From a virus (taxonomy: Duplodnaviria > Caudoviricetes): a stretch of DNA of 56,918 nucleotides. Of this stretch, positions 1-56,918 are shown one piece after another. How positions within the stretch are numbered: position 1 is the first letter of the stretch; every line of letters begins with the position of its first letter. The notes under the pieces are model-generated. The model did no database searches, had not been told where the DNA came from, and saw only the letters and a list, made by a program, of their open reading frames with translations. Both the position numbers and the translations under genes were made by a program. The stretch spans positions 1 through 56,918 of the IMG/VR virus record IMGVR_UViG_3300029823_000284; one strand, written 5' to 3'.

Positions 1-1683
1 GATAACTGAGTTTTTGGGATCAGCAAAATATACAGCATCAATTATCGGTACATCAACACCTTCTGTGAGACATCTAGCGTTTGAAATTACACCAAATGGA
101 GATGCTATAAATTCGTCAAAAATTGCTTTTCTAGAGCCAGCAGACATGCTTCCATTTATATGGTCACAATATACATCTGAAACGACTATATCCCCAGAAA
201 TACCAGATACTACTTCGTTTAAGTTAGTCCCATTTGCAGATGAAATAAAACGTTTTGCAGATTCAATATCGCGATGATAGGAGATAGCTTTGCTAATCCC
301 AATATCATTCATAGTTTTTGCGAGAAGAACTTGTTTGAATAGATTCTGGGAATCCACTTCCCTATCGCCAATGTTTAGAACTAGATTGTTATCAATTATA
401 CTTTTTAGTTCCCCTTCTTTCATGCAACAAAGAACTATTTTGTAATCGCTGATTATTCCTTGTTCAATAGCAGATCTAAAAGGAAGCGAGGTAAATGTCG
501 GACCATACTGTTCATAGTTATCCATTGAAAAGACTTCATAATTATATTCACGTGCTCGCCCGACTATACGAGGATTAACAAATCTTTCTGTAGCTGTCAT
601 GAATAACCGTTTTTCTGAAGGGATAAAAGCATCATTCATACCCATAATGAACATTTGAGTATCTTTATTACCGGCAGTCCTATGAGCTTCATCGAAAAAG
701 GCAATATCAAAAGTAAATCCATCAATTTTTTCTAATGCTCCAACTATGGCATCTAACGATTGGTATGTTGAAAATATAACCTTGTCTTTCGGTGATTCGA
801 ATTTTATAAAATCAAGAATTTTCTCTGAATCAGTAGTAACCGGAACACCGATATAAGACGCATCTGCCTGGAAATCATCATTTTCTAGATGTTTTGCATT
901 CTCGGCTACTGTCGCATCGCTACATACACAAAGGTAGGTGAATGGGGCTTTTGCCTGCGGCATCCAAGCTTCAAGAGTTTGCTTTATTAGAGCAAGGTTC
1001 GGAGCAACAAATAGCACATTTTTTGCCGATAAACCTTCCTTTATCCATAATGCAGTAAGGGTCTTACCAGTGCCACATGCGGCAAGCATTTTTCCTCTTT
1101 CTTCTGTTGCAAATCCCTCAAGAACATCGGATATCATTTTAACTTGGTGAGGCATAGGTGTATATCTTTGAACACGTGTTTCGCTTACACCTGTTGTAGC
1201 ATAAGAGTACAACCACTCGAAGAAATCTGGCGCTAGGCTGCTTAATTCATTTCTTAATACAAAAAATTGATCTTTCTTTTTGTAAGCTTGTTGAGGAAGC
1301 TCATAGCAGTTTGCAAAAATGCAGCGCTCATCAGCATGCTCAGACTCAGCCCAAAATGAAGTTAGTTCATCATAAGAAGGGGATAATTGGCCGCTTCTGA
1401 ATTTCGCCTGGTAGGCTACAGTTTTTCCATCTTCTTTAACAATTAAGCCGTCTACACCACTATCTCGTTTCTCTAGTTTTACTTTTTTCCTCAATTCTAA
1501 TGGTATTGAGTTTTCCATATATAGCTCTGAGATAAGATACAAATCCTTAAAATATGTGAAATAGGCAAAAACAAACTGTTCAAAAGCGGTACCTTTTTCT
1601 TTAGGAATTTCAATTGATTCAATTGCAGCCTCTAACTCCACCCATGAAGTATACTTTTTAGAAAATATACTATTAAATATCAT
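1..1683 (-). CDS. Mrr-like restriction endonuclease / SF2 helicase fusion (Type ISP-like N-terminal half), runs off the left edge
   Basis: Not in ORF track (no stop in window). ATG at 1683 with GGAGGAGG RBS. Manual translation gives EKGTAFE..DSGVDG..YQAKF nuclease motif, Walker A AACGTGKT, DEAHRTAG, MTAT, NARCLTEGVDVP. Confidence 0.85.
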   Translation of the reverse strand, partial: MIFNSIFSKKYTSWVELEAAIESIEIPKEKGTAFEQFVFAYFTYFKDLYLISELYMENSIPLELRKKVKLEKRDSGVDGLIVKEDGKTVAYQAKFRSGQLSPSYDELTSFWAESEHADERCIFANCYELPQQAYKKKDQFFVLRNELSSLAPDFFEWLYSYATTGVSETRVQRYTPMPHQVKMISDVLEGFATEERGKMLAACGTGKTLTALWIKEGLSAKNVLFVAPNLALIKQTLEAWMPQAKAPFTYLCVCSDATVAENAKHLENDDFQADASYIGVPVTTDSEKILDFIKFESPKDKVIFSTYQSLDAIVGALEKIDGFTFDIAFFDEAHRTAGNKDTQMFIMGMNDAFIPSEKRLFMTATERFVNPRIVGRAREYNYEVFSMDNYEQYGPTFTSLPFRSAIEQGIISDYKIVLCCMKEGELKSIIDNNLVLNIGDREVDSQNLFKQVLLAKTMNDIGISKAISYHRDIESAKRFISSANGTNLNEVVSGISGDIVVSDVYCDHINGSMSAGSRKAIFDEFIASPFGVISNARCLTEGVDVPIIDAVYFADPKNSVI

Positions 1684-1756
1684 AAAAACCCTCCTCCTAC
1701 GAGATAGAGACAAGGAGCTACCTTGTCCTATCAGAAAATTTTAATAATTGAGTTAT

Positions 1757-3028
1757 TTACGTATGTATAATCTCTATATCGTCATATGTAGTATCAAAAT
1801 ATGGTAAACAAATAGCATTAATTTCGGCAAGTATAACATCCTTATCAATCAAATTATTACCTTCTGATTCAAATGCAATAATTAATTTACCACAATCCTC
1901 ATAACCACATGATCCGAATAAAGCCTTATGGATATCAAGTTTATTTTTACCTAACAGTTTTTCTATGATATAATCCCAAAAATTAATTTTTCTATAGTTG
2001 AGTATTTGATTCTTGGGTACGCTATTCAAGCGATTTTGCACTTTGGACCAACTCTCCAGTAAGCGGTCTTGGAAAAAAGTTGATACTCCACCACAAGAAC
2101 CGCAGAATCTATCATTTCCAGATAGTTTGCTGTTACAGCTTGTACAAAGATTATATAGTGGAGCGGAACAGATATTACATACTTTTGCAGATAAGGGTAA
2201 ATCCATTTCTCCACACCGCATACAATAGTAGACACGCCCAGTGCTTTTTAACGGAATCGTTGATGGGTATAAAAATACCTTATCCATATTTACGCTAATG
2301 GTCGTTTTAAATCCACACATCCTGCAGTACCGATCTTCAGGTTTTAATGGTGCTCCACAATTGCCGCAAAATGCAGGTGATGTGAGAAGTAAGTATTTTT
2401 TATTTCTAATGAAGTCATCAAATTGGCATTCAAGTGCAGCTTTTTCACGCTCCATGAGATGATAATCGCGTCTAATGTCACTTATTACATATTCTGATGC
2501 TTCTTCAGATAAATTACAAAGTGATTTTATACTTTCTTTGTCAAAGCAATTGCATGCGCGGAGAATTGCTGTAGGGGCAAGTAATTCTGCAGCAAACATT
2601 TCAGCTTCACGCTCTAAAACCCAATATTCATGAGAACTACTGATATTTAGCGAGGACGGAAGATCGAACTCCTCAAAGTGTTTCAAGAATATGTGTCCTA
2701 ATTCATGCGCTTTGGAAAAACGAACATTGCCCGGAACCCTATTACGATCTTTTACAATAGATACATATATTGATTTTCCTTGAATAACTCTTTTCTGTGT
2801 AATTGCTTGAATATCCTTGTTGTTCTTAAACTCTTGGGGTAAATCGCACATAGCAATTTGTTCAGCTTCAGTTTCAGAAAATAAAATGATATTGTTAGCT
2901 TTAAAAATCAAATCTATATCAATCGGAAGTGAATTTATATTGTTTGACAATAATAATTTACGTGCTGTACGCTTTACGTAATCATATCTGGGCTTACTTG
3001 GAATACGTTTAATTGCCAACACGTTCAC
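1757..3028 (-). CDS. ImmA/IrrE-family metallopeptidase with C-terminal zinc ribbons
   Basis: RFSKAHELGH (HExxH) and EREAEMFAAELLAP; six CxxC pairs downstream. Confidence 0.88.
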   Translation of the reverse strand: MNVLAIKRIPSKPRYDYVKRTARKLLLSNNINSLPIDIDLIFKANNIILFSETEAEQIAMCDLPQEFKNNKDIQAITQKRVIQGKSIYVSIVKDRNRVPGNVRFSKAHELGHIFLKHFEEFDLPSSLNISSSHEYWVLEREAEMFAAELLAPTAILRACNCFDKESIKSLCNLSEEASEYVISDIRRDYHLMEREKAALECQFDDFIRNKKYLLLTSPAFCGNCGAPLKPEDRYCRMCGFKTTISVNMDKVFLYPSTIPLKSTGRVYYCMRCGEMDLPLSAKVCNICSAPLYNLCTSCNSKLSGNDRFCGSCGGVSTFFQDRLLESWSKVQNRLNSVPKNQILNYRKINFWDYIIEKLLGKNKLDIHKALFGSCGYEDCGKLIIAFESEGNNLIDKDVILAEINAICLPYFDTTYDDIEIIHT

Positions 3029-3037
3029 CTCCTTTTG

Positions 3038-3709
3038 TTATTTGTTGTTGTCATCAGATATTCCACTTTGCTTTAAAACGATATTTATGAATTCGGCCAT
3101 TTTATCCATTGTTTCTTTTGGAGCATTTTTTGCTCTAAATAGTGTTTTTACTAATTCTTCAGACTTAGATAAGCCTTCAAGCAATTCGTCGCCACTACTC
3201 TTAGTTGAATTTACTAGATCTTCCGCAGACTCCGTTTCTGATAATACCCGCAGAGCGGGGATGCCAAAAACTCTAGTAATGGAAGCAAAATCATTATAAT
3301 CACAAAGGTTATCACCAGATTCTATGGCTTCAATTAATTGAGGCGATAGATTGGAGGCTTCTGCCAATTCCGGAACACTAAGCCCTTTTGATTTTCTTAA
3401 AGATCTTATTTTTTCTGCTATGGTTTTAGGATTAGATTCATTAAATAGTTCTTCAAGGTAAGAATCCATATCAGTGGCAGCACTAATATATCCACCTGCT
3501 TTTAAAGCTTCCTCTACAGGAATATTTAATGCTTTACATATGGCTTTAATATTTTTGATTGATGGGTTAGCTCTATCACCATTCTCAATTCTATGAATTT
3601 CTGTGTGACTAATTCCAGATTTTTCAGCCAGCGCCCACTTTTTAATACCAGCTGCTTCACGAGCTGCCTTAAGGTATCTACCAATTGCTGTTTCAGCCAC
3701 AATATTCAC
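3038..3709 (-). CDS. XRE-family repressor (ImmR/CI-like) with two HTH domains
   Basis: LAEKSGISHTEIHRIENG and LAEASNLSPQLIEAIESG; divergent from cro-like gene and upstream of ImmA. Confidence 0.85.
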   Translation of the reverse strand: MNIVAETAIGRYLKAAREAAGIKKWALAEKSGISHTEIHRIENGDRANPSIKNIKAICKALNIPVEEALKAGGYISAATDMDSYLEELFNESNPKTIAEKIRSLRKSKGLSVPELAEASNLSPQLIEAIESGDNLCDYNDFASITRVFGIPALRVLSETESAEDLVNSTKSSGDELLEGLSKSEELVKTLFRAKNAPKETMDKMAEFINIVLKQSGISDDNNK

Positions 3710-3730
3710 CTCCTAGAAGTAGGATATCAC

Positions 3731-4106
3731 AAACCGAACCAAAACGCAATACTTATTTTTATGAACCAATAAGTGCATTGACAAAAGGTTCAATGCTTGA
3801 TAATCTAAAATAAAAGAAATCCATTTTATAGAAGTGGTTTTTTATTTAACCTAAACCGAACCAAAAAGTTCAAGAGGAGGTAAAATGGAAATTAACACTG
3901 ACTATATAAGAGAATTAGCAAGGAAAGAGGGACTTACTGGAGCTGAATTAGGACGAAGAATGAATATTTCGGTTTCAGAGGCAAATCGTGTTTTAAATGG
4001 AGAACGTAAAGGCGGTAGAAAAGTAATATCTGGTATAACAAAAGCTTTTCCCGAGGCTGATAAAAGGCAGCTTTTTATTTTACCTGAAACCGAACCAAAA
4101 AGTTCG
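3731..4106. promoter_or_regulatory. Putative repressor operators (AAACCGAACCAAAAAGTTC)
   Basis: Identical 19-mers at 3853-3871 and 4087-4105; partial copy at 3731-3744; GAAC-N6-GTTC dyad. Confidence 0.65.
3778..3806 (+). promoter_or_regulatory. Sigma-A type lytic promoter
   Basis: TTGACA (3778-3783), 17 bp spacer, extended TGnTAATCT. Confidence 0.7.
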
Positions 4107-4343
4107 TATCCTCATGCTTTTGATTGTATTGTTCCCAATATACCGTACATAAAAAGAATGATGCACTCGTTAGGTTGGTCTGGAAGTGATTTAGCAAGGC
4201 ACATGGGTGTTTCTGTAACAGAAGCTAACAGACTGCTTAGAGGTGCCCGAAAAGGAGGCAAAAAGGCAATTGGTGGTTTTTTGAAAGCTTTTCCCGATGA
4301 AAAATGGGAGCATTTGTTTATTCTCAACAATTCCAAACAGTAG
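3885..4343 (+). CDS. Cro-like regulator with tandem duplicated HTH
   Basis: ELGRRMNISVSEANRVLNGERKGG and DLARHMGVSVTEANRLLRGARKGG; GAGGAGG RBS. Confidence 0.8.
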   Translation: MEINTDYIRELARKEGLTGAELGRRMNISVSEANRVLNGERKGGRKVISGITKAFPEADKRQLFILPETEPKSSYPHAFDCIVPNIPYIKRMMHSLGWSGSDLARHMGVSVTEANRLLRGARKGGKKAIGGFLKAFPDEKWEHLFILNNSKQ

Positions 4344-4364
4344 GTAAAAAGGAGGTTCGATTAT

Positions 4365-4523
4365 ATGCAGAGTATAAAAAACAGTTCTGGCAAGCTTGTT
4401 TGCCGCATTGATTCAAGTCAGAGAATTGTTGAAATAGTACATAAGGGTATACGTACCGTCATTCGCTTCCTAGATGACGGAACCTATGAAGTCAAAAATA
4501 GTGAAGTCATGAAGATAGCTTAA
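4365..4523 (+). CDS. Small hypothetical protein (52 aa, MQSIKNSSGKLVCRID...)
   Basis: Below ORF-track cutoff; AAGGAGG RBS; open frame between cro and sigma gene. Confidence 0.7.
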   Translation: MQSIKNSSGKLVCRIDSSQRIVEIVHKGIRTVIRFLDDGTYEVKNSEVMKIA

Positions 4524-4536
4524 GTTAACCCGAAAT

Positions 4537-4672
4537 AATCCGCAGAGCCGCTGGACGGACAGGATAAACACTTTATAAGTGTTTCCTGCCCGTCTTTTTT
4601 TCTGCTCTGCGGATAAAAGATAACCGGCTCTTGCGGATTTTTCAAAGCCAAATTTTGAAAACCAAAGGAGCC
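4537..4672 (+). promoter_or_regulatory. Structured leader / attenuator upstream of sigma gene
   Basis: Terminator-like hairpin 4554-4594 plus T7; outer stem 4538-4548 with 4604-4614; alternative pairing with 4626-4639; GGCTC can pair with the GGAGCC RBS. Confidence 0.6.
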
Positions 4673-4678
4673 AAAATT

Positions 4679-5173
4679 ATGTCAAGAAAGTACAAAACAA
4701 GCAATAAGAACAGAACCAACTACATTTATTACACCGCTGAAGGAACAAAGATTATTATTACCCCTGGTGAAGACGGAGTCACCGAAGCTGACATCGAGCT
4801 TTTACATTCGATGGATGACATTGAAGTGGACGAGCAGCGCCGTTACGATTACCGAGTTACTACCCATCTGGATGCTTATTACGATGGTGAAAGTGAAGCA
4901 GCAAATGATCGCAATAAGTATCTGGCCGATGATAACACAAACCCCGAAAAACTTTACATAACAAATGAAGAGGAACAGGATCATCAAACTGCCCTGGACA
5001 AGCTTGCCGAGGCTATGGGTTGTCTCTTGCCTCAGCAAAAAGAGCTTTTCAAAAAGGTTTATTTGGACAAACGTACCAACACAGATATTGCTGCTGAAGA
5101 AGGAGTGACGGAAGCGGCTATCCGTAACCGCCTGAAAAAGATACACGAAAAATTAAGAAAAATTTTTTTCTGA
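4679..5173 (+). CDS. Phage sigma-70 region 4 / ECF-like factor
   Basis: C-terminal LLPQQKELFKKVY..TNTDIAAEEGVTEAAIRNRLKKIHEKLRK; ATG at 4679 after AAGGAG. Confidence 0.82.
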   Translation: MSRKYKTSNKNRTNYIYYTAEGTKIIITPGEDGVTEADIELLHSMDDIEVDEQRRYDYRVTTHLDAYYDGESEAANDRNKYLADDNTNPEKLYITNEEEQDHQTALDKLAEAMGCLLPQQKELFKKVYLDKRTNTDIAAEEGVTEAAIRNRLKKIHEKLRKIFF

Positions 5174-5175
5174 TA

Positions 5176-5230
5176 GGGTTCGAATGAACCCTCTTTTTCG
5201 CTTATCGGTGAGGGGCAGGAAAACCGCCCC
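5176..5230 (+). promoter_or_regulatory. Conserved motif copy 1 (GGGTTCGA-N10-TTTTTYGCWTAT) plus short hairpin
   Basis: Same motif and spacing at 9400 and 39450. Confidence 0.7.
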
Positions 5231-5246
5231 GGAAAGGAGACGGAAT

Positions 5247-5492
5247 ATGAGCTTTAAACACAAAGTCACAATCAATGTGGCTAAACCAGGTGGCGGACAA
5301 AGCCCTGTAATTCAAAGCAGCAGACAGACAATCCGAAGTAAACTGCTCGATTTGTTGTTCGGTAAAAAGGTAAGTCTGCTTGTAATTACACCCGGTGACT
5401 CGGTCGAAACGGTAGAAATCAAGGAAATCAGGGAAGGAGGTGTGGAGCATGAGCAAAATCAAGCTTCTTCTCGATGTGGTCTCAGATCTTAG
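5247..5492 (+). CDS. Hypothetical phage protein
   Basis: AAGGAG RBS before ATG 5247; first gene of replication operon. Confidence 0.65.
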   Translation: MSFKHKVTINVAKPGGGQSPVIQSSRQTIRSKLLDLLFGKKVSLLVITPGDSVETVEIKEIREGGVEHEQNQASSRCGLRS

Positions 5493-5772
5493 ATCGCTGG
5501 CAGACAGCGTTCAGGCTGTTGCAGAAGCAATAGCAAAAGCAACTAACGAGCCTGATGAAATACCAAAACCGGAGCAATCTGCACAGGAAAAACAACCAAA
5601 AGAAAAGCAGGTTACCTTGGAAGAGGTAAGGGCTGTACTTGCTGAAAAGAGTCATGACGGATTTACGGCTGAAGTTCGAGCATTACTGCAAAAGTATGGT
5701 GCATCTAGGCTCAGTGAGATTGACCCTGGCAAGTATGCCGCGCTTCTTGCGGATGCGGAGGGACTGAAATGA
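5449..5772 (+). CDS. Small conserved phage replication-module protein
   Basis: VTLEEVRAVLAEKSHDG..VRALLQKYGA..YAALLADAE motif, typical upstream of DUF2800. Confidence 0.75.
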   Translation: MSKIKLLLDVVSDLRSLADSVQAVAEAIAKATNEPDEIPKPEQSAQEKQPKEKQVTLEEVRAVLAEKSHDGFTAEVRALLQKYGASRLSEIDPGKYAALLADAEGLK

Positions 5773-6896
5773 GCAAACATGCAATTCTCTCTGCATCGGG
5801 AGCCCATCGCTGGATGAATTGTACACCGTCGGCCAGATTGGAACTAGAGTTTGATGATAACAGTGGTGAAGCTGCAGCCGAAGGAACTGCTGCCCATGCA
5901 TTAAGTGAGCATAAGCTTCGCAGGGTGTTGAAGATGCGGTCAAAAAAGCCGGTTTCACCTTATGACTCTGATGAGATGGATACCTTCACTGATAGCTATG
6001 TTGAATTTGTACTTGAAGTCATTGAACAGGCAAAGCAGGCCTGTAGTGATCCGATGGTCTTAATTGAACAGCGATTGGACTTCTCAAAATATGTACCCGA
6101 TGGTTTTGGAACGGGTGACTGCTTAATTATCTTTGATGGAACCCTTCATATAATTGATTTCAAGTATGGTCAGGGTGTTCTGGTAAACGCAGAGGAGAAC
6201 CCGCAGATGAAGCTCTATGCCCTTGGTGCACTGGAGTTATTCGATGGCATCTATGATATCGATAACGTTTCAATGACAATCTACCAACCACGCAGGGAAA
6301 ATGTCAGCACATACACAGTAATGAAGGAAAGCTTGTATCAGTGGGCAGAGGAAATTTTAAAGCCAAAAGCTGAGTTAGCTTTTGCCGGTGACGGCAATTA
6401 CTGCCCTGGAGAATGGTGCCAATTTTGCCGAGCAGCAGTGAAATGCCGGGCAAGAGCGGAAGCCAAGATGAAACTGGCAGCGTTCGAGTTTGCTTTGCCG
6501 CCATTACTGTCAGATGAGGAAATCTCAGAGATTCTTTCATCTATCGGAGATCTTACCAGCTGGGCAAACGAAATTATGGCCTATGCAACAGATGCAGCAG
6601 TTAATCATGGAAAGCATTGGCCGGGATTTAAGGTAGTAGAAGGTCGCTCCAACCGTAAATACACAGATGAAGAAGCAGTCGCTGAAGCGGCGAAAAATGC
6701 AGGCTATCGCGATATTTACAAGCAAAGTCTCATCAGCATTACTGAAATGGAAAAATTGATGGGCAAACCCAAGTTTAATGAAATCCTTGGTGGTCTGGTC
6801 ATGAAGCCATCGGGAAAACCAACGCTAGTGCCTGTTTCAGACAAGCGTCCTGAAATGAATATATCATCAGCAAAAAAAGATTTTATGGAGGTTTAA
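5769..6896 (+). CDS. DUF2800 / Cas4-like PD-(D/E)XK nuclease
   Basis: HAILSASGAHRW, FGTGDC..IIDFKYG, QMKLYALG, CQFC. Confidence 0.85.
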   Translation: MSKHAILSASGAHRWMNCTPSARLELEFDDNSGEAAAEGTAAHALSEHKLRRVLKMRSKKPVSPYDSDEMDTFTDSYVEFVLEVIEQAKQACSDPMVLIEQRLDFSKYVPDGFGTGDCLIIFDGTLHIIDFKYGQGVLVNAEENPQMKLYALGALELFDGIYDIDNVSMTIYQPRRENVSTYTVMKESLYQWAEEILKPKAELAFAGDGNYCPGEWCQFCRAAVKCRARAEAKMKLAAFEFALPPLLSDEEISEILSSIGDLTSWANEIMAYATDAAVNHGKHWPGFKVVEGRSNRKYTDEEAVAEAAKNAGYRDIYKQSLISITEMEKLMGKPKFNEILGGLVMKPSGKPTLVPVSDKRPEMNISSAKKDFMEV

Positions 6897-6900
6897 TACT

Positions 6901-7461
6901 ATGTCAAACACAGCAAAAAGAATTAACCCTACGAAAGTGATCACTGGAATTGTGAGACTCTCTTATGCCAACGTCTGGGAACCGAAATCCATTAATGGCG
7001 GCGCTGAAAAATACAGCGTGAGCCTGATTATCCCTAAGAGCGATACTAAAACACTTAATGCCATCAATGCAGCAGTGAATGCCGCAATTGAAGAAGGCAA
7101 AGGTAAGTTCGGCGGCAAAATTCCGAACAAAGCCGCGCTCAAACTCCCTTTGCGAGATGGCGATATCGACCGTCCAGATGATGAAGCTTATGCAAATAGC
7201 TATTTCATCAATGCCAATAGCAACACTGCACCCCAAATTGTAGACAGGAACGTTAATCCGATTCTTGACCGTTCTGAAGTTTACTCCGGTGTGTATGCAA
7301 GAGTAAGTATCAACTTCTATGCCTTCAACTCCAATGGCAACAAAGGCATTGCATGTGGTCTAGGCAATATTCAGAAAATACGTGATGGTGAACCGCTGGG
7401 TGGTAGAACAAATGCCGCTGACGATTTTGCCATCGATGTGGATGACGATTTCCTGTCATGA
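6901..7461 (+). CDS. DUF2815 single-stranded DNA-binding protein
   Basis: RLSYANVWEP, PLRDGD, GIACGLGNIQK, acidic C-terminal tail. Confidence 0.85.
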   Translation: MSNTAKRINPTKVITGIVRLSYANVWEPKSINGGAEKYSVSLIIPKSDTKTLNAINAAVNAAIEEGKGKFGGKIPNKAALKLPLRDGDIDRPDDEAYANSYFINANSNTAPQIVDRNVNPILDRSEVYSGVYARVSINFYAFNSNGNKGIACGLGNIQKIRDGEPLGGRTNAADDFAIDVDDDFLS

Positions 7462-9392
7462 GAACGCTCAGCATTGACCTGGAGACATTTAGTAGTGTAG
7501 ACCTCGCCAAAAGCGGGGTCTATCGCTATGCTGAAGCTCCGGATTTTGAAATTTTGCTTTTTGGATATAGTGTTGATGGAGGACCAGTACGGGTTATTGA
7601 CATAGCAAACGGGGAAACGCTTCCAGAAGATATTCAATGCGCGATATTAAATCGGAATATCACGAAGTGGGCATTCAATGCACAGTTTGAACGAATCTGT
7701 TTGTCCCGGTACCTTGGCATCTGGCTGGAACCTAATTCCTGGCGTTGCACGATGGTTTGGTCTGCGTATCTAGGACTTCCGCTTTCTTTAGAGGGTGCAG
7801 CCTTGGTGACCGGTGCTGATAAACAAAAACTTACTGAAGGCAAGGAACTGATTCGGTATTTCTCCGTCCCATGTAAGCCAACTCAGACAAATGGCGGCCG
7901 TACCCGAAATTTACCGGAGCATGCTCAGGATAAATGGGAACGGTTCAAAGCATATAACGCCCGAGATGTAGAAACGGAACTGGCGATACAGTCGCGACTT
8001 GAAAAGTTCCCGATGCCTGAACATGAGTGGCAGAACTATATCCTAGACCAGCAGATTAACGATAGGGGCATCCAGTTAGATTTGGAATTAGTAAAGCAAG
8101 CCATCCGATGCGATGATCAGACGAGAGAAGTGCTTACGAACCGAATGCGTGTCCTTACTAAATTAGAAAACCCAAACTCAGTCGCCCAGATGAAAACCTG
8201 GCTTTCTGAGAACGGTCTGGAAATAGAAAGCCTAGATAAGGCATCAGTAAAAACATTACTGCGGACAGCACCGGATCATCTAAGTGAAGTGCTGGAACTG
8301 CGGCAGTTGTTGGCCAAGTCCAGCGTAAAGAAATACACAGCGATGGAAAATGTCGTTTGTGCTGATGGGCGAGCACGCGGTCTATTGCAATTTTATGGAG
8401 CTAATCGTACAGGTCGATTTGCAGGAAGACTCATTCAGGTACAAAACCTTCCGCAGAATCACTTGCCTGACTTGGAACAAGCACGAAGCCTTGTTCGCAG
8501 CGGACAGTTTGAAGCATTAGAGATGCTGTATAATTCTGTCCCAGGCGTATTGTCTGAACTAATCCGTACTGCATTCATCCCTAAAGAAGGATTCAAGTTT
8601 ATCGTGGCTGATTTTAGTGCCATTGAAGCGAGGGTTATTGCATGGCTTGCAGGCGAAGCATGGCGAAATGAAGTGTTTGCAACCCATGGAAAAATATATG
8701 AAGCATCAGCTGCTCAAATGTTTCGAGTTCCCATTGCAGAAGTGACAAAAGGAAGTCCGCTAAGGCAAAAAGGCAAGATTGCAGAACTGGCCTTAGGTTA
8801 CGGTGGCTCTGTTGGCGCACTGAAAGCAATGGGTGCTCTGGAAATGGGTCTTTCCGAGGGAGAACTAAAACCGCTGGTAGCTGCATGGCGAAATACTAAT
8901 CCCAATATTGTACGGCTGTGGTGGGATGTTGATAGCTCCGTGAAAGAAGCGGTAAAAGAAAGAACCAGAACTGAGACTCATAGAATCCAGTTTGAATATC
9001 GAAGTGGAATGCTTCTGATACGGCTTCCATCTGGAAGACAACTGACATATGTAAAGCCCCAAATAGGAATAAACAGCTTTGGAAGTGAGTCGGTGTCATA
9101 TGAAGGCATAGGTACGACGAAGAAATGGGAGCGGATCGAAAGCTATGGACCCAAGTTCGTGGAAAACATCGTGCAGGCAATCTCAAGAGATATTCTATGC
9201 TTTGCTATGCAAAATCTAGATAGTGCAGGGTACAAAATAGTGATGCATGTCCACGACGAAGCTGTGTTGGAAGTTCCATTAGAAGTATCTTTACAGGATG
9301 TTTGTACCCTTATGGGTAAAACCCCGCCTTGGGCAAAGGGTCTTTTACTTCGTGCTGACGGTTATGAATGCAACTTTTATAAAAAAGATTAG
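7458..9392 (+). CDS. Phage family A DNA polymerase
   Basis: IDLET exonuclease motif, ADFSAIEARV (motif A), RQKGKIAELALGYG (motif B), MHVHDE (motif C). Confidence 0.93.
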   Translation: MRTLSIDLETFSSVDLAKSGVYRYAEAPDFEILLFGYSVDGGPVRVIDIANGETLPEDIQCAILNRNITKWAFNAQFERICLSRYLGIWLEPNSWRCTMVWSAYLGLPLSLEGAALVTGADKQKLTEGKELIRYFSVPCKPTQTNGGRTRNLPEHAQDKWERFKAYNARDVETELAIQSRLEKFPMPEHEWQNYILDQQINDRGIQLDLELVKQAIRCDDQTREVLTNRMRVLTKLENPNSVAQMKTWLSENGLEIESLDKASVKTLLRTAPDHLSEVLELRQLLAKSSVKKYTAMENVVCADGRARGLLQFYGANRTGRFAGRLIQVQNLPQNHLPDLEQARSLVRSGQFEALEMLYNSVPGVLSELIRTAFIPKEGFKFIVADFSAIEARVIAWLAGEAWRNEVFATHGKIYEASAAQMFRVPIAEVTKGSPLRQKGKIAELALGYGGSVGALKAMGALEMGLSEGELKPLVAAWRNTNPNIVRLWWDVDSSVKEAVKERTRTETHRIQFEYRSGMLLIRLPSGRQLTYVKPQIGINSFGSESVSYEGIGTTKKWERIESYGPKFVENIVQAISRDILCFAMQNLDSAGYKIVMHVHDEAVLEVPLEVSLQDVCTLMGKTPPWAKGLLLRADGYECNFYKKD

Positions 9393-9399
9393 TTTGAGG

Positions 9400-9452
9400 G
9401 GGTTCGAAACCTCCTCTTTTTTTGCTTATAGCTGAGGGCAGTTCATACCGCC
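9400..9452 (+). promoter_or_regulatory. Conserved motif copy 2 plus short hairpin
   Basis: GGGTTCGA-aacctcctct-TTTTTTGCTTAT followed by GGGC..GCCC stem. Confidence 0.7.
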
Positions 9453-9478
9453 CTACAACTATAAGCTGGAGGTTCGAT

Positions 9479-10315
9479 ATGAACGAATTAACAATTTTCA
9501 ACTACGAAGGCAAAGAAGTACGCACAATTCAGAAAAACGGAGAAACCTGGTGGGTAGCAAAAGATGTCTGCGATGTCTTTGGTGAAACCAATAGGAATCG
9601 CGCCATGCAGTCTCTTGATGAAGATGAAAAGGGGTATACGCAAATGACTACCCCTGGAGGAATGCAACAAGTAGCCATTGTAAATGAACCAGGACTGTAC
9701 TCATTATTATTTGCTATGCAGCCATCAAAAGCAAGAGGCGTTAGTGATGAGTACATTTTTGAAAGAGAACAAAAGCTGAAGAAATTCAAGCGTTGGGTAA
9801 CACACGAGGTTCTTCCTTCTATTCGCAAGCATGGGTTATATGCCGCAGATGAACTGCTTGCCAATCCCGATCTTTGGATCAAGGCGTTACAGGAGCTTAA
9901 AGCAGAGCGTGCAAAAAATGCTAAGCTATCTGCCACCATAAGTATTCAGGAACAGCAGATCGCTGAAATGAAACCTAAAGCAAGTTATTACGACGTGGTT
10001 CTTAATTGTAAGGATGCGGTGGCCATAACAACGATCGCGAAGGATTATGGAAAATCCGGTCGCTGGCTTAATGAATACCTTCATGATCTGGGTGTTCAAT
10101 TCTGTCAGGGGAAAATATGGCTCCTGTATCAGAAACATGCCCAGCATGGCTATACAGTAACCAAAACCCATAGCTACCCCGGAAATGATGGGACGATGCA
10201 TTCGAAAGTCCATACTTATTGGACTCAGAAAGGCCGCTTGTTTATCTATGAATTGCTGAAAGCGCAGGGCATTCTTCCGCTAATAGAGCAAGGGCAGGAA
10301 TTTGAGGTGGTATAA
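9479..10315 (+). CDS. BRO-N / KilAC phage antirepressor
   Basis: FNYEGKEVRTI..WWVAKDVC, FKRWVTHEVLPSIRKHG, WTQKGRLFIYELLK. Confidence 0.9.
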   Translation: MNELTIFNYEGKEVRTIQKNGETWWVAKDVCDVFGETNRNRAMQSLDEDEKGYTQMTTPGGMQQVAIVNEPGLYSLLFAMQPSKARGVSDEYIFEREQKLKKFKRWVTHEVLPSIRKHGLYAADELLANPDLWIKALQELKAERAKNAKLSATISIQEQQIAEMKPKASYYDVVLNCKDAVAITTIAKDYGKSGRWLNEYLHDLGVQFCQGKIWLLYQKHAQHGYTVTKTHSYPGNDGTMHSKVHTYWTQKGRLFIYELLKAQGILPLIEQGQEFEVV

Positions 10316-10317
10316 CG

Positions 10318-10731
10318 ATGGACAAATATAATTCTGAAGGATATCCGGACCCAACAGCTGCGGAAGCATTAGAGAATGTAATGCGCGAAGAAAAAGCGAA
10401 AAAATATAAGCCTTGCGTTTTCATCTGCTCACCCTTTGCTGGAGATACAGCTAGAAATCTGGAGAATGCCAGAAGATACTTAAAATTTGCAGTGGAGCAA
10501 GGAGTCATTCCCTTCGCTCCTCATCTGCTATATCCACAGGTGATGGATGACTGCGATCCTGACCAGAGAAAGCTAGGTTTGTTTTTTGGCATAGTCTGGC
10601 TCAAAAAATGTGATGAGCTATGGGTATTTGGCAGCTACATCTCAGCTGGAATGCAAGCAGAAATCGACAAAGCTTCAAAGCACCGTATCCCTATCAGATA
10701 TTTTACTGAAAAATGCGAGGAGGTGCAGTAG
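10318..10731 (+). CDS. DUF4406-like (nucleoside deoxyribosyltransferase fold) protein
   Basis: VFICSPFAG, PFAPHLLYPQ, CDELWVFG..ISAGMQAEI. Confidence 0.75.
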   Translation: MDKYNSEGYPDPTAAEALENVMREEKAKKYKPCVFICSPFAGDTARNLENARRYLKFAVEQGVIPFAPHLLYPQVMDDCDPDQRKLGLFFGIVWLKKCDELWVFGSYISAGMQAEIDKASKHRIPIRYFTEKCEEVQ

Positions 10732-10733
10732 AT

Positions 10734-13079
10734 ATGATAATAGCGGTTGGCAACAGCCGTATGGATAGAAAGTGGAAGAACAAGGACATATCTTGGAACG
10801 ACTTTATCGCCCGAGTGAGTACAACCATCCGTACTACTGAAACAGTTTCTGAGTTCCGCAAGATGAGCAGGGCTCAGCAAGATACCATCAAAGACGTTGG
10901 TGGCTTTGTAGGCGGAGCACTACGTGAAGGAAAACGTAGAAACGGTTATGTTCTTAGCCGTTCCCTTCTGACCCTCGACATGGACTATGCAAAACCTGGC
11001 ATATGGGAGCAGATTGAGACGCTGCACGATTTCAAATGCTGCATTTACTCCACTCATAAACACACGCCGGAAGCTCCAAGGTTAAGGCTTTTGATTCCGC
11101 TGAAACGAGAAGTTACGGAAGATGAATACCCGGCGCTTGGTCGCATGGTAGCAAAGGAAATTGGAATCGACTTCTTTGATGACACTACCTATGAACCATC
11201 AAGGCTAATGTATTGGCCATCAACTTCCGCTGATGGTGAGTTTGTTTTCAGGGAAAAAGACGGAGAGCTTCTAGACCCGGATATGTACCTTGCTAAATAC
11301 ACGGACTGGCGCGATACCTCTATGTGGCCGGTATCTTCCAGACAATCAGAGGTGGTTCAACGAAAGATTACTAAACAGGCAGATCCGCTTTCAAAAGAAG
11401 GCGTAGTCGGCGCATTTTGCAGAGCTTATACGATTGAAGAAGCTATCGACACCTTCTTGCAGGACGTGTATGAGCCAAGCACCATGAATGGACGTTACGA
11501 TTACATTCCAGCAGACTCATCAGCGGGATTGGTGATATATGATGGGAAGTTTGCTTATAGCCATCACGCTACCGACCCTGCCTGCGGAATGCTGCTGAAT
11601 GCTTTTGATCTTGTCCGCGTGCATAAATTTAGAGATTTGGACGAGAAGACTACCGAAAATACAGCGCCAAGCAAACTGCCTTCTTTTAGAGCTATGACGG
11701 ATTTGGCTCTTAAAGATGAACGAGTCAAGGAGCAATTTGCTGAGGAACGCAGGGTACAAGCTGAAAGTGAATTTATCGATGAAGATTGGGAAAAGCAGCT
11801 TGAACTGGATAAGACCGGCGCAGTTAAAAATACGCTAAGAAATTTAATTTTAATTTTGGAAAACGATCCGAATCTTAAAAGCATTGTCTTTAATCAGCTC
11901 TCAGACAGTCTTGAGATCAAAGGCGATGTTCCATGGCCGCATCCTTCAAGGTTCTGGAGAGATGCTGATGATGCTCAGTTGATCAGCTACATTGATACGC
12001 ATTATGGAACTTTCTCTGCAAGAAACTATGATGTGGCTGTAGCAAAGGTGGCCGATGATCGTTCCTATCATCCGATTCGTGAATTTATAGAAGCCCTCCC
12101 GGAATGGGATAAGGTGCCGCGTGTAGACAGCCTTTTAATCGATTATCTTGGAGCATCGGATAATCCGTATGTACGGGCAGTTACTAGAAAAACCATATGT
12201 GCTGCTATCGCACGTGTACTCACCCCCGGTATCAAGTTCGATTCTATGCTGGTTCTAAATGGACCACAGGGTGTAGGGAAAAGTACGCTCATCGCCAAGC
12301 TGGGCGGTGACTGGTTTTCGGATAGCTTAAGTTTATCTGATACAAAGGATAAGACTGCTGCTGAAAAATTGCAGGGATATTGGATTTTAGAAATTGGAGA
12401 ACTTGCCGGACTTAAAAAGGCTGAAGTAGAGACGCTTCGTAGTTTCCTCTCCCGCCAGAATGATATTTACCGAGCTAGTTTTGGCAGAAGAGCGACTCCC
12501 CACTTAAGACAATGTGTCTTTTTTGGCACCACCAATGCGGAAAAGGGATATTTGCGAGATACAACTGGTAATCGTAGGTTCTGGCCGGTAAAGACTCCAG
12601 GTAATGGTACAAAAAAGTCATGGCAGTTGACACAGGATGAAATTTTGCAGATATGGGCTGAAGCGCTCGCCTATGTTAAGACGGGCGAGAAATTGTATCT
12701 GGATGCCAGCTTAGAGAAACTAGCGAAAGACGAACAAAGAGAAGCGATGGAATCGGATGAGCGAGAAGGTTTAGTGCGCGAGTACCTTGACATGCTTTTA
12801 CCTGAAGATTGGGACACCATGGATTTATACGAGCGTCGTGCCTTCATTAACGGTACTGAATTTGGAGAGAGCCAGCGGGTTGGCGTGAAAAAACGTACGT
12901 CCGTATCCAATATGGAGATCTGGTGCGAATGCTTTGGAAAGGATCGCGCCAATTTGCGAAGGATGGATGGTAATGAAATATCCGCGATCATGGCGGGTAT
13001 TGGCGGCTGGAGCGGTCTTGTTAAAAAGGAACGCATTCCTCTTTATGGGCCGCAATGGGTTTATGTTCCCAAGCCATGA
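10734..13079 (+). CDS. Primase-helicase, virulence-associated E (VapE) family
   Basis: N-terminal LDMD / YSTHKH..PRLRL primase motifs; Walker A GPQGVGKST; TTGNRRFWP. Confidence 0.88.
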   Translation: MIIAVGNSRMDRKWKNKDISWNDFIARVSTTIRTTETVSEFRKMSRAQQDTIKDVGGFVGGALREGKRRNGYVLSRSLLTLDMDYAKPGIWEQIETLHDFKCCIYSTHKHTPEAPRLRLLIPLKREVTEDEYPALGRMVAKEIGIDFFDDTTYEPSRLMYWPSTSADGEFVFREKDGELLDPDMYLAKYTDWRDTSMWPVSSRQSEVVQRKITKQADPLSKEGVVGAFCRAYTIEEAIDTFLQDVYEPSTMNGRYDYIPADSSAGLVIYDGKFAYSHHATDPACGMLLNAFDLVRVHKFRDLDEKTTENTAPSKLPSFRAMTDLALKDERVKEQFAEERRVQAESEFIDEDWEKQLELDKTGAVKNTLRNLILILENDPNLKSIVFNQLSDSLEIKGDVPWPHPSRFWRDADDAQLISYIDTHYGTFSARNYDVAVAKVADDRSYHPIREFIEALPEWDKVPRVDSLLIDYLGASDNPYVRAVTRKTICAAIARVLTPGIKFDSMLVLNGPQGVGKSTLIAKLGGDWFSDSLSLSDTKDKTAAEKLQGYWILEIGELAGLKKAEVETLRSFLSRQNDIYRASFGRRATPHLRQCVFFGTTNAEKGYLRDTTGNRRFWPVKTPGNGTKKSWQLTQDEILQIWAEALAYVKTGEKLYLDASLEKLAKDEQREAMESDEREGLVREYLDMLLPEDWDTMDLYERRAFINGTEFGESQRVGVKKRTSVSNMEIWCECFGKDRANLRRMDGNEISAIMAGIGGWSGLVKKERIPLYGPQWVYVPKP

Positions 13080-13326
13080 TGAAGATTGGAACATTTGGAA
13101 CAAATTCAGCCTTGGGAACAGTTATCACCTGTTCCGGTGAAACAAAAACACCTCTTTGGTACATCTCATCGGAACAGGCGGAAGCCCCTTACAAGCTAGG
13201 CTACTTAATATCCTGTGTTCCATTGTTCCATAAATTATTATTAAAAATAATCCCTAAGATAAAAGTAAAAATCGTACACAGACGCGTATTTACGCGCGTA
13301 TAGAGATTTTTTGGATTTAGGGAACA
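13064..13326. repeat. GGAACA/TGTTCC repeat cluster, putative replication origin
   Basis: GGAACA at 13088, 13097, 13115, 13171, 13321; TGTTCC at 13130, 13216, 13224; AT-rich tract 13230-13270. Confidence 0.5.
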
Positions 13327-13336
13327 TGGAGGACAT

Positions 13337-13618
13337 ATGAGAGAAAAAAATATAGAGCAGAAATTAGTTCTGATAACAAAAGACTTGGGCGGCCTAGCCT
13401 TAAAGCTTGTCTCACCGGGTTTTAATGGGATGCCAGACCGACTGATTTTACTGCCAGAGAGAAAAATCGCTTTTATTGAAGTAAAAGCGCCGGGTAAAAC
13501 CTTAAGGCCCTTACAAGAAAAGCGAAAAAGACAGTTAGAATCACTCGGCTTTTTGGTTTTCTGCTTGGACCATATAGAACAGATTGGAGGGATACTTCGT
13601 GAAATACAATCCTCATGA
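13337..13618 (+). CDS. VRR-NUC domain nuclease
   Basis: GMPDRLIL..FIEVKAPG..RPLQ. Confidence 0.88.
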   Translation: MREKNIEQKLVLITKDLGGLALKLVSPGFNGMPDRLILLPERKIAFIEVKAPGKTLRPLQEKRKRQLESLGFLVFCLDHIEQIGGILREIQSS

Positions 13619-14951
13619 TTATCAGACATATACCACTGAGTATATCCTCACCCACCCCATAGCAGCAGTGCTTTTAGATATGGGATTAGGTAAAAGTGTT
13701 ATTACCCTAACCGCCATTTTTGATTTGACATTGGATAGCTTTCTTGTTCGCAAAGTTCTGGTGATTGCACCTCTGCGAGTAGCCAGAGATACATGGCCTG
13801 CAGAGATTGAAAAGTGGGATCATCTTAAAGGGCTTAAATATACCGTAGCGGTTGGTTCTGAGGTTCAGAGAAAAACAGCACTTATGAAAAGAGCACAGGT
13901 GTATATTATCAATCGAGAAAACGTCGAATGGCTCGTTTCCAGAAGCGGCATTCCTTTTGATTTTGACATGGTCGTGGTAGATGAGCTGTCCTCGTTTAAA
14001 TCCCATCAAGCAAAAAGGTTTAAAAGCCTAATTAAAGTCAGGCCAAAGGTTAAAAGGTTTGTTGGGCTTACCGGGACACCATCATCTAATGGTTTGATGG
14101 ATTTATGGGCAGAATATCGGCTTTTGGACATGGGGCAAAGACTGGGTCGCTTTATTGGCAGATACAGAGAAGATTATTTTGTGCCGGACAAGCGCAATCA
14201 GCAAGTTATATTCTCCTACAAACCAAAGCCGGGAGCAGAAGAAGCTATCTACCGACTAATTTCGGATATCACTATCAGCATGAAAGTCTCCGATTATATT
14301 AAACTGCCTGAGCTGGTCATAAACGAAGTTTCAGTCAAGCTTTCCGAAAAGGAAATGGAAGCCCTCGACAGTATGAAGCGGGATCTGATAGCGACGGTTA
14401 AAGGTGAGGAAATTACTGCAGCCAATGCGGCTGCATTATCTGGAAAGCTCCTGCAGATGGCCAATGGTGCAGTCTATGACGATCATGGTTCGGTGATTCA
14501 TATACACGACCGTAAGCTGGATGCGTTAGAGGATGTAATCGAAGGAGCCAATGGTAAACCCGTCTTGATTGCCTACTGGTTTAAGCATGATCTGGTTCGG
14601 ATACAAAAACGCTTTGAGGTTGAAGTTTTATCCAGTGCTGATTCCATAAGGAGATGGAACAAAGGAGAAATTTCGGTTGCCGTCATTCATCCAGCATCTG
14701 CCGGGCATGGACTGAATCTGCAAGCTGGAGGCTCTACTCTTGTTTGGTTCGGATTGACATGGAGCTTGGAACTTTATCAGCAAACCAACGCACGGCTTTG
14801 GCGGCAAGGGCAAAAGGATACAGTGGTCATCCACCACCTGATAGCAAAAGGCACCATCGATGAGCGTGTGATGAAAGCGCTGAAAGATAAGGACAGCACC
14901 CAAGCTGCGCTAATTGATGCGGTCAAGGCAACACTTTTAAAGGAGGTTTGA
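13599..14951 (+). CDS. SNF2-family helicase
   Basis: DMGLGKS, VVDELS, LTGTP, GHGLNLQ, QTNARLWRQGQ. Confidence 0.9.
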   Translation: MKYNPHDYQTYTTEYILTHPIAAVLLDMGLGKSVITLTAIFDLTLDSFLVRKVLVIAPLRVARDTWPAEIEKWDHLKGLKYTVAVGSEVQRKTALMKRAQVYIINRENVEWLVSRSGIPFDFDMVVVDELSSFKSHQAKRFKSLIKVRPKVKRFVGLTGTPSSNGLMDLWAEYRLLDMGQRLGRFIGRYREDYFVPDKRNQQVIFSYKPKPGAEEAIYRLISDITISMKVSDYIKLPELVINEVSVKLSEKEMEALDSMKRDLIATVKGEEITAANAAALSGKLLQMANGAVYDDHGSVIHIHDRKLDALEDVIEGANGKPVLIAYWFKHDLVRIQKRFEVEVLSSADSIRRWNKGEISVAVIHPASAGHGLNLQAGGSTLVWFGLTWSLELYQQTNARLWRQGQKDTVVIHHLIAKGTIDERVMKALKDKDSTQAALIDAVKATLLKEV

Positions 14952-14955
14952 TGAG

Positions 14956-15411
14956 ATGAATATTGTTTGGCATTACTTAGATAAAAAGTTGGCAGCCATT
15001 AACGCCCTCAAGGATTATAAAAACATGGAGTATATTATTGAACATACCGATGAGGACATTGCTGCCATCCATGAAAAGATAGAATCCCCCAGGAGTTCCT
15101 TTCCAACCGGTATGCCTAAGGTTCATAACCCCAAGGCAGTAGAAGAGCGCTTAGCTTCATATATCGATGAGATAGATGTGCTAAAGGAACGGTATCGACA
15201 GGCCTTGGAATACATGGAGTGGTTCAAGCCCGCGTGGGAGACACTAGACGAGGATTCTCAGTTCATCCTCAATGAATTCTTTGTAAGAGATATTAGCAAA
15301 ACAGAAGCGATACTAAATATAAGTGAACGTCTCCATATTGAGCGTTCATGGGTGTACAAGAAAAAAGAGGATGCATTGAGACAATTGACGCTTCTTTTAT
15401 ATGGCAAATGA
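14956..15411 (+). CDS. RinA/ArpU-like late transcriptional activator
   Basis: Last replication-module gene; C-terminal HTH ISERLHIERSWVYKKKEDAL. Confidence 0.7.
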   Translation: MNIVWHYLDKKLAAINALKDYKNMEYIIEHTDEDIAAIHEKIESPRSSFPTGMPKVHNPKAVEERLASYIDEIDVLKERYRQALEYMEWFKPAWETLDEDSQFILNEFFVRDISKTEAILNISERLHIERSWVYKKKEDALRQLTLLLYGK

Positions 15412-15478
15412 GAGTGGACAAATAGCGGACGAATTTTACAGAAAATCATATTACAATAGTATCATGGAAAATTGTAAG

Positions 15479-15511
15479 AAGCCTTCGTGGTAAACCGCGG
15501 GGGCTTTTCTT
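15479..15511 (+). terminator. Intrinsic terminator-like hairpin
   Basis: AAGCCTTCGTGG-taaa-CCGCGGGGGCTT followed by T-rich tail. Confidence 0.55.
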
Positions 15512-15532
15512 ATGCCCTTAAGGAGGTGCCGT

Positions 15533-15892
15533 ATGCCAAAGAAGCCAAAACGGCCTTGCTCTTTCCCAAGCTGTCCCGAGTTAACGGATGGTCGTTTTTG
15601 TGAAAAGCATGCGAAACAAGAAGCTTCTCGTTATGAAAAATATGACCGCGATCCTGCCGTGAAAAAACGTTATGGAAGGACGTGGAAACGAATCCGTGAC
15701 CGCTACATTGCGGCGCATCCTCTTTGCGAACAATGCCAGAAGAATGGACGGATCACACCCGCTGAAGAAGTACACCACATCAAGCCGCTTTCCCAAGGTG
15801 GTACCAACGACGTGAGAAACCTCATGTCTTTATGTACTCCCTGCCACTCTGAGATCACTGCTCGAGAAGGCGGCCGATGGGGTCGACGGTAG
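15533..15892 (+). CDS. Packaging-associated HNH endonuclease
   Basis: CEQC..EVHHIKPL..GGTN..NLMSLCTPCH. Confidence 0.9.
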   Translation: MPKKPKRPCSFPSCPELTDGRFCEKHAKQEASRYEKYDRDPAVKKRYGRTWKRIRDRYIAAHPLCEQCQKNGRITPAEEVHHIKPLSQGGTNDVRNLMSLCTPCHSEITAREGGRWGRR

Positions 15893-15965
15893 GGGCGGTC
15901 AAAATCTCTGGGACCCTTGTGCCGTGGAACGGGCGGGGGGTCACGCGCGAAAATTCGCGGTTTCA
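15891..15965 (+). other. Putative cos packaging site region
   Basis: GC-rich GGGGCGGTCAAAATCTCT..CGGGCGGGGGTCACGCGCG between HNH and TerS, the usual cos position in HK97-like phages. Confidence 0.55.
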
Positions 15966-16003
15966 AACAGGGAATTAACCTCGGGTAGAAAAGAGGTGGA
16001 AAA

Positions 16004-16555
16004 ATGGCCAAGGATGGAACTAACCGAGGAGGTGCACGTATCGGCTCCGGGCAGAAAAAGAAGCCACTTGCGGACAAAATTGCAGCCGGGAATCCCGGTA
16101 AGCGGAAACTTGAAGTTATAGAATTTAAAAATACCGCTGATCTTCAAGGTCAGGTGATGCCGCAGCCAAGAGCTATGCTTTCAGCAGTTCAGAAGGACGG
16201 AAAAACGCTGGTAGCATCAGAAATATATGAAATTACATGGAAATGGCTTGAAGAACGGGGATGTGCCCATCTTGTTCTTCCGCAGCTTTTAGAACGCTAT
16301 GCCATGAGTGCGGCCAGGTGGATACAGTGTGAGGAAGCAGTAACCGAATTTGGATTTCTTGCCAAGCACCCCACCACAGGCAATGCAATCCAAAGTCCAT
16401 ACGTAGTGATGAGTCAGAACTTCATGAGCCAGACTAATAGACTATGGATGGAAATCTACCAGATTGTCCGTGAAAACTGTGCCACAGAATACAATGGCTT
16501 AAATCCGCAGGACGATGTGATGGAACGACTTCTTACAGCCCGTAGGGGTAAATAA
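16004..16555 (+). CDS. Terminase small subunit (P27 family)
   Basis: GNPGKRKL, QSPYV; position after HNH/cos. Confidence 0.85.
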   Translation: MAKDGTNRGGARIGSGQKKKPLADKIAAGNPGKRKLEVIEFKNTADLQGQVMPQPRAMLSAVQKDGKTLVASEIYEITWKWLEERGCAHLVLPQLLERYAMSAARWIQCEEAVTEFGFLAKHPTTGNAIQSPYVVMSQNFMSQTNRLWMEIYQIVRENCATEYNGLNPQDDVMERLLTARRGK

Positions 16556-16575
16556 AAATAGATTGGAGATGTGAA

Positions 16576-17781
16576 ATGAGCAAAAGATTTTTAACATCTG
16601 AAAGTGTATGTTCCGGTCACCCAGACAAGCTGTGTGACATCATTGCGGATAGCATTTTGGAAGCCTGTCTTCGTAAGGATAAGGCATCCAAGGTAGCATG
16701 TGAAGTTATGGCGACCAAGGGTAGAATTATCGTAGCGGGCGAGATCACCTGCAGCGAAAAGGTCGATATCCGATACATTGTTAGAAATGTGCTTCGGGAT
16801 GTTGGATACAACCCATGGAAGTTTTTGATTTATGTATTTGTGCATAGACAGAGCCAGGATATTGCAGCTGGTGTTAATACAGCACTTGAAGCAAGAGAAG
16901 GTATTAACGAGCAGTATGGTTCTATGGGTGCCGGTGACCAGGGCACTATGTACGGTTATGCAACAGATGAAACGCGAGAGATGCTTCCCCTCCCTCTAGT
17001 ACTCTCACATAGGATCGTGAAGCGATTGGACGATGTCCGCAAAGGTAAACTTATAAAGGGCATTCTTCCAGATGGCAAAGCACAAGTTACAGTGGAATAT
17101 GATGGCGATACTCCTGTAAGAGTAAAAACTATAGTCATTTCAGTTCAGCATAAAGAGGACAAGACTCAAGAGGAACTTCGTTCAGATATTTTAAATAATG
17201 TCCTCTGGCAATGCTTTGAGGATTTTCCTTTTGATAACGATACTGAGATTCTTATAAACCCGTCCGGTAGATTTGTAGAGGGAGGTCCCGCAGCCGATAC
17301 AGGACTTACTGGAAGAAAGCTGATGGTCGATACCTATGGCGGGCTTGCATCCCATGGTGGCGGTGCCCTTTCTGGTAAAGACCCCACCAAGGTTGATAGA
17401 AGCGGCACATATATGGCTCGATACATAGCCAAGCATATTGTTTGGTGCGGCTATGCAAAAAGATGCGAAGTCAGTGTATCCTACGCCATCGGTAAAGCAA
17501 ATCCGGTGGCTTTTTCTGTTAACACTCTAAACACCGGTATTGTGCCTGATGAGATACTAACCCTTGCGGCACAGGAGGTTTTCAGTCTCAAACCTGCTGC
17601 GATTATAGAAAAACTGCGCCTGCGCAACGTAATCTATTCCGATACGGCTGTTTATGGACATTTCAATAGCTGTCTTTTCCCTTGGGAAGATGTAAATAAG
17701 TCCAATGAATTAAGAAAGGCGGTGGAGAAGTATGCTGATAGAGAAGTTGAAGATAGAACAGCTCATCCCTGCCGAGTATAA
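16576..17781 (+). CDS. metK: S-adenosylmethionine synthetase
   Basis: TSESVCSGHPDKLCD, GAGDQG, GLTGRK, GGGALSGKDPTKVDRS. Confidence 0.95.
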   Translation: MSKRFLTSESVCSGHPDKLCDIIADSILEACLRKDKASKVACEVMATKGRIIVAGEITCSEKVDIRYIVRNVLRDVGYNPWKFLIYVFVHRQSQDIAAGVNTALEAREGINEQYGSMGAGDQGTMYGYATDETREMLPLPLVLSHRIVKRLDDVRKGKLIKGILPDGKAQVTVEYDGDTPVRVKTIVISVQHKEDKTQEELRSDILNNVLWQCFEDFPFDNDTEILINPSGRFVEGGPAADTGLTGRKLMVDTYGGLASHGGGALSGKDPTKVDRSGTYMARYIAKHIVWCGYAKRCEVSVSYAIGKANPVAFSVNTLNTGIVPDEILTLAAQEVFSLKPAAIIEKLRLRNVIYSDTAVYGHFNSCLFPWEDVNKSNELRKAVEKYADREVEDRTAHPCRV

Positions 17782-18991
17782 TCCCAGGAAGGATTTAAAG
17801 CCGGGGGATGCAGAGTATGAAAAACTAAAACGCTCCCTTGAGGAGTTTGGATATGTAGAGCCTATTATATGGAACAAAACCACGGGACATGTCGTCGGCG
17901 GTCATCAGCGTTTGAAAGTGCTGATTAGCATGGGAATTAGCGAAGTGGAATGTGTCATTGTCGAGATGAATGAGGAAAAAGAAAAGGCGCTTAACATAGC
18001 ACTTAATAAAATCAACGGTGATTGGGACAAAGATAAATTGGCGCTTCTTATTACAGATTTAAATGCTGCGGATTTTGATGTTTCACTTACCGGTTTTGAC
18101 CCCGGCGAAATAGATGACCTATTCAAGGATAATGTCAGGGATAAAATTAAAGAAGATGATTTCGATGTGGACAGCGAGCTGAAACAGCCCGCTGTTTCGC
18201 GTTTAGGGGATGTGTGGATACTTGGACGGCATCGGCTGGTCTGCGGAGACAGTACGAAGAAAGAAACATTTGATACTTTGATGGATGGTAAAACAGCAAA
18301 CCTTGTGGTCACTGACCCGCCGTACAATGTCAACTATGAAGGTTCAGCAGGAAAAATCAAAAACGACAATATGGGCAACGATGCTTTTTATCAGTTCCTG
18401 CTTGATGCTTTTAGGAATACAGAACATGTTCTGTCGCAGGACGGCAGTATATATGTGTTTCATGCTGATACCGAAGGCTTGAATTTCAGAAGGGCTTTTG
18501 CAGATGCTGGATTCTATCTTTCCGGCACCTGTATATGGAAAAAGCAATCTCTTGTTCTTGGCCGCTCACCATACCAGTGGCAGCACGAACCGGTACTGTT
18601 TGGGTGGAAAAAGAAAGGCAAGCACCTATGGTATTCTGACCGCAAGCAATCTACCATCTGGGAGTTTGATAAGCCGAAAAAGAATGCCGATCATCCGACC
18701 ATGAAGCCGGTTGCCCTACTTGCCTATCCGATTATGAATTCAAGCCTTACAAATAGCATTGTGCTTGACCCCTTTGGCGGCTCTGGTTCGACATTAATTG
18801 CCTGCGAACAATCCAATAGGATCTGCTTTACGATAGAGCTTGATGAAAAATACTGCGATGTCATTGTAAAGCGGTACATTGAGCAAGTCGTTTCATCAGA
18901 CGGTGTATTTCTTTTAAGAGATGGTGTCGAATATAGGTACCATGACATTGCGGAGGTAGCTCCCAAAGAAGCGCAAATTAACGTTGGATAG
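17732..18991 (+). CDS. ParB-like N-terminus + N4/N6 DNA methyltransferase
   Basis: YNPR..GGHQR ParB-like domain; TDPPYN, HPTMKP, LDPFGGSGST. Confidence 0.9.
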   Translation: MLIEKLKIEQLIPAEYNPRKDLKPGDAEYEKLKRSLEEFGYVEPIIWNKTTGHVVGGHQRLKVLISMGISEVECVIVEMNEEKEKALNIALNKINGDWDKDKLALLITDLNAADFDVSLTGFDPGEIDDLFKDNVRDKIKEDDFDVDSELKQPAVSRLGDVWILGRHRLVCGDSTKKETFDTLMDGKTANLVVTDPPYNVNYEGSAGKIKNDNMGNDAFYQFLLDAFRNTEHVLSQDGSIYVFHADTEGLNFRRAFADAGFYLSGTCIWKKQSLVLGRSPYQWQHEPVLFGWKKKGKHLWYSDRKQSTIWEFDKPKKNADHPTMKPVALLAYPIMNSSLTNSIVLDPFGGSGSTLIACEQSNRICFTIELDEKYCDVIVKRYIEQVVSSDGVFLLRDGVEYRYHDIAEVAPKEAQINVG

Positions 18992-19016
18992 CCTCTTTGA
19001 CGGGAGCGGTGATTTC
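18975..19016 (+). pseudogene. Remnant of C5 cytosine methyltransferase N-terminus
   Basis: Translates KLTLDSLFDGSGDF (motif I-like SLFDGSGG); no start codon and no remaining gene body. Confidence 0.6.
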
Positions 19017-19070
19017 TGCTCGATAGAGATGGTACAGAAAGAGCCGGAATACACATTTTTCAGAGAAACA

Positions 19071-19105
19071 GCTTGCTATTTAACAGCTTTAGAGTGATAT
19101 ATGTA
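19071..19105 (+). promoter_or_regulatory. Duplicated promoter-like element, copy 1
   Basis: 31/35 identical to 20077-20111 (GCTTGCTAT..CTTTAGAGTGATATATGTA). Confidence 0.7.
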
Positions 19106-19136
19106 AGCACCAAAGAAGCAAAGGAGGCTTACAAAA

Positions 19137-19799
19137 ATGGAAATCAGATTTAACGTAACTGGTCCAAGACGCAAGGAACTGGTAAATGCCGTGAGTGAAA
19201 TTGCCGACTGTCCTGCAATATATAAGGGCGCACCGACCTTTGCCTACGAGATCAGTGGTTTTACCGTCGACAAGGAGGGCACGCTCTCGTTTGACAACAT
19301 GATGGATAGTAAGCAAGTGGAAAGGATACTGGATGGGCTTGCAGAGCGGGGCTTCAAATGTGAAACCAACGACAGCCTTACCATTGAGATGCCGCTGGAG
19401 GGTTTTACAGACACAGCACTTGAGAATCTCGACAGGCTTGTCGCAAGTAAGGCGGCCCTTATTAAAAAAGCTATTGGAGCAGACGCACTCCCCATCGAGC
19501 GAACAGAAACAACGCTTAAATTTCCTTGGTTCAAGTTCGATACGAACGGCGAAACAGTTGCAGCCTACACACAGTTTATAGGTGCACTTTGCGCGGCAGC
19601 CAAGGAGCAGAAGCGTGTGACGGCCAAAGAAAAGCCTGTAGAGAACGAGAAGTTTGCCTTTCGCGTATTCCTCATCAGACTGGGCTTTGTGGGTGACGAG
19701 TACAAGGCTGCACGGAAAGTGCTTCTAAAGAACCTTTCAGGCAACAGTGCATTCAAGAACGGCATGCCGCCTAAAGCAGAGGTGACTGCCGATGAATAA
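19137..19799 (+). CDS. Phage 'virulence-related' protein sharing the amidoligase C-terminal domain
   Basis: ENEKFAFRVFLIRLGFVGDEY..RKVLLKNLSGNSAF; AAGGAGG RBS. Confidence 0.75.
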   Translation: MEIRFNVTGPRRKELVNAVSEIADCPAIYKGAPTFAYEISGFTVDKEGTLSFDNMMDSKQVERILDGLAERGFKCETNDSLTIEMPLEGFTDTALENLDRLVASKAALIKKAIGADALPIERTETTLKFPWFKFDTNGETVAAYTQFIGALCAAAKEQKRVTAKEKPVENEKFAFRVFLIRLGFVGDEYKAARKVLLKNLSGNSAFKNGMPPKAEVTADE

Positions 19800-20016
19800 G
19801 TTTCCCTCAATGGAGATTGTGGAGCGGCTCCGCAAGCAATACCCGTCTGGTACACGCGTGGAACTGGTATGTATGAATGATCCATACTCCAAGCTGAAAC
19901 CAGGTGATAGGGGCACCGTGGACTTCATCGATGATACCGGCACTATCTTTTGCTGTTGGGACTGCGGTTCAACTCTCGGTGTCGTATACGGTGAGGATGC
20001 TGTTAGAAAACTGTAA
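19792..20016 (+). CDS. DUF4314-like small protein
   Basis: LRKQYPSGTRVEL..MNDPY..GTVDFIDDTG..WD.GS.LGVVYGED. Confidence 0.8.
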   Translation: MNKFPSMEIVERLRKQYPSGTRVELVCMNDPYSKLKPGDRGTVDFIDDTGTIFCCWDCGSTLGVVYGEDAVRKL

Positions 20017-20076
20017 ATTACACAGTTTGCAGACATACACAACCCATATATTTGTGTGGATTTTTCCTCTGATAAT

Positions 20077-20111
20077 GCTTGCTATATAAGGCCTTTAGAG
20101 TGATATATGTA
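20077..20111 (+). promoter_or_regulatory. Duplicated promoter-like element, copy 2
   Basis: 31/35 identical to 19071-19105. Confidence 0.7.
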
Positions 20112-20157
20112 CATGCCGAAAGGCAAACGCACACCACTCAAAAGGAGGAAAACCACA

Positions 20158-21057
20158 ATGTTTACAAACAAATTCGGGATTGAAATTGAATTTACGGGCA
20201 TCACGCGCGGTGATGCGGCGAAGGCAGCGGCCGAGTACCTCGGAGGCACAGTCACCAACACGGGCGATTATTACGATACCAAAAAAGTCATCGCGCCGGA
20301 CGGCAGGGTCTGGAAGTTCATGAGCGATGGTAGCATTTCCTGCCAAATGAAACAAGGTCGGAAGAAGGTGGCAGCTACCCGCGAATATAGTGTGGAACTG
20401 GTCAGCCCCATCCTTACCTACCGCGAGGATATTGATACTTTGCAGGAACTGGTGCGCAAACTTCGGAAGGCCGGAGCATTTGCCAACCCATCCTGCGGGA
20501 TTCACATACATCTTGACGGCTCAAATCACACGCCTAGGAGCATCCGCAATTTTGTTAACATCATTGCCAGCAAGAACGACCTTTTCTACAAGGCGCTCCA
20601 AATTGCTCCTGAGCGGATGAGCTACTGCAAGAAGATGGATAGCCTGCTGGTTGACAAGATGAACCGCAAAAAACCCAAGACCATGAGACAGATTGAGGAA
20701 ATTTGGTACGCGGACTACAGCGAGAGCCGCGACAGGCATTACCACCACAGCCGCTACCACTTCCTAAATTTGCATAGCTTTTTCACGGGCAACCACACTG
20801 TGGAACTGCGGGGGTTCAATAGCGAACTCCACGCGGGCAAGATCCGAAGCTACATTGTTCTTGCCCTGGCACTTAACCATCAGGCCCTGACGCAGAAATG
20901 TGCCTCAGCAAAGAAACCGCAGACTGAGAATGAGAAGTTCGCCATGCGGACTTACCTTAACCGCATTGGCTTCATCGGCGAGGAGTTTGCAAACTGCCGC
21001 GAACACTTAACCGCTCATTTGGACGGCTCGGCAGCCTGGCGGTTTCGGGCGGCTTGA
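20158..21057 (+). CDS. Putative amidoligase (COOH-NH2 ligase, Amidoligase_2)
   Basis: FGIEIE, SDGSI, ELVSP, SCGIHIH, RYHFLN, TVELR. Confidence 0.88.
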   Translation: MFTNKFGIEIEFTGITRGDAAKAAAEYLGGTVTNTGDYYDTKKVIAPDGRVWKFMSDGSISCQMKQGRKKVAATREYSVELVSPILTYREDIDTLQELVRKLRKAGAFANPSCGIHIHLDGSNHTPRSIRNFVNIIASKNDLFYKALQIAPERMSYCKKMDSLLVDKMNRKKPKTMRQIEEIWYADYSESRDRHYHHSRYHFLNLHSFFTGNHTVELRGFNSELHAGKIRSYIVLALALNHQALTQKCASAKKPQTENEKFAMRTYLNRIGFIGEEFANCREHLTAHLDGSAAWRFRAA

Positions 21058-21098
21058 ATCTCCCGAAAAGACTAATTTGAGGAAAGAGGATATCGATT

Positions 21099-21557
21099 AT
21101 GGGTAAGAAACTCTATATCGCTTACGGTTCCAATCTGAACCTTTCGCAGATGGCGTCACGCTGCCCTACCGCAAAGGTGCTGGGCACCAGCGAAATGAAA
21201 GGCTGGCGGCTCCTTTTTAGAGGTGCACATGCTGGTGCTGTGGCGACCGTTGAGCCTTTCAAAGGCGGCAGCGTCCCTGTGCTTGTTTGGGAGATAACGC
21301 CCGCCGACGAAGCAGCACTCGATCGCTACGAGGGATGGCCGTTCCTTTATCGCAAGGAAAATGTGAAAGTGAAGCTAAACGGCAAATCCGTTACCGCAAT
21401 GGTCTACATCATGAACGATGGAAGACCGCTGGGTCAGCCGAGCTGCTATTATTACAGTACAATTTTGGAAGGCTATAAGAGCGCGGGCTTTGATGTGGAT
21501 ATCCTGCGCAAAGCAACAACTGACTCGGTGGATACGGAGGAAGCAGCCTGTGAATGA
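21099..21557 (+). CDS. Gamma-glutamylcyclotransferase (AIG2-like) protein
   Basis: YIAYGSNL..QM..RCP, LDRYEG. Confidence 0.88.
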   Translation: MGKKLYIAYGSNLNLSQMASRCPTAKVLGTSEMKGWRLLFRGAHAGAVATVEPFKGGSVPVLVWEITPADEAALDRYEGWPFLYRKENVKVKLNGKSVTAMVYIMNDGRPLGQPSCYYYSTILEGYKSAGFDVDILRKATTDSVDTEEAACE

Positions 21558-21729
21558 GAGAATTAAGGAGCAAATCCTTTCCATCCGGGAAAGCGGGGTC
21601 ACGAACATGTTTGATGTGAACCGAGTCCAGTATGAAGCCAATGAACGCGGCTTTTATGAATTGGTGGTATATTTGACAGAACATAAAGCTGAATATGCCC
21701 ACTTCATACTGACCGGCGAAGTGGAATGA
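21550..21729 (+). CDS. DUF5049-like small protein
   Basis: GTG start overlapping GGCT stop; IKEQILSIRESGVTNMFD..YAHFILTG. Confidence 0.75.
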   Translation: MNERIKEQILSIRESGVTNMFDVNRVQYEANERGFYELVVYLTEHKAEYAHFILTGEVE

Positions 21730-21766
21730 AACGTTGTAATTAAGCAATAAAAACAGGGCAAATGTA

Positions 21767-21796
21767 AAGAGCTTCTAAGTAGGCTCTTTTTCTTTT
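21767..21796 (+). terminator. Intrinsic terminator closing the amidoligase cassette
   Basis: AAAGAGCTT-ctaagt-AGGCTCTTT then T run. Confidence 0.6.
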
Positions 21797-21824
21797 GCCC
21801 ATTTTCATAAGAGAGGCGGTGCCT

Positions 21825-23429
21825 ATGCGAAAACTGAAAAAATATAAGCCGACCGCCTTTATAGCTGAGGGGTCATATTATGACAAGGATGCTGCCGATT
21901 ACGCCGTGTCTTTTATCGAAGCGCTCTCCCATACTAAAGGTTCATGGGCGGGAAAGCCTTTTGAACTCATCGACTGGCAGGAGCAAATCGTCCGTGATTT
22001 ATTCGGTATCTTAAAGCCGAATGGATACCGACAGTTTAACACGGCGTATGTAGAAATACCTAAAAAGATGGGAAAAAGTGAGCTTGCTGCGGCAATCGCA
22101 CTTCTCCTCACATGCGGTGACGGTGAGGAGCGGGCAGAGGTGTACGGTTGCGCCGCCGATCGTCAGCAGGCTTCTATCGTATTCGAAGTCGCTGCCGATA
22201 TGGTACGGATGTGCCCTGCACTTAACAAGCGCGTAAAGCTGCTGGCTTCCACTAAGCGGCTGGTATACCTGCCGACCAACAGCTTCTATCAGGTACTGTC
22301 GGCTGAAGCTTACTCTAAACACGGCTTTAATATACATGGTGTTGTATTCGATGAACTTCATACTCAGCCAAACCGGAAACTGTTTGATGTCATGACAAAA
22401 GGGTCTGGTGATGCGAGGATGCAACCGTTGTATTTTCTTATTACCACAGCGGGAACGGACACCCAGAGTATCTGCTACGAAACGCACCAAAAAGCTCTGG
22501 ACATCATTGAGGGAAGAAAGTATGATTCCACCTTCTATCCTGTGATATACGGCGCGAAGGAAGAGGATGACTGGACTGACCCTAAGGTGTGGAAGAAAGC
22601 AAATCCCAGCTTAGGCATCACAGTCGGCATCGACAAGGTGAAAGCTGCCTGCGAAAGTGCTAAGCAGAACCCCGCCGAGGAGAATAGCTTCCGGCAATTG
22701 CGTCTGAACCAGTGGGTTAAACAAGCTGTCCGTTGGATGCCGATGGCAAAGTGGGATTCATGTTCATTTCCTGTTGATCCGGCGAGTCTTGAAGGCCGGG
22801 TATGCTACGGAGGACTTGACTTATCCTCTACTACCGATATTACGGCTTTTGTGCTGGTGTTCCCACCGGAGGATGAAACAGATAAATACATCATCCTCCC
22901 GTATTTCTGGATGCCTGAGGAAAATATCGATCTGCGAGTCAGACGAGACCATGTGCAATATGACCTTTGGGAGAAGCAGGGACATCTTAAGACCACAGAG
23001 GGTAACGTGGTACATTACGGTTACATTGAGCGGTTCATTGAAGAGCTAGGCGAAAAGTACAACATCCGCGAAATAGCTTTTGACCGCTGGGGTGCTGTTC
23101 AGATGGTGCAGAACCTTGAGGGCCTGGGCTTTACGGTGGTTCCCTTCGGTCAGGGCTTTAAAGATATGTCGCCGCCCACCAAAGAACTGATGAAGTTGAC
23201 GCTGGAGGAGAAAATAGCTCATGGCGGCCATCCCGTTCTTCGATGGATGATGGATAACATCTATATTAAGACCGACCCGGCAGGTAACATAAAGCCGGAC
23301 AAGGAAAAAAGCACAGAAAAAATAGATGGCGCGGTGGCGACCATTATGGCGCTCGACCGTGCCATCCGCTGCGGCTCCGGCAATGGCGGCAATTCAGTGT
23401 ACAACGAGAGGGGGTTAATAATCCTTTAA
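21825..23429 (+). CDS. Terminase large subunit
   Basis: PKKMGKS, VFDELH, ITTAG, GLDLSST, KIDGAVA. Confidence 0.95.
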   Translation: MRKLKKYKPTAFIAEGSYYDKDAADYAVSFIEALSHTKGSWAGKPFELIDWQEQIVRDLFGILKPNGYRQFNTAYVEIPKKMGKSELAAAIALLLTCGDGEERAEVYGCAADRQQASIVFEVAADMVRMCPALNKRVKLLASTKRLVYLPTNSFYQVLSAEAYSKHGFNIHGVVFDELHTQPNRKLFDVMTKGSGDARMQPLYFLITTAGTDTQSICYETHQKALDIIEGRKYDSTFYPVIYGAKEEDDWTDPKVWKKANPSLGITVGIDKVKAACESAKQNPAEENSFRQLRLNQWVKQAVRWMPMAKWDSCSFPVDPASLEGRVCYGGLDLSSTTDITAFVLVFPPEDETDKYIILPYFWMPEENIDLRVRRDHVQYDLWEKQGHLKTTEGNVVHYGYIERFIEELGEKYNIREIAFDRWGAVQMVQNLEGLGFTVVPFGQGFKDMSPPTKELMKLTLEEKIAHGGHPVLRWMMDNIYIKTDPAGNIKPDKEKSTEKIDGAVATIMALDRAIRCGSGNGGNSVYNERGLIIL

Positions 23430-23830
23430 ACCTCGGCGATTGTTCTTACGACCTTCATAGTGGCTGTACCCGATTTTGTATAGCAAGATGCCGATGTAAA
23501 GTATTTTCCCTTGGATGCTTTGGGAAGATCTTTCTGGACTGTGACTTCGTAACCGAATGGGGCGAGTATTGTTTTGATCATTCTTCCCACTACGGTCCGG
23601 GTAAAGCCATCTGTTAAATCCAATGTCGGGTTTTGCTGACTATCGAAAAAGGCTTCGATTTCGTCTACGCAAGCTGACAAGGCTGGTTTTCCAGCTTCTG
23701 ATGCGTCAATCATGCTGATGATGTTTTCGTCTTTCGATAACATGTCGAAAATGGTGATAGCATCAGGATTTCCATTATACTTTGAGCAATTAGGGTTTTC
23801 AGCTAGGAAATCATTGAATGTTGCTTTCAT
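23426..23830 (-). CDS. Hypothetical moron protein (antisense to packaging operon)
   Basis: 134 aa ORF with AGGAGT RBS and its own promoter. Confidence 0.8.
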   Translation of the reverse strand: MKATFNDFLAENPNCSKYNGNPDAITIFDMLSKDENIISMIDASEAGKPALSACVDEIEAFFDSQQNPTLDLTDGFTRTVVGRMIKTILAPFGYEVTVQKDLPKASKGKYFTSASCYTKSGTATMKVVRTIAEV

Positions 23831-23870
23831 AATAAAACACTCCTTTTTACGCGCGTTAATTCACATACCT

Positions 23871-23899
23871 ATTTTAACGCCTGTGGAAACGATTGTCAA
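23871..23899 (-). promoter_or_regulatory. Sigma-A promoter of moron
   Basis: Minus strand TTGACA (23899-23894), 17 bp, TAAAAT (23876-23871). Confidence 0.8.
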
Positions 23900-23922
23900 T
23901 TGTTTTATCAGAGGTGATGCCT

Positions 23923-25170
23923 ATGAAACTATTAAAAGGACTGTTTCGTTCAAGAGATAAGCCGCAAAACCGTGTGGGCAGTGCATTTTCGTTTCTGTTT
24001 GGTGGTACTACATCGGGCAAAACGGTCAATGAGCGGACTGCCATGCAGGTTACGGCAGTGTATGCCTGCGTGAGGATACTGGCTGAGGCCATAGCTGGAC
24101 TGCCACTACACATTTACCGCTATCGCTTGGATGGCGGCAAAGAGCGCGTAAGTCAACACCCGCTATATTACCTGCTCCATAACGAACCAAACCCGGAGAT
24201 GACTTCATTCGTGTTTCGTGAAACACTGATGAGTCATCTTTTGCTTTGGGGCAATGCTTACGCGCAAGTGGTTCGAAATGGGCGTGGTCAGGCAGTTGCG
24301 CTTTATCCTCTTCTCCCGAATAAAATGGAAGTCAGCCGATCTCAGAATGGTGAACTGATATACACCTATTACCGTGATGCTGAAGAAAGCGGTCTAAAGC
24401 CGAAAGGCGGCTATGTCATACTCCGTAAGGATGAGGTACTCCACATTCCCGGCCTGGGTTTCGATGGTCTTATCGGGTACAGCCCTATTGCGATGGCGAA
24501 AAACGCTATCGGCATGTCGTTGGCAACCGAGGAATATGGTGCATCCTTTTTCGCCAACGGTGCCAATCCCGGCGGCGTACTGGAGCATCCCGGTGTGATT
24601 AAGGACATTCAGCGGGTCAAGGAAAGTTGGAACAGTGCCTACCAAGGCAGTGGCAATGCACATCGGGTGGCGGTTCTAGAGGAAGGAATGAAGTTTCAGG
24701 CTATTGGCATCCCTCCGGAGCAAGCGCAATTTCTGGAGACGAGGAAATTCCAAATCAATGAAATCGCCCGTATTTTTAGGATACCGCCCCATATGGTTGG
24801 TGACCTTGAAAAGTCCAGTTTCTCCAACATCGAGCAGCAGAGCCTTGAGTTTGTAAAGTACACACTTAACCCGTGGGTAGTGCGCTGGGAGCAGTCGCTT
24901 CAGCAATCGCTCATCCTGCCCTCCGAAAAGCCGTCGCTGTTCATCAAGTTCAACCTGGATGGCCTGCTTCGCGGTGATTACCAAAGCCGGATGAACGGTT
25001 ACGCTGTGGGGAGGCAGAATGGCTGGCTGTCGGCAAATGACATTCGGGAACTGGAGGACATGAACCGCATCCCTGCTGAGGATGGCGGCGATTTATATCT
25101 AGTCAACGGCAATATGCTCCCGCTTTCACAAGCGGGAAATTTTTATGCCAAGGAGGACAATGGACAATGA
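23923..25170 (+). CDS. HK97-family portal protein
   Basis: AVYACVRILAE, LLLWGNAY, IARIFRIPP, FSNIEQQ. Confidence 0.95.
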   Translation: MKLLKGLFRSRDKPQNRVGSAFSFLFGGTTSGKTVNERTAMQVTAVYACVRILAEAIAGLPLHIYRYRLDGGKERVSQHPLYYLLHNEPNPEMTSFVFRETLMSHLLLWGNAYAQVVRNGRGQAVALYPLLPNKMEVSRSQNGELIYTYYRDAEESGLKPKGGYVILRKDEVLHIPGLGFDGLIGYSPIAMAKNAIGMSLATEEYGASFFANGANPGGVLEHPGVIKDIQRVKESWNSAYQGSGNAHRVAVLEEGMKFQAIGIPPEQAQFLETRKFQINEIARIFRIPPHMVGDLEKSSFSNIEQQSLEFVKYTLNPWVVRWEQSLQQSLILPSEKPSLFIKFNLDGLLRGDYQSRMNGYAVGRQNGWLSANDIRELEDMNRIPAEDGGDLYLVNGNMLPLSQAGNFYAKEDNGQ

Positions 25171-25856
25171 GGAAATTCTGGAATTGGGTAAGGGATTCCG
25201 ATGAGGAACGTACCCTCTATCTTAACGGAGTAATCTCCGAAGAAACCTGGTGGGGCGACGAGGTCACACCAAAGCTGTTCAAAGATGAACTAATGGCCGG
25301 AACAGGTAATGTTACAGTGTGGATCAACTCGCCTGGTGGCGACGTGTTTGCTGCAGCACAGATTTACAACATGCTCATGGAATATAGCGGAAAAGTCACT
25401 GTAAAAATCGATGGGCTTGCGGCAAGTGCTGCTTCAGTCATCGCGATGGCAGGCGGCGATGTGTATATGTCGCCTGTATCCATGATCATGATCCATAACC
25501 CCTCGACCATTGCCATCGGTGACAGCGAAGAAATGCTGCGTGCCAAAGCGTTGCTGGATGAGGTTAAGGAAAGCATCATCAATGCTTATGAGTTGAAGTC
25601 AGGGCTTTCCCGCACCAAACTCTCTCATCTAATGGATGCGGAGACATGGATGAATGCAAACAAAGCCATTGAGCTTGGTTTTGCCGACAAGATCATGTTT
25701 ATGGAGAGTGAGCCACCAGATTTGGCGGATAGTCTCATCTTCAGCCGGATGGCGGTCACCAACTCGCTTATACGCAAACTACCGAAGCACCAACAACAGA
25801 AAACAGGTACCCCGATAGAGTCGCTGTATAAGCGGCTTTCTTTAATTTCTCACTAA
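25167..25856 (+). CDS. ClpP-like prohead protease
   Basis: INSPGGDVF, GLAASAAS, MIHNP. Confidence 0.93.
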   Translation: MRKFWNWVRDSDEERTLYLNGVISEETWWGDEVTPKLFKDELMAGTGNVTVWINSPGGDVFAAAQIYNMLMEYSGKVTVKIDGLAASAASVIAMAGGDVYMSPVSMIMIHNPSTIAIGDSEEMLRAKALLDEVKESIINAYELKSGLSRTKLSHLMDAETWMNANKAIELGFADKIMFMESEPPDLADSLIFSRMAVTNSLIRKLPKHQQQKTGTPIESLYKRLSLISH

Positions 25857-25875
25857 TTTGAAGGAGGAAATCACA

Positions 25876-27066
25876 ATGAGCAAAATTCTGGAACTGCGCG
25901 AGAAGCGCGCTAGAGCATGGGACGCGGCCAAGGCGTTCCTTGATACTAAACGCGGCGGAGATGGTCTTTTGTCTGCTGAGGATTCCGCTACCTATGAAAA
26001 AATGGAAGCTGATGTGGTAGCGCTCGGAAAAGAAATCGAGCGTCTGGAGCGTCAAGCGGCCATCGATCTTGAATTGGAGAAAGCAACCAGTAACCCTATT
26101 ACTAACTCACCTACAAGCACCGGTGATGAAAAAACTGGCCGTGCGAGCGCTGAATATAAAAAGGCGTTCTGGAACGCTATGCGTGACAATGTCAGTTATG
26201 AGGTCAGGAATGCCCTGAAGATTGGCACCGATTCTGAAGGCGGCTATCTCGTGCCGGACGAATTCGAGCGCACTCTTGTGGAAGCGTTGGAGGAAGAAAA
26301 TATCTTCCGCAAGCTGGCCAATGTTATCACTACTTCTTCCGGCGACCGCAAAATTCCTGTAGTGGCAAGCAAAGGCACCGCAAGCTGGGTTGATGAGGAG
26401 GGCGTTATCCCTGAAAGCGATGACAGTTTCGGACAGGTTTCCATTGGTGCCTACAAGCTGGCGACGATGATTAAGGTCTCCGAGGAACTTATAAACGATT
26501 CCGTGTTTAATCTCGAAAGCTACATCACAAGGGAATTTGCACGTCGTATCGGCAACAAGGAGGAGGAAGCCTTCTTTGTAGGTGATGGCACAGGTAAACC
26601 AACAGGAATTCTGAATGCTACAGGCGGCCAAGTTGGTATTACTACAGCAAGTGCCACTGCCATCACACTGGATGAAGTATTAGATTTGTTCTACAGTTTG
26701 AAAGCACCTTACCGTAATAAGGCAGTATTCGTAATGAACGATGCCACTATTAAGGCCATCCGCAAATTGAAAGACGGCAACGGGCAATACCTCTGGCAGC
26801 CTTCCATCCAGGCGGGAACACCTGATACCATCCTAAACCGTCCTCTGTACACCTCTGCATATGTACCCACCATTGAAGCAGGGGCAAAGACAGTAGTATT
26901 CGGCGACTTTAGCTATTACTGGGTGGCTGACCGTCAGGGAAGAGTATTCAAGCGTTTAAATGAACTATTCGCCGCTACGGGACAGGTAGGCTTCATTGCT
27001 ACCCAGCGCGTTGACGGCAAGCTTATCTTGCCAGAGGCCGTTAAGGTACTTCAGCAGAAAGCTTAA
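25876..27066 (+). CDS. HK97-fold major capsid protein
   Basis: GGYLVPDEF, GDGTGKPTGI, FGDFS, QVGFIATQRVDG. Confidence 0.95.
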   Translation: MSKILELREKRARAWDAAKAFLDTKRGGDGLLSAEDSATYEKMEADVVALGKEIERLERQAAIDLELEKATSNPITNSPTSTGDEKTGRASAEYKKAFWNAMRDNVSYEVRNALKIGTDSEGGYLVPDEFERTLVEALEEENIFRKLANVITTSSGDRKIPVVASKGTASWVDEEGVIPESDDSFGQVSIGAYKLATMIKVSEELINDSVFNLESYITREFARRIGNKEEEAFFVGDGTGKPTGILNATGGQVGITTASATAITLDEVLDLFYSLKAPYRNKAVFVMNDATIKAIRKLKDGNGQYLWQPSIQAGTPDTILNRPLYTSAYVPTIEAGAKTVVFGDFSYYWVADRQGRVFKRLNELFAATGQVGFIATQRVDGKLILPEAVKVLQQKA

Positions 27067-27078
27067 CGGAGGTGCGAT

Positions 27079-27303
27079 ATGAGTTATAACACGAAGAACT
27101 ACATGGAACAAGGCGGCGAGAAATGGGTAATTGGAGGAGAGCTGGAAATTCTGCCGGGAGCCTCTGTAACGGGGCTCCCCGTTGCCGAGAACCAACAGGA
27201 TAGCATTGCCACGGATGTGGCCACTCTCCAAGCTGACTTCAATGCACTGCTCTCTAAACTAAAAGCGGCGGGGCTGATGGAAGCCGATGAAGGTGGAATA
27301 TAA
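27079..27303 (+). CDS. Head fiber / decoration protein
   Basis: DFNALLSKLKAAGLM motif directly after capsid. Confidence 0.7.
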   Translation: MSYNTKNYMEQGGEKWVIGGELEILPGASVTGLPVAENQQDSIATDVATLQADFNALLSKLKAAGLMEADEGGI

Positions 27304-27318
27304 AAGGAGGTCGGCAGT

Positions 27319-27639
27319 ATGGCAGTAGCAGATAATCTCCTACCTAAGGTCAAGGCGAACTTAATCCTTACGCATAACGAGGATGATGATCTCCTTATTG
27401 GATTCATCACTGCTGCCGTGTCCTATGCGCAGAGTTATCAGCATATTGCTGAGGATTATTACGAAACCCACACTATGCCGCCTACCACAGAACAGGCTGT
27501 GATCATGTTGTCGAGTCATTTCTATGAAAGTAGGGATGGCTCGACTGCCGGATTTTTTGCGGACAACGTACAAGCGGGCCAGCAGGTATGGAACACGGTG
27601 AATATGCTCCTGCGGCTTGACCGGGAGTGGGGTGTATGA
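27319..27639 (+). CDS. Head-tail connector (gp6-like)
   Basis: KVKANL..EDDDLL..AVIMLSSHFYESR. Confidence 0.85.
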   Translation: MAVADNLLPKVKANLILTHNEDDDLLIGFITAAVSYAQSYQHIAEDYYETHTMPPTTEQAVIMLSSHFYESRDGSTAGFFADNVQAGQQVWNTVNMLLRLDREWGV

Positions 27640-27977
27640 ATATGAGTTTCGGAAAGATGAACACCTTCATTGACATTATAAGTACAACTACGACTAGGGA
27701 CAGCGAGGGTTTTACCAGAACAAGTGACACCATCCTTGCCAGTATGCGCGCTTATAAAGAAGAACGACACGGTAATGAGCGATGGGCCAACAGGGCGGCA
27801 TTTTCCACTGCATCCTCACTTTTTAGATTCAGAAAAATCCCTGGACTTAGGATCACAACGGAAATGATTATTGTCTGTGCTGACGGCAGGTACCGAGTTC
27901 TAAGTGTTGAGGATGTAAGAAGTCGTGGGGTGTATGTTGAGGTTTTAGCTGAGAAGCTGGAACCCACAGTGAGGTGA
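27636..27977 (+). CDS. Head closure / head-tail adaptor
   Basis: Position and size; FRFRKIP..YRVLSVEDV. Confidence 0.75.
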   Translation: MNMSFGKMNTFIDIISTTTTRDSEGFTRTSDTILASMRAYKEERHGNERWANRAAFSTASSLFRFRKIPGLRITTEMIIVCADGRYRVLSVEDVRSRGVYVEVLAEKLEPTVR

Positions 27978-27982
27978 TAGAT

Positions 27983-28414
27983 ATGGCAAAGGTTAACGTA
28001 AAGATGCCGGAGGACTTCCTTTTGAAGGTATCCCGGCTGGCCGACCAGACCGACGTGATCGTCCCCAAGGTGTTAGAAGTCGGAGGTGCAGTGGTATTGG
28101 AGAAGGTCAAAGGCAATCTGCGCATGGTGATTGGCAAGAACACGAAATACCCTTCCGAGTCTACTGGCGAGCTGCTCTCTTCCCTTGGTGTCACGGCTGC
28201 AAAGCAGGATAGGGATGGCAACTATAATGTGAAAGTGGGTTTTGCAGAGCCGCGTTCGGATGGCGGGAGCAACGCCAAAATTGCCAATATTATCGAATAC
28301 GGCAAACACGGCCAGCCCGCAAAACCTTTCCTGAAGCCTGCTAGGACTGCTTCCCGAAAACCTTGCACCGACGCGATGATCGCCAAACTGGAGGAGGAGA
28401 TCGGCAAGCTATGA
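27983..28414 (+). CDS. HK97 gp10-like tail completion protein
   Basis: TGELLSS, IEYG..QPAKPFLKPA. Confidence 0.82.
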   Translation: MAKVNVKMPEDFLLKVSRLADQTDVIVPKVLEVGGAVVLEKVKGNLRMVIGKNTKYPSESTGELLSSLGVTAAKQDRDGNYNVKVGFAEPRSDGGSNAKIANIIEYGKHGQPAKPFLKPARTASRKPCTDAMIAKLEEEIGKL

Positions 28415-28752
28415 GCATTTTATCGGAACTGAATACCCTTGTATCCGCCATACCGCTTCCCGTGGAGACCGGCGTTTTTTCAGGTAAGGCACCGGATGAG
28501 TATGTCGTCATTCTCCCGCTTATAGACATCTTTGAAGTCCACGCAGATAACCGCCCAGGCTTTGAGGTGCAGGAAGCAAGAATATCACTATTCTCAAAGG
28601 GCAACTACCTGCTATGTAAAAAGCAGATTGTAACGGCCTTGTTGAATGCAGATTTCACTGTGACCGAACATCGATATATCGGTCACGAGGACGATACCGG
28701 GTATCACCATTACGCCATCGACGTGGCGAAAAACTATGGATTGGAGGAATAA
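28411..28752 (+). CDS. Tail terminator-like protein
   Basis: Position before major tail gene; EDDTGYHHYAID. Confidence 0.7.
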   Translation: MSILSELNTLVSAIPLPVETGVFSGKAPDEYVVILPLIDIFEVHADNRPGFEVQEARISLFSKGNYLLCKKQIVTALLNADFTVTEHRYIGHEDDTGYHHYAIDVAKNYGLEE

Positions 28753-28756
28753 CACT

Positions 28757-29347
28757 ATGGCAACTATCGGTCTTGACAGACTGTACTATTCAAAAATAAC
28801 CGAGGACGTCAACGGCGAAGAAACCTACGGACCGCCTGCCGTTCTTGCTAAAGCCATTACCGCTGAGCTTTCGGTGGAACTGGTGGAAGCGATCCTGTAT
28901 GCGGATGATGGAGCCGCCGAGGTCGTCAAGGACTTCAATAGTGGTACGCTTACCCTTGGCGTAGATGACATTGGCCCCACTGTTGCGGCGGATTTGACGG
29001 GTGCCACCACGGACGACAATGGCGTACTGATTTCGGCCAGCGAGAATGTGGGAACACCAGTTGCGGTGGGCTTTCGCGCACAGAAGGCTAACGGCACATA
29101 TCGCTATTTCTGGCTTTACCGCGTGAAGTTTGGACTCCCCGCTACGAACCTGCAGACGAAGGCTGATTCTATCACCTTCTCCACGCCCACCATCGAGGGG
29201 ACGGTCATGCGTAGAAACAAACTTGACGGCATGGGCAAGCACCCATGGAAAGCCGAGGTCACTGAAGGCGACCCAGGTGTCTCTTCCGCTACAATCACCG
29301 GTTGGTTCTCGCAGGTCTACGAACCGATTTACACGCCGGAACCTTAG
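28757..29347 (+). CDS. Major tail protein (phi13 family)
   Basis: IGLDRLYY, LYADDG, YFWLYRVKF, ITFSTPTIEG. Confidence 0.9.
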   Translation: MATIGLDRLYYSKITEDVNGEETYGPPAVLAKAITAELSVELVEAILYADDGAAEVVKDFNSGTLTLGVDDIGPTVAADLTGATTDDNGVLISASENVGTPVAVGFRAQKANGTYRYFWLYRVKFGLPATNLQTKADSITFSTPTIEGTVMRRNKLDGMGKHPWKAEVTEGDPGVSSATITGWFSQVYEPIYTPEP

Positions 29348-29356
29348 GGGGTAACT

Positions 29357-29743
29357 ATGGATAATGAGAGAAGTGCTGTCATCAATATTGGCGGCAGAAA
29401 TTATGAACTAATCCTAACCACACGTGCCACAAAAGCTATTGCAAATCGTTATGGTGGACTTGAAAACCTCGGAGAAAAACTGATGAAATCCGAGAACTTT
29501 GAGATGGCACTGGATGAGATCGTTTGGCTTTTGACGCTATTAGCCAACCAGTCCATCCTTATTCGCAACCTCAAAAATAAAAACACGCCAGAGGATTTGC
29601 TTACCGAGGAAGAGGTGGAACTCCTCACCACGCCGTTAGACTTAGCAGCATACAAAAACGCAATAACCGAAGCAATGTTCAGGGGCACAAAGCGCAACGT
29701 GGAAAGCGAGGATGAAACCCCAAAAAACGCGGAAGTCGGGTAA
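29357..29743 (+). CDS. Tail assembly chaperone (G)
   Basis: Between major tail and tape measure genes; ends at slippery A AAA AAC. Confidence 0.8.
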   Translation: MDNERSAVINIGGRNYELILTTRATKAIANRYGGLENLGEKLMKSENFEMALDEIVWLLTLLANQSILIRNLKNKNTPEDLLTEEEVELLTTPLDLAAYKNAITEAMFRGTKRNVESEDETPKNAEVG

Positions 29744-29931
29744 CGGACGAAGAAGTCTTTACCCGGCTTTATTATTACGGCAAGGTACAGATGGGCATGA
29801 GTAATGAGGATTTTTGGCTTATGCCTATCGGTCTGTTTTTAGACCTATGGGCCTGTCATAAGCAGTTCCTTGGTATAGAGAAACCAAAGAGAAACCGAAC
29901 GATTGATGATATTATACCGCCGGGTATATAG
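29722..29931 (+). CDS. Tail assembly chaperone -1 frameshift extension (GT)
   Basis: -1 frame open from heptamer 29722-29728 to TAG 29931 (..FTRLYYYG..EDFWLMPIGLFLDLWACHKQF..). Confidence 0.75.
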   Translation, partial: KKRGSRVTDEEVFTRLYYYGKVQMGMSNEDFWLMPIGLFLDLWACHKQFLGIEKPKRNRTIDDIIPPGI

Positions 29932-29945
29932 AAGGAGGTGAAGGC

Positions 29946-32474
29946 ATGGCGGACAATTTTGGGTTAAAAATCGGCATTGAGGGTGAGAAGGAGTTTAAAA
30001 AGGCCCTCTCAGACATCAATCAGGCTTTCAAGGTTTTGGGCAGCGAGATGACTCTTGTGACCAGTCAGTTTGATAAAAACGACAAGTCCATACAGGCGGT
30101 CACTGCCCGTAACGCAGTTTTAAATAAGGAAATCGATGCGCAGAAAGAAAAGATTTCTACCCTTAAGGCCGCACTAGATAATGCCTCATCTTCTTTCGGC
30201 GAGAACGACCGGCGCACACAGAACTGGCAGATACAGCTTAACAAAGCCCAAGCAGAACTCAACGGCATGGAACGGGAACTCGAAGAAAACAACAAAGTAC
30301 TGCGTGACCATGCCAATAGTACAGACGATAGTGCTCAAAATATGGTAGATGCCGCTGATGCCGCTAATAATCTCGCTGATAACGTGGACAATCTCGGTGA
30401 CGAGGTAGACGATGCCAGCAAGAAAACCTCTGTGTTTGGCGATATGCTAAAAGCCAATCTCTTATCCGAGGCAATTATCGGTGGTATCAAGGCACTGGGT
30501 AATGCTATCGCCGGTATTGGTAAAGCCTTTGTTGGGGCTATGAAGGACGGCATTGAGTACAATGCACAGATGGAAAGTTATACATCATCCTTTACCACTA
30601 TGCTAGGTGATCAAGCTAAAGCGCAAAAATTAGTCAACGATTTAAAAAGGGAAGCCGCTGCTACGCCATTTGGGATGCAGGATCTTGCGGGCGCAGTGCA
30701 GACGTTGATGAGCTTCGGGATGACCGCACAGGAAGCGCAAAAACACATGAAGCAGCTCGGTGATATCTCTCAAGGCAATGTTGAGAACTTCAAGAGTTTG
30801 ACTTTAGCGTTTGCACAGGCTTCCTCAACGGGTAAACTTACCGGTCAAGACCTTATGCAAATGATAAACGCGGGGTTCAATCCTTTGGAAGAAATCTCAC
30901 GAAAAACGGGTAAATCTATTGGTGAACTAAAAGAAGAAATGGCCAAGGGCGGTATTTCGGCTGAAATGCTGGCAGATGCCTTCGAATCGGCAACTTCCGA
31001 AGGAGGACGTTTTTACGGTGCCATGGAAGCTCAGTCAAAGACATTGTCGGGCCAAATGTCAACCTTGGAGGACAATGTAGCTTCCCTAAAAGGACAACTC
31101 GCTGAAGGATTAAGCACAATGCTTTCTGGTACTGTTCTCCCAATGGTAAATGGCTGGGTCGAGGAACTTTCTGTCGCCTTCGAGAAGGACGGCGCAAAGG
31201 GGCTAATTGACGCTTTCGGCAGTATTCTTCAGGAAGCCGTAAAGTTTATCTCTGAGCAGCTTCCTATAGTGGTTGATATGGCTTCCCAGATCATCATTTC
31301 GCTGGTGCAGGGTTTGACTGCCGCACTTCCACAAATCACCGAGGCGGCCGTGCTCCTGTTGATGACGCTAGTGAATGGCCTTATTGCAGCTTTACCTGCG
31401 CTCACCACAGCCGCAGTGCAGATGATAGGCACAATCGTCAGTGGTATAGCACAGGCTCTGCCACAATTAATACCTGCTGCCGTGTCCGCTGTGATGCAAA
31501 TTGTTCAGGGACTAATTGAAAATCTGCCTCTTATTCTTGATGCGGCTTTACAGTTGATTATTGGCTTGGCGCAGGGGTTGGTGGATGCAATACCACAACT
31601 TATTGCTGCTCTTCCTGCAATCATCGCAGCGCTGGTGGATTTTCTGATAAAATCCATCCCTCAGATCATCGATGCAGGTATTAAATTGCTGACTTCACTG
31701 GTGACAGCATTGCCTACCATTATTACTGCGATTGTGAAGGCGATTCCGCAAATTATCGACAGCATCATCAGCGCAGTAATCGGGTCTATTCCTATGATTA
31801 TTGATGCAGGTATTCGGCTTCTGGTTTCGCTGATTCAGGCACTTCCGCAGATTATAACCACTGTAGTCACAGCAATTCCCAAAATTGTAACCTCGCTAGT
31901 GAACGCCATCGTCGGTAACATTGACAAGATCATTCTAGCGGGCGTTCAGCTGTTTGTCGCACTGATTGCAAACCTGCCCACGATAATTGTGCAGGTAGTA
32001 AAGGCAGTGCCGCAGATCATAGCCGGATTGGTTAAAGCGTTTACGGGCTATATAAGCCAAATGGCCCAAGTAGGAGGCAACCTGATCAAAGGTTTGTGGC
32101 AGGGGATTTCGGACGCAGGGGCGTGGCTGTGGAATAAAATCTCAGGGTTTTTCGGGAATGTTGTGTCCCGGATTAAGGACTTTTTCGGCATCCATTCTCC
32201 CTCAACTCTATTTGCCGGAATTGGCCGCAATATGGGCGAAGGCATCGGCGTGGGCTTTGAGGATGCGATGGCAGCAGTTTCAAGGGATATGCAAAACGCG
32301 ATTCCCACAAGCTTTGATTTGAATTACGGACGGTTATCCGGGCAGGGTGGCGCCGTTCCAGCTGGTACAAGCATCACGCAAAATATCTCAGTGGTGACAC
32401 CTAAGGCCCTGTCTGAAAAAGAACTGGCGAGGGAGTTCAAAAATCTGTCGCGTAAACTGGCACTTGAATTTTAA
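29946..32474 (+). CDS. Tape measure protein
   Basis: Coiled-coil N-terminus, AAATPF..GKLTGQDLMQMINAG, amphipathic repeats, GIHSPS. Confidence 0.92.
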   Translation: MADNFGLKIGIEGEKEFKKALSDINQAFKVLGSEMTLVTSQFDKNDKSIQAVTARNAVLNKEIDAQKEKISTLKAALDNASSSFGENDRRTQNWQIQLNKAQAELNGMERELEENNKVLRDHANSTDDSAQNMVDAADAANNLADNVDNLGDEVDDASKKTSVFGDMLKANLLSEAIIGGIKALGNAIAGIGKAFVGAMKDGIEYNAQMESYTSSFTTMLGDQAKAQKLVNDLKREAAATPFGMQDLAGAVQTLMSFGMTAQEAQKHMKQLGDISQGNVENFKSLTLAFAQASSTGKLTGQDLMQMINAGFNPLEEISRKTGKSIGELKEEMAKGGISAEMLADAFESATSEGGRFYGAMEAQSKTLSGQMSTLEDNVASLKGQLAEGLSTMLSGTVLPMVNGWVEELSVAFEKDGAKGLIDAFGSILQEAVKFISEQLPIVVDMASQIIISLVQGLTAALPQITEAAVLLLMTLVNGLIAALPALTTAAVQMIGTIVSGIAQALPQLIPAAVSAVMQIVQGLIENLPLILDAALQLIIGLAQGLVDAIPQLIAALPAIIAALVDFLIKSIPQIIDAGIKLLTSLVTALPTIITAIVKAIPQIIDSIISAVIGSIPMIIDAGIRLLVSLIQALPQIITTVVTAIPKIVTSLVNAIVGNIDKIILAGVQLFVALIANLPTIIVQVVKAVPQIIAGLVKAFTGYISQMAQVGGNLIKGLWQGISDAGAWLWNKISGFFGNVVSRIKDFFGIHSPSTLFAGIGRNMGEGIGVGFEDAMAAVSRDMQNAIPTSFDLNYGRLSGQGGAVPAGTSITQNISVVTPKALSEKELAREFKNLSRKLALEF

Positions 32475-32492
32475 AGGAGGGGAGGTACGGCT

Positions 32493-33344
32493 ATGGAATT
32501 GACATACACCAACGCAGGCGGCGAGAGCATCACACTCAAACAGAGCCGCCCGTATTTTCTTACCAAGATAGACGGCACTGGCAACATACGCCAGACCGTC
32601 AACACCTTCAAGGCGCCGGAGCAAGACGGCGCTTTTTACATCTCCTCCACGCTGGATATGCGCAACATCACACTGGAGGGGACGGTTATGGCGGATACTT
32701 CCGACGAGGCCTATATAAGGAGAAAGCAATTCCTCCAGATATTCAACCCGAAACTACATGGGACGCTTCTGTACCGAGGACGGCAAATTGCCTGCGTGGT
32801 GGAGGAGGCAGGTTTTACCGTTTCCACTCGGCAGCGGATACCTAAATTTTTTGTCAGCCTGCTCTGTCCGTCACCCTTCTTCGAGACGCCAGATGAGGTG
32901 CGTGAGGAATTAGCGTCTTGGATACCACTGTTTGAGTTTGAATTGGAGATACCTGAAGGGGGCATGGAATTTGGAATGCGCCAACCCAGCCAGATCATCA
33001 AGGTGGATAACATCGGTGATGTATCCTGTGGGTGTGAGATCGTGTTCCGAGCGCTGGGAACGGTGACGAACCCGGAACTGCTGAACATGGACACAGGGGA
33101 ATACATCCGTCTCCTCACGACAATGAGTGCAGGAGATGAACTTCGGGTATATACCCATTTCGCTGGTAAGCGCGTAGTCAACGTCGATGGTTCGACGGTA
33201 ACGAATGCTTTTTCGCTGCTGGACACCAATTCGGCGTTCTTCCAGCTTGCCGCAGGACATAACACTTTGCGCTATGACGCTTCAGTCAATATGGAACTGC
33301 TGGAGGTCAGCATTTACTACCGGCCGCAGTTTCTGGGGGTGTGA
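32493..33344 (+). CDS. Distal tail protein (Dit)
   Basis: After TMP; QDGAFY, LLCPSPFF, NIGDV, FFQLAAGHN. Confidence 0.85.
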   Translation: MELTYTNAGGESITLKQSRPYFLTKIDGTGNIRQTVNTFKAPEQDGAFYISSTLDMRNITLEGTVMADTSDEAYIRRKQFLQIFNPKLHGTLLYRGRQIACVVEEAGFTVSTRQRIPKFFVSLLCPSPFFETPDEVREELASWIPLFEFELEIPEGGMEFGMRQPSQIIKVDNIGDVSCGCEIVFRALGTVTNPELLNMDTGEYIRLLTTMSAGDELRVYTHFAGKRVVNVDGSTVTNAFSLLDTNSAFFQLAAGHNTLRYDASVNMELLEVSIYYRPQFLGV

Positions 33345-33346
33345 GC

Positions 33347-35263
33347 ATGGAACTGTATATCTATAATTCAGACCGAGAACTTGCGGGTATCGTGGAGTCA
33401 TTCGAATACCTGCGCTGGACGCGACGTTACTCGCAGTGTGGTTCTTTTGAACTAAAAGCTATAGCCACAACGGAAAACTCTGCGCTCCTGCAGGAAGGGA
33501 ATATTATCTGGAAGAGCGATGACGAGGAAGCCGGGATTATCGAGCATCTTGAACTGTCTCAGACCGACCGGGAGATCATCACTGTAAGCGGCCGTTTCGC
33601 TACCTCCTTTCTCGCCCGGCGCATTGTGTGGAAAACGGAGAAGCTGTCGGGTGACCTTTCGGCTTGTGTGGAACAGCTTTTAAATAACAACCTTATTAAC
33701 CCTTCCGACACGGAGCGGCAAATCACCGGCATAAACTTCTCATCTCCGTGTCTTAACATACCAATCAGCGCCCAGATTTCATACCGAAACCTGATGGAGG
33801 TTGTAACGGAACTTTGTGACGCTTCAGATATCGGCATCAAGACCGTGTTCACTCCGGCGACAGGTATCTTTACGGTGACGCTGTATAACGGAGTCGATTC
33901 CCAGGCGGTGTTCTCCAAGGAGTACGAGAACCTGACTGAACAAATATATAGAGAGAGTGCGGCCGATTATGCCAACACCGCCCTCATCGGTGGTGAGGGC
34001 GAAGGCGCAGATCGGACATTTGTCGCCATTACAAGCGGTTCTGGGGAGACCCGCCGCGAAATTTTCGTGGATGCCAAAGACCTGCGGGCGGAAGACTTCG
34101 GAGAGGATTACATTGGTGCGTTGACCTTCCGGGGTCAGAGCAAGCTTAGCGAGTTGGCGATACGTTATTCGTTCGACACGTCGGTCAACCCTCACGGCAA
34201 TCTGGCATACAAGACAGACTTCGACCTTGGACAGACCGTTAAAATCATCTCGAAGACATGGGGCGTATCCATGACGACGCGCATTACCGAAGTCGAAGAA
34301 ACCTATGACGCTGACGGTCAAAGCATCAGCGTAGTATTTGGAAAGGCTGAGCTTACAATAGCACAGAAAATCCGCTCCGACATGAGCCAGGTTAAAACGG
34401 CACTATCAGCCCAAACCGGCATATCCGAGGTGGCGGAAACCCTGAATGCCGTAGAGGAAACTCTGGGCAACTTGACAGAGGTAGACGAAGAAATCCAGGG
34501 GGACAACGTTGTAGACACCATTAACAACCTGTTCGGAAAGCTCCCTGCTCTTGAAGTAACTGTAGGCGCAGGGACTACATCGGTCGGTCAATTTGCCATG
34601 CACAACATGATTCCGGGAGACTCCCTCTACTTCACATCGTGGAGCGGAAATAAGTTCAGTGACCAACCAAGCGATGATGGACACGTCTTTCTGGTAAAAC
34701 ACAGCGGAGACAACACGGGAAACGGCTATCAGCGGGCAATGGGCTTTTTTATCAGCCGGAATACCATGACGTTTTATGTAATTTCTCTTTTTCTATATAA
34801 TAACCCATCCGGTCAGGCAAATTGGCTGAACATTAACAACGAGCCAGTGACCACGGCGAAGCTTGCAAATGCAGCAGTCACAGGCGCGAAGATTGCGGAT
34901 CGCACGATTACCGCTGCTAAAATTGCGGCGGCTTTAACCGACTACTCCACGACAGAACAAAATACGGGCCGCCTATGGATAGACGGCAAGACGATTTACC
35001 GCAAGGTGATAAACCTTGGTTCACTTCCGAATGCGACACCTGGAAGCGTAGCGCACGGCATATCAAATTTAAGTACTGTTGTCAGCTTGTCCGGCTTTGC
35101 GACAAACGGGACGGTCTTCTTGCCTTTGCCGCTTGCACGGTACAACAACTTCGCCTCGCAAATCGGTCTTTACGCGGATAAAACCAATGTCGTTGTCGAA
35201 CCCGGCAATGACCGGACTGCATATACGGGCTACGTGATTATGGAGTATACGAAAACTATTTAA
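33347..35263 (+). CDS. Gp37-like tail/baseplate protein with C-terminal receptor-binding extension
   Basis: LRWTRRY..GSFEL, GGEGEG, RREIFVDAKD, DFDLG; AKLANAAVTGAKIAD repeats. Confidence 0.8.
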   Translation: MELYIYNSDRELAGIVESFEYLRWTRRYSQCGSFELKAIATTENSALLQEGNIIWKSDDEEAGIIEHLELSQTDREIITVSGRFATSFLARRIVWKTEKLSGDLSACVEQLLNNNLINPSDTERQITGINFSSPCLNIPISAQISYRNLMEVVTELCDASDIGIKTVFTPATGIFTVTLYNGVDSQAVFSKEYENLTEQIYRESAADYANTALIGGEGEGADRTFVAITSGSGETRREIFVDAKDLRAEDFGEDYIGALTFRGQSKLSELAIRYSFDTSVNPHGNLAYKTDFDLGQTVKIISKTWGVSMTTRITEVEETYDADGQSISVVFGKAELTIAQKIRSDMSQVKTALSAQTGISEVAETLNAVEETLGNLTEVDEEIQGDNVVDTINNLFGKLPALEVTVGAGTTSVGQFAMHNMIPGDSLYFTSWSGNKFSDQPSDDGHVFLVKHSGDNTGNGYQRAMGFFISRNTMTFYVISLFLYNNPSGQANWLNINNEPVTTAKLANAAVTGAKIADRTITAAKIAAALTDYSTTEQNTGRLWIDGKTIYRKVINLGSLPNATPGSVAHGISNLSTVVSLSGFATNGTVFLPLPLARYNNFASQIGLYADKTNVVVEPGNDRTAYTGYVIMEYTKTI

Positions 35264-35280
35264 AAAGGAGGAAGTGGTGT

Positions 35281-35784
35281 ATGGAGAAAAGTGGTTTTTT
35301 CAATTCATCCAGCGGTGACCGGGTCTATGACGCGACGGATTTCGCGGCATATTTTGGGAGCCTGGTCTCAAACGGCATTTTTTACTCGGTTGCGACAAAC
35401 CTGCAGGTGTCACCCGGAATCGGCTTGGCAGTGAGCGTAGCACCGGGAAGTGCATGGATCAACGGATACCGCTATGAGAATACAGAGGATTTAAACATGC
35501 CGCTTGCAACGGCAAACGGAAGTAATCCCCGCATTGACCGGATTGTGGTGCGCTTAAGCCGCATCACTCGAAGCATTCACCTTGCCGTTGTTGCAGGGGT
35601 TCCTGCCGCGACACCGATAGCTCCTGCGCTGACAAGAACCAGCGATGTCTATGAACTTGGTATTGCAGACGTGCTTATACCGGCTGCTGCCACATCAATC
35701 GTCGCAAATAACATCACCGATACTCGGCTGAATACCACCCTATGCGGGACGGTCAATTCGCTGGTGACGGCAGTCTATGAATAG
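35281..35784 (+). CDS. Minor tail / baseplate protein
   Basis: MEKSGFFNS..DRVYDATDF, PRIDRIVVRL, ITDTR..CG. Confidence 0.78.
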   Translation: MEKSGFFNSSSGDRVYDATDFAAYFGSLVSNGIFYSVATNLQVSPGIGLAVSVAPGSAWINGYRYENTEDLNMPLATANGSNPRIDRIVVRLSRITRSIHLAVVAGVPAATPIAPALTRTSDVYELGIADVLIPAAATSIVANNITDTRLNTTLCGTVNSLVTAVYE

Positions 35785-35791
35785 GAGGTGA

Positions 35792-38152
35792 ATGACAGTG
35801 GCGGATATTAACGGAGTAACACTGCAGGCGGGCTCCAGCCCGACCGTTTATTACACTATCACCTATACTAAGAGCCGCCCGAACAACAACCAGATGACAT
35901 ACAACTTCACCATATCCGCTGCGCTCAGTTCATCAGGCTCTTACATTCACAGTGGCTACGCCCTGCTTTGCACTATGACCGTAAACGGCTCGTCCTCGCA
36001 GGTGCGTATTAAGGCGGCGGATGGTGACAATTGGGACGGAACCACGCCGAGAATAAGATATGTTTCGGTGACATGCGCTTCCACTACGGGTAATACAACA
36101 CAGCCGGTGACGTTCAAAGTCGAATCCGATGGACGTTTGCCACTAACCTCCGGCGTGATTACTAATTCCAGCTATACGGTGTTAAGTTCTCCACTTTTGA
36201 CTACAGCCTGCGGCGCACCGACATCATGTTCGGTCAGCGCAACTCTCGCAGAAGGTAACGTCACCCTCTCTTGGAGCGGAGCGACGAGCGGTACAAACAA
36301 TGCCATTTCCTCTTATGAGATACAGTATAGCGAATCCAGCAATAACTCTACGTGGGGACCTTGGACTGCCTTGACTACGGTGACCACTACGGCCACCAGC
36401 GGGAGCGTGTCGGTGGCGCCTTCCCCAACGCAGGGATATTACCGCAGATTTCAGGTGAGGACACGCGGTACGGCGGGGGCAAGCTATTACTCCGGCTGGA
36501 AAATATCTACGAACTCCGTCCGCAGAAATATAGCTCCGAGTCCAGCAACGACGGCTGTTGCATCTCCCACTACATACAGCGACGAGATGATTACGCTGAC
36601 GTGGAGCGGAGCATCGGGCGGCACAAGCCCAATCAAGGGCTATATGATCGCAAGTCGGACATCAACGGATAACAGCACCTGGACTTCATGGACTGTACTG
36701 ACTACACTTCTTTTATCAGCCAGCAGTGGAACGTATAACCCGGAAGTATCGCGAACACCTGGAACTTATACCCAATATGGGATTTGGACAATTGACGCGC
36801 TGGATGTTTATTCCATCGAAAAAGTCAGCAATAGCATTTACTGTGATATCACGGCTTGCGGTGCTCCGACCTCGTGCTCTGTCAGTGCAACTCTTGCAGA
36901 AGGAAACGTCACTCTCTTATGGAGCGGCGCGTCAAGTGGGGCAGGAAATGCTATAACATCGTATGAAATTCAGTATAGTGATTCATCTGATAATAGCACA
37001 TGGGGAGAATGGTCCGCACTGACTACGGTAAGCAGCACATTAACCAGCGGCAGTGTGAACGTCAGTCCTCCTACTATACGCGGCGACTACCGTCGTTTTC
37101 GTGTACGAACGCAGGGTACAGCCGGTGAAAACTATTATTCTGACTGGACGGTTTCGAGTAACAATGTCCGTAAAAACACCCTTCCAACTGCGCCGTCATC
37201 TTTTACCGCTCAGCCTGCTATTTACGAAGTAAACACCGTAACACTAACGTGGAGCGGAGCAGCACCAGGAACCAGCACCATCAAGCAATATGTCATTCAG
37301 CAGAGTACTTCCACCGATGGCGTTTCGTGGTCGGTTTACGAATATGTTACTACTATTCTAAGTTCCGCCACTTCCGGCACCTATACCGCGACACCATCAA
37401 GTATTGCTGGAACCTACACTCGCTACCGTATTAATGTTACGGATATATTGGGTGCTGTATCTGCTTATGTAGTTAGTAATACGGTTAAGAAAAACAGTCC
37501 GCCAGCTACACCCATAATTGAATGCCCATTATCCGGGAGCGCGACCTACAACATCAATCCGCGATTCCTTATTACCACCGGCGTAGAGCCTGACGGCCAG
37601 GCTCAGATTGTGAGCGTGAAGATAGGATCAGGGCCATGGAAGGACAGTGTGAGCAATCATGAATTGTTTTCAACGAGCGGTTATCTTGGAAATGGGGCTC
37701 ATACGGTGTATAAGGCTGAAACCATGACTACCGGGAACAAAACGGTAACCTTTCGTTGTCTGGATAGCGACATTGAATCACCAAGTCCTGAGGTTATTCG
37801 TACCTTTACGATTTTACCGTCGCCCTTTGAGACAATCTCTGCGGACATGACACGGGTAAAGGCCGCGCATATCCTAACGCTTAGAACTGCCGTCAATACC
37901 GTTCGCCAGTATTATGGCATGGCACCGGTAAGCTGGAGCGAGGAAATTGTGGCGGGAAAGACTAGCATCAAGAACTGGCCGTTCCACATTATCGAGATTC
38001 GCAAAGCCATAGAACCGATTATCACACTACTAAACAATTTTGACTCCTCGTCAGACTTTGATTACCCGGATGTTACTTGGTTGCCCATCGGAACTGGCCG
38101 CCCAAAAGCTGCAGTTATGCAGCAGCTTCATGACCTAATACTAACGCTGTAG
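35792..38152 (+). CDS. Ser/Thr-rich fibronectin-III-like repeat tail protein
   Basis: Four ~105-110 aa repeats with TL(S/T/L)WSGA..Y.I; TACGAPTSCSVSATLAEGNVTL occurs twice. Confidence 0.72.
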   Translation: MTVADINGVTLQAGSSPTVYYTITYTKSRPNNNQMTYNFTISAALSSSGSYIHSGYALLCTMTVNGSSSQVRIKAADGDNWDGTTPRIRYVSVTCASTTGNTTQPVTFKVESDGRLPLTSGVITNSSYTVLSSPLLTTACGAPTSCSVSATLAEGNVTLSWSGATSGTNNAISSYEIQYSESSNNSTWGPWTALTTVTTTATSGSVSVAPSPTQGYYRRFQVRTRGTAGASYYSGWKISTNSVRRNIAPSPATTAVASPTTYSDEMITLTWSGASGGTSPIKGYMIASRTSTDNSTWTSWTVLTTLLLSASSGTYNPEVSRTPGTYTQYGIWTIDALDVYSIEKVSNSIYCDITACGAPTSCSVSATLAEGNVTLLWSGASSGAGNAITSYEIQYSDSSDNSTWGEWSALTTVSSTLTSGSVNVSPPTIRGDYRRFRVRTQGTAGENYYSDWTVSSNNVRKNTLPTAPSSFTAQPAIYEVNTVTLTWSGAAPGTSTIKQYVIQQSTSTDGVSWSVYEYVTTILSSATSGTYTATPSSIAGTYTRYRINVTDILGAVSAYVVSNTVKKNSPPATPIIECPLSGSATYNINPRFLITTGVEPDGQAQIVSVKIGSGPWKDSVSNHELFSTSGYLGNGAHTVYKAETMTTGNKTVTFRCLDSDIESPSPEVIRTFTILPSPFETISADMTRVKAAHILTLRTAVNTVRQYYGMAPVSWSEEIVAGKTSIKNWPFHIIEIRKAIEPIITLLNNFDSSSDFDYPDVTWLPIGTGRPKAAVMQQLHDLILTL

Positions 38153-38221
38153 GTACAGTATAATTTCCCCCTGCTCGGGGGTGTTTTTATATACACAATT
38201 GCATGAACGGAGGTCTTAAGC

Positions 38222-38662
38222 ATGAATACGGTTTGGAACTGGATACAGATATTTTTTACCGCTGTCGGTGCGTTTCTGGGATGGTTTCTCGGAGGACTTG
38301 ACGGTTTTCTTTACGCACTCATAGCCTTTGTCGCTGTCGACTACTTAACCGGCGTGCTTTGCGCCGTAGTGGATAAGAATTTATGCAGTGAAATTGGCGC
38401 AAAGGGAATTGCAAAAAAAGTACTCATCTTTGCACTGGTAGGTGTGGGACATATCCTCGACACAAAAATACTAGGGGTCGCCGGGGATACTGGCGGCGGT
38501 GCAGTCCGTACGGCGGTGATCTTTTTTTACCTGAGTAACGAAGGTATATCCCTTTTGGAAAACGCAGCACACTTAGGACTGCCAATCCCCGAAAAATTAA
38601 AGTTGGTACTGCAGCAGCTGCACGGGCGGGATGACACGAAGCCGCCTTCAGCTGAGGTGTAA
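38222..38662 (+). CDS. Holin (toxin-secretion/phage lysis family)
   Basis: DYLTGV..S.IG.KGIAKK, NEGISLLEN..GLPIP. Confidence 0.9.
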   Translation: MNTVWNWIQIFFTAVGAFLGWFLGGLDGFLYALIAFVAVDYLTGVLCAVVDKNLCSEIGAKGIAKKVLIFALVGVGHILDTKILGVAGDTGGGAVRTAVIFFYLSNEGISLLENAAHLGLPIPEKLKLVLQQLHGRDDTKPPSAEV

Positions 38663-38686
38663 GAAAAATGCAAGGAGGAATCTATT

Positions 38687-39388
38687 ATGAATCTGCACAA
38701 GCTGATACTTACGAATAATGCCTGTTTTAAGGCAGGCAAAACAATCACGCCGAAGGGCATCATGGTGCACTCGACAGGAGTGAATAATCCATGGCTGAAG
38801 CGCTATGTTGGACCGGACGATGGCTTGCTTGGGAAAAACCAGAATAACAATCATTGGAACCAAGACAAACCAGATGGTCGGCAGGTCTGCGTTCACGGCT
38901 TTATCGGTAAATTGGCAGATGGAAGCATCGCCACTTATCAGACACTTCCGTGGAATCACAGAGGTTGGCATGCGGGAGGCAGCGCCAATGATACACATAT
39001 TGGATTAGAGATTTGCGAGGACAGCCTAACCGATGCCTCGTATTTTAGTGCCGTTTACAACGAAGCTATTGAACTTTGCGTGTATCTTTGCAAGCTTTAC
39101 GGTTTTACCGAGAAGGATATCATCGGCCACTATGAGGGATACCAGAAAGGAATAGCCAGTAATCATGGAGATCCAAAAAACTGGTTTTCTAAGTATAGTA
39201 AAAGCATGGATACTTTTAGAGCCGATGTAAAGAGGGCTTTAGAAAATGAGATTAAGCCTTCAACACCGAAAACAAATAAGTACTATCGGGTTCAGATTGG
39301 GGCTTATTCCGTTAAAGCAAATGCCGAGGCACAACTTGCGAGGGCAAAAAAGGCAGGGTTTACTGACGCCTATATAAAATACGATTGA
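38687..39388 (+). CDS. N-acetylmuramoyl-L-alanine amidase endolysin with SPOR-like domain
   Basis: IMVHSTG, WHAGG, IGLEICE, HGDP; YRVQIGAYS..NAE. Confidence 0.9.
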   Translation: MNLHKLILTNNACFKAGKTITPKGIMVHSTGVNNPWLKRYVGPDDGLLGKNQNNNHWNQDKPDGRQVCVHGFIGKLADGSIATYQTLPWNHRGWHAGGSANDTHIGLEICEDSLTDASYFSAVYNEAIELCVYLCKLYGFTEKDIIGHYEGYQKGIASNHGDPKNWFSKYSKSMDTFRADVKRALENEIKPSTPKTNKYYRVQIGAYSVKANAEAQLARAKKAGFTDAYIKYD

Positions 39389-39398
39389 TGATATGTAT

Positions 39399-39436
39399 GG
39401 CTCGGGGGGTGTGAAAGCTCCTCGAGCTATTTTTTT
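39399..39436 (+). terminator. Intrinsic terminator after lysis genes
   Basis: GGCTCGGGGG..CTCCTCGAGCT followed by T7. Confidence 0.7.
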
Positions 39437-39449
39437 ATGCTCTTTTAGG

Positions 39450-39501
39450 GGGTTCGAACAGCACGGTTTTTTTGCATATAGGTGCAGGAGCCTTTCCTGC
39501 A
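39450..39501 (+). promoter_or_regulatory. Conserved motif copy 3 plus short hairpin
   Basis: GGGTTCGA-acagcacggt-TTTTTTGCATAT then TGCAGGA..TCCTGCA stem. Confidence 0.7.
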
Positions 39502-39520
39502 GATTTGGAGGTCAGCCTAT

Positions 39521-39742
39521 ATGCAAATTACAAAAATTATAGATATGCCAAATGCGCCGTTCGTTTCAAAACGTAAGCCTTTGACGGAAGAGGAGCTTCA
39601 AAGGGAATTCGATTACTGGAGAGCAGAAAAGATACTCCAACAGATGATGAAGAAAGGCCTAATTTCGGAAGCGGAATTCAACAAAATTATGGCTCTTAAT
39701 CGCGAATCTTTCTCCCCTATGTTAGCACAGATTATGCCTTAA
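39521..39742 (+). CDS. SHOCT-like small protein (candidate recombination directionality factor)
   Basis: EFDYWRAEKIL..KGLISEAEFNKI..NRESFSP; GGAGG RBS; precedes recombinases. Confidence 0.72.
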   Translation: MQITKIIDMPNAPFVSKRKPLTEEELQREFDYWRAEKILQQMMKKGLISEAEFNKIMALNRESFSPMLAQIMP

Positions 39743-39803
39743 ATCCTTGATATACAGGGTACTCAGAGGTAATATGTCACATACCCGAGGGGAGGTGAAA
39801 AGG

Positions 39804-41369
39804 GTGAGAAAGGTAACGAAAATATCATCAGATATGGCATTTGCCGCCATGAAACCAAAACTGCGAGTTGCTGCTTATGCCCGAGTTTCAACAGACAGCG
39901 ATGAGCAGCTAGTCAGTTTGGAGACACAAAAGACCCATTATGAATCCTATATAAAGGCAAATCCGGAATGGGAGTTTGCAGGCATTTATTATGATGAAGG
40001 CATTACTGGCACGAAAAAAGAAAAGCGGACGGAACTGTTACGGCTCATATCAGACTGTGAAAACAAGAAGATAGATTTTATTGTGACCAAGTCCATCAGC
40101 AGATTCGCAAGAAATACTACAGACTTCCTGGAACTTGTAAGAAAGCTGACGGATCTTGGAGTCTTCATTTACTTCGAGAAGGAAAACATCAACACCGGCT
40201 CCATGGACAGTGAGCTGATGCTGACTATATTAAGCAGCTTAGCCGAAAGCGAATCTATTTCTATTTCAGAGAATAATAAATGGTCCATTCAGAGACGGTT
40301 TAGAAACGGGACATATAAGCTGTCATATCCGCCTTACGGATATGATTATGTGGATGGTCATATTGTTGTAAATAAAGAACAGGCAGAAGTTGTTAAGCGT
40401 ATATTTTCTCAAGCCTTATCCGGGAAAGGAACCCAGAAAATTGCCGATGGCTTGAATGCTGATGGTATTGCTGCAAAAAGGGGAAATCACTGGACGGCTA
40501 CTACCATTCGAGGCATTCTTGGCAATGAAAAGTATATCGGTGATGTGATACTACAAAAAACCTATACGGATGAGCATTTTAACAGGCATTATAACTACGG
40601 CGAAAGGGATCGGTACCTAATTGAAAATCACCATGAGGCAATTATCAGCAGAGAGGATTTCGAAGCTGTAGAAGAGGTTTTAAACCAACGTGGAAAAGAA
40701 AAAGGCGTTAAAAAAGGAAGCAGCAAATACCAAAACCGCTATCTCCTCTCTGGAAAGATAAAGTGTTCCGAATGTGGGAGTACTTTTAAACGAAGAATTC
40801 ATGGCAGCGGCAATGGCAAGTATATTGCCTGGTGCTGTTCCAAACATATTCATACCGTTACAGCGTGTTCGATGCGTTTTATTCGAGAGGACGCAATTTA
40901 TCAGGCCTTTGTAGCTATGATCAATAAGCTCATCTTCGGGCATAAGATTGTTCTTAAACCATTATTACAAAGCTTAAGGGCGGTAAACTATTCAGATAAT
41001 CTTGTTCAGATGCAGGAACTTGAAACGAAGATCGAAGATAATATGGAGCGGAGTCAGGTGCTGATGAGTCTTATGACGAAAGGATACCTGGAACCTGCTC
41101 TTTTTAATAAACAAAATAATGTACTACGTAAGGAAGCAGAAATGCTGAAAGACCAAAAAGAAGCCCTTTCCCGTTCAATTAACGGTGGAATGACTATGGT
41201 GGCAGAAGTAGAGCAGCTCTTAAAGTATGTTGCAAAGGCAGAGTTTATTGATTGCTTTGATGAAAAACTTTTTAACCGCTATGTAGAGAAAATCATTGTT
41301 TTCTCACAAGTGGAGATAGGCTTTAAAATGAAATGCGGAGTTACGCTTAAGGAAAGGCTGGTGAGATAA
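39804..41369 (+). CDS. Large serine recombinase 1
   Basis: [22 protein letters not shown], zinc ribbon CSECG. Confidence 0.93.
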   Translation: MRKVTKISSDMAFAAMKPKLRVAAYARVSTDSDEQLVSLETQKTHYESYIKANPEWEFAGIYYDEGITGTKKEKRTELLRLISDCENKKIDFIVTKSISRFARNTTDFLELVRKLTDLGVFIYFEKENINTGSMDSELMLTILSSLAESESISISENNKWSIQRRFRNGTYKLSYPPYGYDYVDGHIVVNKEQAEVVKRIFSQALSGKGTQKIADGLNADGIAAKRGNHWTATTIRGILGNEKYIGDVILQKTYTDEHFNRHYNYGERDRYLIENHHEAIISREDFEAVEEVLNQRGKEKGVKKGSSKYQNRYLLSGKIKCSECGSTFKRRIHGSGNGKYIAWCCSKHIHTVTACSMRFIREDAIYQAFVAMINKLIFGHKIVLKPLLQSLRAVNYSDNLVQMQELETKIEDNMERSQVLMSLMTKGYLEPALFNKQNNVLRKEAEMLKDQKEALSRSINGGMTMVAEVEQLLKYVAKAEFIDCFDEKLFNRYVEKIIVFSQVEIGFKMKCGVTLKERLVR

Positions 41370-41797
41370 TGGGTCATACACCTTACGGATATTTTATTCA
41401 AAATGGAAAAGCAGTCATCGATGAGATGAAGGCAGTACAGGTAAGGGATTTGTATCAAGCATATCTCTCGGGACTCTCTTTAAGAGATGCTTCGAAAAAA
41501 GCAGGTATTAACCGTTATCATGCAACTATTGCCAAAATGCTGACGAATAAGAAGTATCTTGGGGATGAGTACTATCCTCCGATTATCGACAAATACACTT
41601 TTGAACAGGCCCAGGCAGAAAGGTTAAGGCGGGCTCAGATGCTTGGCAGAATACGAAAACCCAAAATGAAAGAGGATGTATCCCAATCTCTGAATTTCAC
41701 AGTCCCTACACCAAAACAGCTTTATGACGATCCATTTAAACAAGCAGAATATGCTTACAGTTTAATAGAAAGTGAGGTGACAATAGATGGCGATTAA
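41369..41797 (+). CDS. Small recombinase-domain protein
   Basis: [19 protein letters not shown]; lacks the catalytic domain. Confidence 0.8.
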
Positions 41798-43352
41798 TAG
41801 AAATGTTACAGTAATACCGGCACGTACCCGTATTGGAAATAACATAAAAACCGAAACTAGACCGAAACTACGTGTCGCTGCTTACTGCCGGGTATCTACT
41901 GACAGTGATGAACAGGCTACCAGCTATGAGGTTCAGATTGAGCATTACACGAACTACATTAAAAATAATCCCGAATGGGATCTGGCCGGAATATTTGCGG
42001 ATGATGGAATCTCGGGAACAAATACCAAAAAGCGTGAGGAATTTAACCGCATGATTGAAGAATGTATGGAAGGCAAAATCGATATGATTATAACCAAGTC
42101 TATCAGCCGATTTGCCAGAAATACGCTGGATTGTTTGAAATATATTCGGCAGCTAAAAGATAAAAACATTCCTGTTTTCTTTGAAAAAGAGAACATTAAC
42201 ACCATGGACTCCAAAGGTGAGATCATGCTCACCATCATGGCATCATTGGCTCAGCAGGAAAGCCAGTCTTTAAGCCAAAACGTGAAGCTGGGCATTCAAT
42301 ACCGTTACCAGCAAGGGGAAATACAAGTCAATCACAAGAGGTTTTTAGGATACACGAAAGACGAAAATAAACGGCTGGTTATTGTTCCTGAAGAAGCGGA
42401 AGTGGTAAAGCGTATCTACCGTGAGTATCTTGAAGGAGCAAGCCTTCTGCAGATAGCACGAGGTCTGGAAGCAGACGGAATTCTTACTGCGGCCAATAAA
42501 CCAAAGTGGAGACCGGAAACGCTGAGGAAGATACTGCAAAATGAAAAGTATATCGGTGACGCGCTACTACAAAAGACTTACACAGTTGATTTCCTCTCAA
42601 AGAAACGGGTGGTTAATAACGGTATTGTTCCTCAGTATTATGTAGAAAACAGCCATGAACCTATTATCCCGCGTGAAATTTTCATGCAGGTTCAGGAAGA
42701 AATGGTTCGAAGAGCAAATTTGCATTCAGGAAAAGGCGGAAAGAAGAGAGTATACAGCAGTAAATACGCTCTTTCTAGTATCGTGTACTGCGGAGAGTGC
42801 GGAGAAATTTACAGGCGGGTTCATTGGAACAACCGAGGATATAAGTCCATTGTCTGGAGATGTGTTAGTAGACTTGAGGAAAAAGGTTCAGACTGTACTT
42901 CCCCGACTATTAATGAGGAAACGTTACAAACAGCGGTTGTAAAAGCTATCAACGAGGTACTAGCCAGCAAGAACACTTTCCTCTCCATATTGCAGGACAA
43001 TATTGCTACCGTCTTAAATGAAGAAAATGACAAGGCTACGGATGAGATTGATAGAAAATTAGATGAACTGCAGAATGAGCTTCTTAGACTGGCAAACTCA
43101 AAGGCTGATTATAACGAAGTGGCTGATGAGATTTACCGCCTGCGAGAACTAAAGCAAAATGCGCTAGTTGAGAATGCAGAGCGTGAAGGAAAGAGACAGC
43201 GGATCGCTGAAATGACAGACTTCTTAAGCCAGCAGTCATGCGAGCTTCAGGAATATGATGAACAACTGGTAAGGCGGCTTATTGAAAGAATTACTGTATT
43301 TGACGACAAGATGACCATTGAGTTTAAATCCAGCGTTAAGATCAATCTTTAA
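41787..43352 (+). CDS. Large serine recombinase 2
   Basis: [26 protein letters not shown]. Confidence 0.93.
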
Positions 43353-43367
43353 ATGTAAATACATTAT

Positions 43368-43410
43368 GGCCACCGGCTGAGGATTAATACCCTACTGGTG
43401 GCTTATTTTT
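43368..43410 (+). terminator. Intrinsic terminator after recombinases
   Basis: GGCCACCGG..CTGGTGGCT followed by T-rich tail. Confidence 0.65.
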
Positions 43411-43475
43411 ATACAGATTAGTTATACAAATATTTATACAAATGTATAGACAAATATAAAAAATAGGAATATACT
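43409..43475 (+). promoter_or_regulatory. Promoter overlapped by TATACAAAT-like direct repeats
   Basis: TAGACA (43447), 17 bp, TATACT (43470); repeats at 43409, 43422, 43434, 43446. Confidence 0.6.
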
Positions 43476-43497
43476 GATTTTAGCGAGGTGGATAATA

Positions 43498-43899
43498 ATG
43501 GATATAAAAATTGATGCCTTAATTCCATTTGATACATTACAGACAGATTTGGAGAATGTATTTTCGGTTGTTGAAAAAAATGGGAAGGTAGTTCTGCTTA
43601 AGGATAATAAACCTGTTTATATAATTTTGAAATATGATGCCTTCCAGCCTACTGTTACAAATACAATTCCAACTGAAACTGCCAGCTATACACTCCAGGA
43701 AGCCATGAAGATTGTTTTGTCAGAGGCAGAGAATTACACTATGCATGCATCTAAACTTGCGGATGAGATATATGAACGTAGGTTGTATTTACAGAAAAAC
43801 GGGAAGAAAGCACAGTATACCCAGATTAGGGCGAGATGTGGGCATTATCCGGATATGTTTGAAGCGCTCCCAGGAAACTACATCAAACTGAAAGGATGA
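43498..43899 (+). CDS. Phd/YefM-like N-terminus fused to winged-HTH domain
   Basis: VFSVVEKNGKVVLLKDNKPVYII; TLQEAMKIVL..LADEIYER.LY..QIRAR..YPDMF. Confidence 0.65.
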   Translation: MDIKIDALIPFDTLQTDLENVFSVVEKNGKVVLLKDNKPVYIILKYDAFQPTVTNTIPTETASYTLQEAMKIVLSEAENYTMHASKLADEIYERRLYLQKNGKKAQYTQIRARCGHYPDMFEALPGNYIKLKG

Positions 43900-43905
43900 G
43901 TGAAT

Positions 43906-44115
43906 ATGGCTACATACAAAGAGATACAAGAATATGTAAAGGCCACTTTTGGATATACGCCGAAAACATGCTGGATAGCACATTCCAAAGAAGTTTATGG
44001 TCTGTCTCCGAAGGTTGCAAACAATAGAAATGACATGAATAAACGCGAGTATCCTTGCCCGGCTGAAAAGCAAGAGGATATAAGAAAGGCATTTAAGCAT
44101 TTTGGGATGCTTTAA
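43906..44115 (+). CDS. Small protein resembling the C-terminal extension of some RlmD/RumA proteins
   Basis: ATYKEIQEYV..WIAH.K..YGL..CPAEKQEDIRKAFKHFGML. Confidence 0.6.
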   Translation: MATYKEIQEYVKATFGYTPKTCWIAHSKEVYGLSPKVANNRNDMNKREYPCPAEKQEDIRKAFKHFGML

Positions 44116-44183
44116 TTGCACAGTTAATAGTACAAGCTTGTATGGTAAAGTTTACCTAATATTAAGATGAATGGAGAACAGTT

Positions 44184-46739
44184 ATGAGCGATTTACAGTC
44201 ACTTTCGGAATTGTATCAAAATAAATTGTTTCGTATCCCAGATTACCAAAGAGGATATGCCTGGAAACAGGAGCAGCTTGTAGATTTTTGGGATGATATC
44301 TTGAATCTTCAGGAAGATAGGTATCATTATACTGGTTTATTATCATTAAAAGCTGTTGCGAAGGCCGAATCAAAGGGTTGGAGCAACGATAAGTGGTTAC
44401 TTGATTCAGGATATAAGGCCTATCATGTAGTTGATGGGCAGCAACGACTTACCACCTTTTCGATCCTAGTAAATGAGATTGTTTCTTTTGTTAAAGGTTT
44501 AGAGTGCAACGGGGGAAAGACGGATGAGGAGATAGTCCTTTGCTATCAAACCCTTAAAGCTATCCGTTCCAAATATATATCGCAGAAACGACCCCCGCAA
44601 AACCTTATCACTACATACCTTTTTGGATATGAGGTTGACAATCCTAGCGCAGATTATCTTACATACAAAATATTTGAGGAACCGTTTAGCGGTACAGTGA
44701 ATGAAACATATTATACGAAAAATCTGAAGTACGCAAAAGAATTCTTTTTGGATTGTTTGAAAAAACTGTATGCAGCTGAGGGTATAGATGGTATAGAAGC
44801 TGTTTTCCGTAAAATCACTTTACAACTGATGTTTAATATTCATGAGATTGAAGATGACTATGATGTTTTTGTAGCTTTTGAAACAATGAACAATCGTGGT
44901 AAAAAGCTTACGAATCTTGAACTTCTGAAAAACAGACTTATCTATCTGACTACACTTTATGATACTGATAAATTGGATGCGATGGATAAAGCTGAATTAC
45001 GTAAGCAGATCAATGATGCCTGGAAAGAGGTGTATTATCAATTAGGCAGAAATCAGAATTCACCGCTATCAGATGATGAGTTCTTAAGGGCGCATTGGAT
45101 TATGTATTTCCAATACTCCCGTAAAAAAGGCGATGACTATATCAAGTTTCTTCTTAATAAGTTTTCAGCTAAAAACATCTTTGATAAGCAGATAGTTGCC
45201 ATCGAAGAAGAAGTGGCAGAAACTGTTGAGACGGACATTGAAGAAGACGATGATGTGCCACAGCCTACAGAGCCAGAAGCAGAAACAGTAACGACTATCA
45301 GTAAATTAGAGCCTGGAGAAATAGCAGCCTACGTTAATAGCCTAAAAAGCGTTGCAAAATACTGGTTCTATACTTTTTTTCCTGAATTTAGTGATTTAAC
45401 TCACGAAGAAAAAGTTTGGATTGAACGCCTTAATCGTATAGGTATAGGTTATTTTAGACCACTTGTCGCAGCATCATTAACTCCGGACGCAAATGCCACC
45501 CCAGAAGAACGTGTTGAGTTTTTCCGTGCTGCGGAGCGTTTTATTTTCTTATCATTTAGAATGGCAGCATTCCAGTCTAGTTATAAAAGTAGCGATTATT
45601 ACCGCAAGACACGCGATGTATATACAGGTGAACTTTCTTTAAGCGAAGTTACTAAATCGTTAATGGAAACTGCAACTAGTGATATGGATTATGCGATTAA
45701 GAACTTTATGACCCGGATCGATAAACGCTTTTCAAATGGCGATGGTTTTTATGGTTGGCGCGATCTTCGTTATTTGCTTTTTGAATATGAATATGAAAAG
45801 GCAGAAGAAACAGGAATAGAAAAGCTGGGATGGGCTCCATTTACAAAAGTAGAAAAAGATAAAGTATCGATTGAGCATATCCTCCCCCAGACACCAACTA
45901 AATGGTACTGGAAAAATCAGTTCCGTAAGTACACAGAAGATGAGATAAAGATACTTTCTGGTTCGCTTGGCAATTTATTACCGTTGTCTCAGAGTGTAAA
46001 CTCTGCATTGCAGAATGATAGTTTCTCAGATAAAAAATCATCAAACAGCATTGGTAGACGTGGTTATGAGGACGGATCGCACTCCGAAATAGAAGTGTCT
46101 CGAGAAGCCGATTGGGATGCAGAGCGCATATTAAAACGTGGTATTAAGCTTCTAAAATTTGTCGAAACCCGTTGGAACATCCAATTTAAAGATGAAACAC
46201 AGATGCTTGATCTGCTTCATATATCCTTTGTAAATGATGGCCGTGCTGATGTGCCCGAAATACCAGAGCCAGAATTTGAAGAAACAACCGACCAGCCTTC
46301 AGAAACAACAAGAGTACTTTCTGAACGGCATCTATTGCGAATGGATTTTTGGACTAATTTTGTACAGTACTGTCGCAATAATGGGCGTGGAGAGGACATT
46401 GCATCTCGAAAACCATCATATGACGACTGGTACGATGTTTCGGTTAGCAATCCAAACTATCACATTTTCTTTCAGCTTGTTAGAAAGAAAATATTGCGTA
46501 TTGGTATTTATGTGTATCGCCCAGAGTATTTTTCTAAGCTTGAATCTAAAAAGACTGAAATTGAAAGCGTATTTGGTGCTCCCCTAGAGTGGTATACAAG
46601 TCGGGAAAAAAGTGTAGCAAAGAGGATTCTTTACTCTGAAGAAAAAGATATTCATAATCCTGAACTGTATCAGCAGCATTTTGAATGGCTCATCAATCAC
46701 TTTGATAAGCTTAAAAGTGCTCTTGATGCAATCGTTTAA
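44184..46739 (+). CDS. GmrSD-like DUF262/DUF1524 nuclease with DUF4268-like C-terminus
   Basis: [43 protein letters not shown]. Confidence 0.88.
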
Positions 46740-46758
46740 TGAAGGGAGGGAAAACTGA

Positions 46759-48384
46759 TTGATTGGTGCAATTATTGGGGATGTAGTTGGCTCTCGATTT
46801 GAGTTTAATAATCATAGAGATAAAGACTTCGAACTATTTACAGAAGACTGCCAGGTTACAGATGACAGTATTATGACTCTTGCAGTTGCAAAAGCAATTA
46901 TGGAAGCAGAGAAAATAATCAAACCTTCAGTTGGCGGTTATGATTTTGATAGCGACTATTACTCGCTGATTGAAAAAATGACTATTAAATATATGCAGGA
47001 AATTGGGCGTAAATATCCCAATTGTGGTTACGGTGGGATGTTCTCAAAATGGGTTTTTAGTGATGATCCTCAACCCTACAACAGCTTTGGAAATGGTGCG
47101 GCTATGCGGATAAGTCCGGTAGGTTTTGCAGCAAGGACAGAAAGCGAAGCTTGCAGGCTCTCTGAAGTTGTAACTGGAGTGACGCATGATCATGAAGAGG
47201 GCATAAAGGGTGCAGAAGCTACTGCGGTAGCAATTTACATGGCACGTCGTGGATTTACCAAAGGTGAAATTCGAGATAAAATTGAGCGCGATTATTATGC
47301 GTTGGATTTCAGAATAGAAAATATCAGGGGCACTTACAAATTTAACGAGACTTGCCAAGATACCGTACCACAAGCGATTCAGGCTGTTTTAGAATCAACT
47401 TCTTTTGAAGATGCTATACGAACAGCTATTTCCCTTGGTGGCGATAGTGACACACTGGCTGCCATAACAGGTTCTATTGCAGAAGCGTATTATGGAGTGC
47501 CCGAGGAGATCAAAGACAAAGCACTTAATTATCTTGATAGTGATTTGCGGGCTATTTATGATGAGTGGTATGAGTTAATTGGAAATGAAGGTACGATAAA
47601 CAAGCTTAAATTGCTTACAAAATACATTGGTAAAATCTCAGAAGCCGAGTCTTATGGTGAATGGTTTATTGATAAAGAAAATGATGGTACACCTGAGCAT
47701 CCAATCCAAATGCCGTTTGTTAATTTCGGCGATATTGTTAATTCGTTTGTTGGAGATTTTTACCAGTTCTTAGAGGGGCATCCAGAATATCAGCTTACAG
47801 AATATGGTTCGATTCTTGAGGAAAACGGTCTTAAATGGGATGATGCATCTATGCGAAATGCGGATGTCGATGCTTTGAATGAACAATGTTTACTTGCGCT
47901 TATGATGGGTGCAATCCGTGCAGAAAGATTCTGTGATGGAGCGCTTCTAAGCTTTTTCAAAGACGGCTATATGTTGAAATGGCTAAAGCGACTGAAAGCT
48001 ATCGATGACAGCAAGGTTTCAACAACGATTGAGGAAATTTATTTTGAAATAGGTGGATATGGTGGAAATGATACGTATCGAATTACAGTAAATAATAATT
48101 CTGCTACACTTATAACGACACTGTGGTGCGAAGAGCCGATTGAAAAACAATATTCGCCAGAAGAAACAAGAATGCTCCTTAATGCCTTTGAGGACCTTCA
48201 TGTTGGCTACTGGAATAGTGAGTATATAGATCCCTGTGTTTGTGATGGAACGCAATGGGAGCTGGCAGTTAAATATAAGGGGCAGCGAGGTACTGTATGG
48301 GTTGGCAGCAATGCTTATCCAGGTAACTGGGATGACCTCTTGTCCATTTTCGGAATCGATTATGAAGATGATGAAGACGCTTAA
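46759..48384 (+). CDS. ADP-ribosylglycohydrolase with C-terminal accessory domains (DUF6508-like)
   Basis: GDVVGSRFE, TDDSIMT, SFGNGAAMR, THDH, GGDSDT; ERFCDG motif. Confidence 0.88.
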   Translation: MIGAIIGDVVGSRFEFNNHRDKDFELFTEDCQVTDDSIMTLAVAKAIMEAEKIIKPSVGGYDFDSDYYSLIEKMTIKYMQEIGRKYPNCGYGGMFSKWVFSDDPQPYNSFGNGAAMRISPVGFAARTESEACRLSEVVTGVTHDHEEGIKGAEATAVAIYMARRGFTKGEIRDKIERDYYALDFRIENIRGTYKFNETCQDTVPQAIQAVLESTSFEDAIRTAISLGGDSDTLAAITGSIAEAYYGVPEEIKDKALNYLDSDLRAIYDEWYELIGNEGTINKLKLLTKYIGKISEAESYGEWFIDKENDGTPEHPIQMPFVNFGDIVNSFVGDFYQFLEGHPEYQLTEYGSILEENGLKWDDASMRNADVDALNEQCLLALMMGAIRAERFCDGALLSFFKDGYMLKWLKRLKAIDDSKVSTTIEEIYFEIGGYGGNDTYRITVNNNSATLITTLWCEEPIEKQYSPEETRMLLNAFEDLHVGYWNSEYIDPCVCDGTQWELAVKYKGQRGTVWVGSNAYPGNWDDLLSIFGIDYEDDEDA

Positions 48385-48415
48385 ACACATGTTAAAAAGA
48401 ATCTTGAGGTGTTAA

Positions 48416-49252
48416 ATGCTTAGTATTGAGGAATACATTGTCCGCAGGAAAAAAGAAGATAAGCTCAATGAATTTGACCTTGATGCACGTACTCAAAACA
48501 TGAAGCTCTGTGTGGATTATGTATTTGAGTACTTTAATAATTATCTGAATATTAGGGAGGCTGAAGAAAAAACAGTATTACATAGTGAAAAGCTGGAGAA
48601 ATATCGTAAGCAGCTTAGAGAGTATGAGCCTGAAGTTAGAGAATGGGTTGTTGGCATTTATAGTGAGTATGGGAAGCAAATACACAGATACATTGGAAAC
48701 ATTATGAAAGGAAATGAGTTTTTCTTTCTGTATGATACTGATAGTGAATTTAGAAATGCTTCATATGATTGCTACTCAAGGCTTATTAAAAGATTGCCGT
48801 TTCTTAAGGATCAGACCGAAATGCTTTTTCTTTTTATAAAGGACTATCATAGGGTAGAGAGCGAGCAAAGGTTTAATTTCGGAATACCATCAATATCGGA
48901 AGAAATAACTGATTGGATCGATAAAACCTGGGCAAAGCACCAAGTTAATCTTCTTGCCTTTGCTTATGATTGGATTAATAGTTTTTACGAAAATGAGGAT
49001 ATTTGGCCATCAACACATAGAAAGAAGAGCCAATATACTTGGAGAAAGTACGATTACGATTATAGGCAGAAAAGTAATCTCTTTAATCTTGATTCACTAT
49101 ACAGAAAGATGCCAAAAAAATCCTTTATAAAAGGAAGAAAGCAGGAATTCGAGATTTTGTTTATGTACTATTGGCTTCATGATATGGAAGGCGATAATGA
49201 TTATTGGCAAGAGTATATGGACACAGTCCTTCCGAAATTAAAGAATAAATAA
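48416..49252 (+). CDS. Hypothetical protein
   Basis: 278 aa ORF with GAGGTG RBS; no motif recognised. Confidence 0.7.
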   Translation: MLSIEEYIVRRKKEDKLNEFDLDARTQNMKLCVDYVFEYFNNYLNIREAEEKTVLHSEKLEKYRKQLREYEPEVREWVVGIYSEYGKQIHRYIGNIMKGNEFFFLYDTDSEFRNASYDCYSRLIKRLPFLKDQTEMLFLFIKDYHRVESEQRFNFGIPSISEEITDWIDKTWAKHQVNLLAFAYDWINSFYENEDIWPSTHRKKSQYTWRKYDYDYRQKSNLFNLDSLYRKMPKKSFIKGRKQEFEILFMYYWLHDMEGDNDYWQEYMDTVLPKLKNK

Positions 49253-49282
49253 AAATATGATTTAGAAAAAACGAGAGAGGAC

Positions 49283-50452
49283 ATGATGTTGAATCCGTTA
49301 AAATATTTAAGAATTTGGAACAATGAAGATTGTCCATGCGGCAGTGGTAAGAAGTACATTAACTGTTGCAAAAATAAAGAACCTATACCACAACAGTTAT
49401 CAAAAAAACCTCCTGAGGTTCAAGTTATGGAAATGATGAGAAAATCCATGGCTAAGTGTTGTATGCACCCAGACCAGGAACATTGCAAGGGAAAAATTAA
49501 AGATGCGCATGCTTTACAGAATAATAAGATCATATCGTTGCTTGCAGGAAGTGAAAGACATGTTTATATGCTTGATCCCAAAAAGCAACCATTATTAATT
49601 CCAATGAATAATGGCAAAACTGAAATGATTATTGAGATAAGCCGGATAAGTGCAAATCAAGCTACTACAGAAACATGCTTTTGTGATTTACACGATAATA
49701 TTGCTTTTGCAATAATTGAAAAAGGCGCGCCGGATTTTGATGAATTGAACGAAGAAATGAAATTCGTTTATGCATATAAAGCATTTATTTTTGAATATTA
49801 TAAGCAACGCATGGCCATAGATATTTTTAGAGCAAGTTTTGCAAAACAGCCATTTGCATTCAAATCACTCACGATGATTGGAATGTACAGGATGTTGCAA
49901 TTAAAAATGCGTGAATTTGAACCCATAAAAGAACATTTCGACAGGGAGATTCTTGCTAAAAAGCATGGAGGTATTGAAACGTGTGTTGTGAAAATACCAG
50001 AACAGATCAAATTCGCGGTTTATGCTTATATTGCCCCTGATTACGATTTGGATGGAAATAAAATTAAACATACCGTTAAAGGTGTTATGCATCGGCTTGC
50101 TGTGACTGTTTTTCCTGAAGAGAGTCAATCATATATTTTATTAAGCTGTTTGAAAAGCGAAAAACCGATATATGAGGGATTATTTAAACAGCTTCGGAGT
50201 TATTCAATAGATAAGATTAAATTCTATATGTCGATGGTTTTACCATTGTATTCAGAAAATATGGTGTTGAGTCCCGCCTTATGGAGATCTTGGGATGATG
50301 AAACTAAGATGGCATATACTTTTTATGCAAATTTAAACGGGCCAAACGCAGCTGTTTACAGTAAGTGCATTGGGATGGGGATACGGAATGCTGCTAAAAG
50401 TAGATCAAGTTATGACTATAGTAAACGAGGCAAAATTGACTTATTTATTTAA
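49283..50452 (+). CDS. SEC-C motif protein, possible HNH-like metal site
   Basis: CPCGSGKKYINCC; C..C..AHALQ..FCDLHDN. Confidence 0.75.
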   Translation: MMLNPLKYLRIWNNEDCPCGSGKKYINCCKNKEPIPQQLSKKPPEVQVMEMMRKSMAKCCMHPDQEHCKGKIKDAHALQNNKIISLLAGSERHVYMLDPKKQPLLIPMNNGKTEMIIEISRISANQATTETCFCDLHDNIAFAIIEKGAPDFDELNEEMKFVYAYKAFIFEYYKQRMAIDIFRASFAKQPFAFKSLTMIGMYRMLQLKMREFEPIKEHFDREILAKKHGGIETCVVKIPEQIKFAVYAYIAPDYDLDGNKIKHTVKGVMHRLAVTVFPEESQSYILLSCLKSEKPIYEGLFKQLRSYSIDKIKFYMSMVLPLYSENMVLSPALWRSWDDETKMAYTFYANLNGPNAAVYSKCIGMGIRNAAKSRSSYDYSKRGKIDLFI

Positions 50453-50469
50453 TAAGCCAGAGTATTGTG

Positions 50470-50546
50470 GTTGATATGTTCCCTCGGACGTCTGTTTTCC
50501 AAAAAACAGCCAAAATGCCGTTGATATGTTTCCACGAACGCATGGT
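50470..50546 (+). repeat. Two copies of an rlmD-like VDMFPRT segment, 50 bp apart
   Basis: GTTGATATGTTCCCTCGGACG (50470) and GTTGATATGTTTCCACGAACG (50520). Confidence 0.65.
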
Positions 50547-50562
50547 TAAAAAATCGGCTCCA

Positions 50563-50611
50563 GACATCAATGCCATCAACTCAAGCCACGTTGAGACGGT
50601 CGTATTGATGT
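50563..50611 (+). mobile_element. attR-like serine-recombinase site (right arm completed at 52513 after intron removal)
   Basis: 22-bp arms, 17/22 inverted identity (GACATCAAT..CTCAA gcCAcg TTGAG..ATTGATGT|C), centred on CA 50587-50588. Confidence 0.72.
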
Positions 50612-52512
50612 GTGCGTCCAGCTAAGCTGGCAAATGCTAGCAGGTGAAAGTCCTGCAGTGGTAAAGGTAGGGCAGCCACTTAGTCAGTAACCAGCGTATG
50701 GTGTAATCTATGCGTTGAAGCGTTACGGAATGTTCCGTAAGGAGCAGGCAAACTGGCGGGTTGTAACATAAAGTGAATACTGCCGCACCGTTATTTACAT
50801 TTCCGAAAGGAAACAACAGGGAGTCGAGCTGCGACATCAACAGCAAAGACAGAAGACGGTATGAAGAACCCTAAATGCAATACCTAAGAACCCTGCGGTG
50901 TAGAGGTAACGACACGTCAGGAAAGTATTTGTCGGAACTGGAGAGAGCCTACTTTGCACAGGAAACTGTAAAGAGGAAGCATATAAGCAAAAGCGAAGTT
51001 GCTTTCTGCAAAGAGGCAGTCAGAAGTGCTCATAGTACCAAGGATTGTACAGACAACAAAACTGTGCATAGGGAAGGGGCACAACTTTATTCAAGTCTGT
51101 AAAGGAGGTAGGTGCCGGTGATTGCCGAAAAAGCTATAAACACCCATGAAAAAGTACGAGACTTCCAAAACAGACTATACCTTACAGCCAAAGCTGACCG
51201 AAAGAGAAAGTTCTATGCGTTGTATGACAAGATATACCGTAATGATATCTTAGAAGAAGCATGGAAACGGGTAAAACAGAATGGTGGAACAGGCGGTATT
51301 GACAAAGTCAGCATTGATGATGTGAAAACGTACGGTGAAGAAAAACTACTGGGCGAAATAGCGGAAGAATTGAGGACTGGGAAGTACCGGTGTAAGCCTG
51401 TCAGACGAAGCTATATTCCAAAACCAGATGGTAGAAAAAGAGCATTGGGGATACCTACGATTAAGGACAGAATAGTACAGATGGCGGCAAAGATAGTGAT
51501 AGAGCCGGTGTTTGAAGCAGATTTTCAACCCTGTTCGTATGGATTTAGACCGAAACGAAGTGCTAAACAAGCAATGGACAGGATATTTGAAGTGTCCGAC
51601 AAAGGTGGTGCACTATGGGTAATAGATGCTGACATAAAAGATTATTTTGGTAGCATCAACCATGATAAGCTAATTTTGTTGCTCAAACAAAGAATAACTG
51701 ACCGTAGAGTATTAAAGCTGATAAATAGTTGGTTAAAAGCAGGAGTGCTGGAAAACGGATGGTACAGTGAAAGTATACTGGGAGCACCGCAGGGTGGAGT
51801 TATTTCTCCACTATTGTCCAACATATATCTGAATTATTTTGATGTGTATTGGAATAAAGCCTTTGGACATCTGGGTGAATTAGTGCGTTATGCAGATGAT
51901 TTTGTGATATTGTGTAAGAGGTTATCTCATGCAGAAGAAGCCTTGCGCGCTGTGAAGTGGATTATGGAAAAACTGGAACTAACGCTTCACAGTGAGAAAA
52001 CAAGACTGGTTGATATGTATTTTGGTAAAGGTAGTTTTGATTTTCTTGGCTTCAATAATAGATTTCAGCGTTTTAGAAATAAAAACTGGCAGTGGTATTG
52101 GACACTACAACAGATACCGTCTAAGAAGGCTATGAAGAAAATGAGAGCTAACATAAAAGAGGTATTTAACAGTCCTAGCAAGCTGCTGCTAAGTATGGAA
52201 GAGATGGTGAAGCTACTCAATCCTAAAATCATTGGCATGAGGAACTATTATACCAGACGATTTAGCAGACCATGGTTATGGAAGATAGATAAGTATATAA
52301 ATTTCAAGTTTACTCGGTGGTACAATCGGAAGAAACAACGCAATTATAGGCTAGGAAGTGCAGCAAAGGTCAGAGAATTGACTAAACAGGCAGGACTAGC
52401 AAATATGTGCGGCTGAATGCTGAAGGAAGAAGAATATCGGAAAGCCGTATGCGGGAAAATCGCACGTACGGTTTGATGAGGGGACGGTGGTAAACCCACT
52501 GTTCTACTCTAT
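50612..52512 (+). mobile_element. Group II intron (1901 nt)
   Basis: 5' GTGCG at 50612; domain V AGCCGTATGCG..CGCACGTACGGTT near 52443-52473; domain VI and ..CTACTCTAT 3' end; EBS1 ACATCAA (50834-50840) complementary to exon TTGATGT. Confidence 0.93.
51112..52416 (+). CDS. ltrA: Group II intron reverse transcriptase/maturase lacking endonuclease domain
   Basis: LGIPTIKDRIVQ, SYGFRP, PQGGVISPLLSNIYL, RYADDF, FDFLGF, domain X; GTG start after AAGGAGG. Confidence 0.93.
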   Translation: MPVIAEKAINTHEKVRDFQNRLYLTAKADRKRKFYALYDKIYRNDILEEAWKRVKQNGGTGGIDKVSIDDVKTYGEEKLLGEIAEELRTGKYRCKPVRRSYIPKPDGRKRALGIPTIKDRIVQMAAKIVIEPVFEADFQPCSYGFRPKRSAKQAMDRIFEVSDKGGALWVIDADIKDYFGSINHDKLILLLKQRITDRRVLKLINSWLKAGVLENGWYSESILGAPQGGVISPLLSNIYLNYFDVYWNKAFGHLGELVRYADDFVILCKRLSHAEEALRAVKWIMEKLELTLHSEKTRLVDMYFGKGSFDFLGFNNRFQRFRNKNWQWYWTLQQIPSKKAMKKMRANIKEVFNSPSKLLLSMEEMVKLLNPKIIGMRNYYTRRFSRPWLWKIDKYINFKFTRWYNRKKQRNYRLGSAAKVRELTKQAGLANMCG

Positions 52513-52557
52513 CAAGGGTTGATAAATAAAAGCGAAAAAGTGCTTGATATAAAGGGA

Positions 52558-52612
52558 ATTCCGTGATTTTGAACTCATATTCAAGCTGGGTTCTAGGTCA
52601 CGGATATTTTTA
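52558..52612 (+). terminator. Hairpin downstream of rlmD 3' end
   Basis: CCGTGATTTTGAAC..GTTCTAGGTCACGG then T run. Confidence 0.5.
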
Positions 52613-52650
52613 TTGTAAGAACATATCTAAAACCCCGAAAATACAGGGTT

Positions 52651-52753
52651 GAGTGGACATTGTTACTAATTGCCTACTGAGTTGACGAAATTACTGTCAA
52701 AAATGTGGCGAGTGGATAGAATTACTGCAAAAATAGAATTGAGTTGACGATCT
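52651..52753 (+). repeat. Imperfect ~31-bp tandem repeat (GAGT[G/T]GA..TTACT)
   Basis: Units start at 52651, 52679, 52710, 52741. Confidence 0.6.
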
Positions 52754-52795
52754 ATTTGCATACTTTAACCGCGAAATTCATGTCGATTTGGGGGA

Positions 52796-52824
52796 TTGAA
52801 ATTTCCTACAGTCTATGCTATACT
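52796..52824 (+). promoter_or_regulatory. Sigma-A promoter of R-M operon
   Basis: TTGAAA, 17 bp, TGnTATACT. Confidence 0.65.
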
Positions 52825-52882
52825 ATTTTAGACCCTGATGTAATCATTATATAATAAGGATTAATTCCTGGAGGAGTCACTT

Positions 52883-53065
52883 ATGAATAATAAATCAAAA
52901 ATATGTGGGAGACCTCCCGGTAAAGTAAAAACAGCCAAAATTGAAGTAGCCATAGAACCAGAAATCAAAAAAGAATTCATGGAATTATTGGCTCTCGAAG
53001 GGAAAAAAGCTTCAATTGAAATTGGTACGTGGATACGGGAGTATATAAAGTCCCGAAAGGAGTAA
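52883..53065 (+). CDS. Ribbon-helix-helix-like controller protein
   Basis: GRPPG..KIEVAIEPEIKKEF..IREYI; GGAGGAG RBS; leads the MTase operon. Confidence 0.65.
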   Translation: MNNKSKICGRPPGKVKTAKIEVAIEPEIKKEFMELLALEGKKASIEIGTWIREYIKSRKE

Positions 53066-53071
53066 TAAAAT

Positions 53072-54004
53072 ATGAGAATTCTATCCCTATTTAGTGGATG
53101 TGGGGGTTTAGATAAAGGCTTTCAAAATGCTGGCTATGACATTGTATGGGCAAATGATTTTGATAAATATGCTGTTCAGACATATAAGGAGAATTTTGGT
53201 GACCACATCGTGCTTGGAGATATAAACGATATCCCTCTTGAGGAACTGCCAGATTTTGATGTCTTAATAGGTGGGTTCCCTTGTCAACCGTTTAGCATGA
53301 TGGGTGAAAAAAGAGGTTTTGAAGACGCTCGTGGAACTCTTTTTTTTAGAATAGCAGAAATAATAAAATATAAAATAGATAAAAATGAAAAGCCAAAAGT
53401 AGTTGTTTTGGAAAATGTACGTTCATTACGCACCCATGATAAAGGAAGGACATTCAAAACAATCTTAAATATCTTAGAAAAAGATTTGGGTTATAAGGTC
53501 TTTACAGATGTATTGAATACAGCTGATTATGGTATTCCGCAAACAAGAAACAGAACATATATCGTTTGTTTTGCAAATGAAAATGCAGAGTTTTTGTTTC
53601 CGGAAAAGCAGGAGCTTGATTTAACATTGCAAGATCTATTGGAACACAATGTTGATCAGAAATATTTTTTATCTGATAGGATATTGCCAACCATCTTATC
53701 TAATGGAACGGGTGGATATAAGGCTAAATCAGAAATTGATTTGGAAATAGCAAGACCGTTATGTGCAACTATGGCAAAAATGCACAGAGCTTGCCAAGAT
53801 AATTATGTTACACAAAATGGTAGAGTAAGGCGTCTCACTCCCCGTGAATGTGCGAGACTGCAGGGATTTGATGACGATTTTGTAATCCCTGTTTCTGATT
53901 CACAAGCATATAAGCAATTTGGAAATGCAGTTACTGTTAATGTTTCGCAAGCAGTTGCAGAAAAGATTAAAGATGTATTATTAGAATTAGGAGAATGGGC
54001 ATAA
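53072..54004 (+). CDS. C5 cytosine DNA methyltransferase 1
   Basis: SLFSGCGG, GGFPCQPFS, ENV, PQTRNR, QFGNAV. Confidence 0.95.
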   Translation: MRILSLFSGCGGLDKGFQNAGYDIVWANDFDKYAVQTYKENFGDHIVLGDINDIPLEELPDFDVLIGGFPCQPFSMMGEKRGFEDARGTLFFRIAEIIKYKIDKNEKPKVVVLENVRSLRTHDKGRTFKTILNILEKDLGYKVFTDVLNTADYGIPQTRNRTYIVCFANENAEFLFPEKQELDLTLQDLLEHNVDQKYFLSDRILPTILSNGTGGYKAKSEIDLEIARPLCATMAKMHRACQDNYVTQNGRVRRLTPRECARLQGFDDDFVIPVSDSQAYKQFGNAVTVNVSQAVAEKIKDVLLELGEWA

Positions 54005-55437
54005 TGGAGAGTTTCAATTTCAATAAAGATAAAGAAGAAATTAATTCTATATTATCATCTATTTATAATAAGGATTATAATTTTGATAAGAATAAAGCAC
54101 AGACTGTGCTAGACTATATAGCTTCAGCGGTAGGTAACGAATACTTAGATGGACGTGGTTCCATATTTAAACAGTCAGCAAAAAAATCTCAAAAAATAGG
54201 TAAATTACTTACAGCATTATACGATGATTGTTGTGGTACGCAAAAGTGTAATGAATGTGTTATATCCAAGTATTGTAATAGTTATATTCGCAATCGTATT
54301 GAAAATTATGACCACAACGCACCAGTCATGATCGATTTATTTTGTGGGGCTGGTGGTCTTTCTTTAGGCTTTACACAAAGCGGTTTCATTACAAGTTTAG
54401 CAAATGACATAGAGCCTTGTTGCGTAGATACATATGCACATAATCATCCGGAAACACCTAGGGAACACATTATACTTGGTGATATTAATGATGTTATTGA
54501 TAATATTGAAAATCTACAGAGGTTTGATGAGGTTGATGTTGTTGTGGGAGGCCCACCATGCCAAGGATTTAGCATGGCTAATAGACAACGACTCATTGAT
54601 GATCCGCGTAATAAGCTCTATAAGAGTTATGTTAAAGTTGTATCAATGGTCCAGCCAAAGTTTTTCGTAATGGAAAATGTGAAAGGTATGAAATCTGTAT
54701 CCACTCAAGTAATAGAAGATTTTGAGAACATTGGATATTCAGTTTCATGCAGGATACTAAACGCTAAGGATTATGGAGTGCCACAAAATCGAGAAAGACT
54801 AATTTTTATTGGCAATAGAGTTGAGATAAATAACGATGAATTATTCGATGAAATTGAAGGACTTTCTGAGGCAATTCCTAATACTGTTTTAGCAGATGCA
54901 CTATTTGGATTAAGGGAACTCGAAGCATCTAGAAAGAAAAATGCTACAGAAGTAGACTCTGAGATATCAGGAAAGAAAATTGAAAAAAAGACTTCAGTTG
55001 TTGAAAATGATTATATTCAGTTTATTAATCAAAATCGAAACTGTCCCATAGTGTTTAATCATAAGGCTAGGTATAATAATGATCGAGATATAGAAATATT
55101 TGGAAGGCTTAACCAAGGTGATAGATCAGATGATCCTAAGATTGCAGATATCATGCCTTATAGTAGAAGAAATGACATTTTTAAAGATAAGTATTTTAAA
55201 CTTGAGGAAAATAAAGTATGTAAAACCATAACGGCTCATATGAAGTTTGACTGTAATATGTATATACATCCAACACAAGCGCGTGGACTAACTCCAAGAG
55301 AGGCCGCAAGGGTGCAATCATATCCAGATGATTACTTTTTCCGGGGTGCATATACAAAAACATATATGCAAATAGGAAATTCAGTACCCCCTCTTTTAGG
55401 TCGAGCTATAGCGGAAGTAATTAAAAATTATTTATAA
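53995..55437 (+). CDS. C5 cytosine DNA methyltransferase 2 with Cys-rich N-terminal extension
   Basis: DLFCGAGG, GGPPCQGFS, ENV, PQNRER, QIGNSVPP. Confidence 0.93.
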   Translation: MGIMESFNFNKDKEEINSILSSIYNKDYNFDKNKAQTVLDYIASAVGNEYLDGRGSIFKQSAKKSQKIGKLLTALYDDCCGTQKCNECVISKYCNSYIRNRIENYDHNAPVMIDLFCGAGGLSLGFTQSGFITSLANDIEPCCVDTYAHNHPETPREHIILGDINDVIDNIENLQRFDEVDVVVGGPPCQGFSMANRQRLIDDPRNKLYKSYVKVVSMVQPKFFVMENVKGMKSVSTQVIEDFENIGYSVSCRILNAKDYGVPQNRERLIFIGNRVEINNDELFDEIEGLSEAIPNTVLADALFGLRELEASRKKNATEVDSEISGKKIEKKTSVVENDYIQFINQNRNCPIVFNHKARYNNDRDIEIFGRLNQGDRSDDPKIADIMPYSRRNDIFKDKYFKLEENKVCKTITAHMKFDCNMYIHPTQARGLTPREAARVQSYPDDYFFRGAYTKTYMQIGNSVPPLLGRAIAEVIKNYL

Positions 55438-55441
55438 TGAG

Positions 55442-56866
55442 GTGAAGAGTATGACATTTAATGAAGCAATCGAAAGAATTCAAAGCGTTTTAGCCTTGAT
55501 AGGTACAACAATTGATAAAAATGTTTATGATGGGATTATCGTTAAGAAGTTAGAGGCATCTAATACCCTTGACGACGGAAGAACGACAAATCAGACGCAT
55601 ATAGCCATAACTGGAGTTCAAATGGATATTTTCCCATATCTTCGGTCAGATGGGTACTTCAATGATTCTGAATCAGATGCGGACTTAAAGAAATACTTTA
55701 TAACTCAAGTACCAATGATTTTAACGAAGTCTAATGTAGAGTATCTTGACCGTAATAGTGAAGGTTCAAACATATCTTTTACCTCTGATAAAAAACGTTC
55801 GGTAACATCTGTTGTTAGGGGTAAAAGACGAGCACAAGCTGATCAAATACAAGTATCTCTAATCAACTTCGATGGGGAAGACTTTATTGCCTTTAGAAGA
55901 TTATTGCATGCAGGCTCCTATTTAATAATTTTGAAGAAGCACCAATTATTTGAGTATGAGTGTTATGGCGTTATCCCGAATCGTGGTATTGATGAAGATG
56001 GTGGCCTGCAGGAACTGAATAATCAATTCTTTAAATTAGCAACTAATACAAGAGTAAACGTAGAGATGCTTGGAGAAATTGATTATGATTACGCTGATAG
56101 AATAACAGGTGGAAAGAATATCCTTCTATATGGTGTTCCTGGCTCTGGAAAGAGCTGGACTATTGAGCATGAATATTGCAACGAAGATAGCATTGTTGAT
56201 CGTTTGGTTTTCCATCCAGATTATACAAATGCAGATTTCGTTGGACAGATTCTGCCTGTGGTAGACGAGGATAAACAAGTTACATATGAATTCACACCTG
56301 GACCATTTACTACGATTCTTTCTAATGCATATCGCAATCCGATGAGCAAATACATCCTTATAATTGAGGAAATTAATCGTGGTAATGCACCTGCTATTTT
56401 TGGAGAGATATTCCAACTGCTTGATCGAAAAGTTGAGATGCAGGATGGCGATGATGGTTTTCCAGTAGGAACGAGCGAGTATGGTATTACCCATAAATAC
56501 ATGGCTGAATTTATTTATGGAAATCCAGCACATAAGGTTCGCATCCCTTCCAACCTTTCTATAATTGGCACAATGAATACATCTGACCAGAATGTATTCA
56601 CTCTTGATACTGCGTTCCAACGTAGATGGCGGATGAGACTTATTGAGAATAACTTTGACAATGTACGTCCTTCGCTGGCTGATGCAGAAATTTTAGATAC
56701 TGATGTTACTTGGAAACGCTTCTGTGAAACTGTAAATACAATTATCGTTGGAAACAAAGCTAAAATGGCATCTGCTGAGGATAAGCGCCTCGGTGTATAT
56801 TTTGTTCATGAAAATGATCTTAAATTTGACTCAAGAGCACTTCTGTCAACGCCGGAAAAGAAATGA
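55442..56866 (+). CDS. McrB-like AAA+ GTPase (LlaJI R1-like), probably truncated by IS insertion
   Basis: GVPGSGKS, FHPDYT..DFVG, IEEINRGN, GTMNTSDQN, AFQRRW; last codons overlap IS-like end. Confidence 0.85.
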   Translation: MKSMTFNEAIERIQSVLALIGTTIDKNVYDGIIVKKLEASNTLDDGRTTNQTHIAITGVQMDIFPYLRSDGYFNDSESDADLKKYFITQVPMILTKSNVEYLDRNSEGSNISFTSDKKRSVTSVVRGKRRAQADQIQVSLINFDGEDFIAFRRLLHAGSYLIILKKHQLFEYECYGVIPNRGIDEDGGLQELNNQFFKLATNTRVNVEMLGEIDYDYADRITGGKNILLYGVPGSGKSWTIEHEYCNEDSIVDRLVFHPDYTNADFVGQILPVVDEDKQVTYEFTPGPFTTILSNAYRNPMSKYILIIEEINRGNAPAIFGEIFQLLDRKVEMQDGDDGFPVGTSEYGITHKYMAEFIYGNPAHKVRIPSNLSIIGTMNTSDQNVFTLDTAFQRRWRMRLIENNFDNVRPSLADAEILDTDVTWKRFCETVNTIIVGNKAKMASAEDKRLGVYFVHENDLKFDSRALLSTPEKK

Positions 56867-56918
56867 TGGAAACGCCGGACGAAATTTGACCCAAACGCCG
56901 ATGAGAATATCGCCGGAA
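56844..56918. mobile_element. Terminal region of an IS21-family-like element (runs off right edge)
   Basis: Starts TGTCAACGCCGG; AACGCCG repeated at 56848, 56871, 56894 (23-bp period); abrupt GC increase. Confidence 0.65.

Follow-up and report, generated by a model that had tools for sequence, protein, structure and literature searches.

Bacterial group II introns are mostly viewed as loosely targeted passengers of mobile DNA. To our knowledge, only a few lineages own a precise niche, namely terminators and attC sites (IIC introns) and the groEL stop codon (one IIB1 clade). The IIC-attC introns home to the attC recombination sites of integrons and have an EBS1 of 3-4 nt. Here we describe an intron inserted in an rlmD (rumA) tail on a viral metagenome contig of 56,918 nt from IMG/VR, the whole of which was analysed and is referred to as the window. 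Similar to the IIC-attC introns and to the IIC introns behind terminators, it belongs to an endonuclease-less lineage that nests in the recombination sites of another mobile system. IIC introns target DNA hairpins, according to the accessible part of PMC12584367. In contrast to this combination of a DNA hairpin with a 3-4-nt EBS1, the rlmD-tail intron shows an EBS1 pairing of 7-8 bp with covariation. Further, its site is a serine-recombinase half-site in a coding tail rather than an attC site or terminator, and its ribozyme, which matches RF02003, comes to ~596 nt excluding the ORF.

Three other described systems bear on this locus. The groEL stop-codon IIB1 introns (Avi.groEL and EcKTE56.groEL) form a clade that is faithful to the 3′ end of a housekeeping gene at little cost to the host, as far as the available part of PMC12584367 describes them; the same part gives them a IIB1/CL1 RT lineage, a subdomain Ia of 300-700 nt and an insertion within the stop codon. 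The likeness, limited to what that part reports, is that all members of a clade keep to the very 3′ end of a single conserved housekeeping gene. In contrast, the rlmD-tail RT lacks an endonuclease, its intron has ordinary short D1 helices with no insertion seen, it lies five codons ahead of the stop, and its site is at the same time an att half-site. A groEL-type IIB1 assignment was rejected on the first three of these grounds. RmInt1 of Sinorhizobium meliloti, a IIB intron that homes into ISRm2011-2, is similar in its length of ~1.9 kb, in an RT without D/En and in a target inside a mobile element; a replication-fork route is described for it in the accessible parts of PMC8914252 and PMC12584367. 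Its target and hosts differ, and in a tblastn search of plasmids no RT, including those of Sinorhizobium, exceeded 52% identity to the rlmD-tail RT. Lastly, the rumA-specific serine-integrase ICEs and islands of Firmicutes integrate in rumA with attR within the 3′ end of the integrase gene (PMC4701971, available part). They share the att system of our locus, and the attR-in-integrase layout is seen in Herbinix C10. In the window, however, the left-hand element has two large serine recombinases ~7 kb away from the att site with defence cargo in between, and the accessible part of PMC4701971 does not mention an intron in the att sites. We found no published account of group II introns at rlmD/rumA or at serine-recombinase att sites in the literature covered; supplements might list such insertions.

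Taken together, these comparisons present the rlmD tail as another precise intron niche, for which 130 independent contexts provide unusually clean evidence. This niche also joins two mobile systems: a retroelement that would be guided by its RNA to a sequence which serine recombinases bind and which the elements copy to repair rlmD.

Intron anatomy and guide pairing

The intron in the window comprises the following features.

50612-52512, + strand: intact group II intron of 1901 nt (Rfam RF02003 and RF00029; full-length alignment with 27 other copies; 1901-nt skip)
50778-50783, + strand: candidate EBS2, UACUGC, intron positions 167-172, which can pair with GTRGTR at exon -13 to -8
50828-50844, + strand: predicted EBS1 hairpin with compensatory stem changes, stem GCUG/CAGC, loop CG-ACAUCAA
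51112-52416, + strand: RT/maturase of 434 aa without a D/En domain (Pfam RVT_1, 1.1e-35; GIIM, 3.8e-08; TIGR04416)
52440-52512, + strand: ribozyme domains V and VI (RF00029, D5-D6, full model, 57.3 bits, cut-off 40)
52513-52529, + strand: 3′ exon, with C52513 as IBS3/δ′, then the codons (S)RVDK and the stop (direct reading)

All defining features of an ORF-containing group II intron that were checked are present, namely ribozyme domains, termini, an RT/maturase in D4 and an EBS1-IBS1 pairing. The intron begins with GTGCG at 50612 and ends with ...CTACTCTAT (..CTAT), the last base being 52512, and these termini fit the GUGYG 5′ and AY 3′ rule for group II introns. Intron-free sites in DNA contigs of a related sample skip exactly 1901 nt, matching both boundaries. 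The span given in the original prediction, 50563-52529, includes, besides the intron, the left arm and the 17-nt rlmD tail. The full RF02003 (D1-D4-4) model is covered at 50638-50771 (88.9 bits, cut-off 49); D1 begins with ordinary short helices, without a large insertion, and D5 carries an AGC triad. When spliced, the exons would read ..HVETVVLM/SRVDK-stop (here and below a slash marks the insertion point), and every one of the 27 copies with an available 3′ flank starts its 3′ exon with C. A promoter and terminator scan gave nothing above chance; in particular, the upstream ORF is not followed by a called terminator ahead of the intron.

The RT was described as lacking an endonuclease domain, and this is the case: RVT_1 and GIIM are the sole domains recognized by Pfam, and just 22 aa follow GIIM. 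It matches NCBIfam TIGR04416 with 421 bits (cut-off 300), and a YADD motif can be read in its translation. Absence of the D/En region is common to the endonuclease-less bacterial classes D, E and F and to later-defined varieties (class names as in the available parts of PMC3552965 and PMC3753933). In a comparison with PDB entries, the closest solved RTs are of the IIC type (5hhj, 1.3e-54), with LtrA (2.8e-45) and the maturase RT 6me0 (1.3e-42) not far behind. Relatives that insert after ATG also exist.

The guide pairing was also predicted correctly, in position and in sequence. EBS1, ACATCAA at 50834-50840, lies in the loop of GCTG-CG-ACATCAA-CAGC (50828-50844) and is the exact complement of IBS1, TTGATGT at 50605-50611. 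Next to it, G50833 faces C52513, the first base of the 3′ exon, giving 7 bp plus a G-C pair over the junction. The stem of the hairpin covaries, with columns 219/231 of the alignment reading UA in 13 sequences, CG in 4 and UG in 2. Covariation extends to the guide itself: among 54 unique alignable copies, EBS1 position 224 and exon -2 form C-G in 46, U-G in 3 and U-A in 3, while one of the other two has an A/A mismatch and the last a gap, and at 223/-1 one locus (L025) combines an IBS1 of TTGATGA with an EBS1 of UUAUCAA. A fold was proposed as a check of EBS1, EBS2 and EBS3. It yielded the EBS1 hairpin, whereas EBS2 stays a candidate. In the window its partner would be GTCGTA (50599-50604). 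Full pairing of the candidate EBS2 is possible at 68 of 99 intron-bearing sites versus 32 of 71 intron-less sites (Fisher p = 0.003), while RNAalifold places the segment inside a helix. Mutual information between the variable intron columns 1-300 and exon -26 to -1 recovered the EBS1 pairs only; there is no covariation at the candidate EBS2 because the segment is invariant.

Insertion site in related copies

The comparison included 151 copies, 79-100% identical: the window, 30 loci from genomes or viruses that were identified through RT similarity, and 120 metagenome copies found with an intron-internal pattern. Since that pattern is internal to the intron, the metagenome flanks were not pre-selected. 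Removal of 5 short flanks and 16 duplicates left 130 unique left flanks. All 130 flanks read ...CAYGTNGAG-N8-TTGATGT immediately before the intron, in the same register. Homologues had been expected at HVETVVLM/S or in attP arms, and every unique flank is at the predicted site. The rlmD orientation, HVE(T or C)VVLM/S, is found in 129 flanks. In the remaining one (L195), the intron sits in the mirrored P arm on the opposite strand, at a junction whose right arm has no IBS1; this is one natural case of the other-strand TTGATGT/C target that the left arm was predicted to offer. The upstream ORFs encode RlmD in L006 and in Herbinix C8 (TIGR00479, 397 and 330 bits). The copies come from many Clostridia-type genomes and from metagenomes of at least 16 studies, and 27 of the 28 loci L002-L029 have a full-length RT ORF.

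By stated rules, the left flanks comprise 22 rlmD, 75 "GACATCAAT" P arms and 33 others; by eye, the latter include 4 degenerate rlmD and 5 degenerate P arms. Thus rlmD itself is on the left in 26 of 130 copies (~20%), and ~80% are at dyad-type or other element junctions. The 72 intron-less sites from 301 genomes of the Herbinix order served as comparison, and ~38 of them have rlmD to the left (p = 3e-6). When genome loci alone are compared, the shares are 11 of 27 intron-bearing and 38 of 72 intron-less sites (p = 0.37). The enrichment of the intron at element junctions is dataset-dependent.

The att half-site and its elements

The site and its surroundings in the window contain the following features.

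39747-43352, + strand: recombinase module of the left-hand element, with large serine recombinases at 39747-41369 and 41787-43352 and a small Recombinase-domain ORF at 41369-41797 (Pfam)
50470-50547, + strand: two direct copies (50470-50497 and 50520-50547; direct repeat D1, 28 nt, 79% identical) of a remnant like the rlmD left (B) arm
50562-50586, + strand: left (P) half-site, AGACATCAAT-N8-CTCAAGC (inverted repeat I1; consensus of 75 independent left arms)
50587-50588, + strand: CA core, the presumed crossover dinucleotide and first two bases of the His codon of HVETVVLM (flank divergence point)
50589-50611, + strand: right half-site and rlmD 3′ coding sequence (..VETVVLM) with IBS1 and the candidate IBS2, kept in all 130 flanks
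52883-56866, + strand: defence-type genes right of the site, comprising a 60-aa ORF, two cytosine-C5 DNA methyltransferase-like ORFs (by reading of the translations alone) and an McrB-like protein with an AAA_5 domain

The dyad was described as centred on CA with the intron one base inside the outer end of an arm, and we find the same. Its arms, 50561-50584 and 50591-50614 (inverted repeat I1), are 24 nt long and 75% complementary about CA at 50587-50588. The insertion point is between +23 and +24 from CA, one base short of the end of the 9-nt outer motif ATTGATGT/C. On the bottom strand the left arm reads TTGATGT/C (GACATCAA at 50563), and the consensus of the 75 independent left arms, GACATCAAT-N8-CTC-N3-C followed by the CA core, is the mirror image of the right arm with the same spacing. 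The 129 flanks in rlmD orientation diverge immediately left of the dinucleotide (CA with few exceptions), and the attL/attR pair of Herbinix hemicellulosilytica C8 gives the same point. Recombinase genes are located upstream of the site in the window and in Herbinix C8, C9 and C10. An imperfect dyad about a 2-bp core near recombinase genes is what characterizes the att sites of large serine recombinases. Both large recombinase ORFs of the window have Resolvase, Recombinase and Zn_ribbon_recom domains (Pfam), and their best NCBIfam resemblance, below the cut-offs, is to the CcrB/XisF type.

The attL of Herbinix C8 reads rlmD-CA-CGTTGAGTGCGTAGTATTGATGA/CGCGGCTGTAAGCC.., with the matching attR 23.7 kb downstream. 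In this sequence P′, the element's own left end, mimics the rlmD tail. The conserved left-end sequence of the C8 element, "GTAAGCCTTGATTTTACTGG", follows the intron in six other genomes (L005, L006, L010, L011, L016 and L021). In Herbinix C10, a 25.5-kb serine-recombinase defence island has the intron (15614-17514) in its left end, to the right of the crossover. A second, intron-less rlmD-tail site is found at 41132, with the stop codon of a 558-aa serine recombinase in its core, and the cargo between the two sites comprises a helicase, a methylase, restriction genes and an IS66. This layout is the published rumA-type serine-integrase arrangement, going by the accessible part of PMC4701971. 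As the intron is inside the left end of the C10 island, it can be carried by such elements.

Proposed homing and its alternatives

Based upon these observations, we consider it very likely that this is a probably active endonuclease-less intron lineage that homes by RNA pairing to the rlmD tail, which is also a serine-recombinase half-site, and that the elements supply extra targets. The anatomy, the invariant site, the pairing with its covariation, the position relative to the element ends and the near-identical introns in different contexts were all observed directly. The homing site would be the 8-nt TTGATGT/C, possibly with GTRGTR just upstream, which codes for ..VLM/S five codons ahead of the rlmD (rumA) stop. 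The intron RNA would locate it through EBS1 ACAUCAA and the adjacent G, pairing on both sides of the insertion point. The 23 bp that follow the CA of the His codon would serve as right half-site for a large group of serine-recombinase elements, both prophages and defence islands, with their crossover at this CA. Such elements appear to bring their own copy of the rlmD tail as left end (P′); therefore, each integration would result in two copies, one joined to rlmD (attL) and the other moved to the far end (attR). Due to the copied tail, the intron target would be present in attB, attP, attL and attR, with its mirror image on the opposite strand of the P arm, and the intron would gain additional, mostly harmless landing pads. 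Where the intron occupies an element's left end on the right-hand side of the crossover, it would be part of the element and should leave with it.

A stronger reading, which we regard as unlikely, is that the guide reads the outer half-site motif of the recombinase (ATTGATGTC) and that the intron is a dedicated hyper-parasite that travels in attP and tunes or biases recombination by splitting the motif. If true, all att sites of this superfamily of elements (attB, attP, attL, attR and the P arm on the other strand) would be homing sites, and lower excision, blocked tandem super-integration or a context-dependent attP function could be possible outcomes.

It is quite improbable that the rlmD tail is the only target, with contact to att sites incidental and the intron neither part of the elements nor spread by them. 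The 22-26 copies in plain rlmD without a dyad would agree with such host-gene homing, as would the rlmD-contiguous share among genome loci alone, which is no different from that of intron-less sites, and the lack of free phages or plasmids with the intron in the collections searched. Among 50,697 records of a phage collection none had the intron, the best match covering 30% of the query at 66% identity. However, the left end of the C10 island has the intron on the right-hand side of the crossover, the intron precedes the C8-element left end in six other genomes, and one copy lies in element DNA, in a P arm on the other strand. Of the original claims, specialisation for the rlmD-3′ integration hotspot is borne out by 130/130 flanks, with the target being primarily the rlmD coding tail, dyad or not. 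That the intron can lie inside elements using the site is supported by the C10 island and the six C8-type left ends; the phage and plasmid collections yielded no carrier. Six matches were found among IMG/VR viral contigs, with the intron mostly at contig ends and most of them cut inside it. One viral contig (L288), like L135, has only a 45-nt 5′ remnant of the intron.

Interference with recombination is compatible with RNA-guided homing to the rlmD tail: through the outer half-site, the intron might lock a prophage in place or block further integration. We consider this equally improbable. The insertion does split the conserved 9-nt outer motif ATTGATGT/C, of which 75 P arms have a mirror copy, and many occupied sites are in tandem arrays and remnants, but 23 bp of the half-site are intact with only the outermost base altered (C to G), and sites without an intron are found in tandem arrays as well (Herbinix C9:11860 and C8). 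The earlier proposal that damage to attR locks the prophage finds no support in a half-site so little changed.

It is very unlikely that the att-dyad hairpin is recognised in single-stranded DNA, as in IIC and IIC-attC targeting. The ~80% of copies at dyad-type or other element junctions, the RT without endonuclease whose nearest solved relatives are IIC RTs, and the failure to find EBS2 covariation are in line with structure-guided targeting. Nevertheless, the fold of the dyad (-8.7 kcal/mol) is no more stable than expected from shuffled sequence (z = -0.76, with 47 of 200 shuffles doing as well) and holds IBS1 inside its stem, the EBS1 of 7-8 nt shows compensatory changes, copies are found in dyad-less rlmD and beside unrelated left flanks, and the intron has the D5 AGC and a ribozyme of ~596 nt. 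The IIC or IIC-attC homing type was rejected on the 7-nt covarying EBS1, the weak hairpin holding IBS1 and the 22-26 dyad-less copies. Judged by sequence, the site appears to be recognised by base pairing and not by a dyad or hairpin, which is weak and unnecessary for insertion.

Passive carriage of an immobile intron, spread solely in element ends by recombination at CA, would be in keeping with the several intron-less perfect targets that persist beside occupied ones in Herbinix, but is hardly credible given many different right-flank tails among 27 copies versus introns 78-100% identical, identical introns with different flanks on both sides (L008 and L009), the mirrored L195 and the intact RT ORFs.

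Recent movement, in the preferred RNA-guided homing, is reflected in intron pairs that are 100% (L008/L009) or 99.9% identical (L015/L016), with flanks that differ within each pair, and the introns at two Herbinix sites are identical. Alongside the two occupied sites, Herbinix retains four without an intron, and TTGATGT/C is perfect in three of these; homing is far from saturating. The sequencing data comprised four runs, examined as contigs. Contigs of RNA libraries from two studies tile the whole intron, a coverage that could derive from DNA and is no proof of transcription; the spliced exon joint was not seen in the contigs of two RNA libraries. Replication-fork priming is expected for RTs without an endonuclease. 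We infer current splicing, retrohoming, replication-fork priming and co-transfer with elements.

The locus offers a natural system for studying how endonuclease-less introns choose and reach their targets, and a test case for whether a nested intron alters att-site behaviour, which is relevant to serine integrases as genome-engineering tools. The intron, at which assemblies often break, could also be used to mark the borders of islands integrated in rlmD.

The window has no attL, and its flanks are unmatched in the Herbinix assembly. Its B-arm remnant, GTTGATATGTTYCC...ACG, encodes VDMFPRT, and the same remnant is found ahead of the left arm in Herbinix junctions and in many metagenome flanks. 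Right of the site, similarity to other loci stops after 110-240 nt, and the DNA there could belong to the host or to the left end of a second island. The gene set at 52883-56866 resembles the left-end cargo of the Herbinix and L006 elements.

Anatomy and site fidelity of the intron

Our analysis shows that the group II intron in the 3′ tail of the rRNA-methylase gene rlmD (rumA) belongs to a lineage that, among all the copies collected, always occupies this site. The intron is complete, and its parts are as follows.

50612-52512, + strand: complete intron of 1901 nt, starting GTGCG and ending CTACTCTAT
50638-50771, + strand: D1-D4 core (Rfam RF02003, 88.9 bits, full model covered)
50828-50844, + strand: EBS1 hairpin GCUG-CGACAUCAA-CAGC, predicted from a consensus fold of 19 copies, with compensatory stem changes
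51112-52416, + strand: domain IV reverse transcriptase (RT)/maturase ORF of 434 aa (Pfam RVT_1 and GIIM)
52440-52512, + strand: domains V-VI (Rfam RF00029, 57.3 bits, full model covered)

The RT ORF scores 421 bits against the NCBIfam group II RT/maturase model and has the YADD motif. Pfam found only RVT_1 and GIIM in its 434 residues, with nothing after GIIM and no space for a DNA-binding/endonuclease region, in agreement with the original reading of an RT without an endonuclease domain. The spliced exons encode ..SSHVETVVLM/SRVDK-stop (slash, insertion point); the unspliced reading is ..VLMCASS-stop.

An RT similarity search returned 30 close loci, from genomes and a single viral contig, whose intron DNA is 79-100% identical. 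In these, the intron always lay behind ..GTNGAG-N8-(T/A)TGATG(T/A), and every 5′ exon encoded ..HVE(T/C)V..(L/M)M. Metagenomes were scanned with an intron-internal 32-nt pattern, which avoided choosing by flank and yielded at least 119 stretches with at least 120 copies. From a total of at least 151 copies, 5 were dropped for a short flank and 16 as duplicate flanks, leaving 130; a few copies were seen only as 5′ ends at contig borders, and of one (L135, whose twin L288 is viral) just 45 nt remain. Target sequence and register were identical in all 130 listed copies with unique flanks. Homologue flanks had been proposed as the check on specialisation for HVETVVLM/S or att arms, and none was unrelated to the site. 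Some introns, 79-93% identical and with Clostridia-like rlmD tails, were found in bins labelled as distant phyla (L003, Burkholderiales MAG; L004, Actinomycetota MAG; L026, Sumerlaeota; L027, Thermotogae), reflecting either mis-binning or wide horizontal transfer.

Target pairing and comparison with known introns

The EBS1 segment ACAUCAA is the exact complement of TTGATGT (IBS1), the final seven bases of the 5′ exon, as had been claimed for the arm. The sequences compared show this pairing to be real. EBS1 tracks changes in IBS1: among the 54 unique copies listed, exon -2 G to A is accompanied by C224 to U in three, while position 224 and exon -2 form three G-U pairs and one A/A mismatch. At another locus (L025), IBS1 TTGATGA is matched by EBS1 UUAUCAA. 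A sub-lineage starting GCGCG, not GTGCG (L092, L120, L122, L154, L161, L177, L187 and L193), is inserted after TTGATAA and carries EBS1 AUAUCAA, with -2 compensated and an A/A mismatch at -1.

Folding had been suggested as a check on EBS1, EBS2 and EBS3. The predicted EBS1 hairpin was recovered with its stem compensation, and the G preceding ACAUCAA faces C, the first base of the 3′ exon, which is C in 27 of 27 available 3′ flanks. EBS2 did not emerge, as our search for a covarying one found none. For a candidate, UACUGC (intron 167-172), full pairing with -13 to -8 is seen in 68/99 occupied versus 32/71 empty sites (p = 0.003), the two sets coming from different sources; the segment is invariant and, in the consensus fold, may belong to a helix. 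EBS2 is described as dispensable for splicing in classes IIE and IIF in the available text of PMC3753933.

The long covarying EBS1, the poor dyad hairpin containing IBS1 (z = -0.76) and the many copies without a dyad speak against an IIC/attC-type intron; among solved RTs, those of IIC type come closest, without a decisive margin. Membership of the groEL IIB1 clade, as set out in the available text of PMC12584367, was ruled out, the intron having neither an endonuclease domain nor a large subdomain Ia. Site-specialised group II introns nested in recombination sites are already known, namely the IIC-attC introns, and the present intron shares this nesting. What is new is the target, which the intron matches by RNA guidance: a serine-recombinase half-site that doubles as a gene tail and of which the elements carry copies. 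Our search of main paper texts found no description of an intron at rumA/rlmD or at serine-recombinase att sites.

Distant RT relatives (L030-L080; 43-54% identity, also RF02003) lie in bins labelled Acidobacteriota, Planctomycetota and Spirochaetota MAGs, some with several copies per genome. All those examined (e.g. L039, L047, L049, L053, L075) are inserted directly after an ATG that follows a -10-like box (TATCAT, TAGACT, TATACT and others) at a distance of 5-8 nt. They resemble a second clade specialised for one kind of site, possibly leaderless start codons, and such specialisation may therefore characterise the group more widely.

The att site and the elements that copy it

The window record was assembled from a fermentation metagenome (IMG/VR) and keeps just the final 8-9 codons of rlmD, the gene body being absent. 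The span 39747-43352 contains two large serine recombinases that flank a small Recombinase-domain ORF, with phage-type genes further left. About 7 kb of defence-type cargo separates the recombinases from the att site, which reads AGACATCAATGCCATCAACTCAAGC-CA-CGTTGAGACGGTCGTATTGATGT-intron, its arms forming a 24-nt inverted repeat (75%). Such cargo flanks the site on both sides, at 44184-50452 (GmrSD, an ADP-ribosylglycohydrolase protein with DUF6508, a SEC-C-motif protein) and 52883-56866 (two C5-methyltransferase-like ORFs, a McrB-like AAA_5 protein). Left ends of related elements (L212, L006, L291) carry type I RM genes, type III RM-like genes and a large P-loop NTPase-like ORF, the last assigned from a motif spotted by eye.

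RlmD is the upstream ORF in locus L006 and on contig C8 of Herbinix (TIGR00479, 397 and 330 bits). A minority of intron copies have rlmD as their left neighbour. Left flanks of the 130 listed copies were sorted by stated rules.

rlmD: 22/130
left arm (half-site left of the presumed CA crossover), consensus GACATCAAT-N8-CTC-N3-C: 75/130
other: 33/130 (by eye, 4 degenerate rlmD, 5 degenerate left arms, several more families, and L195)

In the 129 rlmD-oriented listed copies, left flanks diverge directly left of one dinucleotide, CA in nearly all. The right arm is CA-yGTtGAG-N8-aTTGATGTC, and the left-arm consensus mirrors it at identical spacing, the pattern expected if a single recombinase dimer binds both half-sites. 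According to the available text of PMC4701971, streptococcal ICEs and C. difficile CTn5 each use a single serine integrase for which rumA is a primary target, and attR lies within the integrase gene. Insertion spares 23 bp of the right half-site; in the conserved outer motif, the final base alone is altered. Evidence for an effect on excision, the proposed locking of the prophage, was not found, and neither was evidence against it. The left arm had been predicted to offer TTGATGT/C on the other strand, and one natural case was found (1/130 listed): in L195 the intron 5′ end adjoins ..CGAGCCGCTTGGATTGATGT, which in reverse complement is the left arm seen at locus L008, and the right arm at this junction, ..GTAATATTGTTAAT, lacks IBS1.

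Herbinix hemicellulosilytica T3/55T carries two introns, 100% identical to each other and 99.95% to that of the window. On C8, rlmD ends ..VDMFPNTV-H-VECVVLMTRL-stop; the DNA after CA leads to a small HTH gene and a type I methylase, and a left-arm junction with a native-looking tail (SRKDK-stop) lies 23.7 kb downstream, ~4.6 kb beyond a recombinase gene fragment. The rlmD end and this junction together indicate that the element's left end (P′) mimics the rlmD tail. In six loci of other families, this left-end sequence (GTAAGCCTTGATTTTACTGG...) lies 3′ of the intron; three of the six have rlmD on the left and are attL arrangements with the intron within the element's arm. On contig C10, the intron (15614-17514) follows a left arm, and ~25.5 kb on, at 41132, comes another tail site, which lacks an intron and whose 3′ tail is almost identical. 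Between the two sites are genes for helicases, DUF4391, methylases, a restriction endonuclease and an IS66 transposase; rightmost comes that of a 558-aa serine recombinase, with its stop codon inside the CA-TGTTGA core. The C10 intron thus occupies the left end of a defence island borne by a recombinase, to the right of the crossover, and would leave with the island. Contig C9 has two junctions 3 kb apart, the second alone occupied.

The attB right half-site resembles a P-type half-site (75 left arms listed; C9:11860, 14919; C10:15589, 41132), so that after integration attL resembles attB and attR resembles attP. Tandem arrays are then expected, and are seen; this likeness would explain the frequent arrays of elements and remnants at rlmD. 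Just upstream of nearly every GACATCAAT left arm, adjoining it or ~20 nt off, is a remnant that resembles the left (B) arm of rlmD; it reads GTNGAYATGTTYCC-N6-ACG-CA and encodes VDMFPxT(H). The window has two copies (50470-50547); others lie at the C8, C9 and C10 junctions and in L088, L096 and L123. It could be a composite attP, a serial-integration scar or a second recombinase's binding site. Left of the core, 50473-50588 is 79% identical to 46624-46739 of MK448997.1, at the right end of this Streptococcus uberis prophage record (Streptococcus phage Javan630); related att architecture thus reaches streptococcal phages.

Occupancy and activity

As a baseline, intron-less sites were sought with the pattern CAYGTNGAR-N3-GT-N4-TTGATGTC in 301 genomes of the Herbinix order, giving 74 matches in 50 genomes (reversed-pattern control, 0). 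Of 72 classified, ~38 were rlmD-contiguous and ~34 were junctions; the hotspot sees heavy use also where no intron is present. Among the 130 intron-bearing sites listed, 26 were rlmD-contiguous (p = 3e-6 against the baseline). However, the low share is driven by the metagenome set (15/103 among copies listed), and genome loci alone (11/27) did not differ from the baseline (p = 0.37). Enrichment at element junctions is therefore taken as possible but unproven; elements abundant in digesters, or selection against insertion in a working rlmD, would each be able to produce it.

RT ORFs are full-length in 27 of 28 loci (L002-L029). In the pairs L008/L009 and L015/L016, introns identical or 99.9% identical lie on contigs of different organisms with both flanks different. 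In RNA libraries of two studies, contigs together cover 50605-52518 with 0-1 differences, which is compatible with transcription of the intron. The stretch from the upstream + strand ORF to the intron has no called terminator, making read-through from the element's cargo genes a plausible source of transcript. Empty sites, which may belong to other strains, show up as an exact 1901-nt skip in DNA contigs of a sample that shares its study with the likely source. Homing is non-saturating, and Herbinix keeps four empty sites.
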